From assembly GCA_047967505.1 (NCBI GenBank), contig CM106538.1: a stretch of DNA of 64,000 nucleotides. One strand, 5' to 3'. Below, in pieces: positions 1 through 64,000 of this stretch. Numbering within the stretch: the stretch's first letter is position 1; the number at the start of each line of letters is the position of its first letter. Source of the DNA: Dipteris shenzhenensis (lineage: Eukaryota). The notes below the pieces were generated by a model. It saw only the letters and a program-made list of their open reading frames with translations. It did not search any database and had not been told where the DNA came from. The position numbers were made by a program, and so were the translations under genes.

Positions 1-51
1 CTCACAGGTATCAAGGACATTATAGTAACAGATGTTGATGTAGAAAAGGTT

Positions 52-270
52 TCTTGTGTTGCAAGTGACTCAAATATACTCACTAGTATAGAAGACTTGT
101 CTTGTGTTGCAAGTGACTCGAACAGGCTCACTGGTATAGAAGACTTGTCATGTGTTGCAAGTGACTTGAACAGGCTCACTGGTATAGAAGATTTATCCTG
201 TGTTGCAAGTGACTCGAACAGGCTCACTGGTATAGAAGACTTGTCTTGTGCTGCAAGTGACTCAAACATG
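52..270 (+). repeat. 48-bp coding tandem repeat (about 4.5 copies; SCVASDSNRLTGIEDL)
   Basis: Units begin at 52, 100, 148, 196 and 244 (tcttgtgttgcaagtgactc...gaagacttg). They are in frame in ORF 97..723. Confidence 0.9.
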
Positions 271-653
271 CTTATTGATATAAAAGACAGAAGATGTGTT
301 GAGAATAATAAGATGGGACCACAAAGAAAAATACACGCAAAGATCAATGGGATAAGTGATGCAATAACAGGAATTGATGATATTAGTGACAATGATCATG
401 ATGTTACCACTCGAATACAAGGCAAAAGGGGCAGAGAATCTGAGAATATTTTTGCTAGCATGGTAGAGAATATAGATGGGAGAATCTTGAGTTATGAAGG
501 AGAAATAGTTCAACCACAAAATTCAAGAGGCATTGGCAACAAATTGACATCAATGAACATGTCGACCAGATTGCAATTTCCAAGATATTATAAGGTAACA
601 AATAATTCTCAAGCCTACACAGCATTTGATTATAAGATGAAGATTCAAGGGAA

Positions 654-1769
654 ATGGATTCGAGGTTTGATGGTCTTACAACTAGAAAACGCAAGACGCT
701 ATTTACAAAAAGAAAGTATGTGAGTGTGAAGAGGCAAAGAATCATGGCATCAATTCCAGAACCAAAGAGACATGTGATGCTATCCGAGGAGAATATGGAA
801 AGGATGCTTATGCGAGTTTGTTGCAAGAGACTTTGCATTAGAAAAGTTGGGAAAGATGATTGTGCAGCCATACGCCTTGGTATTTGGAGTAAGACAGTGC
901 CTAATAGACATAACTATCTTCTTCAAGAGTTTTCATGCTTTCTTCATCAAGGCACTAATCAAGATTTGAGCACAGGACACTGTAAACCTAGATTGAAACT
1001 CATGGTTAATGGGAGACCCATTTGCAATCGAGGATATCAATGGTTAACTGGAGTATCACATGGCACATATTGGACCATCTGGGCAGAGGTGAAAGAAAAA
1101 GTTATTCATACAATTCATGGAAATACCTACAAGCTTAAATGCCATGGAAGCACTATAAATGCAACCGCAACATTAAAGCAAGTTCTCGAAGACCATGCAT
1201 TACCGTAGCCTCATCTTCAACAAACAATGCTAGATGGATGTGTCGAATGCCAACAACATCTTCCTTTGGGAATGACAAAGAAGGTCGTCCTAGAGACTGT
1301 CGATAAAACTTTAGAAGACAGAGACGAGAGCATGATTTCACGATCAACCTTGTACAAAATTTGGCGTAGAGATTTTTGCCATGTCAAGACACCATCAAAG
1401 CAAAGGATGTCAAAATGTAAGACATGTGATGAATTAAAAAATGCCATTGAACATAGTAAATGTGAGCAGCAACGAGGAAGATATATTAAATGGCGATCAA
1501 TCCATTTACGTCATGTGCAGGATGCTCGAAAGTTGTATGCTTCTTGGAGAGAGGAAGCTATTTCACATGTCGATAAGTCCATGTGCATCACCATTGATGG
1601 CATGGACCAGAATACAACCACTTTGCCACGATATAGACGTATCCCACTGGCATTGGAGGGCAAACGTGGACTAAAAACACACTTGTGTGGAGTATTAGTA
1701 CATGGATACCGAATTTTTTGTGATGTATGGATTGATAATTTGCATGACCATGGGGAGGTAGCAAGCTAA
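654..1769 (+). pseudogene. DDE transposase relic, DUF7869/Sola1-like, 3'-truncated
   Basis: ORFs 654..1208 and 1227..1769 share a frame, with one TAG at 1206. Motifs: CCKRLC, NGRPIC..GYQWLTGVS, ISRSTLYKIWRRDF.HVK, SKCKTCD, CITIDGMDQ, LKTHLCGVLVHG. Family assignment is from memory of the motifs. Confidence 0.6.
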
Positions 1770-1849
1770 GGGTGTCCACTTCCGGACCACTTTCGGGTGA
1801 GTGTGACACCCGCTCGAGTGAAAATACAAAGGTTTTGCTTCGGTCTCCA

Positions 1850-2485
1850 ATACCTCGATCGAGGTATAAGCTCCAATGAAAATCACACACAAACACAACC
1901 GAGCCAAGCCAATACCTCGATCGAGGTACTGCACTTTTTCACCGGACCGAGCCTCCACCTCGATCGAGGCTTGCTGGCAAGCCAGCTATACATGCCACAT
2001 CTACCTCGTTCGAGGTATCGTGGCAATCCAGCTCAACCTCGATCGAGGTCAGGTGGCATGTCCAGCATACCTCGATCCAGGTATGTGCCATCCGACAGGG
2101 CAGCCAACAGGGCGGATGACATACCTCGATCGAGGTATGCTGGACACATGACTTGGCATCCCGCTTCTGCCAACATACCACGATCGAGGTATCGTGGCAT
2201 GTCAAAACCTCCATCGACGTGGATGTACCGAGATGTATCGGCATGTCACAATACCTCGATCGAGGTATTGCGGCATGGCAATACCTCGATCGAGGTAGAT
2301 GTACCGAGATGTATGGGCATCTCAAGAATACCTCGATCGAGGTATCGTGGCATGCCAATACCTCGATCGAGGTAGATGTGCCGAGATGTATGGGCATGTC
2401 AAGAATACCTCGGTCGAGGTAGCTAAACCCTAATTTTTCTTATAAAAAGAGAGTGACCCCCCTCATTCCGCATACCTCGATCGAG
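1850..2485. repeat. Array of about 15 copies of the 18-bp palindrome ATACCTCGATCGAGGTAT with variable spacers, probably transposon subterminal repeats
   Basis: Full or near-full copies at about 1850, 1912, 1958, 2002, 2036, 2067, 2121, 2175, 2207, 2251, 2281, 2328, 2358, 2405 and 2472. Confidence 0.9.
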
Positions 2486-2606
2486 CTCTGCCTCATCCAC
2501 CGATTTCGGATTTGCCGGACTTCGACGGAATTGCGCGAGCGACGGAGAGCCACGAACGGACATCGACGGAGATGGACGGGCAGGAGCGGGAGAGTCCAGG
2601 TAGGGT
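2424..2606 (+). promoter_or_regulatory. Putative promoter and first exon: telo-box, TATA, GC-rich leader, splice donor
   Basis: taaaccctaa at about 2424, tataaaa at 2441, CpG-rich 2480-2600, then cag|gtaggg leading into AT-rich DNA. Confidence 0.4.
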
Positions 2607-3945
2607 TTTTTTTTATGTAGCATTTTCTTTTTGGTAGAATTTGATTAAATTTTAGTTTATAAGAAAAATTATAAAATGCATTTTAATGTTTTTCTGAAAT
2701 TTATGAATTACGAGATTTTTTATTTAAAATGTGAAAATTAATTTTTTTTTTAATAGAGCTTTTTTTAGTAAATAAAAAAACGTTCATATTAATAATTATA
2801 AAATATTTATAAATTTGAAATGTATTTGTAAATTTTTTTTTTAATTTTTAAATTACGACATTTATAATTTTAAATGTGAAAATTTTAAATTTAAAAAACG
2901 TAATTTAAAATTTTAGTTTATAAGAAAAATTATAAAATGCATTTTAATGTTTTTCTGAAATTTATGAATTACGAGATTTTTTATTTAAAATGTGAAAATC
3001 AAAAATTTTTTTTTAAATAGAGCTTTTTTTAGTAAATAAAAAAACGTTCATATTAATAATTATAAAATATTTATAAATTTGAAATGCATTTGTGAATTTT
3101 TTTTTTAATTTTTAAATTACGACATTTATAATTTAAAATGTGAAAATTTTAAATTTAAAAAACGTTTAATGAGGCATTTTTTATTCAAAATGTGAAAATG
3201 TTAAATATTTTTGTTTTTTTTATGTAGCATTTTCTTTTTGGTAGAATTTAATTAAATTTTAGGTTAAAAGAGAAATAATAAAAAATTTCTAAATTTTAAA
3301 TGCAATATAATGTTTTTTTGAAATTTATGAATTACGACATTTTTTATTTAAAATGTGAAAATGAAATTTTTTTTTCAAAATAGAGCTTTTTTAGTAAATA
3401 AAAAAACGTTCATATTAATAATTATACAATATTTATAAATTTGAAATGCATTTGTAAATTTTTTTTTAATTTTTGAATTACGACTTTTATAATTTAAAAT
3501 GTGAAAATTTTAAATTTAAAAAACGTTTAATGAGGCATTTTTTATTCAAAATGTGAAAATGTTCTATATTTCTGTTTTTTTTATGTAGCATTTTCTTTTT
3601 GGTAGAATTTAATTAAATTTCTAGTTTATAAGAAAAATTATAAAAAATTTCTAAATTTATAATGCATTTTAATGTTTTTTTGAAATTTATAAATTACGAC
3701 ATTTTTTATTTAAAATGTGAAAATGATTTTTTTTTTTTAAATAGAGCTATTTTTATTAAATAAAAAAACGTTTATAGGAATAATTATAAAGTATTTATAA
3801 ATTTGAAATGCATTTGTAAATTTATTTATTTTTTTGAATTACGACATTTATAATTTAAAATGTGAAAATTTTTAATTTAAAAAACGTTTAATGAGGCATT
3901 TTTTATTCAAAATGTAAAAATGTAAAAATTAGGTTTTTAAAAATC
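2606..3945. repeat. Very AT-rich degenerate tandem repeat (units about 260-360 bp)
   Basis: ttatgtagcattttctttttggtagaattt recurs at about 2612, 3220 and 3581. aatagagctttttttagtaaataaaaaaacgtt recurs four times. Confidence 0.85.
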
Positions 3946-5708
3946 ATCTTTAGGAATGGCCACTAGTTGAGGTGGATTGCCCAACGAAAATAGGAAATGA
4001 AGATACAAGACATTTTGTATAAGATTCGCTCAACTTATCAAATTAATACACAAACATAAACCTACTAGTCAACTATTGGAGTTGGACATTAAAGATTGAC
4101 TAGTGACATGGTTGGTGACCAAAGCTTGAAGTTGACTAGACACTTTGGGACAAGCAAGTTCTTTAGAAGGAAACTAGGTTTAAGCTTGGGTAATCATCCC
4201 TAATATATTGGGAAATTACTAATGATAAATCATCCTTTAACTATTTGGCAATTAGTAAGGATCGATTCTACTAGGAAATATGTTGAAGGCATATGTCCCC
4301 TATTAGTCAATAGATTGATTAGACTAAGCATGCATGATAAGGCTATAGCTTGGAAATGCCTAGATAGTGGCTTAGTCCAAATCTTCAATATCCCTTAAGA
4401 AGACATGAAATAGTGGCTTAGACCTTAAGAAGACATGGAATAGTTTGCAAATGTCTAATTCTTCTAAGTTATGCATAGACTCTAGCATAACTAAAAAAAG
4501 AATATTACAAGATTGAGAATATTTGGATGGGTCTTCAAGAACTTGAATATTACGGTCTGTGCCTATAAACTGTTTGAGATTCTTATGCTATCACTATGGC
4601 ATGCTTTAGATCTAGCACTTTGATCATGTTTGTTGTCTAGTTCCATAATTCATCTACTTCTCTTATATGTATAAGAAGAAAGAAATACGCCATAGAGAAA
4701 CTGAAAGTTTAACTAGAATACCTAACATTCATTGCACATGGGACTCTAGTGGATCTATATTCATTCCACATTCATGCTAATATATGCAAGTGTTTTGATC
4801 AACTATAGACCTAAGTTCAAATAGAGCCTGTTAATGACTGAATCTCTCCTAATCATCCCTTAATGATCATAGATAATAGTATGGGCCACTATAAGGATTG
4901 GTTAGGAGCTATTTTTGAAATGCCAAACTTTGAAATGAAGTCAATATTCATTGTGTTGAGGAATATTTGTCGGGTGGATCTAGTTGAAGAGAGAAATCCA
5001 TGTTGCATAACATTTGTCTGAGTTGAGCAGCCTCAAATCGACTTAAGAGAGAGAGAACTCCATAACCTTCAAGAGTCGACATTTGAAGCATCCCATTCCA
5101 TGTTGTTTGCTACATGGCAGCTTGCCATGTGGCACACATACATCCCTTTTTGCACTATAGGGAAACCTATGACTAATGTTAACAACATTTATCTTGTCTT
5201 TTACAAATGACTAAGATGTTTTCCCAAAAAGACTTTGTAACAATAATCACGTGAACCACCTCATAACCAAAATAGTATGGATGCTATATATCTCCTTTCC
5301 CTCGTTGAAACTATGTCACACATGGAATGTCAACCACATGCTCAAGGAATTATATGCTAGTTTCATTGTAAGCAAGGGTGGTCTCTTTCTTGCTAGTCCA
5401 ACCATAGGCAACGGTGATGCTTATTACTTGAGCTCAACCAAAATTAACATTAGTTATCGTATGCAACCCTTCCCATTGCATAGGGACATCCAAGGATTTA
5501 ATTTTCAAAGTTTTTGAATCCTCTTCTAGGGATCTTGTGCCCTTTGTTGTTGCTACGTATGTGGATGATCTCATTCCAAAACTATTTTTACAACTAGAAG
5601 TCGAGTGAGTCTTATACAAAATGTCTTGAACCAAGTGATGATCTATAGGAATGGCCACTAGTTGAGGTGGATTGCCCAACCAAAATAGATAATATTGAGT
5701 CCCCAACA

Positions 5709-5923
5709 GGGTTTAGGATTTAGGGTCCAGGGTTTAGGGTTTAGGGTTTAGGGTTTAGCCGTGCTAGTAGGGATTGCTTCTACGTGGCGCAAACAAAATC
5801 AGTTGGAGACCAAATCTTGCGTGGATGTATGTCTAGGGTAGCCTAAGAGGCATGTGAAGTTTCATGCCCAACAGTGTTTAGGATTTAGGGTCCAGGGTTT
5901 AGGGTTTAGGGTTTAGGGTTTAG
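5709..5923 (+). repeat. Two short interstitial plant telomeric (TTTAGGG)n tracts
   Basis: gtttaggatttagggtccagggtttagggtttagggtttagggtttag at about 5711-5758 and 5876-5923. Confidence 0.9.
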
Positions 5924-7230
5924 TCGTGCTAGTAGAAATTGTAAAAATATATGCATTTGTCCTTCCACGTGACGCATACCAAATCAGTTGGAGACCAAAT
6001 CTTGCATGGATGTACGTCTAGGGTAGCCTAAGAGGTGTGTGAAGTTTCGTCCCCAACAGATAAGTCCACGTGCGTATTTCATTAGTACGTGCGCCATTTT
6101 TCATACATAGTCACGAGAGCTAGTAGGGATTGTAAAAATGTACGCAACTGTCCTTCCATGTGGCGCATACCAAATCAGTTGGGCACCAAATCTTGCGTGG
6201 ATGTACGTCTACGGTAGCCTAAGAGTCGTGCGAAGTTTCATTCCCAACAGATAAGTCCACATGCGTATTTCGTTAGTACATGCGCCATAGCTCATACGTA
6301 GTCGTGCTAGTAGGGATTGTAAAAATGTACGCATTGTACCTTCCACATGGCGCATACCAAATCAATTCAGACCAAATCTTGCGTGGATGTACGTCTACGG
6401 TAGCCTAAGAGCCGTGCAAAGTTTAATCTCCAACAGATAAGTCCACATGCATATTTGGTTAGTACGTGCGCCATTTCTCACACGTAGTCGTGCTAGTAGG
6501 GATTGTAAAAATATACACATTATACCTTCCACATGGTGCATACCAAATAAGTTGGAGACCAAATCTTGCGTGGATGTATGTCTAGGGTGGCCTAAGAGTC
6601 GTGCGAAGTTTCATTCCCAACAGATAAATCCACATGCGTATTTCATTAGTACATGCGCCATAGCTCATACGTAGTCGTGCTAGTAGGGATTGTAAAAATG
6701 TACACAGCTGTCCTTCCATGTGGCGCATACCAAATCAGTTGGGCACCAAATCTTGCGTGGATGTACTTCTATGGTAGCCTAAGAGCCGTGCAAAGTTTAA
6801 TCTCCAACAGATAAGTCCACATGCATATTTGGTTAGTATGTGCGCCATTTCTCACACGTAGTCATGCTAGTAGGGATTGTAAAAATGTACACATTATACC
6901 TTCCACGTGGCGCATACCAAATAAGTTGGAGACCAAATCTTACGTGGATGTATGTATAGGGTGGCCTAAGAGTCGTGCGAAGTTTCATTCCCAACAGATA
7001 AGTCCACACGCGCATTTCGTTAGTACATGCGCCATAGCTCATACGTAGTCACGAGTGCTAGTAGGGATTGTAAAAATGTACGCATTGTACCTTCCACGTG
7101 GCGCACACCAAATCAATTCAGACCAAATCTCGCATGGATGTATGTCTAGGGTGGCCTAAGAGTCGTGCGAAGTTTCATCCCCAACAAGCAAGTCCACACG
7201 CGTATTTCGTTAGTACGTGCGCGAATTTTC
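5760..7230. repeat. Tandem satellite, monomer about 187 bp, about 8 units
   Basis: The anchor gctagtag occurs at 5763, 5928, 6119, 6306, 6492, 6679, 6866 and 7057. Confidence 0.92.
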
Positions 7231-7555
7231 TTAGTCACGTTTTTAAAATGTCCTAATGCAAAAACAAATTACAACATTACTACTAATAAACAATTTTTTG
7301 TATTACAAACACAACAAATCCCATTGAGAAGACATCGGACATCATGTTAAAAATAGAATCTAATACAATGATGTATATGAACGTGTATACAGCCATCATA
7401 GTGAAATACAAAATATGAGTCCATGAAAATTACAATGGTACGGTCACACAGTGAGCCTATACATATCGAATACAAAAAAGTGTAATCAACTAGTGATACC
7501 CAATAAAAATCAATCTGATCAACTGATGATCCCAAAAAATATGATATGTAATGTG

Positions 7556-8190
7556 CTACTCCTCAGGATCAGCTCTCATGCCAATAGTTGCAAGTATGCT
7601 CTCGTGATCCACCACTGCAAGGCGCCATCGTGGAGTGTACGTCGCCTTGCGAGTGCGAACACGACTCAAAGTAATCTTGATCCCAACAACAAGATGAGAA
7701 TACATGTATGCCTCCTGATCCGCCATGTACTCCTGGAACTCAATATAGCGACCACGCCTCTGTATCTGCTGAAAATAGTGGCCACCTACGATCATGCTAT
7801 GAGCATTGAAGTGCATCCCATGCCCATCCACTGTATCCTCATTCAGCACACTCTTCAGCATAGAGCATCGCAACAAGTAATAATCCACACCCTCCTCATT
7901 GCCCTCTGAAGCAATAACCGCGAAGATATCACCAATACGCAAGATATCTGTAAGCTGGTCATAATCTCTAGAGGAATTGAATCCCGCATCCTGATCATCA
8001 TGTATCTCCTCCCAAGGCTGGAAGGGAGAAAGCACTCTCCGTACCCATGGATCGGCCCATGGTATCATGGAGCACCCTCCCCAATCATCATCAATGCATG
8101 CAGAGCAAAAACATGCAAACCGAATAGTCTTCTTGCCTTGAGCCGATGGGGAAATCCGAAGGCGACCACTTACTCCTGCAGGATCTTTTA
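7556..8190 (-). pseudogene. C-terminal fragment of a probable DNA-transposon protein
   Basis: The 170-aa ORF (GDIFAV..EGNEEGVDYYLLRC...IVGGHYFQ...AYMYSHLV) resembles C-termini of transposase-associated proteins. It is cut at about 8191 by the edge of the duplicated block. Confidence 0.45.
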
Positions 8191-8254
8191 GTCTCGAAAA
8201 CTTTGCTACAAAGAACCTCGCATCTCTTTACTCAACCATCACCCTGATGAGCCC

Positions 8255-8672
8255 CCTCAGGGGCTCATCACATGCAGAAAGATTGCACTGAGGATCAATG
8301 CACACGATCCTTGTAGTGCCACACTGGTGGTGGTCTTTCAAGGCTGGCACACATTTTGAGACGAGCTTGATGCGCCAGTAGTGCTCATATTTGTACCTCA
8401 ATTTTTGAGGGTGCCATTTCTAGCCATTCTTTCTACAGCCAATAGAATGCTGCCCATTGGCACTCTCAGGGGCTCATCACATGCAGAAAGATTGCACTGA
8501 GGATCAATGCACACGATCCTTGTAGTGCCACACTGGTGGTGGTCTTTCAAGGCTGGTGCACATTTTGAGATGAGCTTGATGCGCCACTAGTGCTCATATT
8601 TGCACCTCAATTTTTGAGGGTGCCATTTCTAGCCATTCTTTCTACAGCCAATAGAATGCTGCCCATTGGCAC
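8255..8672. repeat. Local direct duplication of about 209 bp, copy A only
   Basis: ctcaggggctcatcacatgcagaaagattgcactg... occurs at about 8256 and 8465. Copy B has a single copy (about 22422). Confidence 0.9.
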
Positions 8673-9690
8673 TGGCGTTGAGCTGCAATGCTTTCAGTCC
8701 TCTCTAGTTGGTACATAAGTAGATGGGCAAGCCAATCGAAATTGCCCAGCTTTGAAAGGCAGAGCTCTAGGCAAGTACTCAAAGCTCACGCAGATCTGTA
8801 ATAAATGCTGAGACTACTTGAGCGATTTTAAACGTGTGAACTAAACTATGTGATGGCACTGGTTGCACATTTGCCTCTTGTCTGCACTAGTTGCCTCTTG
8901 AGTGCACTAGCTATCAGAGCACAGGATGGAGCACGGATCTCAACGCCCTTAGTGGACGGAGCTCTGTCAGTGGTACCATTAGGAGATTAAGATTGCCATA
9001 TGGCATAATGTGGAATTAAGAGTGGAGGGAAACTCGCACGTGGAAATATGAAGTTTAAGTTTGAGCACAAGGGATTGTTAGATTTCGCTTCTTAGTGGGG
9101 GATTCGCATGTGGGGAAAAACATTGGGAAAGACTAAATGTGTGGGAGTAAAGAAAACTCGTGTGCATATGGGAAACATGCTAAAAAATTCGTGTTATGTG
9201 GCTTTGAACGTTGAACGCTATTTCACTGACTTTGGAATCAACGAAGAACAGCCACGGGCATACGATTCAACCTTCAAATCCGGCTGCAGTAAAGCGACGT
9301 AGAACAAGCAATAGCAGTCTATCAAAGGAGTATAACGCCGTTATTTTGGAAGTCGAATACTTGCCCAGCCTTGCAAGCGTTTGACCGGAAATCCCAGAAG
9401 GCCGCTGCGGAGCTCATCCGTGACCAATCTGCTGTTGATGAGAGTGCTATAGATGACCTCTTTACCATAATGCGAACAATTCTCTTCCTTCGGGCGCTGC
9501 TTGCTGCCTCCTTCTTCATACATCCTTTTAGCCAGCTGCTGTTGGAATTATCTCTGCCTGCTGTACTCAAATCTTTACTCAGATCGTAGGTACTGCGGTC
9601 TGTAAACGTTGTCTCGGTGGAAAAGCATTTGGAAGTGAGGGCGCGTCACAGTGGTCAGTGGTGCAAGAGCTACTCTAGCATTGTAAGTTG

Positions 9691-10095
9691 ATGGCTTCAA
9701 GCAGCAAGCCCTTGTGGCTTATTGTAATCATCATTATGCTAGCACTCCCTGTTGATTCTCGCAGAATACAACAGCATCCTCACCATCGTGATCGAAGCCG
9801 CCGGAGAGAGCAGGGACAACTGCACCAAAGCCTACCCACCTCGCCTGTTAGACTGAAGTCCAGCAGAGGATTGCATGCCCAAGCAAACGCCGATGAGGAA
9901 ACAAGGCTGCTAGAAGTCACAAATCAGAGGGTGCCGGCGGGCCGGGCAGAAGACGTCGTTAACTCTAAAGTCCTTAGAACAGTTGTTGACGAAGGGCAGC
10001 TCCTCTTCCAAGCACTAGTTGCTCATTTTCAATTCAGGAAACTCGTGCCAGTCTCAGGGCCGAGCCCAATAGGAAATTCTGCACCAGCGCCGTGA
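9691..10095 (+). CDS. Secreted small-peptide precursor, CLE-like (SGP-rich), copy A
   Basis: ATG at 9691, hydrophobic signal peptide (LWLIVIIIMLALPVDS), variable middle, and C-terminal RKLVPVSGPSPIGN resembling CLE RxVPSGPNPIxN. Single exon in CpG-retaining context. Confidence 0.75.
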   Translation: MASSSKPLWLIVIIIMLALPVDSRRIQQHPHHRDRSRRREQGQLHQSLPTSPVRLKSSRGLHAQANADEETRLLEVTNQRVPAGRAEDVVNSKVLRTVVDEGQLLFQALVAHFQFRKLVPVSGPSPIGNSAPAP

Positions 10096-13049
10096 TTGTT
10101 TCAAGCATTTTCAAGTTGACTCAAATATTAGAATTTCACAGTCCTGGAAATCAAGAAATTTCGAATCCTGCAGGCAAAGCTGCAGCAGGAACTTTTTAAC
10201 GGGGGCACAAATCTGGACGATGCGTCATTGCCAGCTGAGGTCTTGCAAGAAAGATGATAATATGACAGATTGAGTAAGAAACGATGTTCTCTAGGACGGC
10301 TAGTTCATGATGAACTAGTCCAGACTCCAAACTCAGTGTGCACCAGAAAAGAGAGTTTGGAATGCTCATGCGCGGGTGCCGGATGGAAAACCCTCTCAAT
10401 TGCTTTGACAAGCACTTAATTTCTTAAAGGGACGGATTTTGTATGCAGAAGGGAGGAAAGCATATGCTTGAGTAGTATTTAAAGCCGTGGGTTTTTGCAT
10501 CTCCTTTTGTCTTTCTTTTTAATTCATTCATCTTTCGGCAAGTCCTATACTCCTAAATATGTGATTCAACATTGAAAGAATAACTAGATTTGCGGCTGCA
10601 GGGAGCCTTTCCATCGTGGAGCACGTAATTACTAACTCATAATTGAAGCTGAATCCTACTATTTATCAAAATTTTAAGGAAAAAAGCGAATGAGTAAAAT
10701 AGTGGATATTAGATGCGACACAGGGTCCATTAAGACCCAATCCCCCCTGCAAATGTCAGGGGTGGTGATTTATTATTGATTTTGTGATGCCCATATTTTG
10801 ACAGCTGAAGTCCAACATTAAATACATGAATAAGGCACTACAATAACTGATCCTCGTTGCAGTTTAAGCAATATTGTCAGATGGACTTCATATTCGTAAT
10901 GCAACCTAAAAAATCGATATCTTGCACAGACCAGTCATGTAGATCTCTTTTTTTTTCTTCAAACGTGGAAAAATAGATGCTATCCATTATTCTTGAGCTA
11001 TCCAAATGCTTTAGGTATAAATTAGTCGGTGGATTGTTGGGTTCAAAGCCAAACTTGGAGAATATGTTTCTTATATGTTTACAATAAAATTAGAAAAAAA
11101 AACCTTGCTAGAGGGACCCTTTTTGGCCACATATTTAGATGAATTCAATGACATATTCATGCCTACAAATAAAAACAAGCTGTGCTACATAACATATGTA
11201 TAAGAAGTTGCAAATTAGTTGCTTAAAGGGTTGAATTATGAATGATCAAAGAAACAAATTAAAAGAGATCAATTTATCATCATTTACCTTCTTGATAATT
11301 TCATGCCACCATTGTGAAGGCTCTACCAACATGGGGTCCAATTCTCGGCAATATATCAATTGCCTTAACTAATCCATCAATCATGCTTTCCATCATGCGT
11401 CCATGTTCTTTCTTACTCGCATGCCAAACTTGCAGTGCTGTACCATTTCTGTTATGTTCCTCCTTGCATGACCCTTTGTGCATTCCAAGTTCTAACCAAC
11501 CCAATTATTAGGTTTTTATTTTCTCAAAAAATCTTCAAGACTTTTGTGTGATAGTTTATTATAGCTACCATTCTATGATGTATAGAGAAGCTGGAAGTCA
11601 TACCTATTGCCTTGAGAAGTTGGGATTATGTTTCTATGTTTGTTGCATTACCCACTATGAGAAACATTAATAGTGATCAGAACGAAAGCCTAGGGAGAGA
11701 TGTATACCCGAGTATGAGCACCCCTAGGGGTACTGACACTCTAGATAAGTATAGCTTTATAGCTCAAGTCATATCCTGTGTTGCACTCTAGGCAACCGAG
11801 ATGTGTAGGCTAGAGTGGTTCTTGGGTAACTATGGTCTAACTTTGGCCTCTATCGCGATATCATCGATGTGCTTAATAAGAGGGATTTCTGCTTTATAAG
11901 TGTTTCATTTTTGCGGCTGCAAGTTGTGTGCATTATATCAGATGAGGCCAACAATTCCATCAGTGTTTTAGTCGCAGTACTTGTCTAAGTATAGGAACCT
12001 GCTTCTAGACTAGAGGAAATGGGCAAATTATGTTTATATATAAGTCTTTCTAGCATAATTTTGCAGGAGAACATATATATATTATGAAGGACATAGTTTT
12101 CCATATATTGATCTCGAGTCATTGGGTAGAATCTATGGCTTACAGGGCCATTACCTTGTCCAACTCACTCAAGATTCCATTGATGTGTGATACTGGTAGG
12201 TCTACAAGCTTTGGAATGATTACACAATAGTGACGCGGATTCTTGAAACACTTGTAGGCTGAATCATCAACTATCATTTGAAATGTTGAACTCGTTAAGA
12301 GATCGAGATTTACAACCCATCCATCCGAGATTACAACCCAACCATCCACGCTTTGGGATTACCTTCCAGCAAGTGGGATTATGATCATAGAGACTGAGTT
12401 TACCACCTTCCATTCTCTTCAACTTTGCATGGCATCTCCTATGCTTTCTTCTAATGTTATTTTGGGTGTTCTCTCAATCGAATCCTTCTTGTGGCAAAAG
12501 TTTCATCTCTTCATGCTCTTTGAATATTTCTATTCTATGCCTATATAGTTGGTAGGAATAGGAATGCCATTTTATGCCTATATACATCTCTACTTTTTAA
12601 TTCATAGAGTTCTTGCTATTAAAAACACATTTAGCGTGCTTGCCTATTCAAAACACAATTTAGATCCAATACTGCAACAAATCACAAACTTTTCCTTGAG
12701 CTTGTCTATTGTCTATTGTTGTGTATCTAAGTGTCCATTGAGTTTTTTACATTAGGGGAAAATTAGGGTCTCCAAAGGGCCCCCAATTAGTGTTTCCTAA
12801 TTTCAAGGGATTAGTGAGGTAATTGAGGTGTACCAACAGAAGTGCTCCTTTTTATGGGGCAATGCCATGTTCAGGTGGAGGGTGGGTAGACCTGCAAACA
12901 GCCCCTATTGGCTACTCCTCTTATACTGTGGACCACTCAAACCATCCCCCCACCCCCTCTACCCATGCTTGACCCTTCTACCATATGCACCTCCCCTAAA
13001 CAAGCCTACAAGTCATTCAAGAGGCGGTGGGCCCTTCTGGGCAAAGTTT

Positions 13050-13515
13050 TCCCCATCTCAGCTTGTTACAAGCCTGCCCCCTCCTCTTCTCTGGTCGAGC
13101 TCCATTCTCCCTCCATTTTTCAAACGTGGGAGCTCATTTGGCATCTTCTCTGCCCCCTCCAGCTCTGGTCCACTGTCTTTCTCCCTCTCTAGCACCTCCT
13201 GTAGCAGCTGCTCATTCTCTCTCCATTCCTAGCTACAGCACCTCCTACAGCGGCAACTGCTCATCCCCCTCTACTCTTTCTCCCTCCATTCCTAGCTATA
13301 GTACCTCTTGTAGTGGCCACTCATCCCCCTCTGCTCTTTCTCCCTCCATTCCTAGCTACAACATGTCCTGGACCAGCTGCTCATCCCCCTCTGCTCTTTC
13401 TCCCTCCATTCCTAGCTACAGCATCTCTTGGAGCTTCTTGCAACCTTCAGTTGCACCCTCTATACCTTCTCCCTCTCTCTCTCCCTCTATCAGAGCTGCT
13501 CTCCCTCCACGCTGC
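13050..13515 (+). repeat. CT-rich low-complexity tandem repeat (about 60-bp period) inside the transposon left end
   Basis: ctcatccccctctgctctttctccctccattcctagctacagcacc recurs at about 13260, 13320 and 13380. Confidence 0.85.
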
Positions 13516-14275
13516 ACTTTCTAGTCCACTATTGCTGTTGTGACCTCTGTACAAGCATGGTGAGGAGACCATACATGTACTCTGTGTCCCACAGGAGCAA
13601 AAATGCACTGGGTGAATGGGTGCCTTGCACCTACAGCTTGAGTGATTGGATAGTCATGAGAGGATCTACCAAGGGTCCACATAAGCTTCCCAAGAGCAAA
13701 AGAGGTGATCTTTTGCATGAATGGAAGGGCCGCATCATGAAGTTCAAGCTTGGGAAGAAAGGATGGCTTGCAAAGGTGCAACACATCTACATGGGGAAGG
13801 ACATGCACCTTCCTCCATCAAGCAATCAATCGACAATACCATCACATTGTAAGTCTGCATTTTGTGAAAGATTTTGAAGTGTAATGAGTCAGTTTGAGTT
13901 TGAAATTGTATTTTGAAATAGCACTTGTGCATAGCAAATGTATTTCCTTCAGACTTTGAGGAGTGGGAACCAGTCGGGTGCTTCTTAGGTAAGTTTACTG
14001 CCATTCATGAGGATTTAGGAAGGCAAATGCATTCTGGAGAGAAGACCTCTGCTTTGAAATAGAGAAATATCTATTGGTATAATGCCAAGTACATTACTCC
14101 AAGGACGGCATTAGGCTATGGGCATCTTCAATGCATTGCAACACCACAACTTGAAGACATGGATTGCAGCATGGTGGACACAAGAACAGTGTAATCATAC
14201 AAGGAAAAGATTGCAAAGGATGTGGGCATGGCTATGAAGTTTATGAGAGTGCTCTCAACAGAAGCAAGAACGGAA

Positions 14276-17200
14276 GAGGGAGAGAGAGAAACAGAGAGCC
14301 ACACAAGTTTTGGTGGGTGCAGAGAGCCACACAAGTTTTGGTGGGGCCTTTAATGCATCTAGCTCATAAGTATTCTTGCTATCCAATAGCATATCATCCA
14401 CATCTAGTCCCAAGATTATCAGGCTATTATCCTTAGCCCTTTTAATGTAGAGGCTGTGATCAATTTCACCTTTTCTAAAACCCTGGGATTGAATGAAAGC
14501 ATCAAACTTCTTATACCATTCTCTAGGCGCTTGCTTAAGACCATAGAGACTCTTCTTTAGCTTGCAAACTAAATGCTCTTTGCTCTTTTCTTCAAGGCCT
14601 TCCGGCTGCACCATGTAAATTTCCTCATTCAGATCCCCATGCAAGAAAGCTGTCTTGACATCCATCTGCATAAGCTCCATATCCTCTGCTGCCACTAGTC
14701 CAAGCATGCATCTAAGTGTGGTCAACTTCACAACCGGAGAGAATATCTCATTAAAGTTCACACCCTTCTCTTGCTTGAACCCTTTAGCGACCAAACGGGC
14801 CTTATACCTAGGCACATCATCACCTGTGACCTTCATCTTGTAGACCCATTTACATGGCAATGCTTTCTTTCCATGTGGCAAAGAAACCAAGTCCCAAGTC
14901 TTATTTTTCATAAGTGAACTCATCTCTGATTGCATAGCATACTCCCACTTGTGTTGATCCTCGCGCATCATAGCCTCTCTGTAGCCAGAAGGCTCCCCGT
15001 AATCAGTAAGCATCACATAGTCTACCCCTGGAACAAACCTATCAGGCGGTCTAGACACTCTAGATAATCTTCTCAAGGGCATTTTACTTGCTGTCTATGA
15101 ACATATGCAGGTGGATTCACATCCTGGAAAGTGATTCTTCTCATTTCCACATCCCTCATGGGTGCCTTATGCATCTTCTTCTCATTTAAGACTACATCAT
15201 GGCTGCATATGATCTTCTTTGCTTCTGGATCCCAGAGATGATAGCCCATCTCTCCACTTTCACCATAACCCAGAAAGATGCATTTCCTAGATTTAGGATC
15301 TAGCTTCTTTCAAAGCTCTTTTCGCACATGTGCATATGCCTCACACCCAAATATACGTAAATGAGAGTAAGAGGGCTTCTTGCCACTCCATGCCTCTTCA
15401 GGAATACCACTATCCAAACTCTTACTAGGTGATCTATTGATCACATGCACTGCAGTCTTCATTGCCTCAGCCCAAAAACCACCGGAGAGACTTGCATTGG
15501 AAAGCATGCGTTGCAATCTTTCTTGAATGGTACGGTTCATCTTTTCTGCAACTGGATTTTGCTCTGGAGTACGAGGGGATGTGAGCTCCCTCTTAATCGC
15601 ACGTGTATCACAGAAATGCTGAAAGTCATGAGAGAGATACTCTCCACCATTGTCAGTCCGTAGGCATTTAAGCGTTCTACCTAACTGATTCTCAACCAAG
15701 GCTAGCCATTTTTGAAATACCTAGAACACATCACTCTTCTGAGCTATAGCATGAGCCCACACTTTCCTAGTTGCATCATCAATGAATGTCACATAGTATT
15801 CAGCCCCGCCTAATGACCATGTAGGCATGGTACCACATACGTCTGAATGCACCAAATCAAGCTTTTCAAACTCTTTCTTTCCCCTTCTTTTATGGGCTGA
15901 TTTAGTCTGCTTCCCATAGAAACAGTGCTCACAGAATTCAAAATCAGAGAAACTCAAATGCGGTACATAACCCAAACAGCATAAGAGTTTCATTCCATTT
16001 TGGCTCATGTGCCCCAACCTGCAATGCCACAAAGAAGTACTTGGCTACTCGGTTATTGCAACAACAACATGATCAAACACCCTTGATACATGTAAGGGAT
16101 ACAAAGTCCCACACTTGGCACCCCTAGCCAAAAGCATAGAGCCCTTCTAAATTTTTCAACTCTGAAAGCCAAAAGTGGTGTGAAAACCAGCATCATCTAG
16201 TTGACCCATTGAAATGAGAATCTTGGTTAGCTTAGGCACATCTCACATTTTTCAAAATACTCGGGGGGGTCATTCATCATATGTAACCCTATCACGTGAG
16301 TTCAGCAGAAGGATATTTTTTATTCTTAAAATTTACAGAAATAAATATACATAAGGGACTATTTAAAATAGTTTTGGAAAAAATTTACAGATTTGTATAG
16401 AAAAGGGGTACATTTTATTAATGAAAAAATTTACATATAAGGGATTTTAAATATAGGCCTTGAACGCACGTGATATAGAGGGTTTATACATAGTGACCTC
16501 CCCAAGTCAAAATAAATGTAGACCCATTTGCAAAAGAAAACTTTATGTCACCTACTCCCACTATGTCACATGCATAGTCATTTCCAAGATGCACACAACC
16601 TGTCTTTCCACTGTCATAAGTGGAGAACCATTCCCTATGGGGAGTAACATGGAATGAAGCACCAGAATCCAAAATCCAATCCTATGCATCATCTGAAGTG
16701 GTAAGCAACTCTGCATATAAACTAGACATGAAGAGAATGTCATTGTTACTATCATGTGTGACTGCATTGATCTCCTCGATCTTTACTTTTCCTTTGTCCT
16801 CCCTTGGACTCTCTTCCTTTTGAATTGCACCCCAATTTGCATTCTTTTGCTTATCCTTGTGCATTCTTTTCAGCTTGTAGCAATCCTTTTTCATATGGCC
16901 CTTCTTGCCATAGTGGTAACACTCAATGTTCCATGCCCTAGATGCAGCTACGAGACTTCCCTCTTTCTTGGGACTTCCCCTTGAACTGTGATCTACCCCT
17001 TTGCACATTTAAGGCTGCATCCTGCTTGTTTCCATCAATAGACTTCCATCTAATCTCCTCGGCCAACAAGCTACCCACAACATCATCAAATTTCAGTACT
17101 CCACCAGGTGTAGAATTACTGACAGCTATACGGAAGGTATCCCATGAGGATGGCAATGAACATAAGAGAAATGTTGCCTTAGTCTCCGCATCAAAATTCA

Positions 17201-19229
17201 TCTTCTGAGCCTGAAGCTGGCTGAAAATAATACATTCAAGTGAGAAGCAATCGAGACCCCTTCCTTCATATGCAGCTCAAACAACCTCTTCATGAGGTAA
17301 ACTTTATTAGAGGCAATTTCCTTCTCATAAGTGGTGCACAGTTTCTTCCACAAATCTTCCGTAGTCTGCTCATTTAGTACTATGAAATCAACTGACTCTG
17401 CAAGATGAAGTCTAATAGTAGACTTTGCTAATGCATCCAACTCATTCCAATCATCCTTAAACATATTTGTAGGCTTAGCTTCAATCCCTGCCAAGGGTTT
17501 AATCTACTTCTTTTGAATAAGCACATCCCTTATCTATTCTTTCCACAAAGAAAAGTTTGTCCCATCAAACTTTTTAATGTTGAAAAACTCCTTTTCAGAC
17601 ATGGAAGAGGATGCCATGATGCAAATAAAGCAAAATCCCAAATGCCAGTTCTTGCAAGAGAGAATCACACCAAATACTAGGTGCACCCGAATGTGTGAGG
17701 AATGTGTATGCCACAATAGAGTGAAAAATCACCAAAACTCAAAGCTCAAAGCATCAAAAGATACAGCTGACTCATGTGAATGTACTATGCATCCATATGA
17801 GCAAATCTAGCCCAAAAGAAAATGCCAACTGCAATGGCAATCCAAAATGCCAATAAGTGCCAAATGGCTCAAGCATAAACACCGTCCATGGGATATGCAT
17901 CAATAATATCTCATCCAAGAGAGCATAACACTAGCAGTGCATCAACTGCAATGTGTCAAAGCTGTCCCTCAGCATAAAACAGCAGCCATGTGCAAAGCGT
18001 CCATAAAAAATAGCATTCCACAAGGTAATCTGGGCCTATCAGCGCATCCTAGAATAAGCATCGCAATGCTTCCAAATGGCCTATAAATCATCCACTGCAA
18101 CCCAATGCTCACCATGAATGAGCGCACACAGCTCAAACTGCAACCAGAGTGATCTGCATAAGGTATGCTCAAGAATTCATGGTCTCATAGCAATGACCGC
18201 TACTGAAAATAGAACTTGAGATGCCTCAAAACATGGGTGCCATTGCATAATGGGACTCAGCAAGAAAATCTGCAAATATCTCCCTTCTGCTGGAACTCCA
18301 AAATCCCAACCGATGAGTGAGAAATGGGTGTCAACACTTATCCACTGCCATGTGGCATAAATCTAAGGTTTCAAAACCTTAGAATGAAAAATGCATAATA
18401 GAGGGACGAAATCCAATACACAGAGATCTATAACACTAAAAATACTCCATCGAATCATGTAAGAACTGACAAGTAGGGGTTTTTAGGCATCCGGAACGCA
18501 ATGGGATAGACGGTTTTGGAAACTGTGGTCTCAATCACTGGGTCCAACACACGGATTGAAAAACGTTTTTGGAAACATAATTGTTTGTAAACTCCACCGG
18601 AGTGTGAATGATGAGCAACATAGATGTTTTAGGACCTCCTGAGTCCACCGGAACTGACAGATCTGCAAATGGTTGCTCCAAACTTGAGTTCCAAGACTCG
18701 GGCAGAAAAACATACAAACTGACACAGTGAGTCAGAAATCCAATGAAATGATCCGAGATTCAAGAATAAAGGTATTTCCAAGCTCTTGAAGTGAAATGGG
18801 CACCAAAAGCAAGCAATAGTTGCCTCTACAAGTCAATACGGAGTCTCTGTCATCGAACGGAACAGGGAAAAGCTTAAAAAACGACTTTTTCTTTGAAAAC
18901 ACTTAACAGGCTCTCAAAACCACTTCGCAAAACCAAAGTGACTTTTCCAAAGGTTCCTCCAAGGCTCTGCACACTCAAATGCAAGTAAAGTCACTTCCCA
19001 CAAAGCTTCTCCTTCCTTTCACAGAGCTGCTGAGCTTCCAGGCATTCACACATGCTTAGCTAGATCAACCGGGCTCTGATACCAGTTGAGAGGGAGAGAG
19101 AGAGAAACAGAGAGACACACTAGTTTTGGTGGGTGCAGAACACCCTAATCTTCTTTTTCATTCATTTATATATGTGTTTGAGTATTATACATAACTGGGG
19201 TAAAGGCACAGTGACCTTTAACCCCCACA
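14276..19229 (-). mobile_element. Ty1/copia LTR retrotransposon, copy A (RNase H end deleted)
   Basis: 5' LTR 19087-19229, PBS TGGTATCAGAGC at about 19073-19084, gag from 17617 (IKKFDGTNFSLWK), Zn knuckle, protease WILDSGASFH, GAG-pre-integrase WHCRLGH, integrase LRTDNGGEY, RT KARLVAKGF/QMDVKTAFLHG. Partial 3' LTR at about 14276-14345. Confidence 0.95.
16260..16506. mobile_element. MITE, 247 bp, 8-bp TSD TCAAAATA
   Basis: Ends CTCGGGGGGGTCA and TGACCTCCCCAAG. TSD at 16252-16259 and 16507-16514. The site is empty in copy B (about 30641). Confidence 0.92.
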
Positions 19230-20019
19230 GTTTACATTTGGCTCTAAATGGGTAAGGTTGTCTTAGTTTATGCCTATGCATATTTTTGCTTCTTGTTTTC
19301 AGAATATCCAGATGCACAGAACAAAAACCATGTGGTCATGCAAGTGCCTTCATGAGAATGCCCTTGAGGAATTGCTTAGGGTGAATTAGGAAAGCAGGTC
19401 AGGTGAACAAAAGGGTGATCTATTTCAATGCCATGTATGTAAGGACAATGTGGTTGTCAAGTACCACATCTCCCGCCAAATGTTATATTTTGCTTTCCAA
19501 TATAGGCGCTAGAAGAAAACACGTGGAAATTGGCTCCCCCTTGACTCTAACGACGATGACAATATAGGGGTAAGTTTATATATTGGTTCTCATTTAGGAG
19601 ATGTCAAGAATGTGACTATCACATCACATTGGACTCTTACGGACGTCCAGGAATACCTATTGGTCATGGAGGATGGCATGTCTGAGTCCTTTCACTTTAC
19701 CTTAAATGGTGAAAAGGTAGGAAAGCGTGCAGAGAAGCTCATGCATAGTGCCACTTTTATCCCTCCTGCAATATTGAAGATTGTAAACAATGTAGGATGG
19801 AACAATTGTGGATTTTGACATTTTCCAATTAATAGTGGTGCAATTAATTTTGATGTTTTGAATGGTTTTGTTTCATGTCAATGTCAAGTTTTGCCCAAAC
19901 AATTTATAATTCTTTTTATTATTTATATTTAGAACAGTTGGGTATATATAGGTTTTAAAGTTACTTTAGTTTCAAAGTTTCACTATCATAGCTATAGTTC
20001 TCCTAGCTATCAAACTACC

Positions 20020-21023
20020 ATGGATTCTGCTAGGTCTGCCTTCCACGATTTCATCTCCCATACTCCATTAATTGATAGAGAGGAGGAGTTATTTCCAATA
20101 TTTGATAAGAGCATAGATGTGCTAGGTACCTACTTGGGAGCCTGAGACGATTTTGAAGACATCATTACGTACATGCAAGACCACATCATGAGTTTTGCAT
20201 ATCAACTTAATGAGTCTACAAAAAGATGGGTCCCAATTGATTATTTGAAGTACTTGTTCAATCAAGAACCCATGTTCGTGAAGCGTTTAGATTGCTTTTG
20301 AGCCCAGCTCACACCCCTAGGGTTTAGGGAGGTGGACACTGATGACCTCCTAGCATGCGGAGTCATCGGAAACACAAGAAATAGGTTCCTATCCTAGGAA
20401 ATGACCTTTATTTTCCTTCTCCAGGAGGGACAAATGGAAGAGGAGGCCTCGACCTCAAGCCCTAACCCTGCCCCTGCCCTTTTCGATCCTCTTATTTCTG
20501 TAGATGAGCCCAACATCTACAATGAAGAGCCCATAGATGAAGAAGCTGAGGAGCGGGAAGCTACATTGGCCCTGGAAGTGCTCTAGCGACCTCCTGAACC
20601 CCATTTTACTTCTCAAATTTCATCCACCTCGGGCACCACCTCTGTTGACCCGCAACAATGATATGGTTTCTTGCTCCCCTTCTTGTTGATGGAGAACAAT
20701 ACCTCTTTCTCCATGACATAGAGGTTATGTTTGGTCTCTAGGAGGATGAAGCTCTTGGTGTCCTGTGTGGATACGAGGTGGACACGACTATGCAAGAACC
20801 TAGGTTTTTGGGAGCAGATGATTCAATAGAAGAGGTTCTTGCTTTAACACTGGCCCAAATCAAAGATGCAGAGACATCAATCTACTCCGACCTACCTGAT
20901 GTTCTAGAAGAAGCCTCCACATCTCACTCCAAATAGCAGGAGACCTCTGGATCCATCCTCATTGACAAAGAGGAAGGGATTGAGCATGATGACTCCATAG
21001 TGGTAAGAAACTATGAGCTTTGA
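20020..21023 (+). pseudogene. Acidic orphan protein gene (about 330 codons) in the transposon
   Basis: TATA-like tatatata at about 19943 and ATG at 20020. The frame MDSARSAFHDFISHTPLIDREEELFPIF... continues into ORF 20401 (EEPIDEEAEERE). It has stops and one frameshift near 20655. Confidence 0.45.
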
Positions 21024-21063
21024 ATTTCTTCTCTCTTGGTATACTTTTGCTTTAATGGAATTC

Positions 21064-21490
21064 TCATGTAATGTTGGACTGTTGCAGGAGGCATTTGAGG
21101 TCGACCTATTCTCATCTCGGCAACGCTTTGTTCACAGTAGCTTCAGTTGAGATTACTCACTGGCACATTACCTTGGCCAAGCAAAAGGGCGCTTTGTGGT
21201 GGTTATCCACAAAAAGTTCTCTCCACATGGCACTGATGACCTCCTAAAGTGCAAGGCCTTGTCACGAGTGATTGGTCATGCTGACATCAATTGCAATGCT
21301 GACAAGGTCATTTTGGTGAACCGCATGGCTGTCCTCAATGCCTTTGGAACCAATTTTCAAGGTATAGCATTGACGATAGCAGCCATGTCCCTAGCCAGCA
21401 CAATGACAATAGCGTTGACTCTCTATCGACTAGATTTAGAGCTAGAAGTGTATTTGGGAATTCAAAGCCTGATGTTCTCAGTGTTTTAGA
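21064..21490 (-). pseudogene. Small Cys-containing orphan ORF relic in the transposon
   Basis: The minus frame reads ..YCHCAG*GHGCYRQCYTLKIG..EVISAMWRELF..VDLKCLLQQSNIT*. TATA-rich DNA lies upstream at 21530-21555. Also present at about 31300-31697. Confidence 0.3.
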
Positions 21491-21903
21491 GAAGAGAGAA
21501 AGGCTCTAAAGCCTTATTGTATAGAAATTTTATTTTATATATACTTTTTATATAGTGCCCCATTTTGTGTTCTTTTACAAAATTTATGTTATCCTATCAT
21601 TGTATTTTGTAACTTTAAGAAGAATCTCATCGTGGCACAGAAGGCAAATGTGTTTGGCATCGTGCGGGAGCTCAGAAATGCCAAAACCCACTATGGCACG
21701 TATGAGGCGTGTTTCATCATGCCAAAACCCGCTATGGTGCGTATGATGCCTGTTTGACCAAACAGGCCTCATATGCACCATAGTGGGCATGTATAATAAC
21801 ATGGGAGCAGTAATAGAACATAAAAATATCTTTTATTCATTGGCCTCAAAGGGCAGAGATTTACAAAATGATTCAGGTTACACCAAATGAACCTAAACAA
21901 CAT

Positions 21904-22252
21904 CTAGGGCCTAAGGGAGGGATCGGAGTGGATGTGCTTGGCGAGTGCAAGGTCCTTGTCCATCACTGTTACTCTTTTGGCATGGATAGCACATAAGTTC
22001 CTGTCTTCAAAAAGACCTACTATCATCTGCTCAATTGCCTCCTGAATTGCTCTCATAGCACCTAAAGTGAAGTGCACATCATCCTTGTAATGTTGTGCTA
22101 TTTTACGTACAACACACTGGAAGGGTGCACGGGGAATGAGATTGTCCATAGTGGTTTGGAACTTGCGGATCTCCTGAAGTGCCTTCACGCCTGATTTTTT
22201 GTGCCTCTTAATCTTTGGGGGACCCTGCACTAGCCTTTGGACATGGCCCCAT
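21904..22252 (-). pseudogene. Histone H3-like fold, 5'-truncated (copy A)
   Basis: [70 protein letters not shown] aligns without gaps to the H3 histone fold. Confidence 0.92.
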
Positions 22253-23669
22253 GTCCATCAAATCATTGTGTGAGCACATGCTTCGAACCGAAAGACCCCG
22301 ACAATGTCTTGCACATGAGTTCACCTACCTTGATAAGCACATTAGACATTGAAACCTTCTCGAAAACTTTGCTACAAAGAACCTCGCATCTCTTTACTCA
22401 ACCATCACCCTGATGAGCCCCCTCAAGGGCTCATCACATGCAAAAAGATTGCACTGAGGATCAGTGCACATGATCCTTGTAGTGCCACACTGGTGGTGGT
22501 CTTTCAAGGCTGGCGCACATTTTGAAACGAGCTTGATGCGCCACTAGTGCTCATTTTTGCACCTCAATTTTTGAGGGTGCCATTTCTAGCCATTCTTTCT
22601 ACAGCCAATAGAATGCTGCCCGTTGGCACTGGCGTTGAGCTGCAATGCTTTCAGTCCTCTCTAGTTGGTACATAAGTAGATGGGCAAGCCAATCGAAATT
22701 GCCCAGCTTTGAAAGGCAGAGCTCTAGGCAAGTACTCAGAGCTCACGCAGATCTGTAATAAATGCTGAGACTACTTGAGCAATTTTAAACGTGTGAACTA
22801 ATCTATGTGATGGCACTAGTTGCACATTTGCCTCTTGTGTGCACTAGCTATCAGAGCACAGGATGGAGCACGGATCTCAATGCCCTTAGTGGACGGAGCT
22901 CCATACGTCGTACCATTAGGAGATTGGAGGGAAACTCGAACGTGGAAATATGAAGTTTAAGTTTGAGCACAAGGGATTGTTAGATTTCGCTTCTTAATGG
23001 AGGATTCGCATGTGGGGAAAAACATTGGGAAAGACTAAATGGGTGGGAGTAAAGAAAACTCGTGTGCATATGGGAAACATGCTTAAAAATTCGTGTTAAG
23101 TGTCTTTGAACGTTGAACGCTATTTCGCTGACTTTGGAATCAAAATTCATTATTAGATCAGAATCAACGAAGAACAGCCACGGGCATACGATTCAACCTT
23201 CAAATCACGAGCCATTTTTATCATTTCAATCCCATAGAAAACTTCGCGGAATCGGCAGCCCGCTGCAGTAAAGCGACGTAGAACAAGCAATAGCAGTCTA
23301 TCAAAGGAGTATAACGCCGTTATTTTGGAAGTCGAATACTTGCCCACCCCTGCAAGCGTTTGACCGGAAATCCCAGAAGGCCGCTGCGGAGCTCATCCGT
23401 AACCAATCTGCTGTTGATGAGAGTGCTATAGATGACCTCTTTACCATAATGCGAACAATTCTCTTCCTTCGGGCGCTGCTTGCTGCCTCCTTCCTCATAC
23501 ATCCTTTTATCCAGCTGCTGTGGGAATTATCTCTGCCTGCTATACTCAAATCTTTACTCAGATCGTAGGTACTGCGGTCTGTAAACGTTGTCTCGGCGGA
23601 AAAGCATTTGGAAGTGAGGGCGCGTCACAGTGGTCAGTGGTGCAAGAGCTACTTTAGCATTGTAAGTTG

Positions 23670-24074
23670 ACGGCTTCAAGCAGCAAGCCCTTGTGGCTTA
23701 TTGTAATCATCATTATGCTAGCACTCCCTGTTGATTCTCGCAGAATACAACAGCATCCTCACCATCGTGATCGAAGCCGCCGGAGAGAGCAGGGACAACT
23801 GCACCAAAGCCTCCCCACCTCGCCTGTTAGACTGAAGGCCAGCAGAGGATTGCATGCCCAAGCAAACGCCGATGAGGAAACAAGGCTGCTAGAAGTCACA
23901 AATCAGAGGGTGCCAGCGGGCCGGGCAGAAGACGTCGTTAACTCTAAAGTCCTTAGAACAGTTGTTGACGAAGGGCAGCTCCTCTTCCAAGCAGCAGTTG
24001 CTCATTTTCAATTCAGGAAACTCGTGCCAGTCTCAGGGCCGAGCCCAATAGGAAATTCTGCACCAGCGCCGTGA
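23670..24074 (+). pseudogene. CLE-like peptide precursor copy B with start codon ATG changed to ACG
   Basis: ttg acg gct at 23667-23675 versus ttg atg gct in copy A. The rest of the frame is open and the peptide motif is identical. Confidence 0.65.
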
Positions 24075-26907
24075 TTGTTTCAACCATTTCCAAGTTGACT
24101 CAAATATTAGAATTCCACAGTCCTGGAAATCAAGAAAATTTGAATCCTGCAGGCAAGCGTCATGCCAGCTGAGGTCTTGCAAGAAAGATGATATGACAGA
24201 TTGAGTAAGAAACGATGTTCTCTAGGACGGCTAGTTCATGATGAACTAGTCCAGACTCCAAACTCAGTGTGCACCAGAAAAGAGAGTCTGGAATGCTCAT
24301 GCGCGGGTGCCGGATGGAAGACCCTCTCAATTGCTTTGACAAGCACTTAATTTCTTAAAGGGACGGATTTTGTATGCAGAAGGGAGGAAAGCATATGCTT
24401 GAGTAGTATTCAAAGCCGTGGGTTTTTGCATCTCCTTTTGTCTTTCTTTTTAATTCATTCTTTTGGCATGTCCTATACTTCTAAATATGTGATTCAACAT
24501 TGAAAGAATAACTAGATTTGCGGCTGCAGGGAGCCTTTCCATCATGGAGCACGTAACTACTAACTCATAATTGAAACTGAATCCTACTATTTATCAAAAT
24601 TTTAAGGAAAAAAGCGAATGAGTAAAATAGTGGACATTAGACACAACAGAGGGTCCATTAAGACCCGATCCTCCCTGCAAATATCAGGGGTGGTGATTTA
24701 TTATTGATTTTGTGATGCCCATATTTTGAAAGCTGAAGTCCAACAAATACATGAATAAGGCGCTACAATAACTAATCCTCATTGCAATTTATACAATATT
24801 GTCAGATGGACTTTATATTCGTAATGCAACTTTAAAAATCGATATCTTGCACAAACCAGTCATGTAGATTTCTTTTTTTTTCTTCAAACGTGGAAAAATA
24901 GATTCTATCTATTATTCTTGAGCTATCCAAATACTTTAGGTATAAATTAGTCGGTGGATTGTTGGGTTCAAAGCCAAACTTGGAGAATATGTTTACAATA
25001 AAATTGGAAAAAAAAACCTTGCTAGAGGGACCCTTTTTGGCCACATATTTAGATGAATTCAATGACATATTCATGCCCCTAGGGGTGCTGACACTCTAGA
25101 TAAGTATAGCTTTATAGCTCAAGTCATATCCTGTGTTGCACTCTAGGCAACCGGGATGTGTAGGCTAGAGTGGTTCTTGGGTGTCTATGGTCTAACTTTG
25201 GCCTCTGTCGTGATCTCATCAGTGTGCTTGATAAGAGGGATTTCTGCTTTATAAGTGTTTCATTTTTGCGGCTGCAAGTTGTGTGCATTATATCGGATGA
25301 GGCCCAACAATTCCATCAATGTTTTAGTCGCAGTACCTGTCTAAGTATAGGAACCTGCTTCTAGACTAGAGGAAATGGGCAAATTATGTTTATATATGAG
25401 TCTTTCTAGCATAATTTTGTAGGAGAACATATATATATTATGAAGGACATAGTTTTCCATATATTGATCTCGAGTCATTGGGTAGAATCTATGGCTTAGA
25501 GGGCCATTACCTTGTCCAACTCACTCAAGAACCCATTGATGTGTGATACTGGTAGGTCTGCAAGCTTTGGAATGATTACACAACAGTGACGCGGATTCTT
25601 GAAACACTTGTAGGCTGAATCATCAACTATCATTTAAAATGTTGAACTCGTTAAGAGATCGAGATTTACAACCCAGCCATCCGAGATTACAACCCGACCA
25701 TCCACGCTTTGGGATTACCTTCCAGCAAGTGGGATTATGATCACAGAGACTGAGATTACCACCTTCCATTCTCTTCAACTTTGCATGGCAACTCCTATGC
25801 TTTCCTTTAATGTTATTTTGGGTGTTCTCTCAATCGAATCCTTCTTGTGGCAAATGTTTCATCTCTTCATGCTCTTTGAATATTTCTATTCTATGCCTAT
25901 ATAGTTGGTAGGGATAGGAATGCCATTTTATGCCTATATACATCTCTACTTTTTACTTTATAGAATTCTTGCTATTAAAAACACATTTAGCATGCTTGCC
26001 TATTCAAAACACAATTTAGATCCAATCCTCCGACAAATCACAAACTTTTCCTTGAGCTTGTCTATTGAGTGTCTATTGTTGTGTATCTAAGTGTCCATTG
26101 AGTTTCTGACATTAGGGGAGAATTAGGGTCTCCAAAGGGCCCCCAATTAGTGTTTCCTAATTTCAAGGGATTAGTGAGGTAATTGAGGTGTACCAATGGG
26201 AGTGCTCCTTTTTGTGGGGCAATGCCATGTTGAGGTGGAGGGTGGGCAGACCTGCAAGTAGCCCCTATTGGCTACTCCTCTTATATCGCGGACCACTCAA
26301 TCCATCCCCTGACCCTTCTCCCATATGCACCTCCCCCAAACAAGTCTACAAGTCATTCAAGAGGCGGTGGACCCTTCTGGGCAAAATTTTCCCCATCTCA
26401 GCTTGTTACAGGCCTGCCCCCTCCTCTTCTCTGGTCAAGCTCCATTCTCCCTCCATTTTTCAAACATGGGAGCTCATTTGGCATCTTCTTTGCCCCCTCC
26501 TGCTATGGTCCACTGTCTTTCTCCCTCTCCAGCACCTCCTGTAGCAGCTGCTCATTCCTCGCTCATTCTCTCTCCATTCCTAGCTACAGCACCTCCTATA
26601 GCAGCAGTTGCTCATCCCCCTCTGCTCTTTCTCCCTCCATTCCTAGCTACAGTATCTCCTATAGTGGCTGCTCATCCCCCTCTGCTCTTCCTCCCTCTAT
26701 TCCTAGCTACAACACCTCCTGGAGCAACTGTTCATCCCCCTCTGCTCTTTCTCCCTCCATTCCTAGCTACAGCACCTCTTGGAGTTTCTCTCAACCTTCA
26801 GTTGCACCCTCTATACCTTCTCCCTCTCTCTCTCCCTCTATTAGAGCTACTCTCCCTCCAAGCTGCACTTTATAGTCCACTATTGCTATTGTGACCTTTG
26901 TACAAGC

Positions 26908-27625
26908 ATGGTGAGGAGACCATACATGTACTCTGTGTCCCACATGAGCAAAAATGCACTGGGTGAATGGGTGCCTTGCACCTACAGCTTGAATGATTGG
27001 ATAGTCATGAGAGGATCTACCAAGGGTCCACATAATGTTCCCAAGAGCAAAAGAGGTGATCTTTTGCATGAATGAAAGGGCCGCATCATGAAGTTCAAGC
27101 TTGGGAAGAAAGGATGGCTTGCAAAGGTGCAACACATCTACATGGGAAAGGACATGCGCCTTCCTCCATCAAGCAATCAATCGACAATACCATCACATTG
27201 TAAGTCTACATTTTGTGTAAGATTTTGAAGTGTAATGAGTCAGTTTGAGTTTGAAATTGTATTTTGAAATAGCACTTGTGCATAGCAGATGTATTTCCTT
27301 CAAACTTTGAGGAGTGGAAACTAGTCGAGTGCTTCTTAGGTAAGTTTACTGCCATTCAGGAGGATTTAGGAAGGCAAATGCATTCTGGAGAGAAGTCCTC
27401 TGCTTTGAAACAGAGAAATATCTATTGGTGTAATGCCAAGTACATTACTCCAAGGACGGCATTAGGCTATGGGCATCTTCGATGCATTGCAACACCACAA
27501 CTTGAAGACATGGATTGCAGCATGGTGGACACAAGAACAGTGCAATCATACAAGGAAAAGATTGCAAAGGATGTGGGCATGGCTATGAAGTTTATGAGAG
27601 TGCTCTCAACAGAAGCAAGAACGGA
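26908..27625 (+). pseudogene. BAH-domain gene 5' exons, copy B
   Basis: Homologous to 13557-14275. Acceptor catagcag|atgta. ORF 27276 reads VFPSNFEEWKLVECFLGKF..IYWCNAKY. Confidence 0.6.
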
Positions 27626-30600
27626 AGAGGGAGAGAGAGAAACAGAGAGCCACACAAGTTTAGGTGGGTGCAAAACACCCTAATCTTCTTTTCCATTCAT
27701 TTATATATGTGTTTGAGTATTGTACATAACCGGGGTAAAGGTACAGTGACCTTTAACCCCCACAACCTCCCACTTAAAGGACAATGTGCCTTTAAGGGAG
27801 AACAACCGAGGAGCATACTATCCAATGCCCATCAATACACGACAATACTCAAACCGCTGACAAGGTAGACTCTTCGTCAGCATATCTATAGGGTTATCAT
27901 CTGTATGAACCTTGACAAGCTCTATGCGCTTGTCCTCAAGTACCTCCCTGATGAAATGGTACCTGACCTCAATGTGTTTGGTCCTAGCATCAAAGACCGA
28001 ATTTCGTGCTAGCTGAATAGCACTCATGGAATCACTATGCAATGTTGGTACACCTATATGAATCCCCAAATCTCCCACTAGCTGATCAAGCCATATAGCT
28101 TTCTTGAAACTCTCTATGGCTGCAACATACTCAGCCTCTGTGGTAGACAAAGCAACGCACTTCTGTGCACGCGAGACATCCACGACACTGCACCACCTGC
28201 AAAAGGTGAACACAACCAGAAGTGGATCTCATACTATCCACATGCCCTGCATAGTCTGAATCTATATACCCAAGTACATGCATGTCTCCTCTACCAAAGC
28301 AGATGCACATCTCCTTGGTACCCTTCATGTACCTCATGATGCACTTAACTGCCTCCCAATGCCTCTTTCTTGGATTAGCCATATACCGGTTGGTAACTCC
28401 CACTGCAAATGCAATGTCTAGTCTAGTGGCTATCATAGCATACATAAGACTCCCAACCACTGATGCATAAGGAACCTTGGCTATCATGGCCCTCTCCTCA
28501 TCTGATTTGGGACTATTTGTATGACTCAGTTTACAATATGGAGGCAATGGAGTACTCACTCCCTTCCCCCCCTCCATATTGAAACGCTGCAATACTTTTG
28601 CAACATACTCCTTCTGTGAAAGCCAAAGGAGTTTCCTACTCCGATCACGCGTGATGCGCACACCAAGAATATGACATGCAAGTCCCAAATCCTTCATATC
28701 AAAGGCCTCATGCAACTTGGCCTTTAATGCATCCAGCTCATAAGTATTCTTGCTATCCAATAGCATATCATCCACATCTAGTGCTAGGATTATCAGGCTA
28801 TTATCCTTAGCCCTTTTAGTGTAGAGGCAGTGATCAATTTCACTCCTTCTAAAACCCTCAGACCGAATGAAAGCATCAAACTTCTTATACCATTCTCTAG
28901 GCGCTTGCTTAAGACCATAGAGACTCTTCTTTAGCTTGCAAACTAAATGCTCTTTGCCCTTTTCTTCACAGACTTCCGGCTGCACCATGTAAATTTCCTC
29001 ATGTAGATCCGCATGCAAAAAAGTTGTCTTGACATCCATCTGCATAAGCTCCATATCCTCTGCTGCCACTAGTCCAAGCATGCATCTAAGTATGGTCATC
29101 TTCACAACCAGAGAGAATATCTCATCAAAGTCCACACCCTTCTCTTGCTTGAACCCTTTAGTGACTAAATGGGCCTTGTACCTAGGAACTTCATCACATG
29201 TGACCTTCATCTTGTAGACCCATTTACATGGCAATGCTCTCTTTCCATGTGGCAAAGACACCAAGTCCCAAGTCTTATTTTTCATAAGTGAACTCATCTC
29301 TGAGTGCATAGCATACTCCCACTTGCGTTGATCTTCGTGCATCATAGCCTCTCTGTAGCAAGAAGGCTCCCCGTAATCAGCAAGCATCACATAGTCTACC
29401 CCTAGAACAAACCTATCAAGTGGTCTAGACACTCTAGATGATCTTCTTAAGGACATTTCAGCTTGCTGTCTATCAACATATGCAGGTGGATTGACATCCT
29501 GGAAAGTGATTCTTCTCATTTCCACATCCCTCATGGGTGCCTTATGTGGGTGCCATATGCATCTTCTTCTCATTGAAGACTACATCATGGCTGCATATGA
29601 TCTTCTTTGCTTCTAGATCCGAGAGATGATGGCCCATCTCTCCACTTTCACCATAACCCAGAAAGATGCATTTCCTAGACTTAGGATCTAGCTTCTTTCG
29701 AAGCTCTTTTGGCACATGTGCATATCCCTCACACCCAAATATACGCAAATGAGAGTAAGAGGGCTTCTTGCCACTCCATGCCTCTTCAGGAATACCACCA
29801 TCCAAACTCTTACTAGGTGATCTATTGATCACGTGCACTACAGTTTTCATTGCCTCAGCCCAAAAACCACCAGAAAGACTTGCATTGGAAAGCATGCATT
29901 GCAACCTTTCTTGAATGGTACGGTTCATCTTTTCTACAACTGGATTTTGCTCTAGAGTATGAGGGGATCTGAGCTCCCTCTCAATCCCATGTGTATCATA
30001 GAAATGCTGAAAGTCATGAGAGAGATACTCTCCACCATTGTCAGTCCGTAGGCATTTAAGTGTTCTACCTGACTGATTCTCAACCAAGGCCAGCCATTTT
30101 TGAAATACCTGGAACACATCACTCTTCCGAGCTATAGGATAAGCCCACACTTTCCTAGTTGCATCATCAATGAATGTCACCTAGTATTCAGCCCCGCCTA
30201 ATGACCGTGTAGGCATGGGACCACATACATCTGAATGCACCAAATCAAGCTTTTCAAACTCTTTCTTTCCCCTTCTTTTATGGGCTGATTTAGTGTGCTT
30301 CCCATAGAGACAGTGCTCACAAAATTCAAAATCAGAGAAACTCAAATGCGGGGTACATAACCCAAACGGCATAAGAGTTTTATTCCATTCTGGCTCATGT
30401 GCCCCAACTTGCAATAACACAAAGAAGTACTTGGCTACTCGGTTATTGCAACAACATGATCAAACACGCCTGATACATGTAAGGGATACAAAGTCCCACA
30501 CTTGGCACCCTTGGCCAAAAGCATAGAGCCCTTCTGAATTTTCAAACTCTGAAATCCAAAAGTGGTGTGAAAACCAGCATCATCTAGTTGACCCACTGAA

Positions 30601-31048
30601 ATGAGACTCTTGGTGAGCTTATGCAGATGTCTCACATTTTTCAAAATAAATGCAGACCCATTTGCAAAAGAAAACTTTATGTCACCTACTCCCACTATGT
30701 CACATGCATAGTCATTTCCAAGATGCACACAACCTGTCTTTCCACTGTCATAAGTGGAGAACCATTCCCTATGGGGAGTTATAACATGGAATGAAGCACC
30801 AGAATCCAAAATCCAATCCATGGGAATATGCATCATCTGAAGTGGTAAGCAACTCTGCATATAAACTAGTAATGAAGAGAATGTCATTGTCACTATCATG
30901 TGTGACTGCATTGATCTCCTCGATCTATACTTTTCCTTTGTCCTCCCTTGGACTCTCTTCCTTCTTATTTACACCCCAATTGGCATTCTTTTTCTTATCC
31001 TTTTACTCTCTTTTCAGCTTGTAGCAATCCTTTTTCATATGGCCCTTC
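27626..31048 (-). mobile_element. Ty1/copia retrotransposon, copy B (5' part deleted)
   Basis: 3' LTR about 27626-27763, PPT (reverse complement AAGTGGGAGGT) at 27764-27774, RNase H (ALSTTEAEY, RTKHIEVRYHFIRE), RT ORF 28131..29573, integrase 29542..30180, protease DWILDSGASFH. Confidence 0.95.
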
Positions 31049-32208
31049 TACCTTTACCCCATTCTACTTCTCAAATTCCATCCACATCGGGCATCATCTC
31101 TGTTGACCTTGCAACAGTGATATGGTTTCTTGCTCCCCTTCTTGTTGATGGAGAACAATACCTCTTTCTCCATGACATAGAGGTTATGTTTGGTCTCAAG
31201 GAGGATGAAGCTCTTGGTGTCCTGTGTGAATACGAGGTGGACACGACTATGCAAGAACCTGGGTTTTTGGGAGTAGATTACTTTAATGGAATTCTAATGT
31301 AATGTTGGACTATTGCGGGAGGCATTTGAGGTTGACCTATTCTCATCTCGGCAATGCCTTGTTCGCAGTAGCTGCAGCTAAGATTACTCACTGGCACATT
31401 ACCTTGGCCAAGCAAAAGGGCACTTTGTGGTGGTTCAAAAAGTTTTCTCCACATGGCACTGATTACCTCCTAAAGTGCAAGGCCTTGTCACAAGTGAGTG
31501 GTCATGCTGACAAGGTCATTTTGGTGAACCGCATGGCTATCCTCAATGCCTTTGGAACCAATTTTCAATGTATGGCATTGACGGTAGTAGCCATGTCCCT
31601 AGCCAGCACAAGGATAATAGCGTTGACTCTCTATCGACTAGGCTTAGAGCTAGGAGTGTATTTGGGAATTCAAAGCCCGATGTTCTCAGTGTTTTAGAGA
31701 AGAGAGAAAGGCTCTAAAGCCTTATTGTATAGAAATTTTATTTTATATATACTTTTTATACAGTGCCCCATTTTTTGTTCTTTTACAAAATTTATGTTAT
31801 CCTGTCATTGTATTTTATAACTTTAATTGTTGTTGGCATTAATATTTTCATTCACTATTCTGTTCAAAAGCATGGTATCAGATAAATTTTTGCACTATAA
31901 TGGTCATTTCTTAGCAATACAATAAGAATCTCATCATGTTGCAGAAGGCAAATGTGTTTGGCATCGTGCAGGGAGCTCAAAATTGCCAAAACCCACTATG
32001 GCACGTATGAGGCCTGTTTGGTCATGCCAAAACCTGCTATGGTGCGTATGAGGCCTGTTTGACCAAACAGACCTCATATGCACCATAGAGGGCATGTATA
32101 ATAACATGGGAGTAGTAATAGAACATAAAAATATCTTTTATTCATTGGCCTCAAAGGGCAGAGATTTACAAAATAATTCAAGTTACACCAAATGAACCTA
32201 AACAACAT

Positions 32209-33324
32209 CTAGGGCCTAAGGGAGGGATTGGAGTGGATGCGCTTGGCAAGTCCAAGGTCCTGGTCCATCACTGTTACTCTTTTGGCATGGATAGCACATA
32301 AGTTTGCATCTTCAAAAAGACCTACTGTCATCTACTCCATTTCCTCCTGAATTGTTCCCATAGCACCTAAAGTGAAACACACATCATCCTTGTAATGCTG
32401 TGCTATTTCATGTACAACACACTGGAAGGGTGCATGGGGAATGAGATTGTCCACAGTGGTTTGGAACTTGTGGATCTCCTGAAGTGCCTTCACGCCTAAT
32501 TTTTTGTGCCTCTTAATCTTTGGGGGACCCTGCACTGGCCTTTGGACATGGCCCCATGGCCGCTTGTTCACTTTGAACTTCTTTCACCTCTCCTCCCTTG
32601 CAACCACCTCTTCAGACTCCTCTTCCTATGTCTAGTGGGTCTTTTGAGGTGGCTTGTCACTCTTAGGGGTCTTCTTTGTCCTTGGTCTCTTTTCCTTTTC
32701 ATGAGGCTATGAGACAGCAAGCTGAGGCTCTTGCTCAGCTCGTACTAGAGGCTCCTCATATGTGATAATATTGAGGCACAGAGGGTTGATGGTGCTCTTC
32801 CGTGCTGTCTAGTTGGTTGGAGGATTGGAGCCAAGGTTCATTATATCTGCAAGCCTGCCAAATACTTCCTCTTGTTGTGGCCCCTTTAATCTCTCCATCT
32901 CCTCTCTTTTCCTTTCTTGCTCCCCTTGTTGGTCTAGATGCTCCATGCTAGGACCCCACGAAGGAGGGAGGGGCAGTTGATCATGATTGATTAGACTATT
33001 TTGCCCCTCTTGGGAGACCTCTCCACTTCCACGGTTAGTTGTGTGGAAGGACTAAGAGGACACCTGATCGTGCTTGGATCCTTCATCGTGTTGGGATTCC
33101 TCATGGTGCTGAGATCCCTGGGATCCCCCATGAGAGTCAGATGGTGGGGACTCGTGTTGCTTGGACTCCTGATGATGAGAACTGCCTTCAGATCCCTGCT
33201 GATCATTGCCCTCTTGGCCACTGGGGCTTGTAGTGTGTTCGAAAGCCATAGAGTTGTCAGGAGGAGAGCGGGTAGTGTCTAAACGATGTCTAGTGGGTCT
33301 AGCAGTTTGTTTAACTTGTGCCAT
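32209..33324 (-). pseudogene. Full-length long-tailed histone H3-like gene (371 codons, single frame, about 7 nonsense codons)
   Basis: Starts MAQVKQTAR (cf. H3 MARTKQTAR). The same frame continues through TN*TARKST (32791-32817) and RTKKTPKS to the fold ..[30 protein letters not shown]. Confidence 0.88.
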
Positions 33325-33412
33325 AGAAATGAGGGATTTTAGGGTTTTGAAGTGCTTTATATAATCTTTTTTAAAGCACTTTAAGGTTTTTCTTTTAAAT
33401 TAGGGTTTTTTG
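33325..33412 (-). promoter_or_regulatory. Putative promoter of the H3-like gene (TATA box and two telo-boxes)
   Basis: The minus strand reads AAACCCTAA...TATATAAAG...AAAACCCTAAAATCCCTCATTTCT-ATG. Confidence 0.5.
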
Positions 33413-33604
33413 AGTGCACCCCCTCCCCCCCAAATCTATTGTCGCCAGTTCGGTAATACTTAATCTTCACCACCCTCCCTCCCAACCCACTCACCCCTCC
33501 GCCCTGCCATGTCACACATGCAATTTTGCAATTTCCAAACAAATTTGTGAATTTTGTAATCTATAATTGACTCAAAATAGTGTTAACTTTATTCATCAAA
33601 CATT

Positions 33605-35332
33605 TTACATTTGGGTCTCTCTTAGGACCCAACGCCTCCCTTGTCTGACTCTACTTTGCAACCAAAGCGCAACCCCTTGGCTCCCTATTGAGGACTTCCA
33701 AGCACAACATCTCCTTGTCTTCTTGACATGTTGAACTGCTTTTGCGAGACTTGAGACCTCTACCTTATCGCGCTTGAGAGTCCTGGCCTCTAGACATCTA
33801 TAAAACCAGTCGAACATTTCGTGTAGTGCATTGCTTTGCGTGATACCACCCCCATGCATTGTATTCTTGAAGTATGTTGCCTTTGCTCTATAGTGCGATT
33901 TCTCCATTCCTTGAGTATTCCAAATGGACAGAGGGCCCCATTGCTCCACAAATCATGATGCATGTGCATAAAGAATATGCTATAAAGAAAAACATTGTAT
34001 TAGAAACATAAACTGACTCAAGTTTAAAGCACAAAATTTCAACCTAAGGAGGATTACCATGTAATTTGTAATATGTGACTCCCCCCATGCTTCAATGATA
34101 TGAATTCTCCTAATGATGTCCTAAATCTCTCATAATAAAGCTCATCTATTTGACCTTGTCTAAGCAAATTTATAAATGCATCAATCTTTGTCCATAGTTT
34201 TGCTCTCAAAGTAGCAATTTGTGGATGTGAAGCTTGATTTGTAGTGCACTCACACAAAGCTTTCCAATACTCCTAACCTAGGGTGCTTTGAGTGAATGTA
34301 TGTTTTTCTTTATCAGCATTGTGGTTGGACAAGAACCTCCTTGCCTTTCCTCCACCCATGGACACTTAGCAGGAAGATTTTGTGTCTTTCCTGATTGTTT
34401 CTTGTCCTACTTAAGCTTCACATTACCTCCATGAAGTCCCATTAGTGAGAGTAAATCTTCAGCTTTTGCAATGCATTGTGCAGATACTTGTTGTGGCCTC
34501 AAATCCCAAGCATAAACTAGATGGAGATAGAGTAAGTCTAGGGTCCTTCAACACTTCCATGACATCACTTGGCTTTATTAAACTTCTTAGAACATATCAA
34601 GGATCACTATCATCCATTTCCATTGTTCCCATCACATCCTCCATGAAATTCCTATAGTAGAGTACAAATGAGTCTTAGTGGAAACAATGCAACGCCACGA
34701 ATATTTTGGAGTAAGAAATTTCATTGAAAATTTGGGGAACTAACCTTGCAACCCGTGTTCTCCTCTTTTGGGCACCACTATTCATTGACAATGCATCCAT
34801 AGATTGCAATTGTCTTTTCCTCTCCTTCAGTCTCAAAGGTGTTCCCTTCAACTTTGTACTCATTCTATTGACTTCTCTCGTTCCTTCTCCACAGCACGTT
34901 GAACTTGGCCATAGATAGACCTTTCCAAATCTTGTTTGCTTTCAGTGAGCTTCTAGATTGATTATTCCAATTCATGTCGCTCCAAGTCCAATGCATGTGC
35001 TTTGTCACTAAGTTCTTTGTTTTGCAATTGGAGATCCTACATACTATTATGCATTGCCACAATAGTAATATTTCCCAACTGTGCAAGTTCTTATGCTTGG
35101 ACTCTTTGCACCTCACTTGCTTGCATAGCCAATGTCTAAGAATGGTTCAATTGATTGCAATAACCGAGCAATCCAATATGTCCCTTGCCAACAAAAATGG
35201 TAAGCCGGTGCTGAAGCCTGGCTGAAGCCTCTGGCTTCCAATACATGCTTGAGATGTACTAACATTCATCGCACTTCTTGTGTGCTTAACAAGCTTAGTT
35301 ACGATATGCTCGGTTTCCAAACTTTTTTGCAT
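33605..35332 (-). pseudogene. RAG1/Transib/Chapaev-like DDE transposase with a 78-bp intron
   Basis: IFNEISYSKIFVALHCF, VSMGGGKARRFL (cf. RAG1 MNGNFARKLM), and AWGESHITNYM^HILYAHAS*FVEQWGPLSIWNTQGMEKSH (cf. RAG1 ITNYFHKTLAHV..GSIGAWASEGNESGN). GT-AG intron 33980-34057. Stops and frameshifts present. Confidence 0.75.
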
Positions 35333-35439
35333 GGTCTTTTGGAGCCTTTCCTAGATTTAGGTCCTAAACCCTAAACCCTTGAATAAGTAGTGTATTAAAC
35401 CCTTGCGAGCGATGTATTGTTCTCCCAACTATGGCTTAG

Positions 35440-35815
35440 ATCAAAAATTGTGTTCTTGTGACTGAGTTCAAGTGTTTGTTACCCACTTGGAATTCACATG
35501 TTATTTGTAAGATTGGTGTACATGATTTTCGGTGTGTTGTTGCTATATAATTTATTGTTTTTGTATCGTGTTTTTTCCCCTATGCTTTTGTCAGTAGTAA
35601 ATTCTACCCATGCAATAAAGAGTTTCTTTTTCATTTCGGACCCTTTGAATATCCTATCCACACCATTCACAATGCCATCATTGATGTCAAGGTTTCTTGT
35701 GGATATTTCAATAATCATATCTACTTTCACCTATAGCTGCTCTTGTAGTCCACTTGTTTACCTTAGGTCACTTGGGATTGTCATTATTTTGCTGTATGTT
35801 TTTTGTTTGGTGTCC
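35440..35815 (-). pseudogene. Pif1-family (Helitron-type) helicase fragment
   Basis: TSGLQEQL*VKVDMIIEISTRNLDINDGIVNG...IAWVEF..KSIGEKTR matches the Pif1 N.D..DG.VNG region. Confidence 0.65.
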
Positions 35816-36099
35816 TTAGCTGTAAGAATGTGTGCCTCTCCGAACATCATGCACTGTATGAAAAGGAGGACTCTTTTGGGTGGCAAGGTCTAAAGGATAC
35901 AAATTTCCATCCACCCAAAGGTCAAGATGCTTCTTCCCTTGCAATCAAAGACTGTGGAGCACACTTTGAGGAGTTCCACTATATCCCAAACAGTGTGTGC
36001 TTGTATATTCTACCTCCAGTTGTAAGTTCACATGGTACTTGTTGGATATGTCCTCTGGTGCCATGAGTACTCAAAGAGAGGTATCAGTGATGCAGGCTA

Positions 36100-36490
36100 A
36101 AATGTAGGGGAGAGCTGGCAAAGATGGAGCAGTGAGAGGGAGAGAGTAGCAAGGAAGAGGGAGGAGGAGAAGCAGATGAGGGCAAGAGGAAGAGGAGGAG
36201 AGTAGGGCAACAGGTGTAGAAGGGAGGGAAGGAGCTACTGTAGAAGGCAAGAGGAGGGGAGAGATACTACAAGAGGGAGGAGGAGGGGAGAGGAAGGAGG
36301 GAGGAGGAGCCAGAAGAAGGAGGAGGAGGGAGGAGGAGGAGCAAGACGGAGAAGGGGAGAGGAGGAGGGAGGGGGAGGGAGGGAGAGGGAGAGGGAGGAG
36401 GAGGGAGGGAGGGAGGGAGGGAGGGAGGGAGGAGGGGGAGGGAGAGAGAGGGAGGGAGGGAGAGAGAGAGAGGGAGGGAGGGAGGGTGAT
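36100..36490. repeat. GA-rich low-complexity tract, (GGGA)n/(GGA)n
   Basis: Directly visible polypurine tract. Confidence 0.9.
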
Positions 36491-39381
36491 TCGAAATTTG
36501 AAATTCAAATTTCAAAAAGTGGCCTCCTCCCCTCATTGATGGGGGGAGAGGTGGGTGTAAATGTGGGCTTAACCCACCTAGGTTGGGCTGGTTAGGCCTC
36601 TTTGGGACCCTCCAAGTCCCTTGCATTAGCCCACTAAGCATTCCCTATTCCATTCCTTATGAGGCCCTTTTGAGACCCCAATTATAAGTTTGGAACATCT
36701 TCCTCATGCTCACATTGATTGCAATGATTTGCAAAGCATAGCTTCTCTTAAGACACATTTGAAGATATCTCTCAACAAATTTGTGTCTTGAAACAAAATG
36801 TTTAATACAACATAAAACCCACTTTATAATTTGTTGCCTTTAGAACTTCATGACTTGAAGATGCATAAGAACTTAGATGTGTATTCCGATACGATGCAAT
36901 TTTAGTGTTTATCTCTTGAAATTTCTTCCATCTAGTCTTATATCTAGTTTTTAGCTATATTCCATGACTTTGACTTCCATATTTCATTTGTTTTGAATAA
37001 TCATCCCTTGCATTATTGAATGTGGTTCATTGTCTTTTTGCAAAGTGTACTTGTATTCTTCATATGGCTTCTTCTACATCAACGCTCCCAGCCACAAGCT
37101 TGCATGCACCTGAGAGGTTCTTAGCATGGGAAGGTGGCACAAAATGCACTGTCCAAAACATTTACGGCTTTTAGTGGTATATGACACCTATTTCAAAACT
37201 TAAAAAATTATTACAATGATAAAATATGCTTTTTGACTCTTACAATATTGTAAGTTCATTAAAGAACATTGATATTTTTTAAAAAAACATATATTAAGGT
37301 ACATAATTTGTGCTATAAGTAATGTGCTATGTGCTTTCATAAAGCACAAAAAGCATGTCACCTAATGATGCTTAGACCCAAGAAGTCCCACACTAAGGGC
37401 ACATGACCTATAAGAGAGGATGAGAGAGATGAGGAAGCTTCACTATCCACTCATGTGGAGCAAGCCAAAGCGAAAAGACAGACCCTACCGGAGGTTGTTC
37501 CTTCATTCATTGGTATAAAGTTCATTGTAACAGTTGTACTTTACCCACGGTAGTGACTTCCTTTAACCACAGTAGTGACTTCCTACTCATTGAATCCCTT
37601 TTGTGTTTGCATAGTCTTCTAAAAACCAAAGAATACTCGTTGTATCATGATGAAGGCACAAAGAAGCATTGTTATTTGTGCCTAATGTGGCAGTGTAGTA
37701 AGAAGCATGAGGAGATTTATGGTCGGTGTGCTTTTAATTAACACAAACAATGTGAGCATGATTTGTCTCCCATGGCGCCACTCTAGGAGGACCCATCCCT
37801 AAGGGCAGATGTCCTCGAAGCCACATAGTCAATCCTTGACATCGAGATCAATTGTTAAAATGCTCGTGTGATGCCGAGCTTAGGTGTGATAATTCTCACA
37901 ACCAAGCATGACACAGAGATAGGGAGGCTATAAGAGCAGCATGGGATGCTCTTCCTAATAAGACGCAGAGATAGGGAGGCTATAAGAGCAGCATGGGATG
38001 CTGTCAAGTTGGGGAAAATAGATGGGAGGCAAGATTGGATAGGTTCTATGTCTCTCAGGGTTTACTAAACAGTCACTTATCTTTAAAAGTAGAAACTTTC
38101 TCTTCTTTAAGTTTATCAAACCATAAACCTATCTCATTAGATGTGATTTTGGGCCTAGGGATAGGAATTCTTCTTTGATAAAGATGACCAAAAGCTCTTC
38201 TTATTGAAGAGTGTTCAAACTCTAATTGGTAAGGCTTGGCATAATGCTTTTTCTAATCACATTTCTGCTTCAGAAGCTTGGACTTTGGCTGTTCACGATA
38301 CTCAAATCATCTTTAAAATAGCTAGAAAGAAAAGAGCTAAGATTAGGGCTCAAAGAATGGATAGAATTCAGAGTAATATCAGTGTTTAAGAGTAGAAAGC
38401 TAGAACTAGAGATGTAGATGCCCAAAAAGAACTAGTAAGGGATAAAAAGGACCTCAGGAAGCAAGAACAGATCAGATTAAATGATCATTCCAAAATATAC
38501 TTCAGGGACTGGTGGGCAGGGAAGATAGATAGACCCACTAAGGAAACTTTTAGAATAATAAGAAGAAAGAGAATGAAGGGGGAGATCCCCCTTCTTAAAA
38601 AACCAAATGGCTCTTACTCTGTAACTACAGAAAGAGAATATTGATTTCACTCAGCAACATTTTCACAATTTATTATCTAGTACAATCACCCCAAACCATG
38701 ACATCTAGAGAGCTAGAAGCTATGTCAAATTATAAGGGAGAAAGCTGTCAAATGGTTTGATCTACCCTATTTGGAGAGACCCTTTACATAAGAAGAGTTG
38801 AAGGAAGTAGTGTCAGTTATGGTAGATGGTAAGACACCTAGTGAGGATGGGCTACCTATTGAGTTTATAACTCTTTCTGGAAACTAGTTGGCCCTTATCT
38901 TTTACTTCTATGGCAAGAAAGTTTGGTGAAAGGTGCTCTCCCCCTACATACCAATCGGGGCATTATCAAACTGATCCCAAACAAGGGCCCCAAGGATGAG
39001 CTTAAGAACTGGAGACCCTTAACAATGCTAAACTACATCTATAAGATTTTTGCAAAAGCTCTAGCTCTTAGGGTGCAAGGATGAGCTTAAGAACTGGAGA
39101 CCCTTAACAATGCTAAACTGCAGCTATAAGATTTTTGCAAAAGCTCTAGCTCCTCTTAGGGTACGAGGCAAGATGAAAGAGTGGATTCTCTCTTAGCAAA
39201 AGGGGTTTATTAAAGGACATCACCTTCTTGAAGCCATAATTAACAGCTGGGAAGGGTGTGAGTATGCTAAATAAACTAGGCAAGATATCTACTTTCTTAA
39301 AGTAGACTTTGACAAGGCTTATCATATACTGGAATGAGATTTCATAATCCAATCTTTACAGGACATGGGTCTAGGTCCTTC

Positions 39382-39633
39382 CTCGGGGGGTTCACCTAAA
39401 ACAATTTAGTGTACCATGTGCATTCAAAAGGAGGGGTATTTTAATCCAACTTTTTGAAAAAATTTAACAAAATTACAATAACAAGAGGGATCTTTTAATT
39501 CAATTTTTGAAAAAATTACCTTAGTTCATAAGTAAGAGGAGTGGTTTTTTTGTGGGAGAAATTTTAGTTGAGGGGTTTTTTTAATACCCTTTTAACACAC
39601 ATGATACATAGGGTTTCTTAGTTGTCCCCCAAG
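39382..39633. mobile_element. MITE, 252 bp, 8-bp TSD GGTCCTTC
   Basis: Ends CTCGGGGGGTTCACCTAA and TTAGTTGTCCCCCAAG. TSD at 39374-39381 and 39634-39641. Interrupts the LINE RT. Confidence 0.9.
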
Positions 39634-40910
39634 GGTCCTTCCTTTGTGTCAAATGTCAAGCTTCTTCTCACTAATGCCACAACCAAGGTTAATGTCAACG
39701 GGAAGATGAGTGATACCCTTTTTTTGAAAATGTCAATCAAACAAGGGTGCCCTTTGGCTCCTCTTTTGTTTGCTATAGCAACAGATGACCTTGGGTGGCT
39801 CCTCAAAAGTAAATTCCAAGAGGGAAATCTCCAGGGTATTGAACTTATGAATGGTAAACAATTGCTTTACCAGCAGTTTGCTTATGACACTACACTGACC
39901 CCTAGAAATACTGAACAAGATGTCATCTGTGTGGTGGATTGCCTTGAGGTTTTTTGTAAAGCATCAGGATCCTCAATCAACCACTCTAAAATGGGGTATG
40001 ATACTCTCAGTGGCAAGGAACAAGGGATTATTCCAGCAGTTGGGATGTCTTAAAAACAAAAGGGCACAATCTTCAGACTTTTGGGCATTCCAATGGGTTT
40101 TGAGGTCACAATTAAGCAAAGGTGGGATTAGATGTTGGACAGATTTCAAAAAAAGATGGAAAAGTGGAGAAGAGTCCAAGCAAACCTGGCTGGAAGAAAA
40201 TTGGTTCTTAACCATTGTCTTTACCCATAGCTATTTTTTATCTTTCTTGCTGGTCTCCTTCCAAAAGAGGTCTTTTATGGGGTCCTTTATGGCCATTGAC
40301 TCAGTTTGGGTGTAAACAATATTCAGAAGCTGCACATTGATAGATGAGTAGTTTACAGTGGCAGTTAGTCTGTTCAAGAAGGGAATTCGGTCTTGGGGAT
40401 AGTTTTGGAACAAAGAACTCTTCAGATGGAAGACATGGTAGGAAATCAAAAGGGAATTCTACCTCACTAACCAAAATCAGGGACTGGTCATGGGGGGAGA
40501 TTGGACTTATGGAAGGGAGAAATTAGGTGGAAAGGAGGTTTTTTCCTTGGCTTACATAAAGAATTCAATTGGGTAGGATGCTCCTCCTTACTACCAATAC
40601 CATCTACTATGCTGACATGGATGATCTCTTTAAAACCCTCAATGCTAGATGGAATTTGAAGGATGATAGAGCTATGTGCTATGCCAAGTTCCACAGAATA
40701 TGGGTTAAAAGTGATCCTGAGAAAATTCCTTGCCTTACTTGGATTATTCTTTATAAAGAAGTTTGGACTAATGCTAGAGGACTCAGAATAGGAAAGGGAG
40801 ATGACAAGTGTCTGAGATGCCTGGAGTATATGGAAGATGTTTTCCACTTATTTGTTGCTTTCCCTCATGCCAAAAGAGTTTGGAAGTTCATTTTAATTGA
40901 GTGTGGAGAA

Positions 40911-41207
40911 CAGAGATGATTTTTTCATGTTAGTTTCATTAGGAAGCAAAACTTTTATATTGGTGTCGAAAATTTTTATGCCCTAATAAAAATAAATGTT
41001 TGAAACATTCACCAAGATTTGAAACTTTTATGTGAAAATTTTTTAAGTTTCGCCAAGATTTAACTATTTTACTTATAAATTCAAAAGAAAATATACAAAA
41101 ATGTGCTATATGCTATCAATATTATGAAACTAAAAAATATATCTCGATGAAGTTTTGCCAAGATGTTATATTAATATATATGTATACCTTCGATAAAAAC
41201 ATCCATG
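40911..41207. mobile_element. hAT-like MITE, 297 bp, 8-bp TSD GTGGAGAA
   Basis: Ends CAGAGATGATTTTT and AAAAACATCCATG. TSD at 40903-40910 and 41208-41215. Confidence 0.88.
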
Positions 41208-42299
41208 GTGGAGAACCGATGAATTGGAAAGTTATTCTACTAGGTGATGCATGCAAAGTAAGGCATGAGCCTTGGTTCCAAAGAAGAGCTCATGCTCTTT
41301 GGTTCATATGGATCTCTAGAAATAATTTTCAATTTAATCATAATGATTTATGTATTGATGCTCTATTTGCTTCTTGGTGGGACATGAGAAAAGACATCTT
41401 AACTTCTTCATTAGTGCCTACAATCTTGAACACTCAAGATTGAATGCAATATTTCAAGACATAAGCACCATTGTTTTTCTCAGATGAACATGCCAAGATA
41501 CCTAACTTCATGTAGAAGAGAACATCCATAGCTGGTCCTTCCACTCAAACTCCATCTTCTGCTCTTGGCCCTTCCACATAGTCTTTTGATGGCCTCCTCC
41601 GGGTTCCAGCTGATTTGGCTGGCCACTTAACCCAGGTTCCTTCTACTACTTTTGGTACCTATACACAAAGCCCCCTTGCTGCTAGTACCTATTCATAGAG
41701 CCCCTTTTCTCCCTCATCAACCTCTATTGTTGGTACTTATACATAGTTCCCCTCTACTGTTGTTGGTTCCTCTCTGCATCCTCATGTGGTTAGCCTCTTT
41801 AACCAGTCCCCCTCTATTGATGTTGACCCCTCAACTCAGTTACCCCTTTCTCCCCTTCACTCAAGTTCCTTGTGCTGGCTTCTCCACTAAGTTACCTTCT
41901 ACTATTTCTGTCCCTTCCTACCAAATTCAGGGACTTGTTGTGGTGTTACCTACTCAACTACAGGATTTGGGTGAGATGTCTATTGACCCTTCTCAAAGTG
42001 TTGCTTCTATTCCCGGACACTCTTTTGATGCTACTACTACTACTGCTCTGCTGATTCAGTACACACCATCAACTCTAAGGAGGAATCTTCTAGATTGCCC
42101 TTCTATATCTGAGAAGCTCCTCTTAATATTTATTGAAAAAAATATTCTCTTTGTTTTTTTTCTCTCTTATTATAAGAGAGGAAGTGCATATGTGAACAGC
42201 ACTCCTATTTCGGTGATCTCTGAACATGTACAAAAATATTTTAAATTAATATAATCCCTTTTTTCTGCCAAAAAAATGGAGAAAAGGATGCAACTATTT

Positions 42300-43169
42300 T
42301 CATCATTCCCACCAACTACTAAGATATGGTACCACAACCTTGGTGGTGGATTGGCTTGTGCATTAATCTTGGCTCTTAGGATGGGACATTCATTTGCTGA
42401 ATGATTGGCCATGCAATGTGGACACCATACATTTTCTCGCCTTGGATCTTGGGGCACCAACTCAATATGTGATATGTTACTACCCTCATTCGAAATCTGG
42501 GGTATGGGGGGACAAGGTCCATATATAATATCCATTGCTTTCCTTAAAATTTTTCAAATATGCAACGAAAAAATATGAAAATTTCATGTCCCCCCTCCCA
42601 CAAAATATAAGGTATATACCTTGAAAAATATGCAAGATTTTAAGATTTGTACATATTTCTCATAATATGTGAGGCCCAAGGGGGGGGGGGGGTCTTTGTG
42701 GATGAGGGGGGCTAAAACAAAAAACACAATAAAAGATGAAAACCCATCTCCTTTCAAATTAATGTAACTTTTTCATGTGTTAGCTAAATTTCAAGATGTA
42801 AAGACATATTTGAAGCTATTTTAGTATAGAACACAACCATGTTAATTTGAATAATTTCTCCTCATGGCATATTGTTAAATTCATCTCATACTCAAGATTT
42901 TGATAGGTTTTATTTCTAAAGGGAGTTGGTGCCCCAAGCCTTGGATAAGTCAAAGGTGGCGGCTCAGACATGTTAAGCTTTTTTTCCATGGCATGCATCA
43001 TCTCTTCTCTTAGCTTCATGGTCATGGCCTCTAGGCGATCTTCATTAGGAGTGCAAATGGTGCTCAATGATGATGTGTCACTGTGGGTTACATGTAGTGA
43101 TGATGTGACACTATGCCTAGCAAGAGGTGTGCTAATGGAACCCTGTGCTGAGGTGGCAGGAGTGGTCAC
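42300..43169 (-). pseudogene. gag-like fragment with Zn knuckle, split by a MITE
   Basis: After removing the MITE: ..EDRLEAMTMKLREEMMHAMEKKL..PLTYPR|RENVWCPHCMANHSANECP. Confidence 0.55.
42448..42938. mobile_element. MITE, 491 bp, perfect 16-bp TIR, 8-bp TSD CCTTGGAT
   Basis: CTTGGGGCACCAACTC...GAGTTGGTGCCCCAAG. A second copy lies inverted at 59180-59638. Confidence 0.95.
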
Positions 43170-44949
43170 ATGAAATGACTATGGAGCACTGTGTGTGTGT
43201 GCAGAGGTCAGTGCTAACTAGACAGTTGAGGTGGCACTGCTGAGGTGGCACAGATGATGTGGCAATGATGACATGTCACTGATGACATGGTAGTGGTGAT
43301 GTGGCAGTTGACGTGGTAGATGATGTGGCTATGCTGATGTGGTAGATGATGTGGTTGTGATGACATGTCAGTCAATGGTGACATGGCAGATAAAGTGACA
43401 TGGCAAGCTGACTGCCTTGATGATGTGGCATAAAAGGAGATAATGCCACGTGTCATAGGGAGGAGATAATGGGATAAGGCCATGTGTCAGGCTCTAGTGC
43501 ATCGAAATCTAGGAGATTCTAGTGGTGAGGATTCCGTCACTTCGTCATCTGAGAATTTCATCGTGTAGAGCTGCTAAGGCTCTTAAGAGCTTTGCGTCAT
43601 GCGCTAGAGCTTGTTGCTGGAGCCTTCATACGCTGGCGTCACATGCAGGCTTTGAAGCTCTGTGAGTAAAAGCTTGGCACCGGGCTAGCACTCTGAGCAG
43701 TGCTCCTTTCATCGATGGAGGCGAGCGCCTGTTTGCAAGGTGTTGCAGAGTTACGGGAAGCGTTGTTGAAGGACTGAGCCTATATGGCAGAGCCTTTGAG
43801 GCTTGGAGTGAAGGAGCACTTGCAGGTCGATGTTGATGGAGCTTAGGTATGGTTGGTGCTTTAGCTCATTGGCTGAGTGACTGGATTGTCATGTAGGGGG
43901 CTTGAAGGCATAGCGATGGAGGCGGCTTAGCGCTGTGGGGAGCCACTTTGTGAAGCGGGCTAGCAGAGAGCTCGTTGGATCTTGTTGATGGTCGTGGAGT
44001 TGTGTTGCCTCCGTATGGAGTTGTGGATTGATGGAGACATTTTGTTAGGACACAGTTGTGGCTCTATGGCATTGGAGGCTAGCTTTCCGGTTGTAGAGAG
44101 GTGGCACTTGGGTTGGAGCCTTCATTGAAGACTCATTATATAGGCGGCTGTTAGAGCTATGGCAGTCTCATTGGCATTTGATTTGCCCTTGGAGCAAGGG
44201 CTGTTTGTAGGCAGCCGGTCATGGAACGTATGTTGCTGAGATTGGGAACCGCTATCTTGTAGTTGAGGTTGTCCCTTTGGTTTAGAGGCTGCCAGCCACT
44301 TCCTCGGGCCACTTAAGACTTGGAGAAGCTTGTGAGAGGTTCTGTTGCTTTGTCTCTTAGAATGGAAAACCTTAGAATGGAAGGAACAGAAGAACTCTCT
44401 CTTCCTATATAAATTGGTGCTTTCAAAGCTCTCTAGCTCTCAAATCATTCATGAATCTCTCATGAAATGTATGATCTCTCCCTATATCTCTCTCTTAGAG
44501 TACTGTCTTTCTCTCAAGAGCTAGATCTCTCACAAAACAAGTGAACGGAAATCTTCAACTCTCATGGATGGAAATTTTCTATCACTCATCGGAAGTGAGA
44601 GAACTCTTGATCTCTCAATCAATCACACTCTCTCATACTCTCACAAAGAAAGATGGCGCCTCAATGAAAGGCAAAACCATGCTCTGATACCATGACAAAA
44701 TATGAAGAGGGGAGAGGAGAAGAGTGGAGATGAGGAGAGAGGGCACAGGTAGAGAGCACACCACAAATGACTAACTGTACGCTAGATTTAGTTGAAAAAA
44801 TAGAATATATACAAACGCATATAGGGTTAGGGTTAGGGGATCTAACCCTTTCCTTTATAGCACTCTATAAGGTTAGTGCTATGCACATATGATCATGTGA
44901 TGGTGCTATGCACACATGATCACATGATGTTGAGTGTGAACTCTCAACA
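43170..44949 (-). mobile_element. 5' half (LTR, PBS, long leader) of an LTR retrotransposon, inverted relative to its 3' half
   Basis: LTR 44693-44949 is the reverse complement of 49723-49968. PBS TGGTATCAGAGC at 44681-44692. Confidence 0.85.
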
Positions 44950-46429
44950 CTATAAAGGTGCGTCTAGTGTATTCTGATGAGTAGTCTATTGGCACTTTCT
45001 CGATATTTCGGTCTTCAGTAGTTGATTTTGCTTTTGTGCGCAGTAAGGACATTGATCCGCTTGTTCCTCCCTTGTAGTGTCGGAGAGGAGTTAGACTAGG
45101 CTCTGCTTGGCACTGATTGTAGATTCTAAGCTAGAGTTTTGTAGACACCCCACTCATCGTAGCGTATGCACTTGTCCAAAGTGTGTGCTGCTATCCAAGT
45201 AATTGTCTTTGAATGATGTCAACAATAGAAGCCTAAAGGAAGTCCGTTGCCTTCAAGTGACTTCTCATGGATTTCTTTTGTTAAACTTCATTTTGTGGCT
45301 TTTTGCTTTGCATGAAGTTGTCACTATGATAATGATTCATTGTATGGTTGATTTTTGTGGACGTTATTGCATCTACTAGTTTGTTTTTCATGTGGCATTG
45401 TAGATCTTACTCTTTGTTCTCTTTTTGCAGAATTGCTATGTAGCAGCAGCAACTAGCAGTCAGAGTTCCAACACAATTGAGGATTGCCAATAGTGTTGAT
45501 GGTGTCTCCAAGAAGCTGGAAAACAACCACACATATCCACATGTGGCAATAGTAGTGCTAGGGTCGGACGGGGGTTTCTCCGAGCAAAAACCCCCAAGCG
45601 ACGAGCGGACAAAAGGTGGGAGGGGTCAAAATATATAGGCTCAAGTCATTTTTGGGGAGCAAAAAATTCCAAATTATTTCAAGGAATATGTAAGTAAATA
45701 TGAAATATTGATAAATAGATATTGATATAAATATACCTTTATATAATATACATATATAATGTCCAAGTGGTGACTTATTTTATGACTTTCAAAAATCCTT
45801 TCTTTTCCTTTTGCCATTGGTTGGATCATGAAATTTTGAGCAAATATCCTCTTTACAATTCCTCAAGATGACCTAAGAAAAATATATAATACCTTCTTAA
45901 ATAGACCCTCTAAGTGTATTTTGCCAGAGGAATATGGTTTAAAGAGCTTGTCCCAACCCTATTCCACTAGCGGAACACCCTTGGAGAGCCTTCGCAGAAG
46001 GGGTCATAACTTTTGCTCCTTAGATTGAGGAGCTATAAAAAGGAAAAATGTTCAAAATTTCATGATCTATGAAATGGTAGGCTTAAAATTATACTCTTTA
46101 TAGTTATAAAAGAGAAAAAATGAAAATTTCAAGATGTATATGAGAGTTACAACTTCTCCCTAATTCATATTATGGTACGAAGGAGTTCAGTAGAGACCAC
46201 ATTTCCTTAAAAGTACTTAGGTTTGGAGAATTGGGAATATTTTGAAAATCCCTCCCTTGCCTTCCCATATTTGTTGATAATGTATTAGAGATTAATTTAT
46301 GATCGATTATTAATGGCTTCAAGCACCGAGATATGTTGTCTGCAACGAGCTAGGTTTAAAATATAACATCTATCAAGATATGTCATCTACAACGAGCTAG
46401 GTTCAAGCTTTAAAATGTGAAGTCAACAT

Positions 46430-46887
46430 GGGTTGGAGTGGTGTCCTTGGGCATACCAACAGAGCTGCCTCCAATCCTACCAACAACAGGACTTGACAGG
46501 GCAAAGTGACAGTGTTTTAGCTATAAGATCATCCAAATGGGGACATGGAATTTCAAAGGAGGCCTCCAAGGGAATTGCAAGTGTGGAGGATATGAATGCA
46601 GTGGTATCCCTGCAAAGATGGCAATAGAGCCCCTTCAACATTGTGTGTTCCATGTTTCTAGGGATAGTGGAAGCACCTATGAAGTGCATGTCAAGACAAA
46701 TCCCTTATGTAGTTGTCCTGAATTCCAAAAAAGAGATGTGGCATACTTGGCTTATAAGCACTTGTACTATGTGTTCCTTCATGTTCTAGGGTTACGTAAG
46801 AGTGAAGATATGTTCATTTACCAGCCAATCATTTCATCCACACAAATAGCATCACTGCTTAGTGTGTGTAGACCCAACACGGTATGA
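46430..46887 (+). pseudogene. SWIM zinc-finger protein fragment, probably transposon-derived
   Basis: STYEVHVKTNPLCSCPEF..AYKHLYYVFLHVLGL matches the SWIM CxC..CxH motif with one Cys lost. About 65-bp tandem repeats follow at 47100-47290. Confidence 0.65.
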
Positions 46888-47759
46888 GTTATTTGGCCTC
46901 TAACATTATCTAAAGCTGGGATGGAGGGCCCTTGAAATGTAATTGAACATGTTTCAATCAAAATTTTGTTTCTGCAATCTCTCTGCACTCCTACTAATAT
47001 TTTTATAAAAATCTGCGACATGTGCACACTACCTACACTAGGGTAGGTGCTATTCAAGGATGCTTTTTTTTTTCCACCTCAAAATGAAGGAGATATTTGT
47101 GTTCGCATTGCTTAGGTTTGCTAGCTATTATTCATGCAGAGTCTTATTTTTCACGCGATATTTGTGTTTGCACTGCTTAGGCTTGGTAGCTCTTATTCAT
47201 GCATAGGCTTATTTTTCACGCGATATTCATGTCCGCATTGCTTAGTCTTGGTAGCTGTTATTCATGCACAGTCTTATTCTTCACTTTGAAGGAAGGCAAA
47301 ACTATAATTCAAGAAAAAACCTATATTTCAGCCTGCAATGAGTCTGTACTACTTATGGTAGCTACTTTTCATGCACCCTCTTTTTTTATTCCTCTCAAGG
47401 AAGGTGATATTGTATTGACAAAGTGAAAAGAGATACAAGAGATATTGGTAGCCAGCTCCTTAGACTAACTGCATGCAAGGGCTCCTCGCACATGCAGCCT
47501 AGGATTTAGCAAGCAATTACAGAATCAAATCATTCTTTGAATTCTTGGGTCTTGAATCTTATCCTCCAATTGCCATGATAGAAAAAAAAAGTCCAAAATG
47601 CATTTCAGACCATCGAGACTCTGAGGAATTCAAAGAATGATTTGGAGAGGTTTGCAATGACACAAGTCTACATGTGCTTGCTTAATGTTAGGTTGCTGAA
47701 GCATCACATGGGTGGGATCTCAAGGAAACTCCAAACTCCCCAGTATCCCACTGACATCA

Positions 47760-49968
47760 AAACAACAAGCCTAAGCAAAGCATACAAATTGTATGATCCC
47801 ATCAACTGCAAAGTCATTACCTCCAGAGATGTAATCTTTGATAGGAATCAGAATGGAAAACCTCACCTACATAGGAGATAGAAGCATCGACTTCACAGTC
47901 ATCTACAGAACAGGTTGATGAAGAAGAGCAAGAATTGCCAGCAACACCCTAAGCAGAGCCACAGCAGCTCAGATGCTCTACTAGGGAAAGCAAACCTCCA
48001 GCCAAATTGACATATGCTTAGAAAGGCAAAGCAATTCAGGTGGAAACCACCAACTATGCTGTTATGACTACCATCATGGCTACAGAAGAGCTAGTGTACT
48101 TCGAAGACGCAGTAGACAAGCCAGAATGGCAAACTCCTATGAATGAAGAAATGGATGCTTTGTATAAGAATAATACTTGGGAACTATGTGACCTTCCACC
48201 AAGAAAGAAGGCCATAACACACAAATGGGTATACAAAGTGAAGTACAATCTAGATGGAAGTATTCAAAGATACAAAGCCCTAGTTGCAAAAGGATTTGCA
48301 CAGCAGTATGGTCAAGATTATAATGAGACTTATGCTCCAGTAGCAAAGATGGATTCCATATGGTTCTTGATATCACTAGCAACACTCAACAAATGGAATG
48401 TGTATCAGCTCGATGTCAAGAATGCATTTCTCAATGGTTATCTAGATGAGGAAGTCTACATGCAACAACCAGTAGGTTATGTTGAACCAGGAAAGGAGAA
48501 TAAGGTTTGCCATCTTAAGAAAAGTCTCTATGGCTTAAAGCAAGCACCCAGAAGTTGGTACAACAGAATTGACAAGTATTTTGCTGATCTGGGATACATG
48601 AAATCCAATGCAGATCATACTCTCTACTACAAAGTTCAAGGGGAAGACATTACTATTGCACTTTTGTACGTAGATGATCTGATTATGACAGGAAGCAAGG
48701 ATAGCTTCATCAAAAAATTGAAACAAGACTTATCTGCAGAGTTTAACATGAAAGATCTTGGACTTATGCACTATTGTCTTAGAATTGAGTTCTGGAGAGA
48801 TTCAGATAGCACATTCATGACTTAGCTCAAGTATGTTGACAGTCTCCTAAAGAAGTTTCATATGGCAGATTGAAGGATTGCAGCCACTCCCATCGAACAG
48901 AGTTTGAAACTTACTAAAGATTCAGAAAAGCCTACAATCAATGACAGATATACAGGCAGCTCATCAGATCTCTTATATATCTGACAATCACACGGCCAAA
49001 TATTCATTATGCAGTAAGCTCACTAGCACAGTTTATGGCAAATGCAAAACAATCTCACTGGAATGCAGCCAAAAGAGTCCTGAGATACATCAGAGGTACA
49101 GGACAATTTGGGATAGAATATAGAGGAACTCATCCACAGTTGCATGGATACTGTGACAGTGACTATGCCAGAGATCATGAGACTAGGAGATCAACACAAG
49201 GATATGCATTTTTCCTTGGTCAAGGTGCTATATCATGGTTGTCAAACAAACAGCCAACTATTTCTTTGTCTTCAACTGAAGCAAAATATAGAGCACTCAT
49301 TACAGGTGCATGTGAGGCTATATGGCTCAAAAGACTATTATCAGAAACAGATTACTTTGATGAGTCAAAGCCAACAACAATATACTGTGATAATCAATTG
49401 GCTCAAGCATTGGCCAAGAATCTAGTATATCACTCCAGGACAAAGCACATTGATGTCAGAGAGCACTTCATCAGAGAAAGAGTGTTACTTGGTGACATCA
49501 CACTATAGCATTGTGATAGCAAAGAGAATGTTGTAGACATCTTTACCAAACCACTCGATAAAGAGCTATTCGAGAAACACTGACTAGCTCTTGGTTTGAT
49601 GCAGAGGAAGGACATTCCCACTAAAGGGGTGTGATGGAATGTAATGCTCAGTCCTTGTTCGATTCCCCAGAATCATCATCTTGAGGGAAGGCCTACTTCA
49701 TGATGTTGATCTTGAGGGAAGGTGTTGAGAGTTCACGCTTAACATCATGTGATCATGTGTGCATAGCACCATCACGTGATCATATGTGCATAGCACTAAC
49801 CTTATAGAGTGCTATAAAGGAAAGGGTTAGATCGCCTAACCCTAACCCTAAATGGGTTTGTATATACAACTAAATCTAGTGTACAGTTAGTCATTTGTGG
49901 TGTGCTCTCTAGCTGTGCCCTCTCTCCTCATCTCCACTCTTCTCCTCTTCCATCTTCATATTTTGTCA
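47760..49968 (+). mobile_element. 3' half of a Ty1/copia element (RT, RNase H, PPT, 3' LTR)
   Basis: RT (KWVYKVK, QLDVKNAFLNG, LYGLKQAPRSW, LYVDD), RNase H (GYCDSDYA, RTKHIDVR), PPT gagggaagg, LTR TG...CA at 49723-49968. Confidence 0.93.
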
Positions 49969-50769
49969 TATAGTAGCCACTGAGTAAAGTACTCTATTTT
50001 TCTCTTTCATGGCAAGCAACTTGGTCCATGTCGAAGAACTCTCAAGAGCAAATGTCACCGAATTGGCTATGCCTACTTCACCAGAATCCATGCTCGACTG
50101 GAAGCAAGCACACAAATGGATGATCAAGAAGATATTTTCCACAATCCCGATTACACACCAAGTGGAACCAGTTCTTCCGACAATTCTGTGCATGGCACAG
50201 AAGTAAGTGAAGTACAGCTCGAACTTACCCAATTGATGGTGCAATCACTTGTGGAAGAATTAAAGTATTGCAACAAATTTCACAACACAATTGTGTTGGG
50301 GAACTGAAGAGAAAGCATGAAGTGAACACAAAATGAGAATGCTTGCTTTTTTGGAATGAAGAAAGGTGAGGTCCTTATGTAGGCACCTCTTACATGATCA
50401 CTGACATCACTGATGACCTCTGATCTCCACAATCAGCTCCTAGATTCTCTCAATCATCCTATGTGGCATCTACCACCACCTAACAGTGCTTATGGGCACC
50501 TAACTGTGCCTCTAGCACACACACATAGAAACCAAGGTGTGCCTGGGGCATACACCTTGAGATATCCCATCATAGCCCCCCTTAAGGAAATGCCTCAAGC
50601 TATGTCAAGGATAGATCTAGTCTCATAGTTTCTCATGCCATCTCATGGTGGTCAAGGATAAATCTATGGCTAGGTTCTCATGCTAGCAAGGGGTTCCCAA
50701 GGGTGTGAAGTAAACAAAGGGATACATAAGACCTTCCAATGGCTATCTCCCCTGCATGTACATGCACAC

Positions 50770-51700
50770 AATGTCTGCAGAAGCATCCATCTTGCAAGCC
50801 TTCCTATTAATTGCTGCTTATTTACCAAATAAATCAAAGCAGCATGGTGGTCAACATGAAATTTTACCTTATTAGCCAGTAAATAATGTCTAAACTTATG
50901 CAATGCATAAATCATGCCAAGTTCCTCTCTTTCTATAACTGCATAGTTTCTTTCATGTTTGGTTAAGATCCTGCTTGCATAGGTAGGAACCATTTTGGTG
51001 TTTTCTGTTGCATTAGTACTGCACCAACTGGTGAATCTGAAGCATCCACAAATACTTCAAAAAGAAGAGACCAATCAAGGGGTTGTAGGATAGGTGCCAC
51101 TATGAGCATCTTTTTCAAAATGCTGAATGCATCTTCTTGAGGGCTTCCCCAGATGAATGGTTATGTATCTCTAGTCAGCTTTGTGAGAGGATAACAAATA
51201 TCTGCAAGGTATCTTAAAAATCTACAATGCCATTTGATTTGGCCTAGAAATCTTTGAACTTGTTTGATGTTTTTTGGGGCTTCAGCAAATCTGCATCTAG
51301 CAAAGCATAATGCTAAACTCCATTTTTCCAAAAACTGAGAAATCATCAAAAAATACCTTCATGAAGGATGTGAGGTACTCTGCACATACCTCTTGTATAT
51401 ATTTTTGAAAAGTAGGTGGGGCATTCTTCAATCCAAAAGTCATCACATTTGATGCAAACACGCCCCATTCTATGACAAAAGCAGTTTTATCTCTATCTTC
51501 TGGAGCCATTCTGATTTGGTTATACCCACTAAAATCATCCAAAAAGCTATAAATTTCATGTCCAGCTACAGCATCAAGTAATGAATCACAAAATGGCAAT
51601 GGGAATGGATCAGTGATATTGGCTGCATTTAAGTTTCTATAGTCTACACAGATTCTCATTTTCCCATTTTTCTTTGGAACAATGACAATAGGAGATAGAC
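50770..51700 (-). pseudogene. Ty3/gypsy RT and RNase H fragment
   Basis: RICVDYRNLN, DPFPLP, LDDFSGYNQI, FGLKNAP, FFDDF, VDASD, ERNYAVIEREELGMIYALHKFRHYL. Confidence 0.92.
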
Positions 51701-52413
51701 ATGTGACATGTGTCAGAGGATATGATGAAGGATGGGTCGGTGCTCTTGTTGTGTAGACCGGGCTCTCCTTTCTAGTTGCCTTTGAGTCTGAGCTCAGTGT
51801 TGAGGTTCCACTAAGAGCTTGGAGATTGTTGTTTTGAAGTTGGGAGGACTACACAGTATGGATCAAATTGGCATCACTCCTCTGCATTTGGATGGTTTAG
51901 GAGCCGCCCAGCTCTTGGAGGTCATAGGTAGTGCAGCCTTACGAGCCTTGGAGTCACCCAACTCTATGATCCTTTTTGTCTCTCCCTCATAGTAGAGTAA
52001 GATCTAGGATATCTCTTTCTCACACAAGAACAATGGATGGAACATATGAATCTCTCTAAATGATTCTAAGGAGTTGGAAAAGAATGGACTCTCTCTATCT
52101 CTCTCTCAAGGAACTGTCTCTGATCTCTTGAAGAATAGAAGAGACCTCTCAAATCTCTCAAACAAAGGATGGTCCCTCAACTAAAGCTACAACCATGCTC
52201 TGATACCATGTCAAATCGAGGGATCAAGGAGGATCAAAGCACTATAAGAGAGAGACATAGGGTAGCAAACACTCAATCTATTGCTCTGTTGTGGATGTCC
52301 TCGATCCACATCCTCACATCATGTAGTCCACATCCTAGGGTGGCTACTTTAATACATTCCTATACCATACCTTAGCCTCTAATTATGTGCTCATGGCATC
52401 ATATTCCTCAACA
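51700..52413 (-). mobile_element. 5' LTR (52209-52413), tRNA-iMet PBS and leader of an LTR element
   Basis: PBS at 52197-52208. The LTR reads TGTTGAG...TTTGACA on the minus strand. Confidence 0.75.
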
Positions 52414-52996
52414 TGGGTTACCTCTTTGCTTGGCTACTCATCTTGATTAGGTTCTAGGTTGGTTTGTGATGAGCTTGGTGATGAACTTGTGGCTCCCTAT
52501 TGCTTAGCCTTAATTAAGCTTGTCTGGAGACCTAATATTGCTTGAGACATACCTTCTAGTACAAGCTCTACTATAGGTGCTCTTCCCTTTAGCTCTCTTG
52601 CTCAAGGATTTCATTCACATTTTTATGTTTACGTTAACCCGCAATTCATGAAAGTCACTTTCATTCCAAAAATTCATGAAAATAACATGATCACATTGGT
52701 AACTTGAAAATGTCATCGGTGAAACCCTGGAAATGTATACCGCTAGTAATCCACACATTACCATATTGGTGGTAAAGGCATATATAACAACATTATATTT
52801 AAAAAAACCAACGGTACGTTACTATTAATGATGGTATCAAGGCTTGTAGTGACAGTAGCTTTGATTAGATTCCCCACCCATTTTATGCATATAAAAGGCT
52901 TGTGAGAGCCACAAGTGCTCTTCATTCAGCAAGATTGTAGTCCATAGGTCTGCACTTAGTGTGTTGGGGTCAGGTGCACCGAATTCGAGTCATAAA

Positions 52997-53047
52997 AGAG
53001 AGAGAGAGAGTGTGTGTGTGTGTGTGTGTTTGTGTGTTTGTGTGTGT
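52997..53047. repeat. (AG)n(TG)n microsatellite
   Basis: Directly visible. Confidence 0.9.
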
Positions 53048-53378
53048 CTATTCATTGTGATAGCTGGAGTGTTCAACTCCTCTAATATCTTGTGTATTGG
53101 GCTACCCATCAACCACAACGGCAAGGCAAAGAATGCGAAGTGGTATATGTGAGGTATTACGATGTCCAAGAGGTGTCTTTTACACAAGTTTTTGGATTGG
53201 AATACTACCTTTATATTCATGTCACATGTGAGGTACTAGATTGTATTTGGAGAGCTTGTGTTGATATGTGTCTATGCTTTGAGAACTTTTGTTGGAAAAT
53301 TTATAACCTTTAAGTATGGAGATTAGAAATGGAATAATAGGAGTGAAATTCTTTATGTTTCTCTTTTAGCAACCAATC

Positions 53379-53760
53379 ATGTCTTCAGAGGGACAAGGTC
53401 AAAATCCTGTAAAGGCATTGGATTACATAACGATGTTAATCAATGGAACTTGGAGATGTAATATTTTCAACCAAGAGCTACAAGGAAAAATAAGTAAGAA
53501 CTTCTAAGGTGATGATAGAAAGTACATAAAGTGTTGGGTACTAGGGGCTTAGAGAGTTGAAGCCATTCTGTGAGAGCAAACCCAAATGATGGAACATCAC
53601 ATCTAGAATCCTAGAGTGAGGCTCATGGATGAGGTTGAAATCCTACAGCCACAAGATTTTGTTATGATGTTAGTTGGTGGAAAGTGGAGATGTAACATTT
53701 GCAGAGAAGAGTACAATGGAGAGACCAAAAAATATGTGGATGTCATATATTCAAATAAAT
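53379..53760 (+). pseudogene. Two degenerate BED-finger-like fragments (hAT transposase N-terminus-like)
   Basis: DYITMLINGTWRCNIFNQELQG and DFVMMLVGGKWRCNICREEYNG. Confidence 0.35.
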
Positions 53761-54974
53761 GGAAAATGCCAGATACAAGAATTTGTAGTTTGTAAGACTC
53801 AAGAGCTTAAAGCTACTACATGGACATCAAATCACTAAGCCCAAAAATTATATACAAAGAAGCTTGGAACTAAACCCAAGAAAGTGGGCACAACCTTCTT
53901 GCTTGCATGGTTCGTAAGCAAGAAGGTTGTGCCCGCAAGGTGTGACATAGAATCCACTAAATGCATAAAAAACTATCTAATAAATTGGACATAAAAGTGC
54001 ATCTTCACTATCTTTGAGAAATGGCTACATGGGGCATAGTTGGTTTATAGCGTAGTGACATATCATGTGGCCGCACCCCTTGCAATGAGGCACTTTGGTC
54101 CATGCATGCCTACCTTAGTTGCATGTTCAATTCGGTTAAGCTCACTAATTGTGCAACTTGATTTATGACCAAATTCCATGCCATTCCTTTGTCATTGTGT
54201 TTTTCAGCCATGGAATCTCCTCAAAGTGCACTTTAATTTCATAACGAAGCCTTTACAACTACTCCTCCATTCCAACCAAATGCATCTAAGAGCATCTCTT
54301 GTGTTATCACAACATCCGTACGAGTCCTTACACGTTTGTCATTGTGTGAGAAGAAATCTATGAGGATCCCTTTCACAAAGTGCCAAAATATTATCTTTAC
54401 AAAGTATAGAGGAACATCCCTAGGGCTCTTTGCCATAAATGTAGATGTGAATATCATGTGACCATGTTTTGATCTCCGAGTGCCTACAGTCACACTGATT
54501 TGTGGTTTTCACACACAACCTTGCCTAGCTTTCTGGAATGGTGACTATGTAAACTGTCACCACATGAAGGGCAAGCATAATATATTGAGACATTGGGTCT
54601 TGAAATGATAAACATAAGTCAACACACAACAAATCAATGAGATGAAAAACAAAACTGGAGCCTACAAAAAGAATGGATGAGAGCACTTGAACAATGATTG
54701 TGCATCGACCCATTGCACAAATTGAATGGGCCCACCACACCTCCATTGAGACATAAAATAGCAAAAGCATTCCACAAACAAAGTTGTTACCACCTTACCA
54801 AAGGCATCTCCAAATTCCCACTTTTCCAACACTAATATAGTCCCATCTACGTGGTCTAAGCCTTATCCAAAAAAAAAGCAAAAAGGAATACAATGTTGCA
54901 TCCCCCCACACATCGTTCAATGGGGTTTTGCAGTTAAGTCCTACTTTTGGATCTGCTAAAAGGTGACTTATGAT

Positions 54975-57900
54975 TCTACTATCAACCCATCCGAGCTTGT
55001 AGACTTCCCTTTCTTGGTCCAACAGTCAAGTTGGAGCCAACAGAAGAGAGGCTTGATTGGATAGGACCTATTCTTCTCAAGAGCTAGTAAGGCAAGCTAG
55101 CTTTCTTCAGACTCAGGTCGTCTCTTCTCTTTTTCTCTTTGACCATAAGCCAGTCCTCCTCAAATGTGACTTTGGCCCAGGACAAAAAACCACCTCCTGG
55201 TTTAAGGATGATCCTAAATTCTTTGACCTTAAAAGTGTCCAAGAAGGGGTTAAAACAATATGGCTGATGGTCTTCATTGATTCTAACTCAATTAGTGACT
55301 CCTGGTGTATAGCTATAGAACAGATCCAAAGACTACTCAGAAAAGCAAGAAAATACAAAGCAAAAATAAGGGCCAAGAGAATGGACAGTATCCAAGACAT
55401 GACTGTTTCCATGGAGACCTTAGCCAGACAAGGGGACCCACATGCCCAGGCTGACTTGGTTGGGAAAAGAAATGAACTCAGAATTCAAGAGCAGATTTTA
55501 CTTAATGACTCCAAAATATACTTCAGGGATTGGTGGGCTGGTAAAGCTGAGAGACCTACCAAAGACCTACCAAAGAATACTTCAAGCTTATTAGAGGAAA
55601 GAGATCTAATGAAGCGATTCCCCTCCTTAGAAAAGCTAAAAATTCTCTTGCTTCATCTACTGAGGAGAATATTGATCTCATTCATCTCCACTTTCAGAAC
55701 TTGTTATCCTCCACTATACAAGTTGATGCTGAAGTGACCAAGGCCAGGGAACTATGCAAGGATGCTAGAAAGAACACTGTACTCAGTTTTGATAACAAAT
55801 ATCTTGAAAAGCCTCTATCTATTGATGAACTCTTTGAGGCTGTCAAGGTAATGGCAGATGACAAAATACCAAGAGATGGATTGCCAATTGAATTCTACAA
55901 AAAAATTTGGTCCACTATTGGTCCGTATCTCCTACTATTATGGCAAGAGAGTGTCAACAATGGGAATCTGCCTACTCATATTAATGGGGGAGTTATCAAA
56001 TTAATTCCCAAGGAGGGGGATAAGGAAGAGTTAAGAAACTGGAGGCCACTTACTATGCTTAACTACAGCTATAAGAGCTTTTCTAAAGCCCTTGCTCTGA
56101 GAGTAAAGAATAGATACTTCTAGAACAAAAAGGCATCATAAAGGGTAGACGTCTTCTTGAAGCCATCATTAATATCTAGGAGGGATGTGAGTATGCCAGG
56201 GAAACAAAGCAAGACATATGTTTTCTGAAGGATGACTTTGATAAAGCATATGATAGACTTGAGTGGGACTTCATCACTCAGACTCTGGCTGATATGGGCC
56301 TTGGCCCTCTATTCATCTCATATATCAAATTGCTTCTCACCAATGCTTCAGCCAAGATCTGTGTCAATGGTGTCATGAGTCCACCCTTTGTCCTTAAAAG
56401 ATCTATAAGACAGGGTTGTCCTATTGCTCCTTTACTATTTGAAATTGCTGCAAACTCTCTAGGGTGGTTTCTTCAACATCAAAGTCAAGAAGGAAATGTG
56501 AAAGGCATTGAGCTACCCTATGGAAAACACCTTATTTGCCAATACTTTGCTGATGACACAAATTTAACCCTCAAAAATGAGACTTAGGATATTAAAAAAG
56601 CTATGGAGCCTTAGAGATCTTTTGTAAAGCTTCTAGATCAAAAATCAATCATTCCAAAACTAGGTATGCAACTCTCAAAGGGGATGAACAGGCTTTCTTG
56701 GAGGAGATGGGCTGCCAAGAGAATCAAACATCATACTATCTTCAGATTATTGGTTATCCCCATGGGGTTTGACATTTCCCTCAAACAGAGATGGGACTGG
56801 TTCTTGAACAGATTTCAAAGCAAGATTGAGAAATGGAGAGGGTTCCAGGCCAGTCTAGCTAGAAGGAGAATGGTTCTCAACCACTGCATATACCCTATTG
56901 TCCTTTTCTACCTCACTTCTTGGTCCCCTTCTAGAACAAGAATTGACAGGTTCATTAGAATTTGCAGATCCTTTCTTTGGAGGGGCAAGATAGCCAAGGC
57001 CAAATGGGATTTTTGTATCAAACCCAAGTAGGAAGGAGGAATATAGAGCAGGCTTCCTTGAAACTATCCTCAACTTGGATAATTAAAGCAATCCTCCATC
57101 CTCTTGAGGATTGGGCCCAAATCCTTCTAAGGAATGTCAGCTCCCTAAGACCTTTGAGAGCTCCCAAATGGAAAAAGTACCCTATGCTGTCACCTATTTG
57201 TAACCTTGAACCCTGTAAATCTAAAGGCAGTCCGCTTTGGCATTCACTATGGACAGCCTTTGAAGGAATTAAAAGCCAAATTGTCTTCTCTGGAAAAGGA
57301 GCTTTTAAAAATTAGATTCAATCTTGGTCTCTGTTATCTTCAAGGAGGTTGTTCTCTCTGATGAAGACTTTGATAAGGCTGCTATATTCTTCAAAAAAGG
57401 ACTGCAATGCTGGAGTCAGCTTTGGAGTAGAGCTGAGCTAAGCTGGAAGACCTAGATTGAGATTAGGAGGGAGTTCAGATTAAACAACCAAAGCTAGACT
57501 TTAGTCATGAACAAAATTCACCTCTGGGAGGGAAATCAGCAATGGAAAGGTGGATCATTCTTGGTATACAGCAGAGAGTTCAGTTGGGTTGAGAGTACTT
57601 CCTTCTTCCCTATCCCCACTCCAGCCAGGGTTATAGGGGATCTCTCCATTGTCCTTAATACTAGCTGGAAATTGCAGGAGTCTAGGGGTAAATGGAAATT
57701 CAGATTCTACTCCATTTGGTCAAGCTCAATCCCTGACAAAATGTCTGCCTTGCTTTGGCTAATAATGCATAAAGCTGTGTGGACTAACAATAGAGGACTA
57801 AGAATCGGAAAGGGAAATGGCAAATGCATGAGGTTCCCCTCTACAGATGAAGATATCTTCCACCTCTTTGTTGCATGTCCTGTTGCTAGAAAGGTATGGA

Positions 57901-58592
57901 AAATTATACAATTTGAAACAGGGGAGCCAATAAATTAGAAGGCTATACTACTAGGTGACTCTTCAAAGACAAAACAGGAGATATGGGCACCTATAAGAGC
58001 ACATGCACTGTGGTTTATTTGGATAACCAGAAACAATTTTCAGTTTAATCAAATTGAGTTGCATGCTGACTTACTTTTTTTGAATTGGTTGCACAAGACC
58101 AAAGGAAAATTACGAAGATGATAAACCAGTTCAAAACTGACGCTGCCCTTTTTAATGCTGATCTACAAGACCATGTACAAAGATGCTTTGGGATGGAAAA
58201 CACTACCCCCTTTAAAATCCCTCTTGAATTTACTGGTTTTCTTAAGCAAGTCCCCCCTCCAACTGTAAAGAAGGAACCAGTGTCACCCAGTGAAGCCCAT
58301 GCTGCTGCCACAGATGACTCTAACAGTTTTGGTGATTCAGATGAGTTCAACTACTTTGACTACTTTACTGATGATGGCAGAGATGATACAGATGATTCAT
58401 ATGTACCTCTCTTCTAAATCTGCTACTGTGACAAAGTTAGAAGCCCTCAAGCTCATGAGTGTCTATCAAAAATGTTTTGTTAAAGAAACTTCTCCCCATG
58501 GGGGCTAGCTGTTCTATGATAAAGAACATGTACTGTGCATATTGCTGATGATATAATATAATACAAAGTTTTTTCTACCCAAAAAATAATAA
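54975..58592 (+). mobile_element. 5'-truncated L1/Tx1-type LINE (ORF2 relic), related to 38001-42277
   Basis: FSWSN..LDR..FDHKPV, DGLPIEFYK, NWRPLTMLN, SIRQGCPIAPLLF, YFADDT, zf-RVT EDIFHLFVACPVARKVW, 3' end ttttctacccaaaaaa. Confidence 0.92.
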
Positions 58593-58879
58593 TAAAGACA
58601 TATGCTATGTGCCAAAGTTTGGTCACCAAATTCCCTCCTTGTCCACCAGCTAATCAATGGAGACCCAATTATATTTCTTCTACATAACTTGAAAAAAAGC
58701 ATGGAGGGGTAGTCACCAATTGATAACAATAGCTAGCGGCTCAAGCTCACAGATATCCAAAGCGTCCTCTAACTCCATTAAGATGAGGACATGAATGAAA
58801 CATTTCCTAATCCTTGTCGGATTAGTAGCAAGCTCTCTTCTCTACACATAGTATTACTATACTCAATCCTTGACCTGAA

Positions 58880-60950
58880 AGACCAACTGCGCCATGATGG
58901 CCTTAACCCACCTGAGACTTGTTGAGTGTGCACAACCTCTTTCATGCAACTTTATAGGCATCATGAAAAAAATGGAAACGTTTTTCCTTACCACCTCCGA
59001 AATTCCTTGAAACATCTTTATCCCTTTTTTGAGATAACACTTGGACGATGAGAGCCATTACCTCTTCAAACTTTTGTAAGGGTTTCTTTGATGACTTGTC
59101 CTCTAGAGAGCATTTTGAATAGTTCATGTCTAGCAAATTTCCATCCTTAGGTTTCTGTGCTTGGAGAGGCAATGAAACCCCTGGGGCGCCAACTCCCTTT
59201 AGTAAGAAAACCTATCAAAATCTTGAGTATGAGATGAATTTAACAATATGCCATGAGTAGAAATTATTCAAATAAACATGGTTGTGTTCTACAATAAAAG
59301 AGCTTCAAATGTCTTTACATCTTGAAATTTGGGTAACACATGAAAAAGTTACATTAATTTGAAAGGAGATGGGTTTTCATATTTTGGTGTTTTTTTTTTT
59401 TTACCCCCCCATCCAAAAGACCCCCCCTTGGGCCACACATATTATGAAAAATATGTACAAATCTTAAAATCATGTACCTTATATTTTGTGGGAGGGGGGA
59501 GAGGAAATTTTCATATTTTTCCCTCGCATATTTGATTTTTTTTAAAGGAAATCCATGAATATTATAGACCTTATCCCCCCATACCCTAGATTTTGGACAA
59601 GGGTGGTAACATATTACATATTGAGTTGGTGCCCCAGGATGAAACTGCACCCCCTTCGAATTCCCTAGTGGGGATACAACCATCAAGTGAAACTAGGACC
59701 TCCCCTCCCTGTTTCTTGGCCATGCATGTCGAGACTCCCAATAGCTTCCACCACCATTCATTTTTAAGTACTCCCCCATAAGATCTTTAGGACTAATGTT
59801 TGGCTTTGCCAACAACCTTCCAGCCCTCCCCTTTAGGATGTTAAGGACTACCATTTGGCTCCCCTACTTCCTTGGCCCCCACTTCCACCACATGCTTTAC
59901 TACAGTCTCCTTCCCTGCCATGGCTGAGCTACTAGCTTATCGAACATCCCATCTGGTCACAACCCTCCCCCCAACCCTGCGGAGGTGTTCTTGGCTATAT
60001 GTAGGACTTCCTAGCATCGACTGCTCTCTTTTGAGCTCTTTATGAATAGTTGCACATGAAGTGATTGTGTCCTTTGTAAATAAAACGAGTGTCTGGAAAA
60101 ACCCCGAACTGAACTATTGAGTGTGCACAACCCCTTCTGTGACCTTAACATCCATTTGTTATGGGATCTCTTATGAATGATCCCATGGTGTCCAACCCTT
60201 TTTGACCCCGAAAGGCTATCTCTTTGATGAAGGCATGATAAGAAGTTTGCCAAGAGAACAAGTCAACACCTTTAGTGCTTCCCTCGACCAAAAAGTCATT
60301 TAGGAAATTTGACTCGAATAGGGAACTCATGGTAAAGGATCTCATTGACACTGATAGATGGGATCTAAGGAATAACCAAAATGGTCGCCCCTGCATAAAC
60401 AAAGGATCTCGCCACAATAATGTGTAATAGCACCTCCGACACACAACAGATGAGAAGAAAGCCCCTTTTGAGAAACTTAGCTTCAAAACCATTAATGGGG
60501 ATCTCACACTCATATTCTGCAACTTGTCCAGCTCTCACAAAGATGGCACATAGCCTATGAGAAAAACATGTACACCCCTCCTCTAACCAACTTGCCCAGC
60601 TCCAATAATATTTTGTCCATGGGGACTTCACAAGTAAAAGGATTCTTGCACCCCATTCCCCGCCAAGCTTTCTTCTTCGACTCCCATAATCTTCATTCAA
60701 TATCCACCCATAGCACATGTTTGGCTTCCTCGTCTAAAATGGAAAAAAAATCTCTACTGAATAGACCCCGCTGGTCAAGGAGATCCCCTTCACCACCATT
60801 AACTATCCTTGAATAGATCCCGCTGGTCAAGGAGATCCCCTTCACCACCATTAACTAGCTTATTAGACACTTCACCTTCGTCAGGTGCTTCTATCCCTTG
60901 CCCTTCACCCACCCTCCTACCACCTTGCCAACCTCTGCTAAAGTTCCTTG
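58880..60950 (-). pseudogene. Degenerate LINE ORF1-like relic (DUF4283-like), opposite strand
   Basis: AKFLKRGFLLICC..LLHIIVARSFVYAGATILVIP resembles plant L1 ORF1. Heavily frameshifted. Confidence 0.4.
59180..59638. mobile_element. MITE, 459 bp, inverted copy of 42448-42938
   Basis: CCTGGGGCGCCAACTC...GAGTTGGTGCCCCAGG. TSD ATGAAACC/ATGAAACT (7 of 8 match). Confidence 0.92.
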
Positions 60951-61065
60951 ATACTTTCCCAATGAGGACATTTAGCTGCCTTGGGAGTGAGGGGTGAGCT
61001 AATAGAGTGTTGCAAGATGTCAAGCATGCATTGGGCTTCTCGAGAAATGCAAGAGACTTCATAAT

Positions 61066-61390
61066 GATGTATAATATAAGATTTTAAATGTAAGGTTATA
61101 AGGTGACTTCTCTTACAATGTAGAGTTTTCAACATTTCTTGAACATATCAGGATGAAGGTTATAATATCAGATGTTACGTGTCATCACTCCATAAGCAAT
61201 GGGTATGAAACTTGGAATAAAGCCTAATGTATAAGATAAGATTTTTAATGTAAGGTTGTAAGGTGGTTTCTCTTACAATGTATAGTTTTTGATATTTCTA
61301 GTACATATTAGGATGAATGTTATAATATAAGACGTTAAATGTAATCACTCCATTAACTATATGAAGCTTGGAATAATGCCTACTATATGT
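61066..61390. repeat. Two-copy AT-rich tandem repeat (about 160 bp)
   Basis: atgtataa.ataagatttt.aatgtaaggtt.taaggtg..ttctcttacaatgta at about 61067 and 61227. Confidence 0.8.
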
Positions 61391-63279
61391 AACATAACGC
61401 AAAGGAAAATGCACCAATGGTATAGTGCCAAGTCTTATGTTATATTTGCATAAGGTTTTATGAAATTTAAACTCTTATTTCAAGGGTTATATTAGTTTTT
61501 TGGAAATGTGACCTTGGGCTCAAATCATGACAACCCTTAGCCTAGATCATTTTGACTATGATGAGATGCTTAAAGAAACAACAAAGAGTTGCATTCACAA
61601 GTGACAAATTTGTAACCATTCTTTAAAAACAAAAGCATCCTTAGGGCACTTCTCAACATAGTAAAGCAATAATTGGCTAATGAAGCGATTGCCATGTTGA
61701 TACTCATAGGAGGTGCATGGACCTTGAACCATCACATAATGGTGGTTTAAAAACTTAAAGTGCCCGATATTCCCCTTTGATTATTTGCTCTTTTTGGAAG
61801 TATTTATTAAGCTATTATAGCATTCGATTGATTATTCACTTTTGTTGGATGGATTTATTAAACTACTATAGCATTCAATGTATATTGTGAGGGAAGCATT
61901 TGATTCAAAATTATCCTTATGATTCACCTTGCATGCTCATCCCAAGGAGCCTTTCCAAGTGTGGGAACCTCACATAATATCTATAGAGCAGGGCATTAAA
62001 CATTTAGCCTTCATACACTAGCTTGAGAAATATAAGGTAATCTTTTTCACCTTTGACACTCAACTTCGAATAGGGCATTTAAAAATTTAGCCTTCATACA
62101 CTAGCTTTGAGAAATATTCAATAAAGAAAGGTAACCTTTATCACCTTTAACACTCAACTTTGAATAGCTAACTTCTTACCTACCTAAACGAGGTACTTGT
62201 GTTGAAACATACACTTTCTAGACATTAGAGTAGAAGGTGGTTGAAATGGGTTTTTATAGGAGTGACACATCCTCTTACTGCTTGATTCGCTTATTAGAGT
62301 AAATCAACAGGGTTTTTGGCATGTTTTGCAAGAGTCTTGATTATATAGAACAATTAACTATACACCTAGACTCGAAGCATATGATAATAACAAGGGTATG
62401 GAGCTCTGAGATTGATGGAGTACTTAAGGAAACATGCCATTATATTGGCATCCGAAGAGGCAAGTATCATGTAAAATTAGATGCTAATCAAGGCAATGGT
62501 TAGGAGACTCGCAACTTATATAGGTAGAATATTGGAGATCTAGAATGGTAAAAGTAAACCAATGCATCATATTTCTCATATGAGAAAGTATTTGATGGTC
62601 TTTAACTTAAAGGAAGCATGAGTGGTCTAGTATGTTCCCCCATACATTGATATACAAGAAAATAACCTTCTTGGAAAGAAGACAACACAAACTCACAAAA
62701 TAGAGTGCCTAGGAATAATCAAAATTTTGAATATCTAGGCTTGTAGAGGGTTCCAATGATGCATAGTGACACAAGGTTAGTTGAAATGGCTTGGAATGTG
62801 TTATTTCTTGGGCCTTGGTTGTTGCCATTTGTTAAAATATAAGATACAACGTCATGCACACACACACACACACATATATATATATAGATTCTCTCTCTAC
62901 ATAGCCTTGAGTGCTTCAAGGCCAAACTAATTTCTATGTGGTACTACTCTATGAGCCTCAGCCTTAGCCTTTGAGTGCTTGAAGCCAAACTAATTTCTAT
63001 GTGGTACTCTATGAGCCTTCAAGAGATTGTCAATGGTCATGGTGCTCCATCTTGAGAAGAGCACCTTCCATAAACTAGAATCCATTGGGGGGCGCCCCAT
63101 TTTGAGAAGACCAACTTCCATGATCCATTGTGAACTAATTCTTAAGTGGTACTCTATGAGATTTGAGAAATTGTCATTGTGCCCATCTTGAGAAGAACAA
63201 CTTCCATACATGTCACTTGCGAAGTTCTGGTGTGCACACATGGAGGGGAAAATCCATGGGGTGGTGGGAAATGAGAGGC

Positions 63280-64000
63280 GAATCGCGATGCACGTTGGAG
63301 ATCATGGCAGGCGTGGGAAGAGGGAGAGAGCAAACGTGTAAGAGGGCCGTTAGAAAGAACGGCGTTGTGCTAGTTGGAACTGCCACGTGGCAAATTTAAT
63401 AGATATACTTGTCACGAGGGGGCGTCCGGCGGGCGCCGGCCGAAATGCGCGCCGGGAGGCCGACGTGGAGCAAGGCGGGGCTGACGTGGACGGAGGGGGG
63501 AAGGGTTGGGGAGGACCGAGAGGCTGACGTGGACGGCTGGATGTATGATTGAGATGACGTGGAGAGGGAGGTGGCAACAGTCGCTTTAACGGGACGGGCG
63601 AGAGTCACATGGAGAGCGGCGTGTAAAGGGGGGGGAAGTAAATATACGCCGACTGGACAGAAAGCAAAGGGCGCTCTGTAAAAAGCCCACTTCTGCGTTT
63701 GGAACTTTGTTGGCTTGTTTTAAAGACACATACAAAACACCCACAACAGGACGATACTCTTCTGCTGATCACACTGTTGTACTCACTACTCTCTCTGTAG
63801 TAAATGTAGGAGTGAGCTCAGTCAGTCAGTGGCAGTCAGCTACTAAAGACCTTTGGACCTTTACAGCTCCATCTTCACTTCTATCTTCTCCTACTCTTCT
63901 CCTTCTTCCTCTTCCTTCTTCTTTGTCGTCTTTCTTTTTCCTACCTCCTCTCCATGCTTCTTATCTTATCACTTCATCTCACTCTGCAATTCTCTCTCTG
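63280..64000 (+). promoter_or_regulatory. CpG-rich host promoter with clustered ACGT boxes and a CT-rich 5' leader; the gene probably lies beyond the window
   Basis: TGCCACGTGGCA at 63381-63392, GACGTGG at about 63462, 63483, 63526 and 63555, pyrimidine-rich 63870-64000. Confidence 0.55.

Follow-up and report, generated by a model that had tools for sequence, protein, structure and literature searches.

A decayed transposon with paired ends

The window, by which we mean the whole 64,000-nucleotide stretch of Dipteris shenzhenensis contig CM106538.1 analysed here, contains a single insertion of a DNA transposon at positions 26121–36683. An imperfect inverted pair of 19-mers at 26125–26143 and 36661–36679, matching at 16 of 19 positions, is abutted on both outer sides by AATT. 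TIR and core-motif comparison places the left end (AATT plus the 19-bp TIR) at 26121–26143 on the plus strand, with a duplicate at 12761–12783 in a tandem unit described below, and the right end (TIR plus AATT) lies at 36661–36683 on the minus strand. The 16-base terminal core GGGTCTCCAAAGGGCC, allowing up to two mismatches, occurs three times in the window (12766 and 26126, plus strand; 36663, minus strand) versus 0.05 occurrences expected, and none of 100 shuffles contained three; as two of these sites are the duplicated left end, they represent one left and one right end. About 45–60 bases inward, the two ends share a further short block in inverted orientation, TTAGTGAGGTAAT versus TTAGTGGGCTAAT. 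A CT-rich subterminal tract of ~60-bp repeats (26290–26870, plus strand) runs to an inward-facing ATG at 26909, and its mirror image (36110–36500, minus strand), GA-rich on the plus strand and CT-rich inward, runs to the transposase ATG at 36063. An earlier, sequence-only reading had pointed out both the TIRs with AATT outside them and the mirrored tracts, and our comparison bears it out on both. The termini start with (A/G)GGGTCTC, not with CA. The flanks share only AATT, with different fifth bases (GAATT versus AATTA), and because AATT is a palindrome, a 4-bp target site duplication (TSD) is inseparable from two extra TIR bases.

Coverage in one small DNA run (X1; library type not given), which contains 9% of the words, is in line with these limits. 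Its contigs span 25968–31207 and 31732–36971. Depth is 0 in the flanks (22300–25967 and 36972–38000), 15–39 across the first plus-strand gene, 9–14 across the H3 region and 5–9 across the transposase; at bins of ~520 bp, these limits are approximate, the exact ends lying beyond resolution. The coverage fits a repeated family with roughly the limits of the element.

Alternatively, chance 19-mers might bracket a decayed host gene cluster caught in a tandem duplication. Only one TIR pair lies in the window, a second insertion or an empty site being absent from the material examined, so that a single insertion is in hand; the two apparent copies arose by tandem duplication, flanking DNA included, and a 20-of-23 inverted match in 64 kb is close to chance expectation (estimate ~1). 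Such a coincidence leaves unaccounted for a core motif count well above that in shuffles, a match whose two halves symmetrically enclose the mirrored tracts and inward-facing genes, the loss of X1 depth in both flanks, and the joint presence of the transposase family and ORF2 (see below) on unrelated contigs. We consider it very improbable. The ends are those of a real transposon, a TIR-bounded cut-and-paste element that is now dead and decayed. At up to three mismatches, the window's terminal motif was found in 0 of 17 metagenomic loci bearing related transposases, and a search for TIRs in three of them (L003, L004 and L013) yielded none that was convincing. L013 has a repeated 16-mer close to one end.

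Tandem duplication and nested insertions

In a self-BLAST, 8192–22253 was colinear with 22358–32558 at 91–98% identity. This ~14-kb tandem duplication also repeats 4.5 kb to the left of the element's left end, and its first unit (unit A, 8192–22253) comprises left flank and two thirds of the element, counted from its left end. The two independent copies that had been proposed, A (12761–22252) and B, are therefore one insertion with one TIR pair in a duplicated locus, "copy A" ending at 22253 because the next tandem unit starts there.

The proposed copia insertion is real. A Ty1/copia retrotransposon with ~140-bp LTRs occupies ~14275–19229 in unit A, and the same element, truncated, lies at 27626–31049 (minus strand) in unit B; the short LTRs (from 14275, at 19089–19229 and at 27626–27764) were located by a finer self-search, default self-BLAST settings being too coarse. 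The transposase gene carries a 651-bp insertion (35196–35846). One X1 contig lacks it, joining 35195 to 35847, and so does the L013 protein when aligned. An ORF at 35494–35730, at one point a Pif1/Helitron-like candidate, sits within this insertion, has no Pfam support and was rejected. The present structure probably arose from one old insertion at 26121–36683, later hit by copia and the 651-bp insertion, whose transposase core lost ~1 kb and part of which was copied in the tandem duplication.

A transposase remotely resembling RAG1 and Transib

The transposase pseudogene (33605–36063, minus strand, ATG at 36063) matches residues 10–96, 138–188 and 540–796 of an 843-residue relative and lacks residues 189–539, i.e. 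both D residues and the C-x2-C motif. It has an in-frame TGA at a position that is W in relatives, a frameshift near 34070–34100 and one intron (~33956–34036). With stop codons and a transposase devoid of its DD core, both copies are dead, as had been stated before.

A search of 1.84 billion representatives gave 114 transposase relatives at a cut-off of E ≤ 1e-3, and 54 when the cut-off was E ≤ 1e-10. The only name attached to relatives was "hypothetical protein", and viral contigs yielded no relative. Intact relatives carry ...LDESE..., ...AGDLK..., C-x2-C and H-x4-H...QGMERSH. In L014 and L015, the C-x2-C motif reads ...PCLYCM... or ...PCLFCM..., and ...MHILKVH... or ...MHILLVH... stands ahead of QGMERSH. 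The window copy retains HILYAH and QGMEKSH, its C-x2-C region being deleted.

When a profile of the family was compared with the PDB, all 15 sequences at E ≤ 10 were RAG1 (best E 1.8e-4), with an alignment of ~120 residues reaching the region of the last catalytic E; no CMC-type transposase structure was among the matches, which therefore do not tell Transib from another CMCT lineage. A weak AF2 model of a relative (pLDDT 57; Foldseek TM ~0.26) gave RAG1 throughout the matches listed to rank 40 (best 9.9e-5), followed by HzTransib (0.037) and BbRAGL (0.062). In Pfam, by contrast, RAG1 stayed below threshold, at 15.8 and 14.2 bits versus 25 in two of six relatives scanned, and full-length L013 and L014 gave no RAG1 match. 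The Atlas placed the transposase ORF in unnamed eukaryotic clusters only; the nearest named cluster, DUF4218 at 0.77, is a lead. Of the RAG1/Transib/Chapaev-like assignment made earlier, a remote likeness to RAG1 and Transib in profile and fold searches stands. Together, these comparisons suggest a transposase family that has no Pfam model and is distantly related to RAG1 and Transib.

ORF2 and the search for a BAH reader

Gene 1 (26909–27625, plus strand; exon 1 ~26909–27200, exon 2 ~27273–27625) is cut by the copia element and has a copy at 13557–14272 in unit A. It had been read as part of a BAH–Zn–UBL gene whose product, as a reader, would form a matched pair with an H3 mimic acting against silencing or in targeting. 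The region is part of the repeated unit, as X1 depth is 15–39 there, the inward-facing gene begins on the inner side of the left CT tract and parts of both exons look BAH-like by eye, all of which would suit such a reader. However, no BAH domain was detected in Pfam (E up to 1–5, every exon-size ORF), in PDB phmmer searches (E up to 10), in a homologue search among longer proteins or among named Atlas clusters, the gene 1 exons, which are in different frames, having been searched one by one, such that a very divergent split domain could escape. Likewise, Pfam, PDB sequence search, homologue search and Atlas returned no PHD/Zn or ubiquitin-like domain. The ORF at 19513–19818, the UBL candidate, matched only DUF7537 (E 0.0022, below its cut-off) and nothing in the PDB at E up to 10. 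The sequence at ~14275–19229, moreover, is copia, tblastn of the gene 1 exons returned nothing from the 17 loci, and gene 1 could be placed in no family. We consequently regard the paired mimic and reader as very unlikely, and these searches lend the BAH–Zn–UBL gene no support.

The conserved partner of the transposase in this family is instead ORF2, a gene without a known domain. Its remains in unit B (31141–31694, plus strand) are convergent with the transposase, and a better copy lies in unit A (20649–21486, plus strand; C-terminal domain 21151–21486). In the ORF2 hmmsearch, the A copy reached an E value of 5.8e-13, the B copy one of 8.9e-4 and an upstream motif one of 0.012, and ORF2 was found in L002, L003, L004, L013 and the window. 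No Pfam domain was recognized in it, and the AF2 model of its C-terminal domain has a pLDDT of 42. An "acidic orphan" on the plus strand and a "Cys orphan" on the minus strand, previously listed as separate genes, dissolve into pieces of this one plus-strand gene; gene 1 may be its 5' part. From the loci compared, the family's gene set appears to be a transposase and a convergent ORF2, joined in part of the family by an H3-like gene.

An H3-like gene with a long tail

The H3-like gene (32209–33324, minus strand, ATG at 33324) starts MAQVKQTAR... and continues into a long non-H3 tail. In plan, the first H3 residues are kept, with the K4 position among them, and a long stretch of unrelated tail separates these from a complete H3 histone fold. 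The fold part in unit B (~32209–32583) carries a CAG-to-TAG nonsense change; unit A holds an intact H3-fold ORF (21904–22257). Against Pfam Histone (PF00125), the window ORF scored 91.4 bits (cut-off 26.4; E 6.5e-26), its best PDB sequences were H3.1 (E 7.7e-28), and relatives in L015 and L011 matched Pfam Histone at E 7.3e-34 and 3.7e-31, respectively. The long-tailed H3 recognized by eye in the sequence-only reading is hence confirmed.

The fold is only 45–58% identical to any H3 among 5.8 billion proteins. Unit A, L011 and L015 preserve its open reading frame, and stop codons occur in both window copies and in the L014 copy. In each of the five tails, the H3-like start is conserved and the remainder replaced; the window copy has P at the H3 K9 position. 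CENH3/CENP-A proteins are characterized by a longer loop 1 and by loss of the H3-type residues there. Identity of the window gene with CENH3 was considered and rejected because it aligns to H3 without a loop-1 insertion. L015, in turn, carries 15 inserted residues and has W in place of F, and its best PDB matches are CENP-A chimeras and Cnp1. By these sequence features, the L014/L015 branch looks CENH3-like, and the window's branch does not.

Linkage of the H3-like gene to the transposase

The 17 metagenomic loci were found via the transposase alone. In three of them (L011, L014 and L015), an H3 fold lies downstream of the transposase in the same orientation, and two more show an H3-like start or tail: in L001, an ORF whose first 10 residues are those of a named H3 runs off the contig, and in L005 ...KFKPGTVA stands at the contig end. 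In these metagenomic relatives, transposase and H3-like gene are spaced by 108–282 bp on one strand, and the linked transposases are only 32–52% identical to that of the window. The next 1.2–2.5 kb downstream of the transposase contained no H3 in L003, L004, L013 and L017. In L013, whose transposase is the closest among the full-length relatives, ORF2 directly follows the transposase, showing that the H3 link is not universal. Co-occurrence of the two genes at independent loci, put forward earlier as a check, holds for part of the family and fails in these four loci.

A comparison of the L014 and L015 H3-like genes gave dN 0.263 and dS 1.24, i.e. dN/dS 0.21, from one diverged pair with dS near saturation and one in-frame stop in the L014 gene; its dN matches that of the transposase (0.272). 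The earlier suggestion that dN/dS be measured across copies is met here by a value indicating constraint, for this one pair. The H3 tree has long branches and does not resolve one capture from several.

These data bear on whether the gene is a mere passenger, a host H3 transduplicated and amplified without serving the element. There is a published precedent in Dothideomycete fungi, where a hAT transposon captured H3 and amplified it (Dhillon 2019, PMC6710886), and the inability of the H3 tree to show a single origin, the stop codons in both window copies and the L014 copy, and the missing gene in L013, L003, L004 and L017 would all fit a passenger. A passenger should hardly, however, recur at the same position, strand and spacing beside transposases as diverged as 32–52% identity, keep an open fold in unit A, L011 and L015 at 45–58% identity to any H3, evolve at dN/dS 0.21 with a dN equal to the transposase's (in one pair), or retain the H3-like start in five tails with the rest replaced. 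We consider the passenger reading rather unlikely; the evidence supports the H3-like gene as belonging to the element family, not as nested by chance. Overall, the locus is probably a dead RAG1/Transib-related transposon with ORF2, from a family in part of which an H3-like gene is carried.

A possible role for an element-encoded H3 variant

What the variant might do is a more tentative matter. Possibly, an H3 variant encoded by the element alters chromatin marking or aids the transposase. The element would make its own H3 variant, which would enter nucleosomes or serve as a tail decoy and change the marking of the element's chromatin (the window copy having P at K9); alternatively, the variant would help a RAG-type transposase in an element where a RAG2-like H3K4me3 reader is missing. 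In vertebrates, the RAG2 PHD finger couples an H3-tail signal to RAG1. Of the canonical H3 tail, the variant retains the K4 end alone, and it looks CENH3-like in one branch. Nucleosomes on the element might then be unable to receive the usual silencing marks, or an H3-tail signal might be supplied in cis, as RAG2 couples it to RAG1. We offer with due reserve the broader idea that, in a widespread, Pfam-less branch related to RAG1 and Transib, the element's own H3 variant is one of its functional components; an anti-silencing or targeting function would be conceivable.

Comparison with known systems

The family may correspond to the moss "Lanisha" superfamily. Lanisha was reportedly described by Maumus, McDaniel and Carey in Repbase Reports in 2020, with GenBank accession MT647524. 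A published account presents it as a DNA transposon of plants whose transposase is EnSpm-like, and gives its name, chromosome distribution and accession (PMC8245031). A recent survey counts it with the lineages that have C-x2-C and H-x3-4-H in common with RAG1/Transib (Kojima 2025, PMC12730594), and these are motifs also seen in the intact relatives here. For CMCT elements, the same survey gives a TSD of 2–5 bp and, "in most cases", termini of the form 5'-CA..TG-3' (Kojima 2025, PMC12730594). The CMCT motifs C-x2-C and H-x4-H are present in L014 and L015, and AATT, at 4 bp, falls within the TSD range but is palindromic and known from one insertion; the termini, (A/G)GGGTCTC, do not begin with CA.

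The solved structures matched by the family profile and, among the matches listed, by the fold model all belong to the RAG1, Transib and ProtoRAG group, the profile matching RAG1 and the model RAG1, then Transib; the last catalytic E of Transib/RAG1 stands in the same H...H...E setting as here. ProtoRAG genes face inward between the TIRs, as do the genes of our element. The Transib/RAG1 superfamily makes a 5-bp TSD, whereas the TSD here is at most 4 bp and the ends are not CA. The present element also differs in having an H3-like gene and ORF2 in place of a RAG2-like gene, and in a similarity that is remote, below the Pfam threshold.

Capture of H3 by hAT transposons in Pyrenophora and related fungi was reportedly noted by Manning in 2013. 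A later study describes such capture and amplification in fungi including Pyrenophora and Pseudocercospora, with H3 as a housekeeping gene, all copies inactivated by RIP in P. fijiensis and many potentially active H3-hAT copies in P. tritici-repentis (Dhillon 2019, PMC6710886). As in those fungi, a DNA transposon carries and amplifies H3-derived coding sequence, but the superfamily there is hAT and the transposase here is RAG1-like; Pfam found no hAT domain in the neighbouring transposase or its relatives. We also rejected hAT-mediated transduplication as the source of H3 in this element, its adjacent transposase being RAG1-like and without a hAT domain. Furthermore, the H3 here is strongly diverged, long-tailed, fixed in position and constrained in one pair.

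In the literature searched, no EnSpm, Chapaev, Transib or Lanisha-type element was reported to carry an H3 gene, although Repbase Reports or supplements may contain such a report. The gene set of transposase, ORF2 and H3-like gene is provided here for a poorly described lineage, possibly Lanisha. The proposal, if true, would connect RAG-type transposases with H3 tails in a way that can be tested, and RAG-type recombinases would have been tied to H3 tails long before RAG2. Other chromatin genes of transposons, as named in the same survey, include VANC in VANDAL/MuDR, SET in HarbingerS and oomycete MuDR, and TET/JBP in KDZ, Plavaka and others (Kojima 2025, PMC12730594). Like these, our element would be a DNA transposon with a gene acting on its own chromatin state, but those genes encode regulators or enzymes, whereas this one encodes a core histone variant. 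If the proposal holds, the element supplies the substrate of silencing itself, unlike VANC, SET, TET/JBP or a passenger H3.

The element's limits and its duplication within one locus

The transposon at 26121-36683 is bounded by two 19-mers, at 26125-26143 on the left and 36661-36679 on the right, each with AATT directly outside. Paired in inverted orientation, the two are identical at 16 of 19 bases (20 of 23 counting AATT), and a second short inverted block, TTAGTGAGGTAAT versus TTAGTGGGCTAAT, lies inward of both ends at similar distance. A 16-base core, allowing at most two mismatches, occurs at three sites in the window (12766, +; 26126, +; 36663, -); shuffled controls gave a mean of 0.05, and three sites were reached in 0 of 100 shuffles. 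The 19-bp terminal inverted repeats (TIRs) flanked by AATT, as put forward in the sequence-only reading, are thus borne out, and so are its mirrored polypyrimidine/polypurine tracts: inward of each end, about 150 bases are followed by a tract of about 400 bases that is CT-rich when read inward, and behind each tract stands an inward-facing ATG, at 26909 (+) and 36063 (-).

Self-BLAST of the window showed 8192-22253 to be colinear with 22358-32558 at 91-98% identity. The duplication extends over 4.5 kb of flank outside the left end (8192-12760, equivalent to 22358-26120), and one and the same copia insertion is present in both units, A and B. The copia is in minus-strand orientation; its LTRs measure about 140 bp (from 14275, at 19089-19229 and at 27626-27764), and it spans approximately 14275-19229 in unit A and is cut off at 31049 in unit B. 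Because flank and copia were duplicated along with the element, the window holds a single insertion with a single TIR pair; what had been taken for two element copies is one locus duplicated in tandem, and "copy A" ends at 22253 because the next tandem unit starts there. A comparison of A with B is therefore uninformative on transposition.

We also used X1, a small DNA run from the public archives with contigs totalling 1.95 Mb and an unrecorded type of library, which covers part of the window. Its contigs were aligned to 22300-38000 at a likeness of at least 80%, and depth was read in bins of about 520 bases. Depth was zero across 22300-25967 and 36972-38000 and above zero across 25968-31207 and 31732-36971, amounting to 15-39 at the left end, 70-313 in the copia, 9-14 at the H3-like gene and 5-9 at the transposase; the 252 aligned contigs ranged from at least 99% to less than 90% likeness. 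Such depths, seen here in a single run at a resolution of about 520 bases, are to be expected of a diverged repeat family whose limits lie close to the two 19-mers. One X1 contig joins 35195 directly to 35847, and 35196-35846 is therefore an insertion private to the window copy. On visual inspection, an ORF inside this 651-bp insertion (35494-35730, -) resembles the terminal part of a Pif1/Helitron helicase, a likeness without Pfam support.

The window is dense in transposons. Tandem arrays occupy 36-301 (48-bp unit), 2607-3930 (units of about 362/145 bp) and 5777-7230 (units of about 187 bp, 79-87% alike). Two sequences of about 490 bp, at 42446-42936 and 59182-59640, form inverted repeats that are 85% alike and stand 16 kb apart; inside them is nested a further inverted pair (44692-44950 and 49722-49969, 92-96%), which encloses a copia-type reverse transcriptase ORF (48022-48825; RVT_2, E 3e-66). 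The outer pair may delimit a large TIR element that contains nested insertions. Another reverse transcriptase ORF lies at 51297-51848 (-; RVT_1, E 1.2e-17).

A dead transposase with remote similarity to RAG1

A transposase pseudogene runs from 36063 to 33605 on the minus strand. A search of 1.84 billion representatives with its C-terminal part (P0001), translated across two stops and an intron, returned 114 proteins at E≤1e-3, of which 54 reached E≤1e-10; most were short ORF fragments. These relatives place the intron between ITNYM and HILYAH, and have W where the window reads an in-frame TGA. With the transposase as the sole query (alignment A4), metagenome contigs yielded 17 loci (L001-L017), 32-64% identical to the C-terminal part in the window.

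The RAG1-like character assigned to this protein holds as a remote relationship, seen in profile and structure comparisons, and falls below the cut-off or is absent in Pfam. No fitting Pfam family was found for the transposase; two of six longer relatives gave sub-threshold Pfam RAG1 matches (15.8 and 14.2 bits versus a cut-off of 25), both on the same profile positions, and the full-length L013 and L014 transposases gave no Pfam RAG1 match. A profile of 11 relatives, searched against the PDB, retrieved 15 sequences at E≤10, all of them RAG1 (best 1.8e-4), with an alignment of about 120 residues reaching the last catalytic glutamate. In addition, with a weak AlphaFold model of a 604-aa relative (pLDDT 57), all Foldseek matches listed to rank 40 were RAG1 chains (best 9.9e-5), followed by HzTransib (0.037) and an amphioxus RAG-like protein (0.062), at a TM of about 0.26 for all, RAG1 included.

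Intact metagenome relatives (L013, 843 aa; L014, 699 aa, and L015, 527 aa, the last two with open 5' ends) display the hallmarks LDESE, AGDLK, C-x2-C, H-x4-H and QGMERSH. On the minus strand of the window, L013 residues 10-96 correspond to 36040-35837 plus 35210-35142, across the 651-bp insertion, residues 138-188 to 34875-34726 and residues 540-796 to 34547-33770; residues 189-539, with both aspartates and the C-x2-C, are absent and replaced by only 180 bases. The window transposase is dead several times over, through this loss, the TGA for W and the insertion, and the unit B H3 carries a TAG, in agreement with the earlier statement that both copies are dead.

An H3-like gene recurs beside the transposase

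Unit A contains an H3 fold ORF at 21904-22257 (-; Pfam Histone, E 6.5e-26). Its best solved relatives are H3.1 (7.7e-28), its closest protein among 5.8 billion is at most 58% identical, and alignment to H3 revealed no loop-1 insertion. In the unit B counterpart, CAG has become TAG and CpG-type transitions are numerous. Several differences between 32227-32583 (unit B) and 21904-22257 read CG in A and CA/TG in B, a pattern of methylated-CpG deamination that is concentrated in unit B. An H3-like start is found in a unit B ORF with its ATG at 33324 (-), 280 bases below the transposase stop: it opens MAQVKQTAR, matching the start of P0177, a database protein named histone H3, at seven of nine positions, and then passes into an S-, Q-, E- and H-rich tail of unrelated sequence. 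Fold, start and long non-H3 tail support the long-tailed H3-like gene ascribed to the element.

When the 17 loci were searched by tblastn with the window H3 fold, three of them (L011, L014 and L015) turned out to encode an H3-like fold that follows the transposase in the same orientation (Pfam Histone E 3.7e-31 for L011 and 7.3e-34 for L015). In L001, an ORF 278 bases below the transposase shares its first 10 residues with P0177 before diverging, and is cut off by the contig end. A long ORF of basic and acidic character is present in L005, which breaks off in KFKPGTVA, where the H3 fold begins, at the contig's last bases, and would be a suggestive further case only. Between the transposase stop and the H3-like ATG lie 108-282 bases in L001, L011, L014 and L015, compared with 280 in the window. 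Eight of the remaining 12 loci have less than 1 kb of downstream sequence, and L003, L004, L013 and L017 show no H3 in the 1.2-2.5 kb downstream of the transposase. As L013, the closest full-length relative, is without H3, the link holds in only part of the family. Co-occurrence of the genes at independent loci, which the sequence-only reading had named as a check, was thus found for transposase and H3-like gene at L011, L014 and L015, and for the BAH candidate at 0 of 17. We regard this recurring synteny as new and stronger evidence, and as the decisive result.

The L014 and L015 H3-like genes differ with dN 0.263 and dS 1.24, a ratio of 0.21 that suggests constraint as far as one pair with dS near saturation can; their transposases are 64% identical, with a similar dN of 0.272. 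The L014 H3-like gene contains one in-frame TGA. The L015 protein carries 15 extra residues in loop 1 and a W in place of F, and its best PDB matches are CENP-A chimeras and Cnp1. In a tree with 42 database H3s, L014 and L015 were joined with support 100/99, and the window and L011 formed long branches in a polytomy, which makes one capture and several captures both compatible with the tree. Past the H3-like gene, L014 (3059-3238) and L015 (2713-2856) have a third ORF on the plus strand, running off the contig in both; the ORFs start MVRRKITPRR and MVRVKKTPTR, are 41-45% alike and could encode another basic-tailed element protein.

A conserved partner gene, and no support for a BAH reader

In L002, L003, L004 and L013, a second gene (ORF2) lies directly past the transposase on the opposite strand and is made up of one ORF of about 400-525 aa and another of about 145 aa, similar among the four loci. 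Profiles of this gene match the window plus strand at 21151-21486 (E 5.8e-13), 31287-31694 (E 8.9e-4) and 31141-31233 (E 0.012). The "acidic orphan" (+) and "Cys orphan" (-), once listed as separate genes, are therefore pieces of this one plus-strand gene. In the window, ORF2 (+) is followed by the H3-like gene (-) and then by the transposase (-). ORF2 matched no Pfam family, and a model of its C-terminal domain (pLDDT 42) gave no fold. Near one end of the L013 contig, just past the ORF2 start, the 16-mer GGTCAATACCAAGCGA occurs four times in both orientations (4937-5151), which looks like subterminal repeats of the element.

Gene 1, the former BAH-Zn-UBL candidate, has its plus-strand start at 26909 (unit A: 13557), contains a clear GT..AG intron and is interrupted by the copia. 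Pfam, PDB, homologue and Atlas searches gave no BAH, zinc or ubiquitin-like signal, and tblastn found no relative among the 17 loci; the BAH reader is thus not supported. Gene 1 may be the 5' part of ORF2.

Comparison with known systems

The CMCT transposases, lineages with C-x2-C and H-x3-4-H motifs in common with RAG1/Transib, have target-site duplications of 2-5 bp and mostly CA..TG ends (Kojima 2025, PMC12730594). The 4-bp AATT falls within this range; the window termini, (A/G)GGGTCTC, depart from the CA rule. Lanisha, a superfamily named from the moss Ceratodon purpureus, where it is enriched on the V chromosome, is said to be EnSpm-like (PMC8245031), and its structure is described solely in supplements and Repbase Reports. 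In the literature covered, short of such supplements and reports, we found no H3 gene for EnSpm, Chapaev, Transib or Lanisha-type elements.

Overall, the sequence-only reading is confirmed in part as an observation and supported in part as an interpretation. Well supported is a dead transposon that belongs to a RAG1-related family and carries its own H3-like gene; an anti-silencing or targeting mechanism we would only infer. Transposon-borne chromatin genes on record include VANC, SET and TET/JBP (Kojima 2025, PMC12730594). In Dothideomycete fungi, hAT transposons captured and amplified H3; RIP inactivated all amplified copies in P. fijiensis, and many in P. tritici-repentis are still potentially active (Dhillon 2019, PMC6710886).
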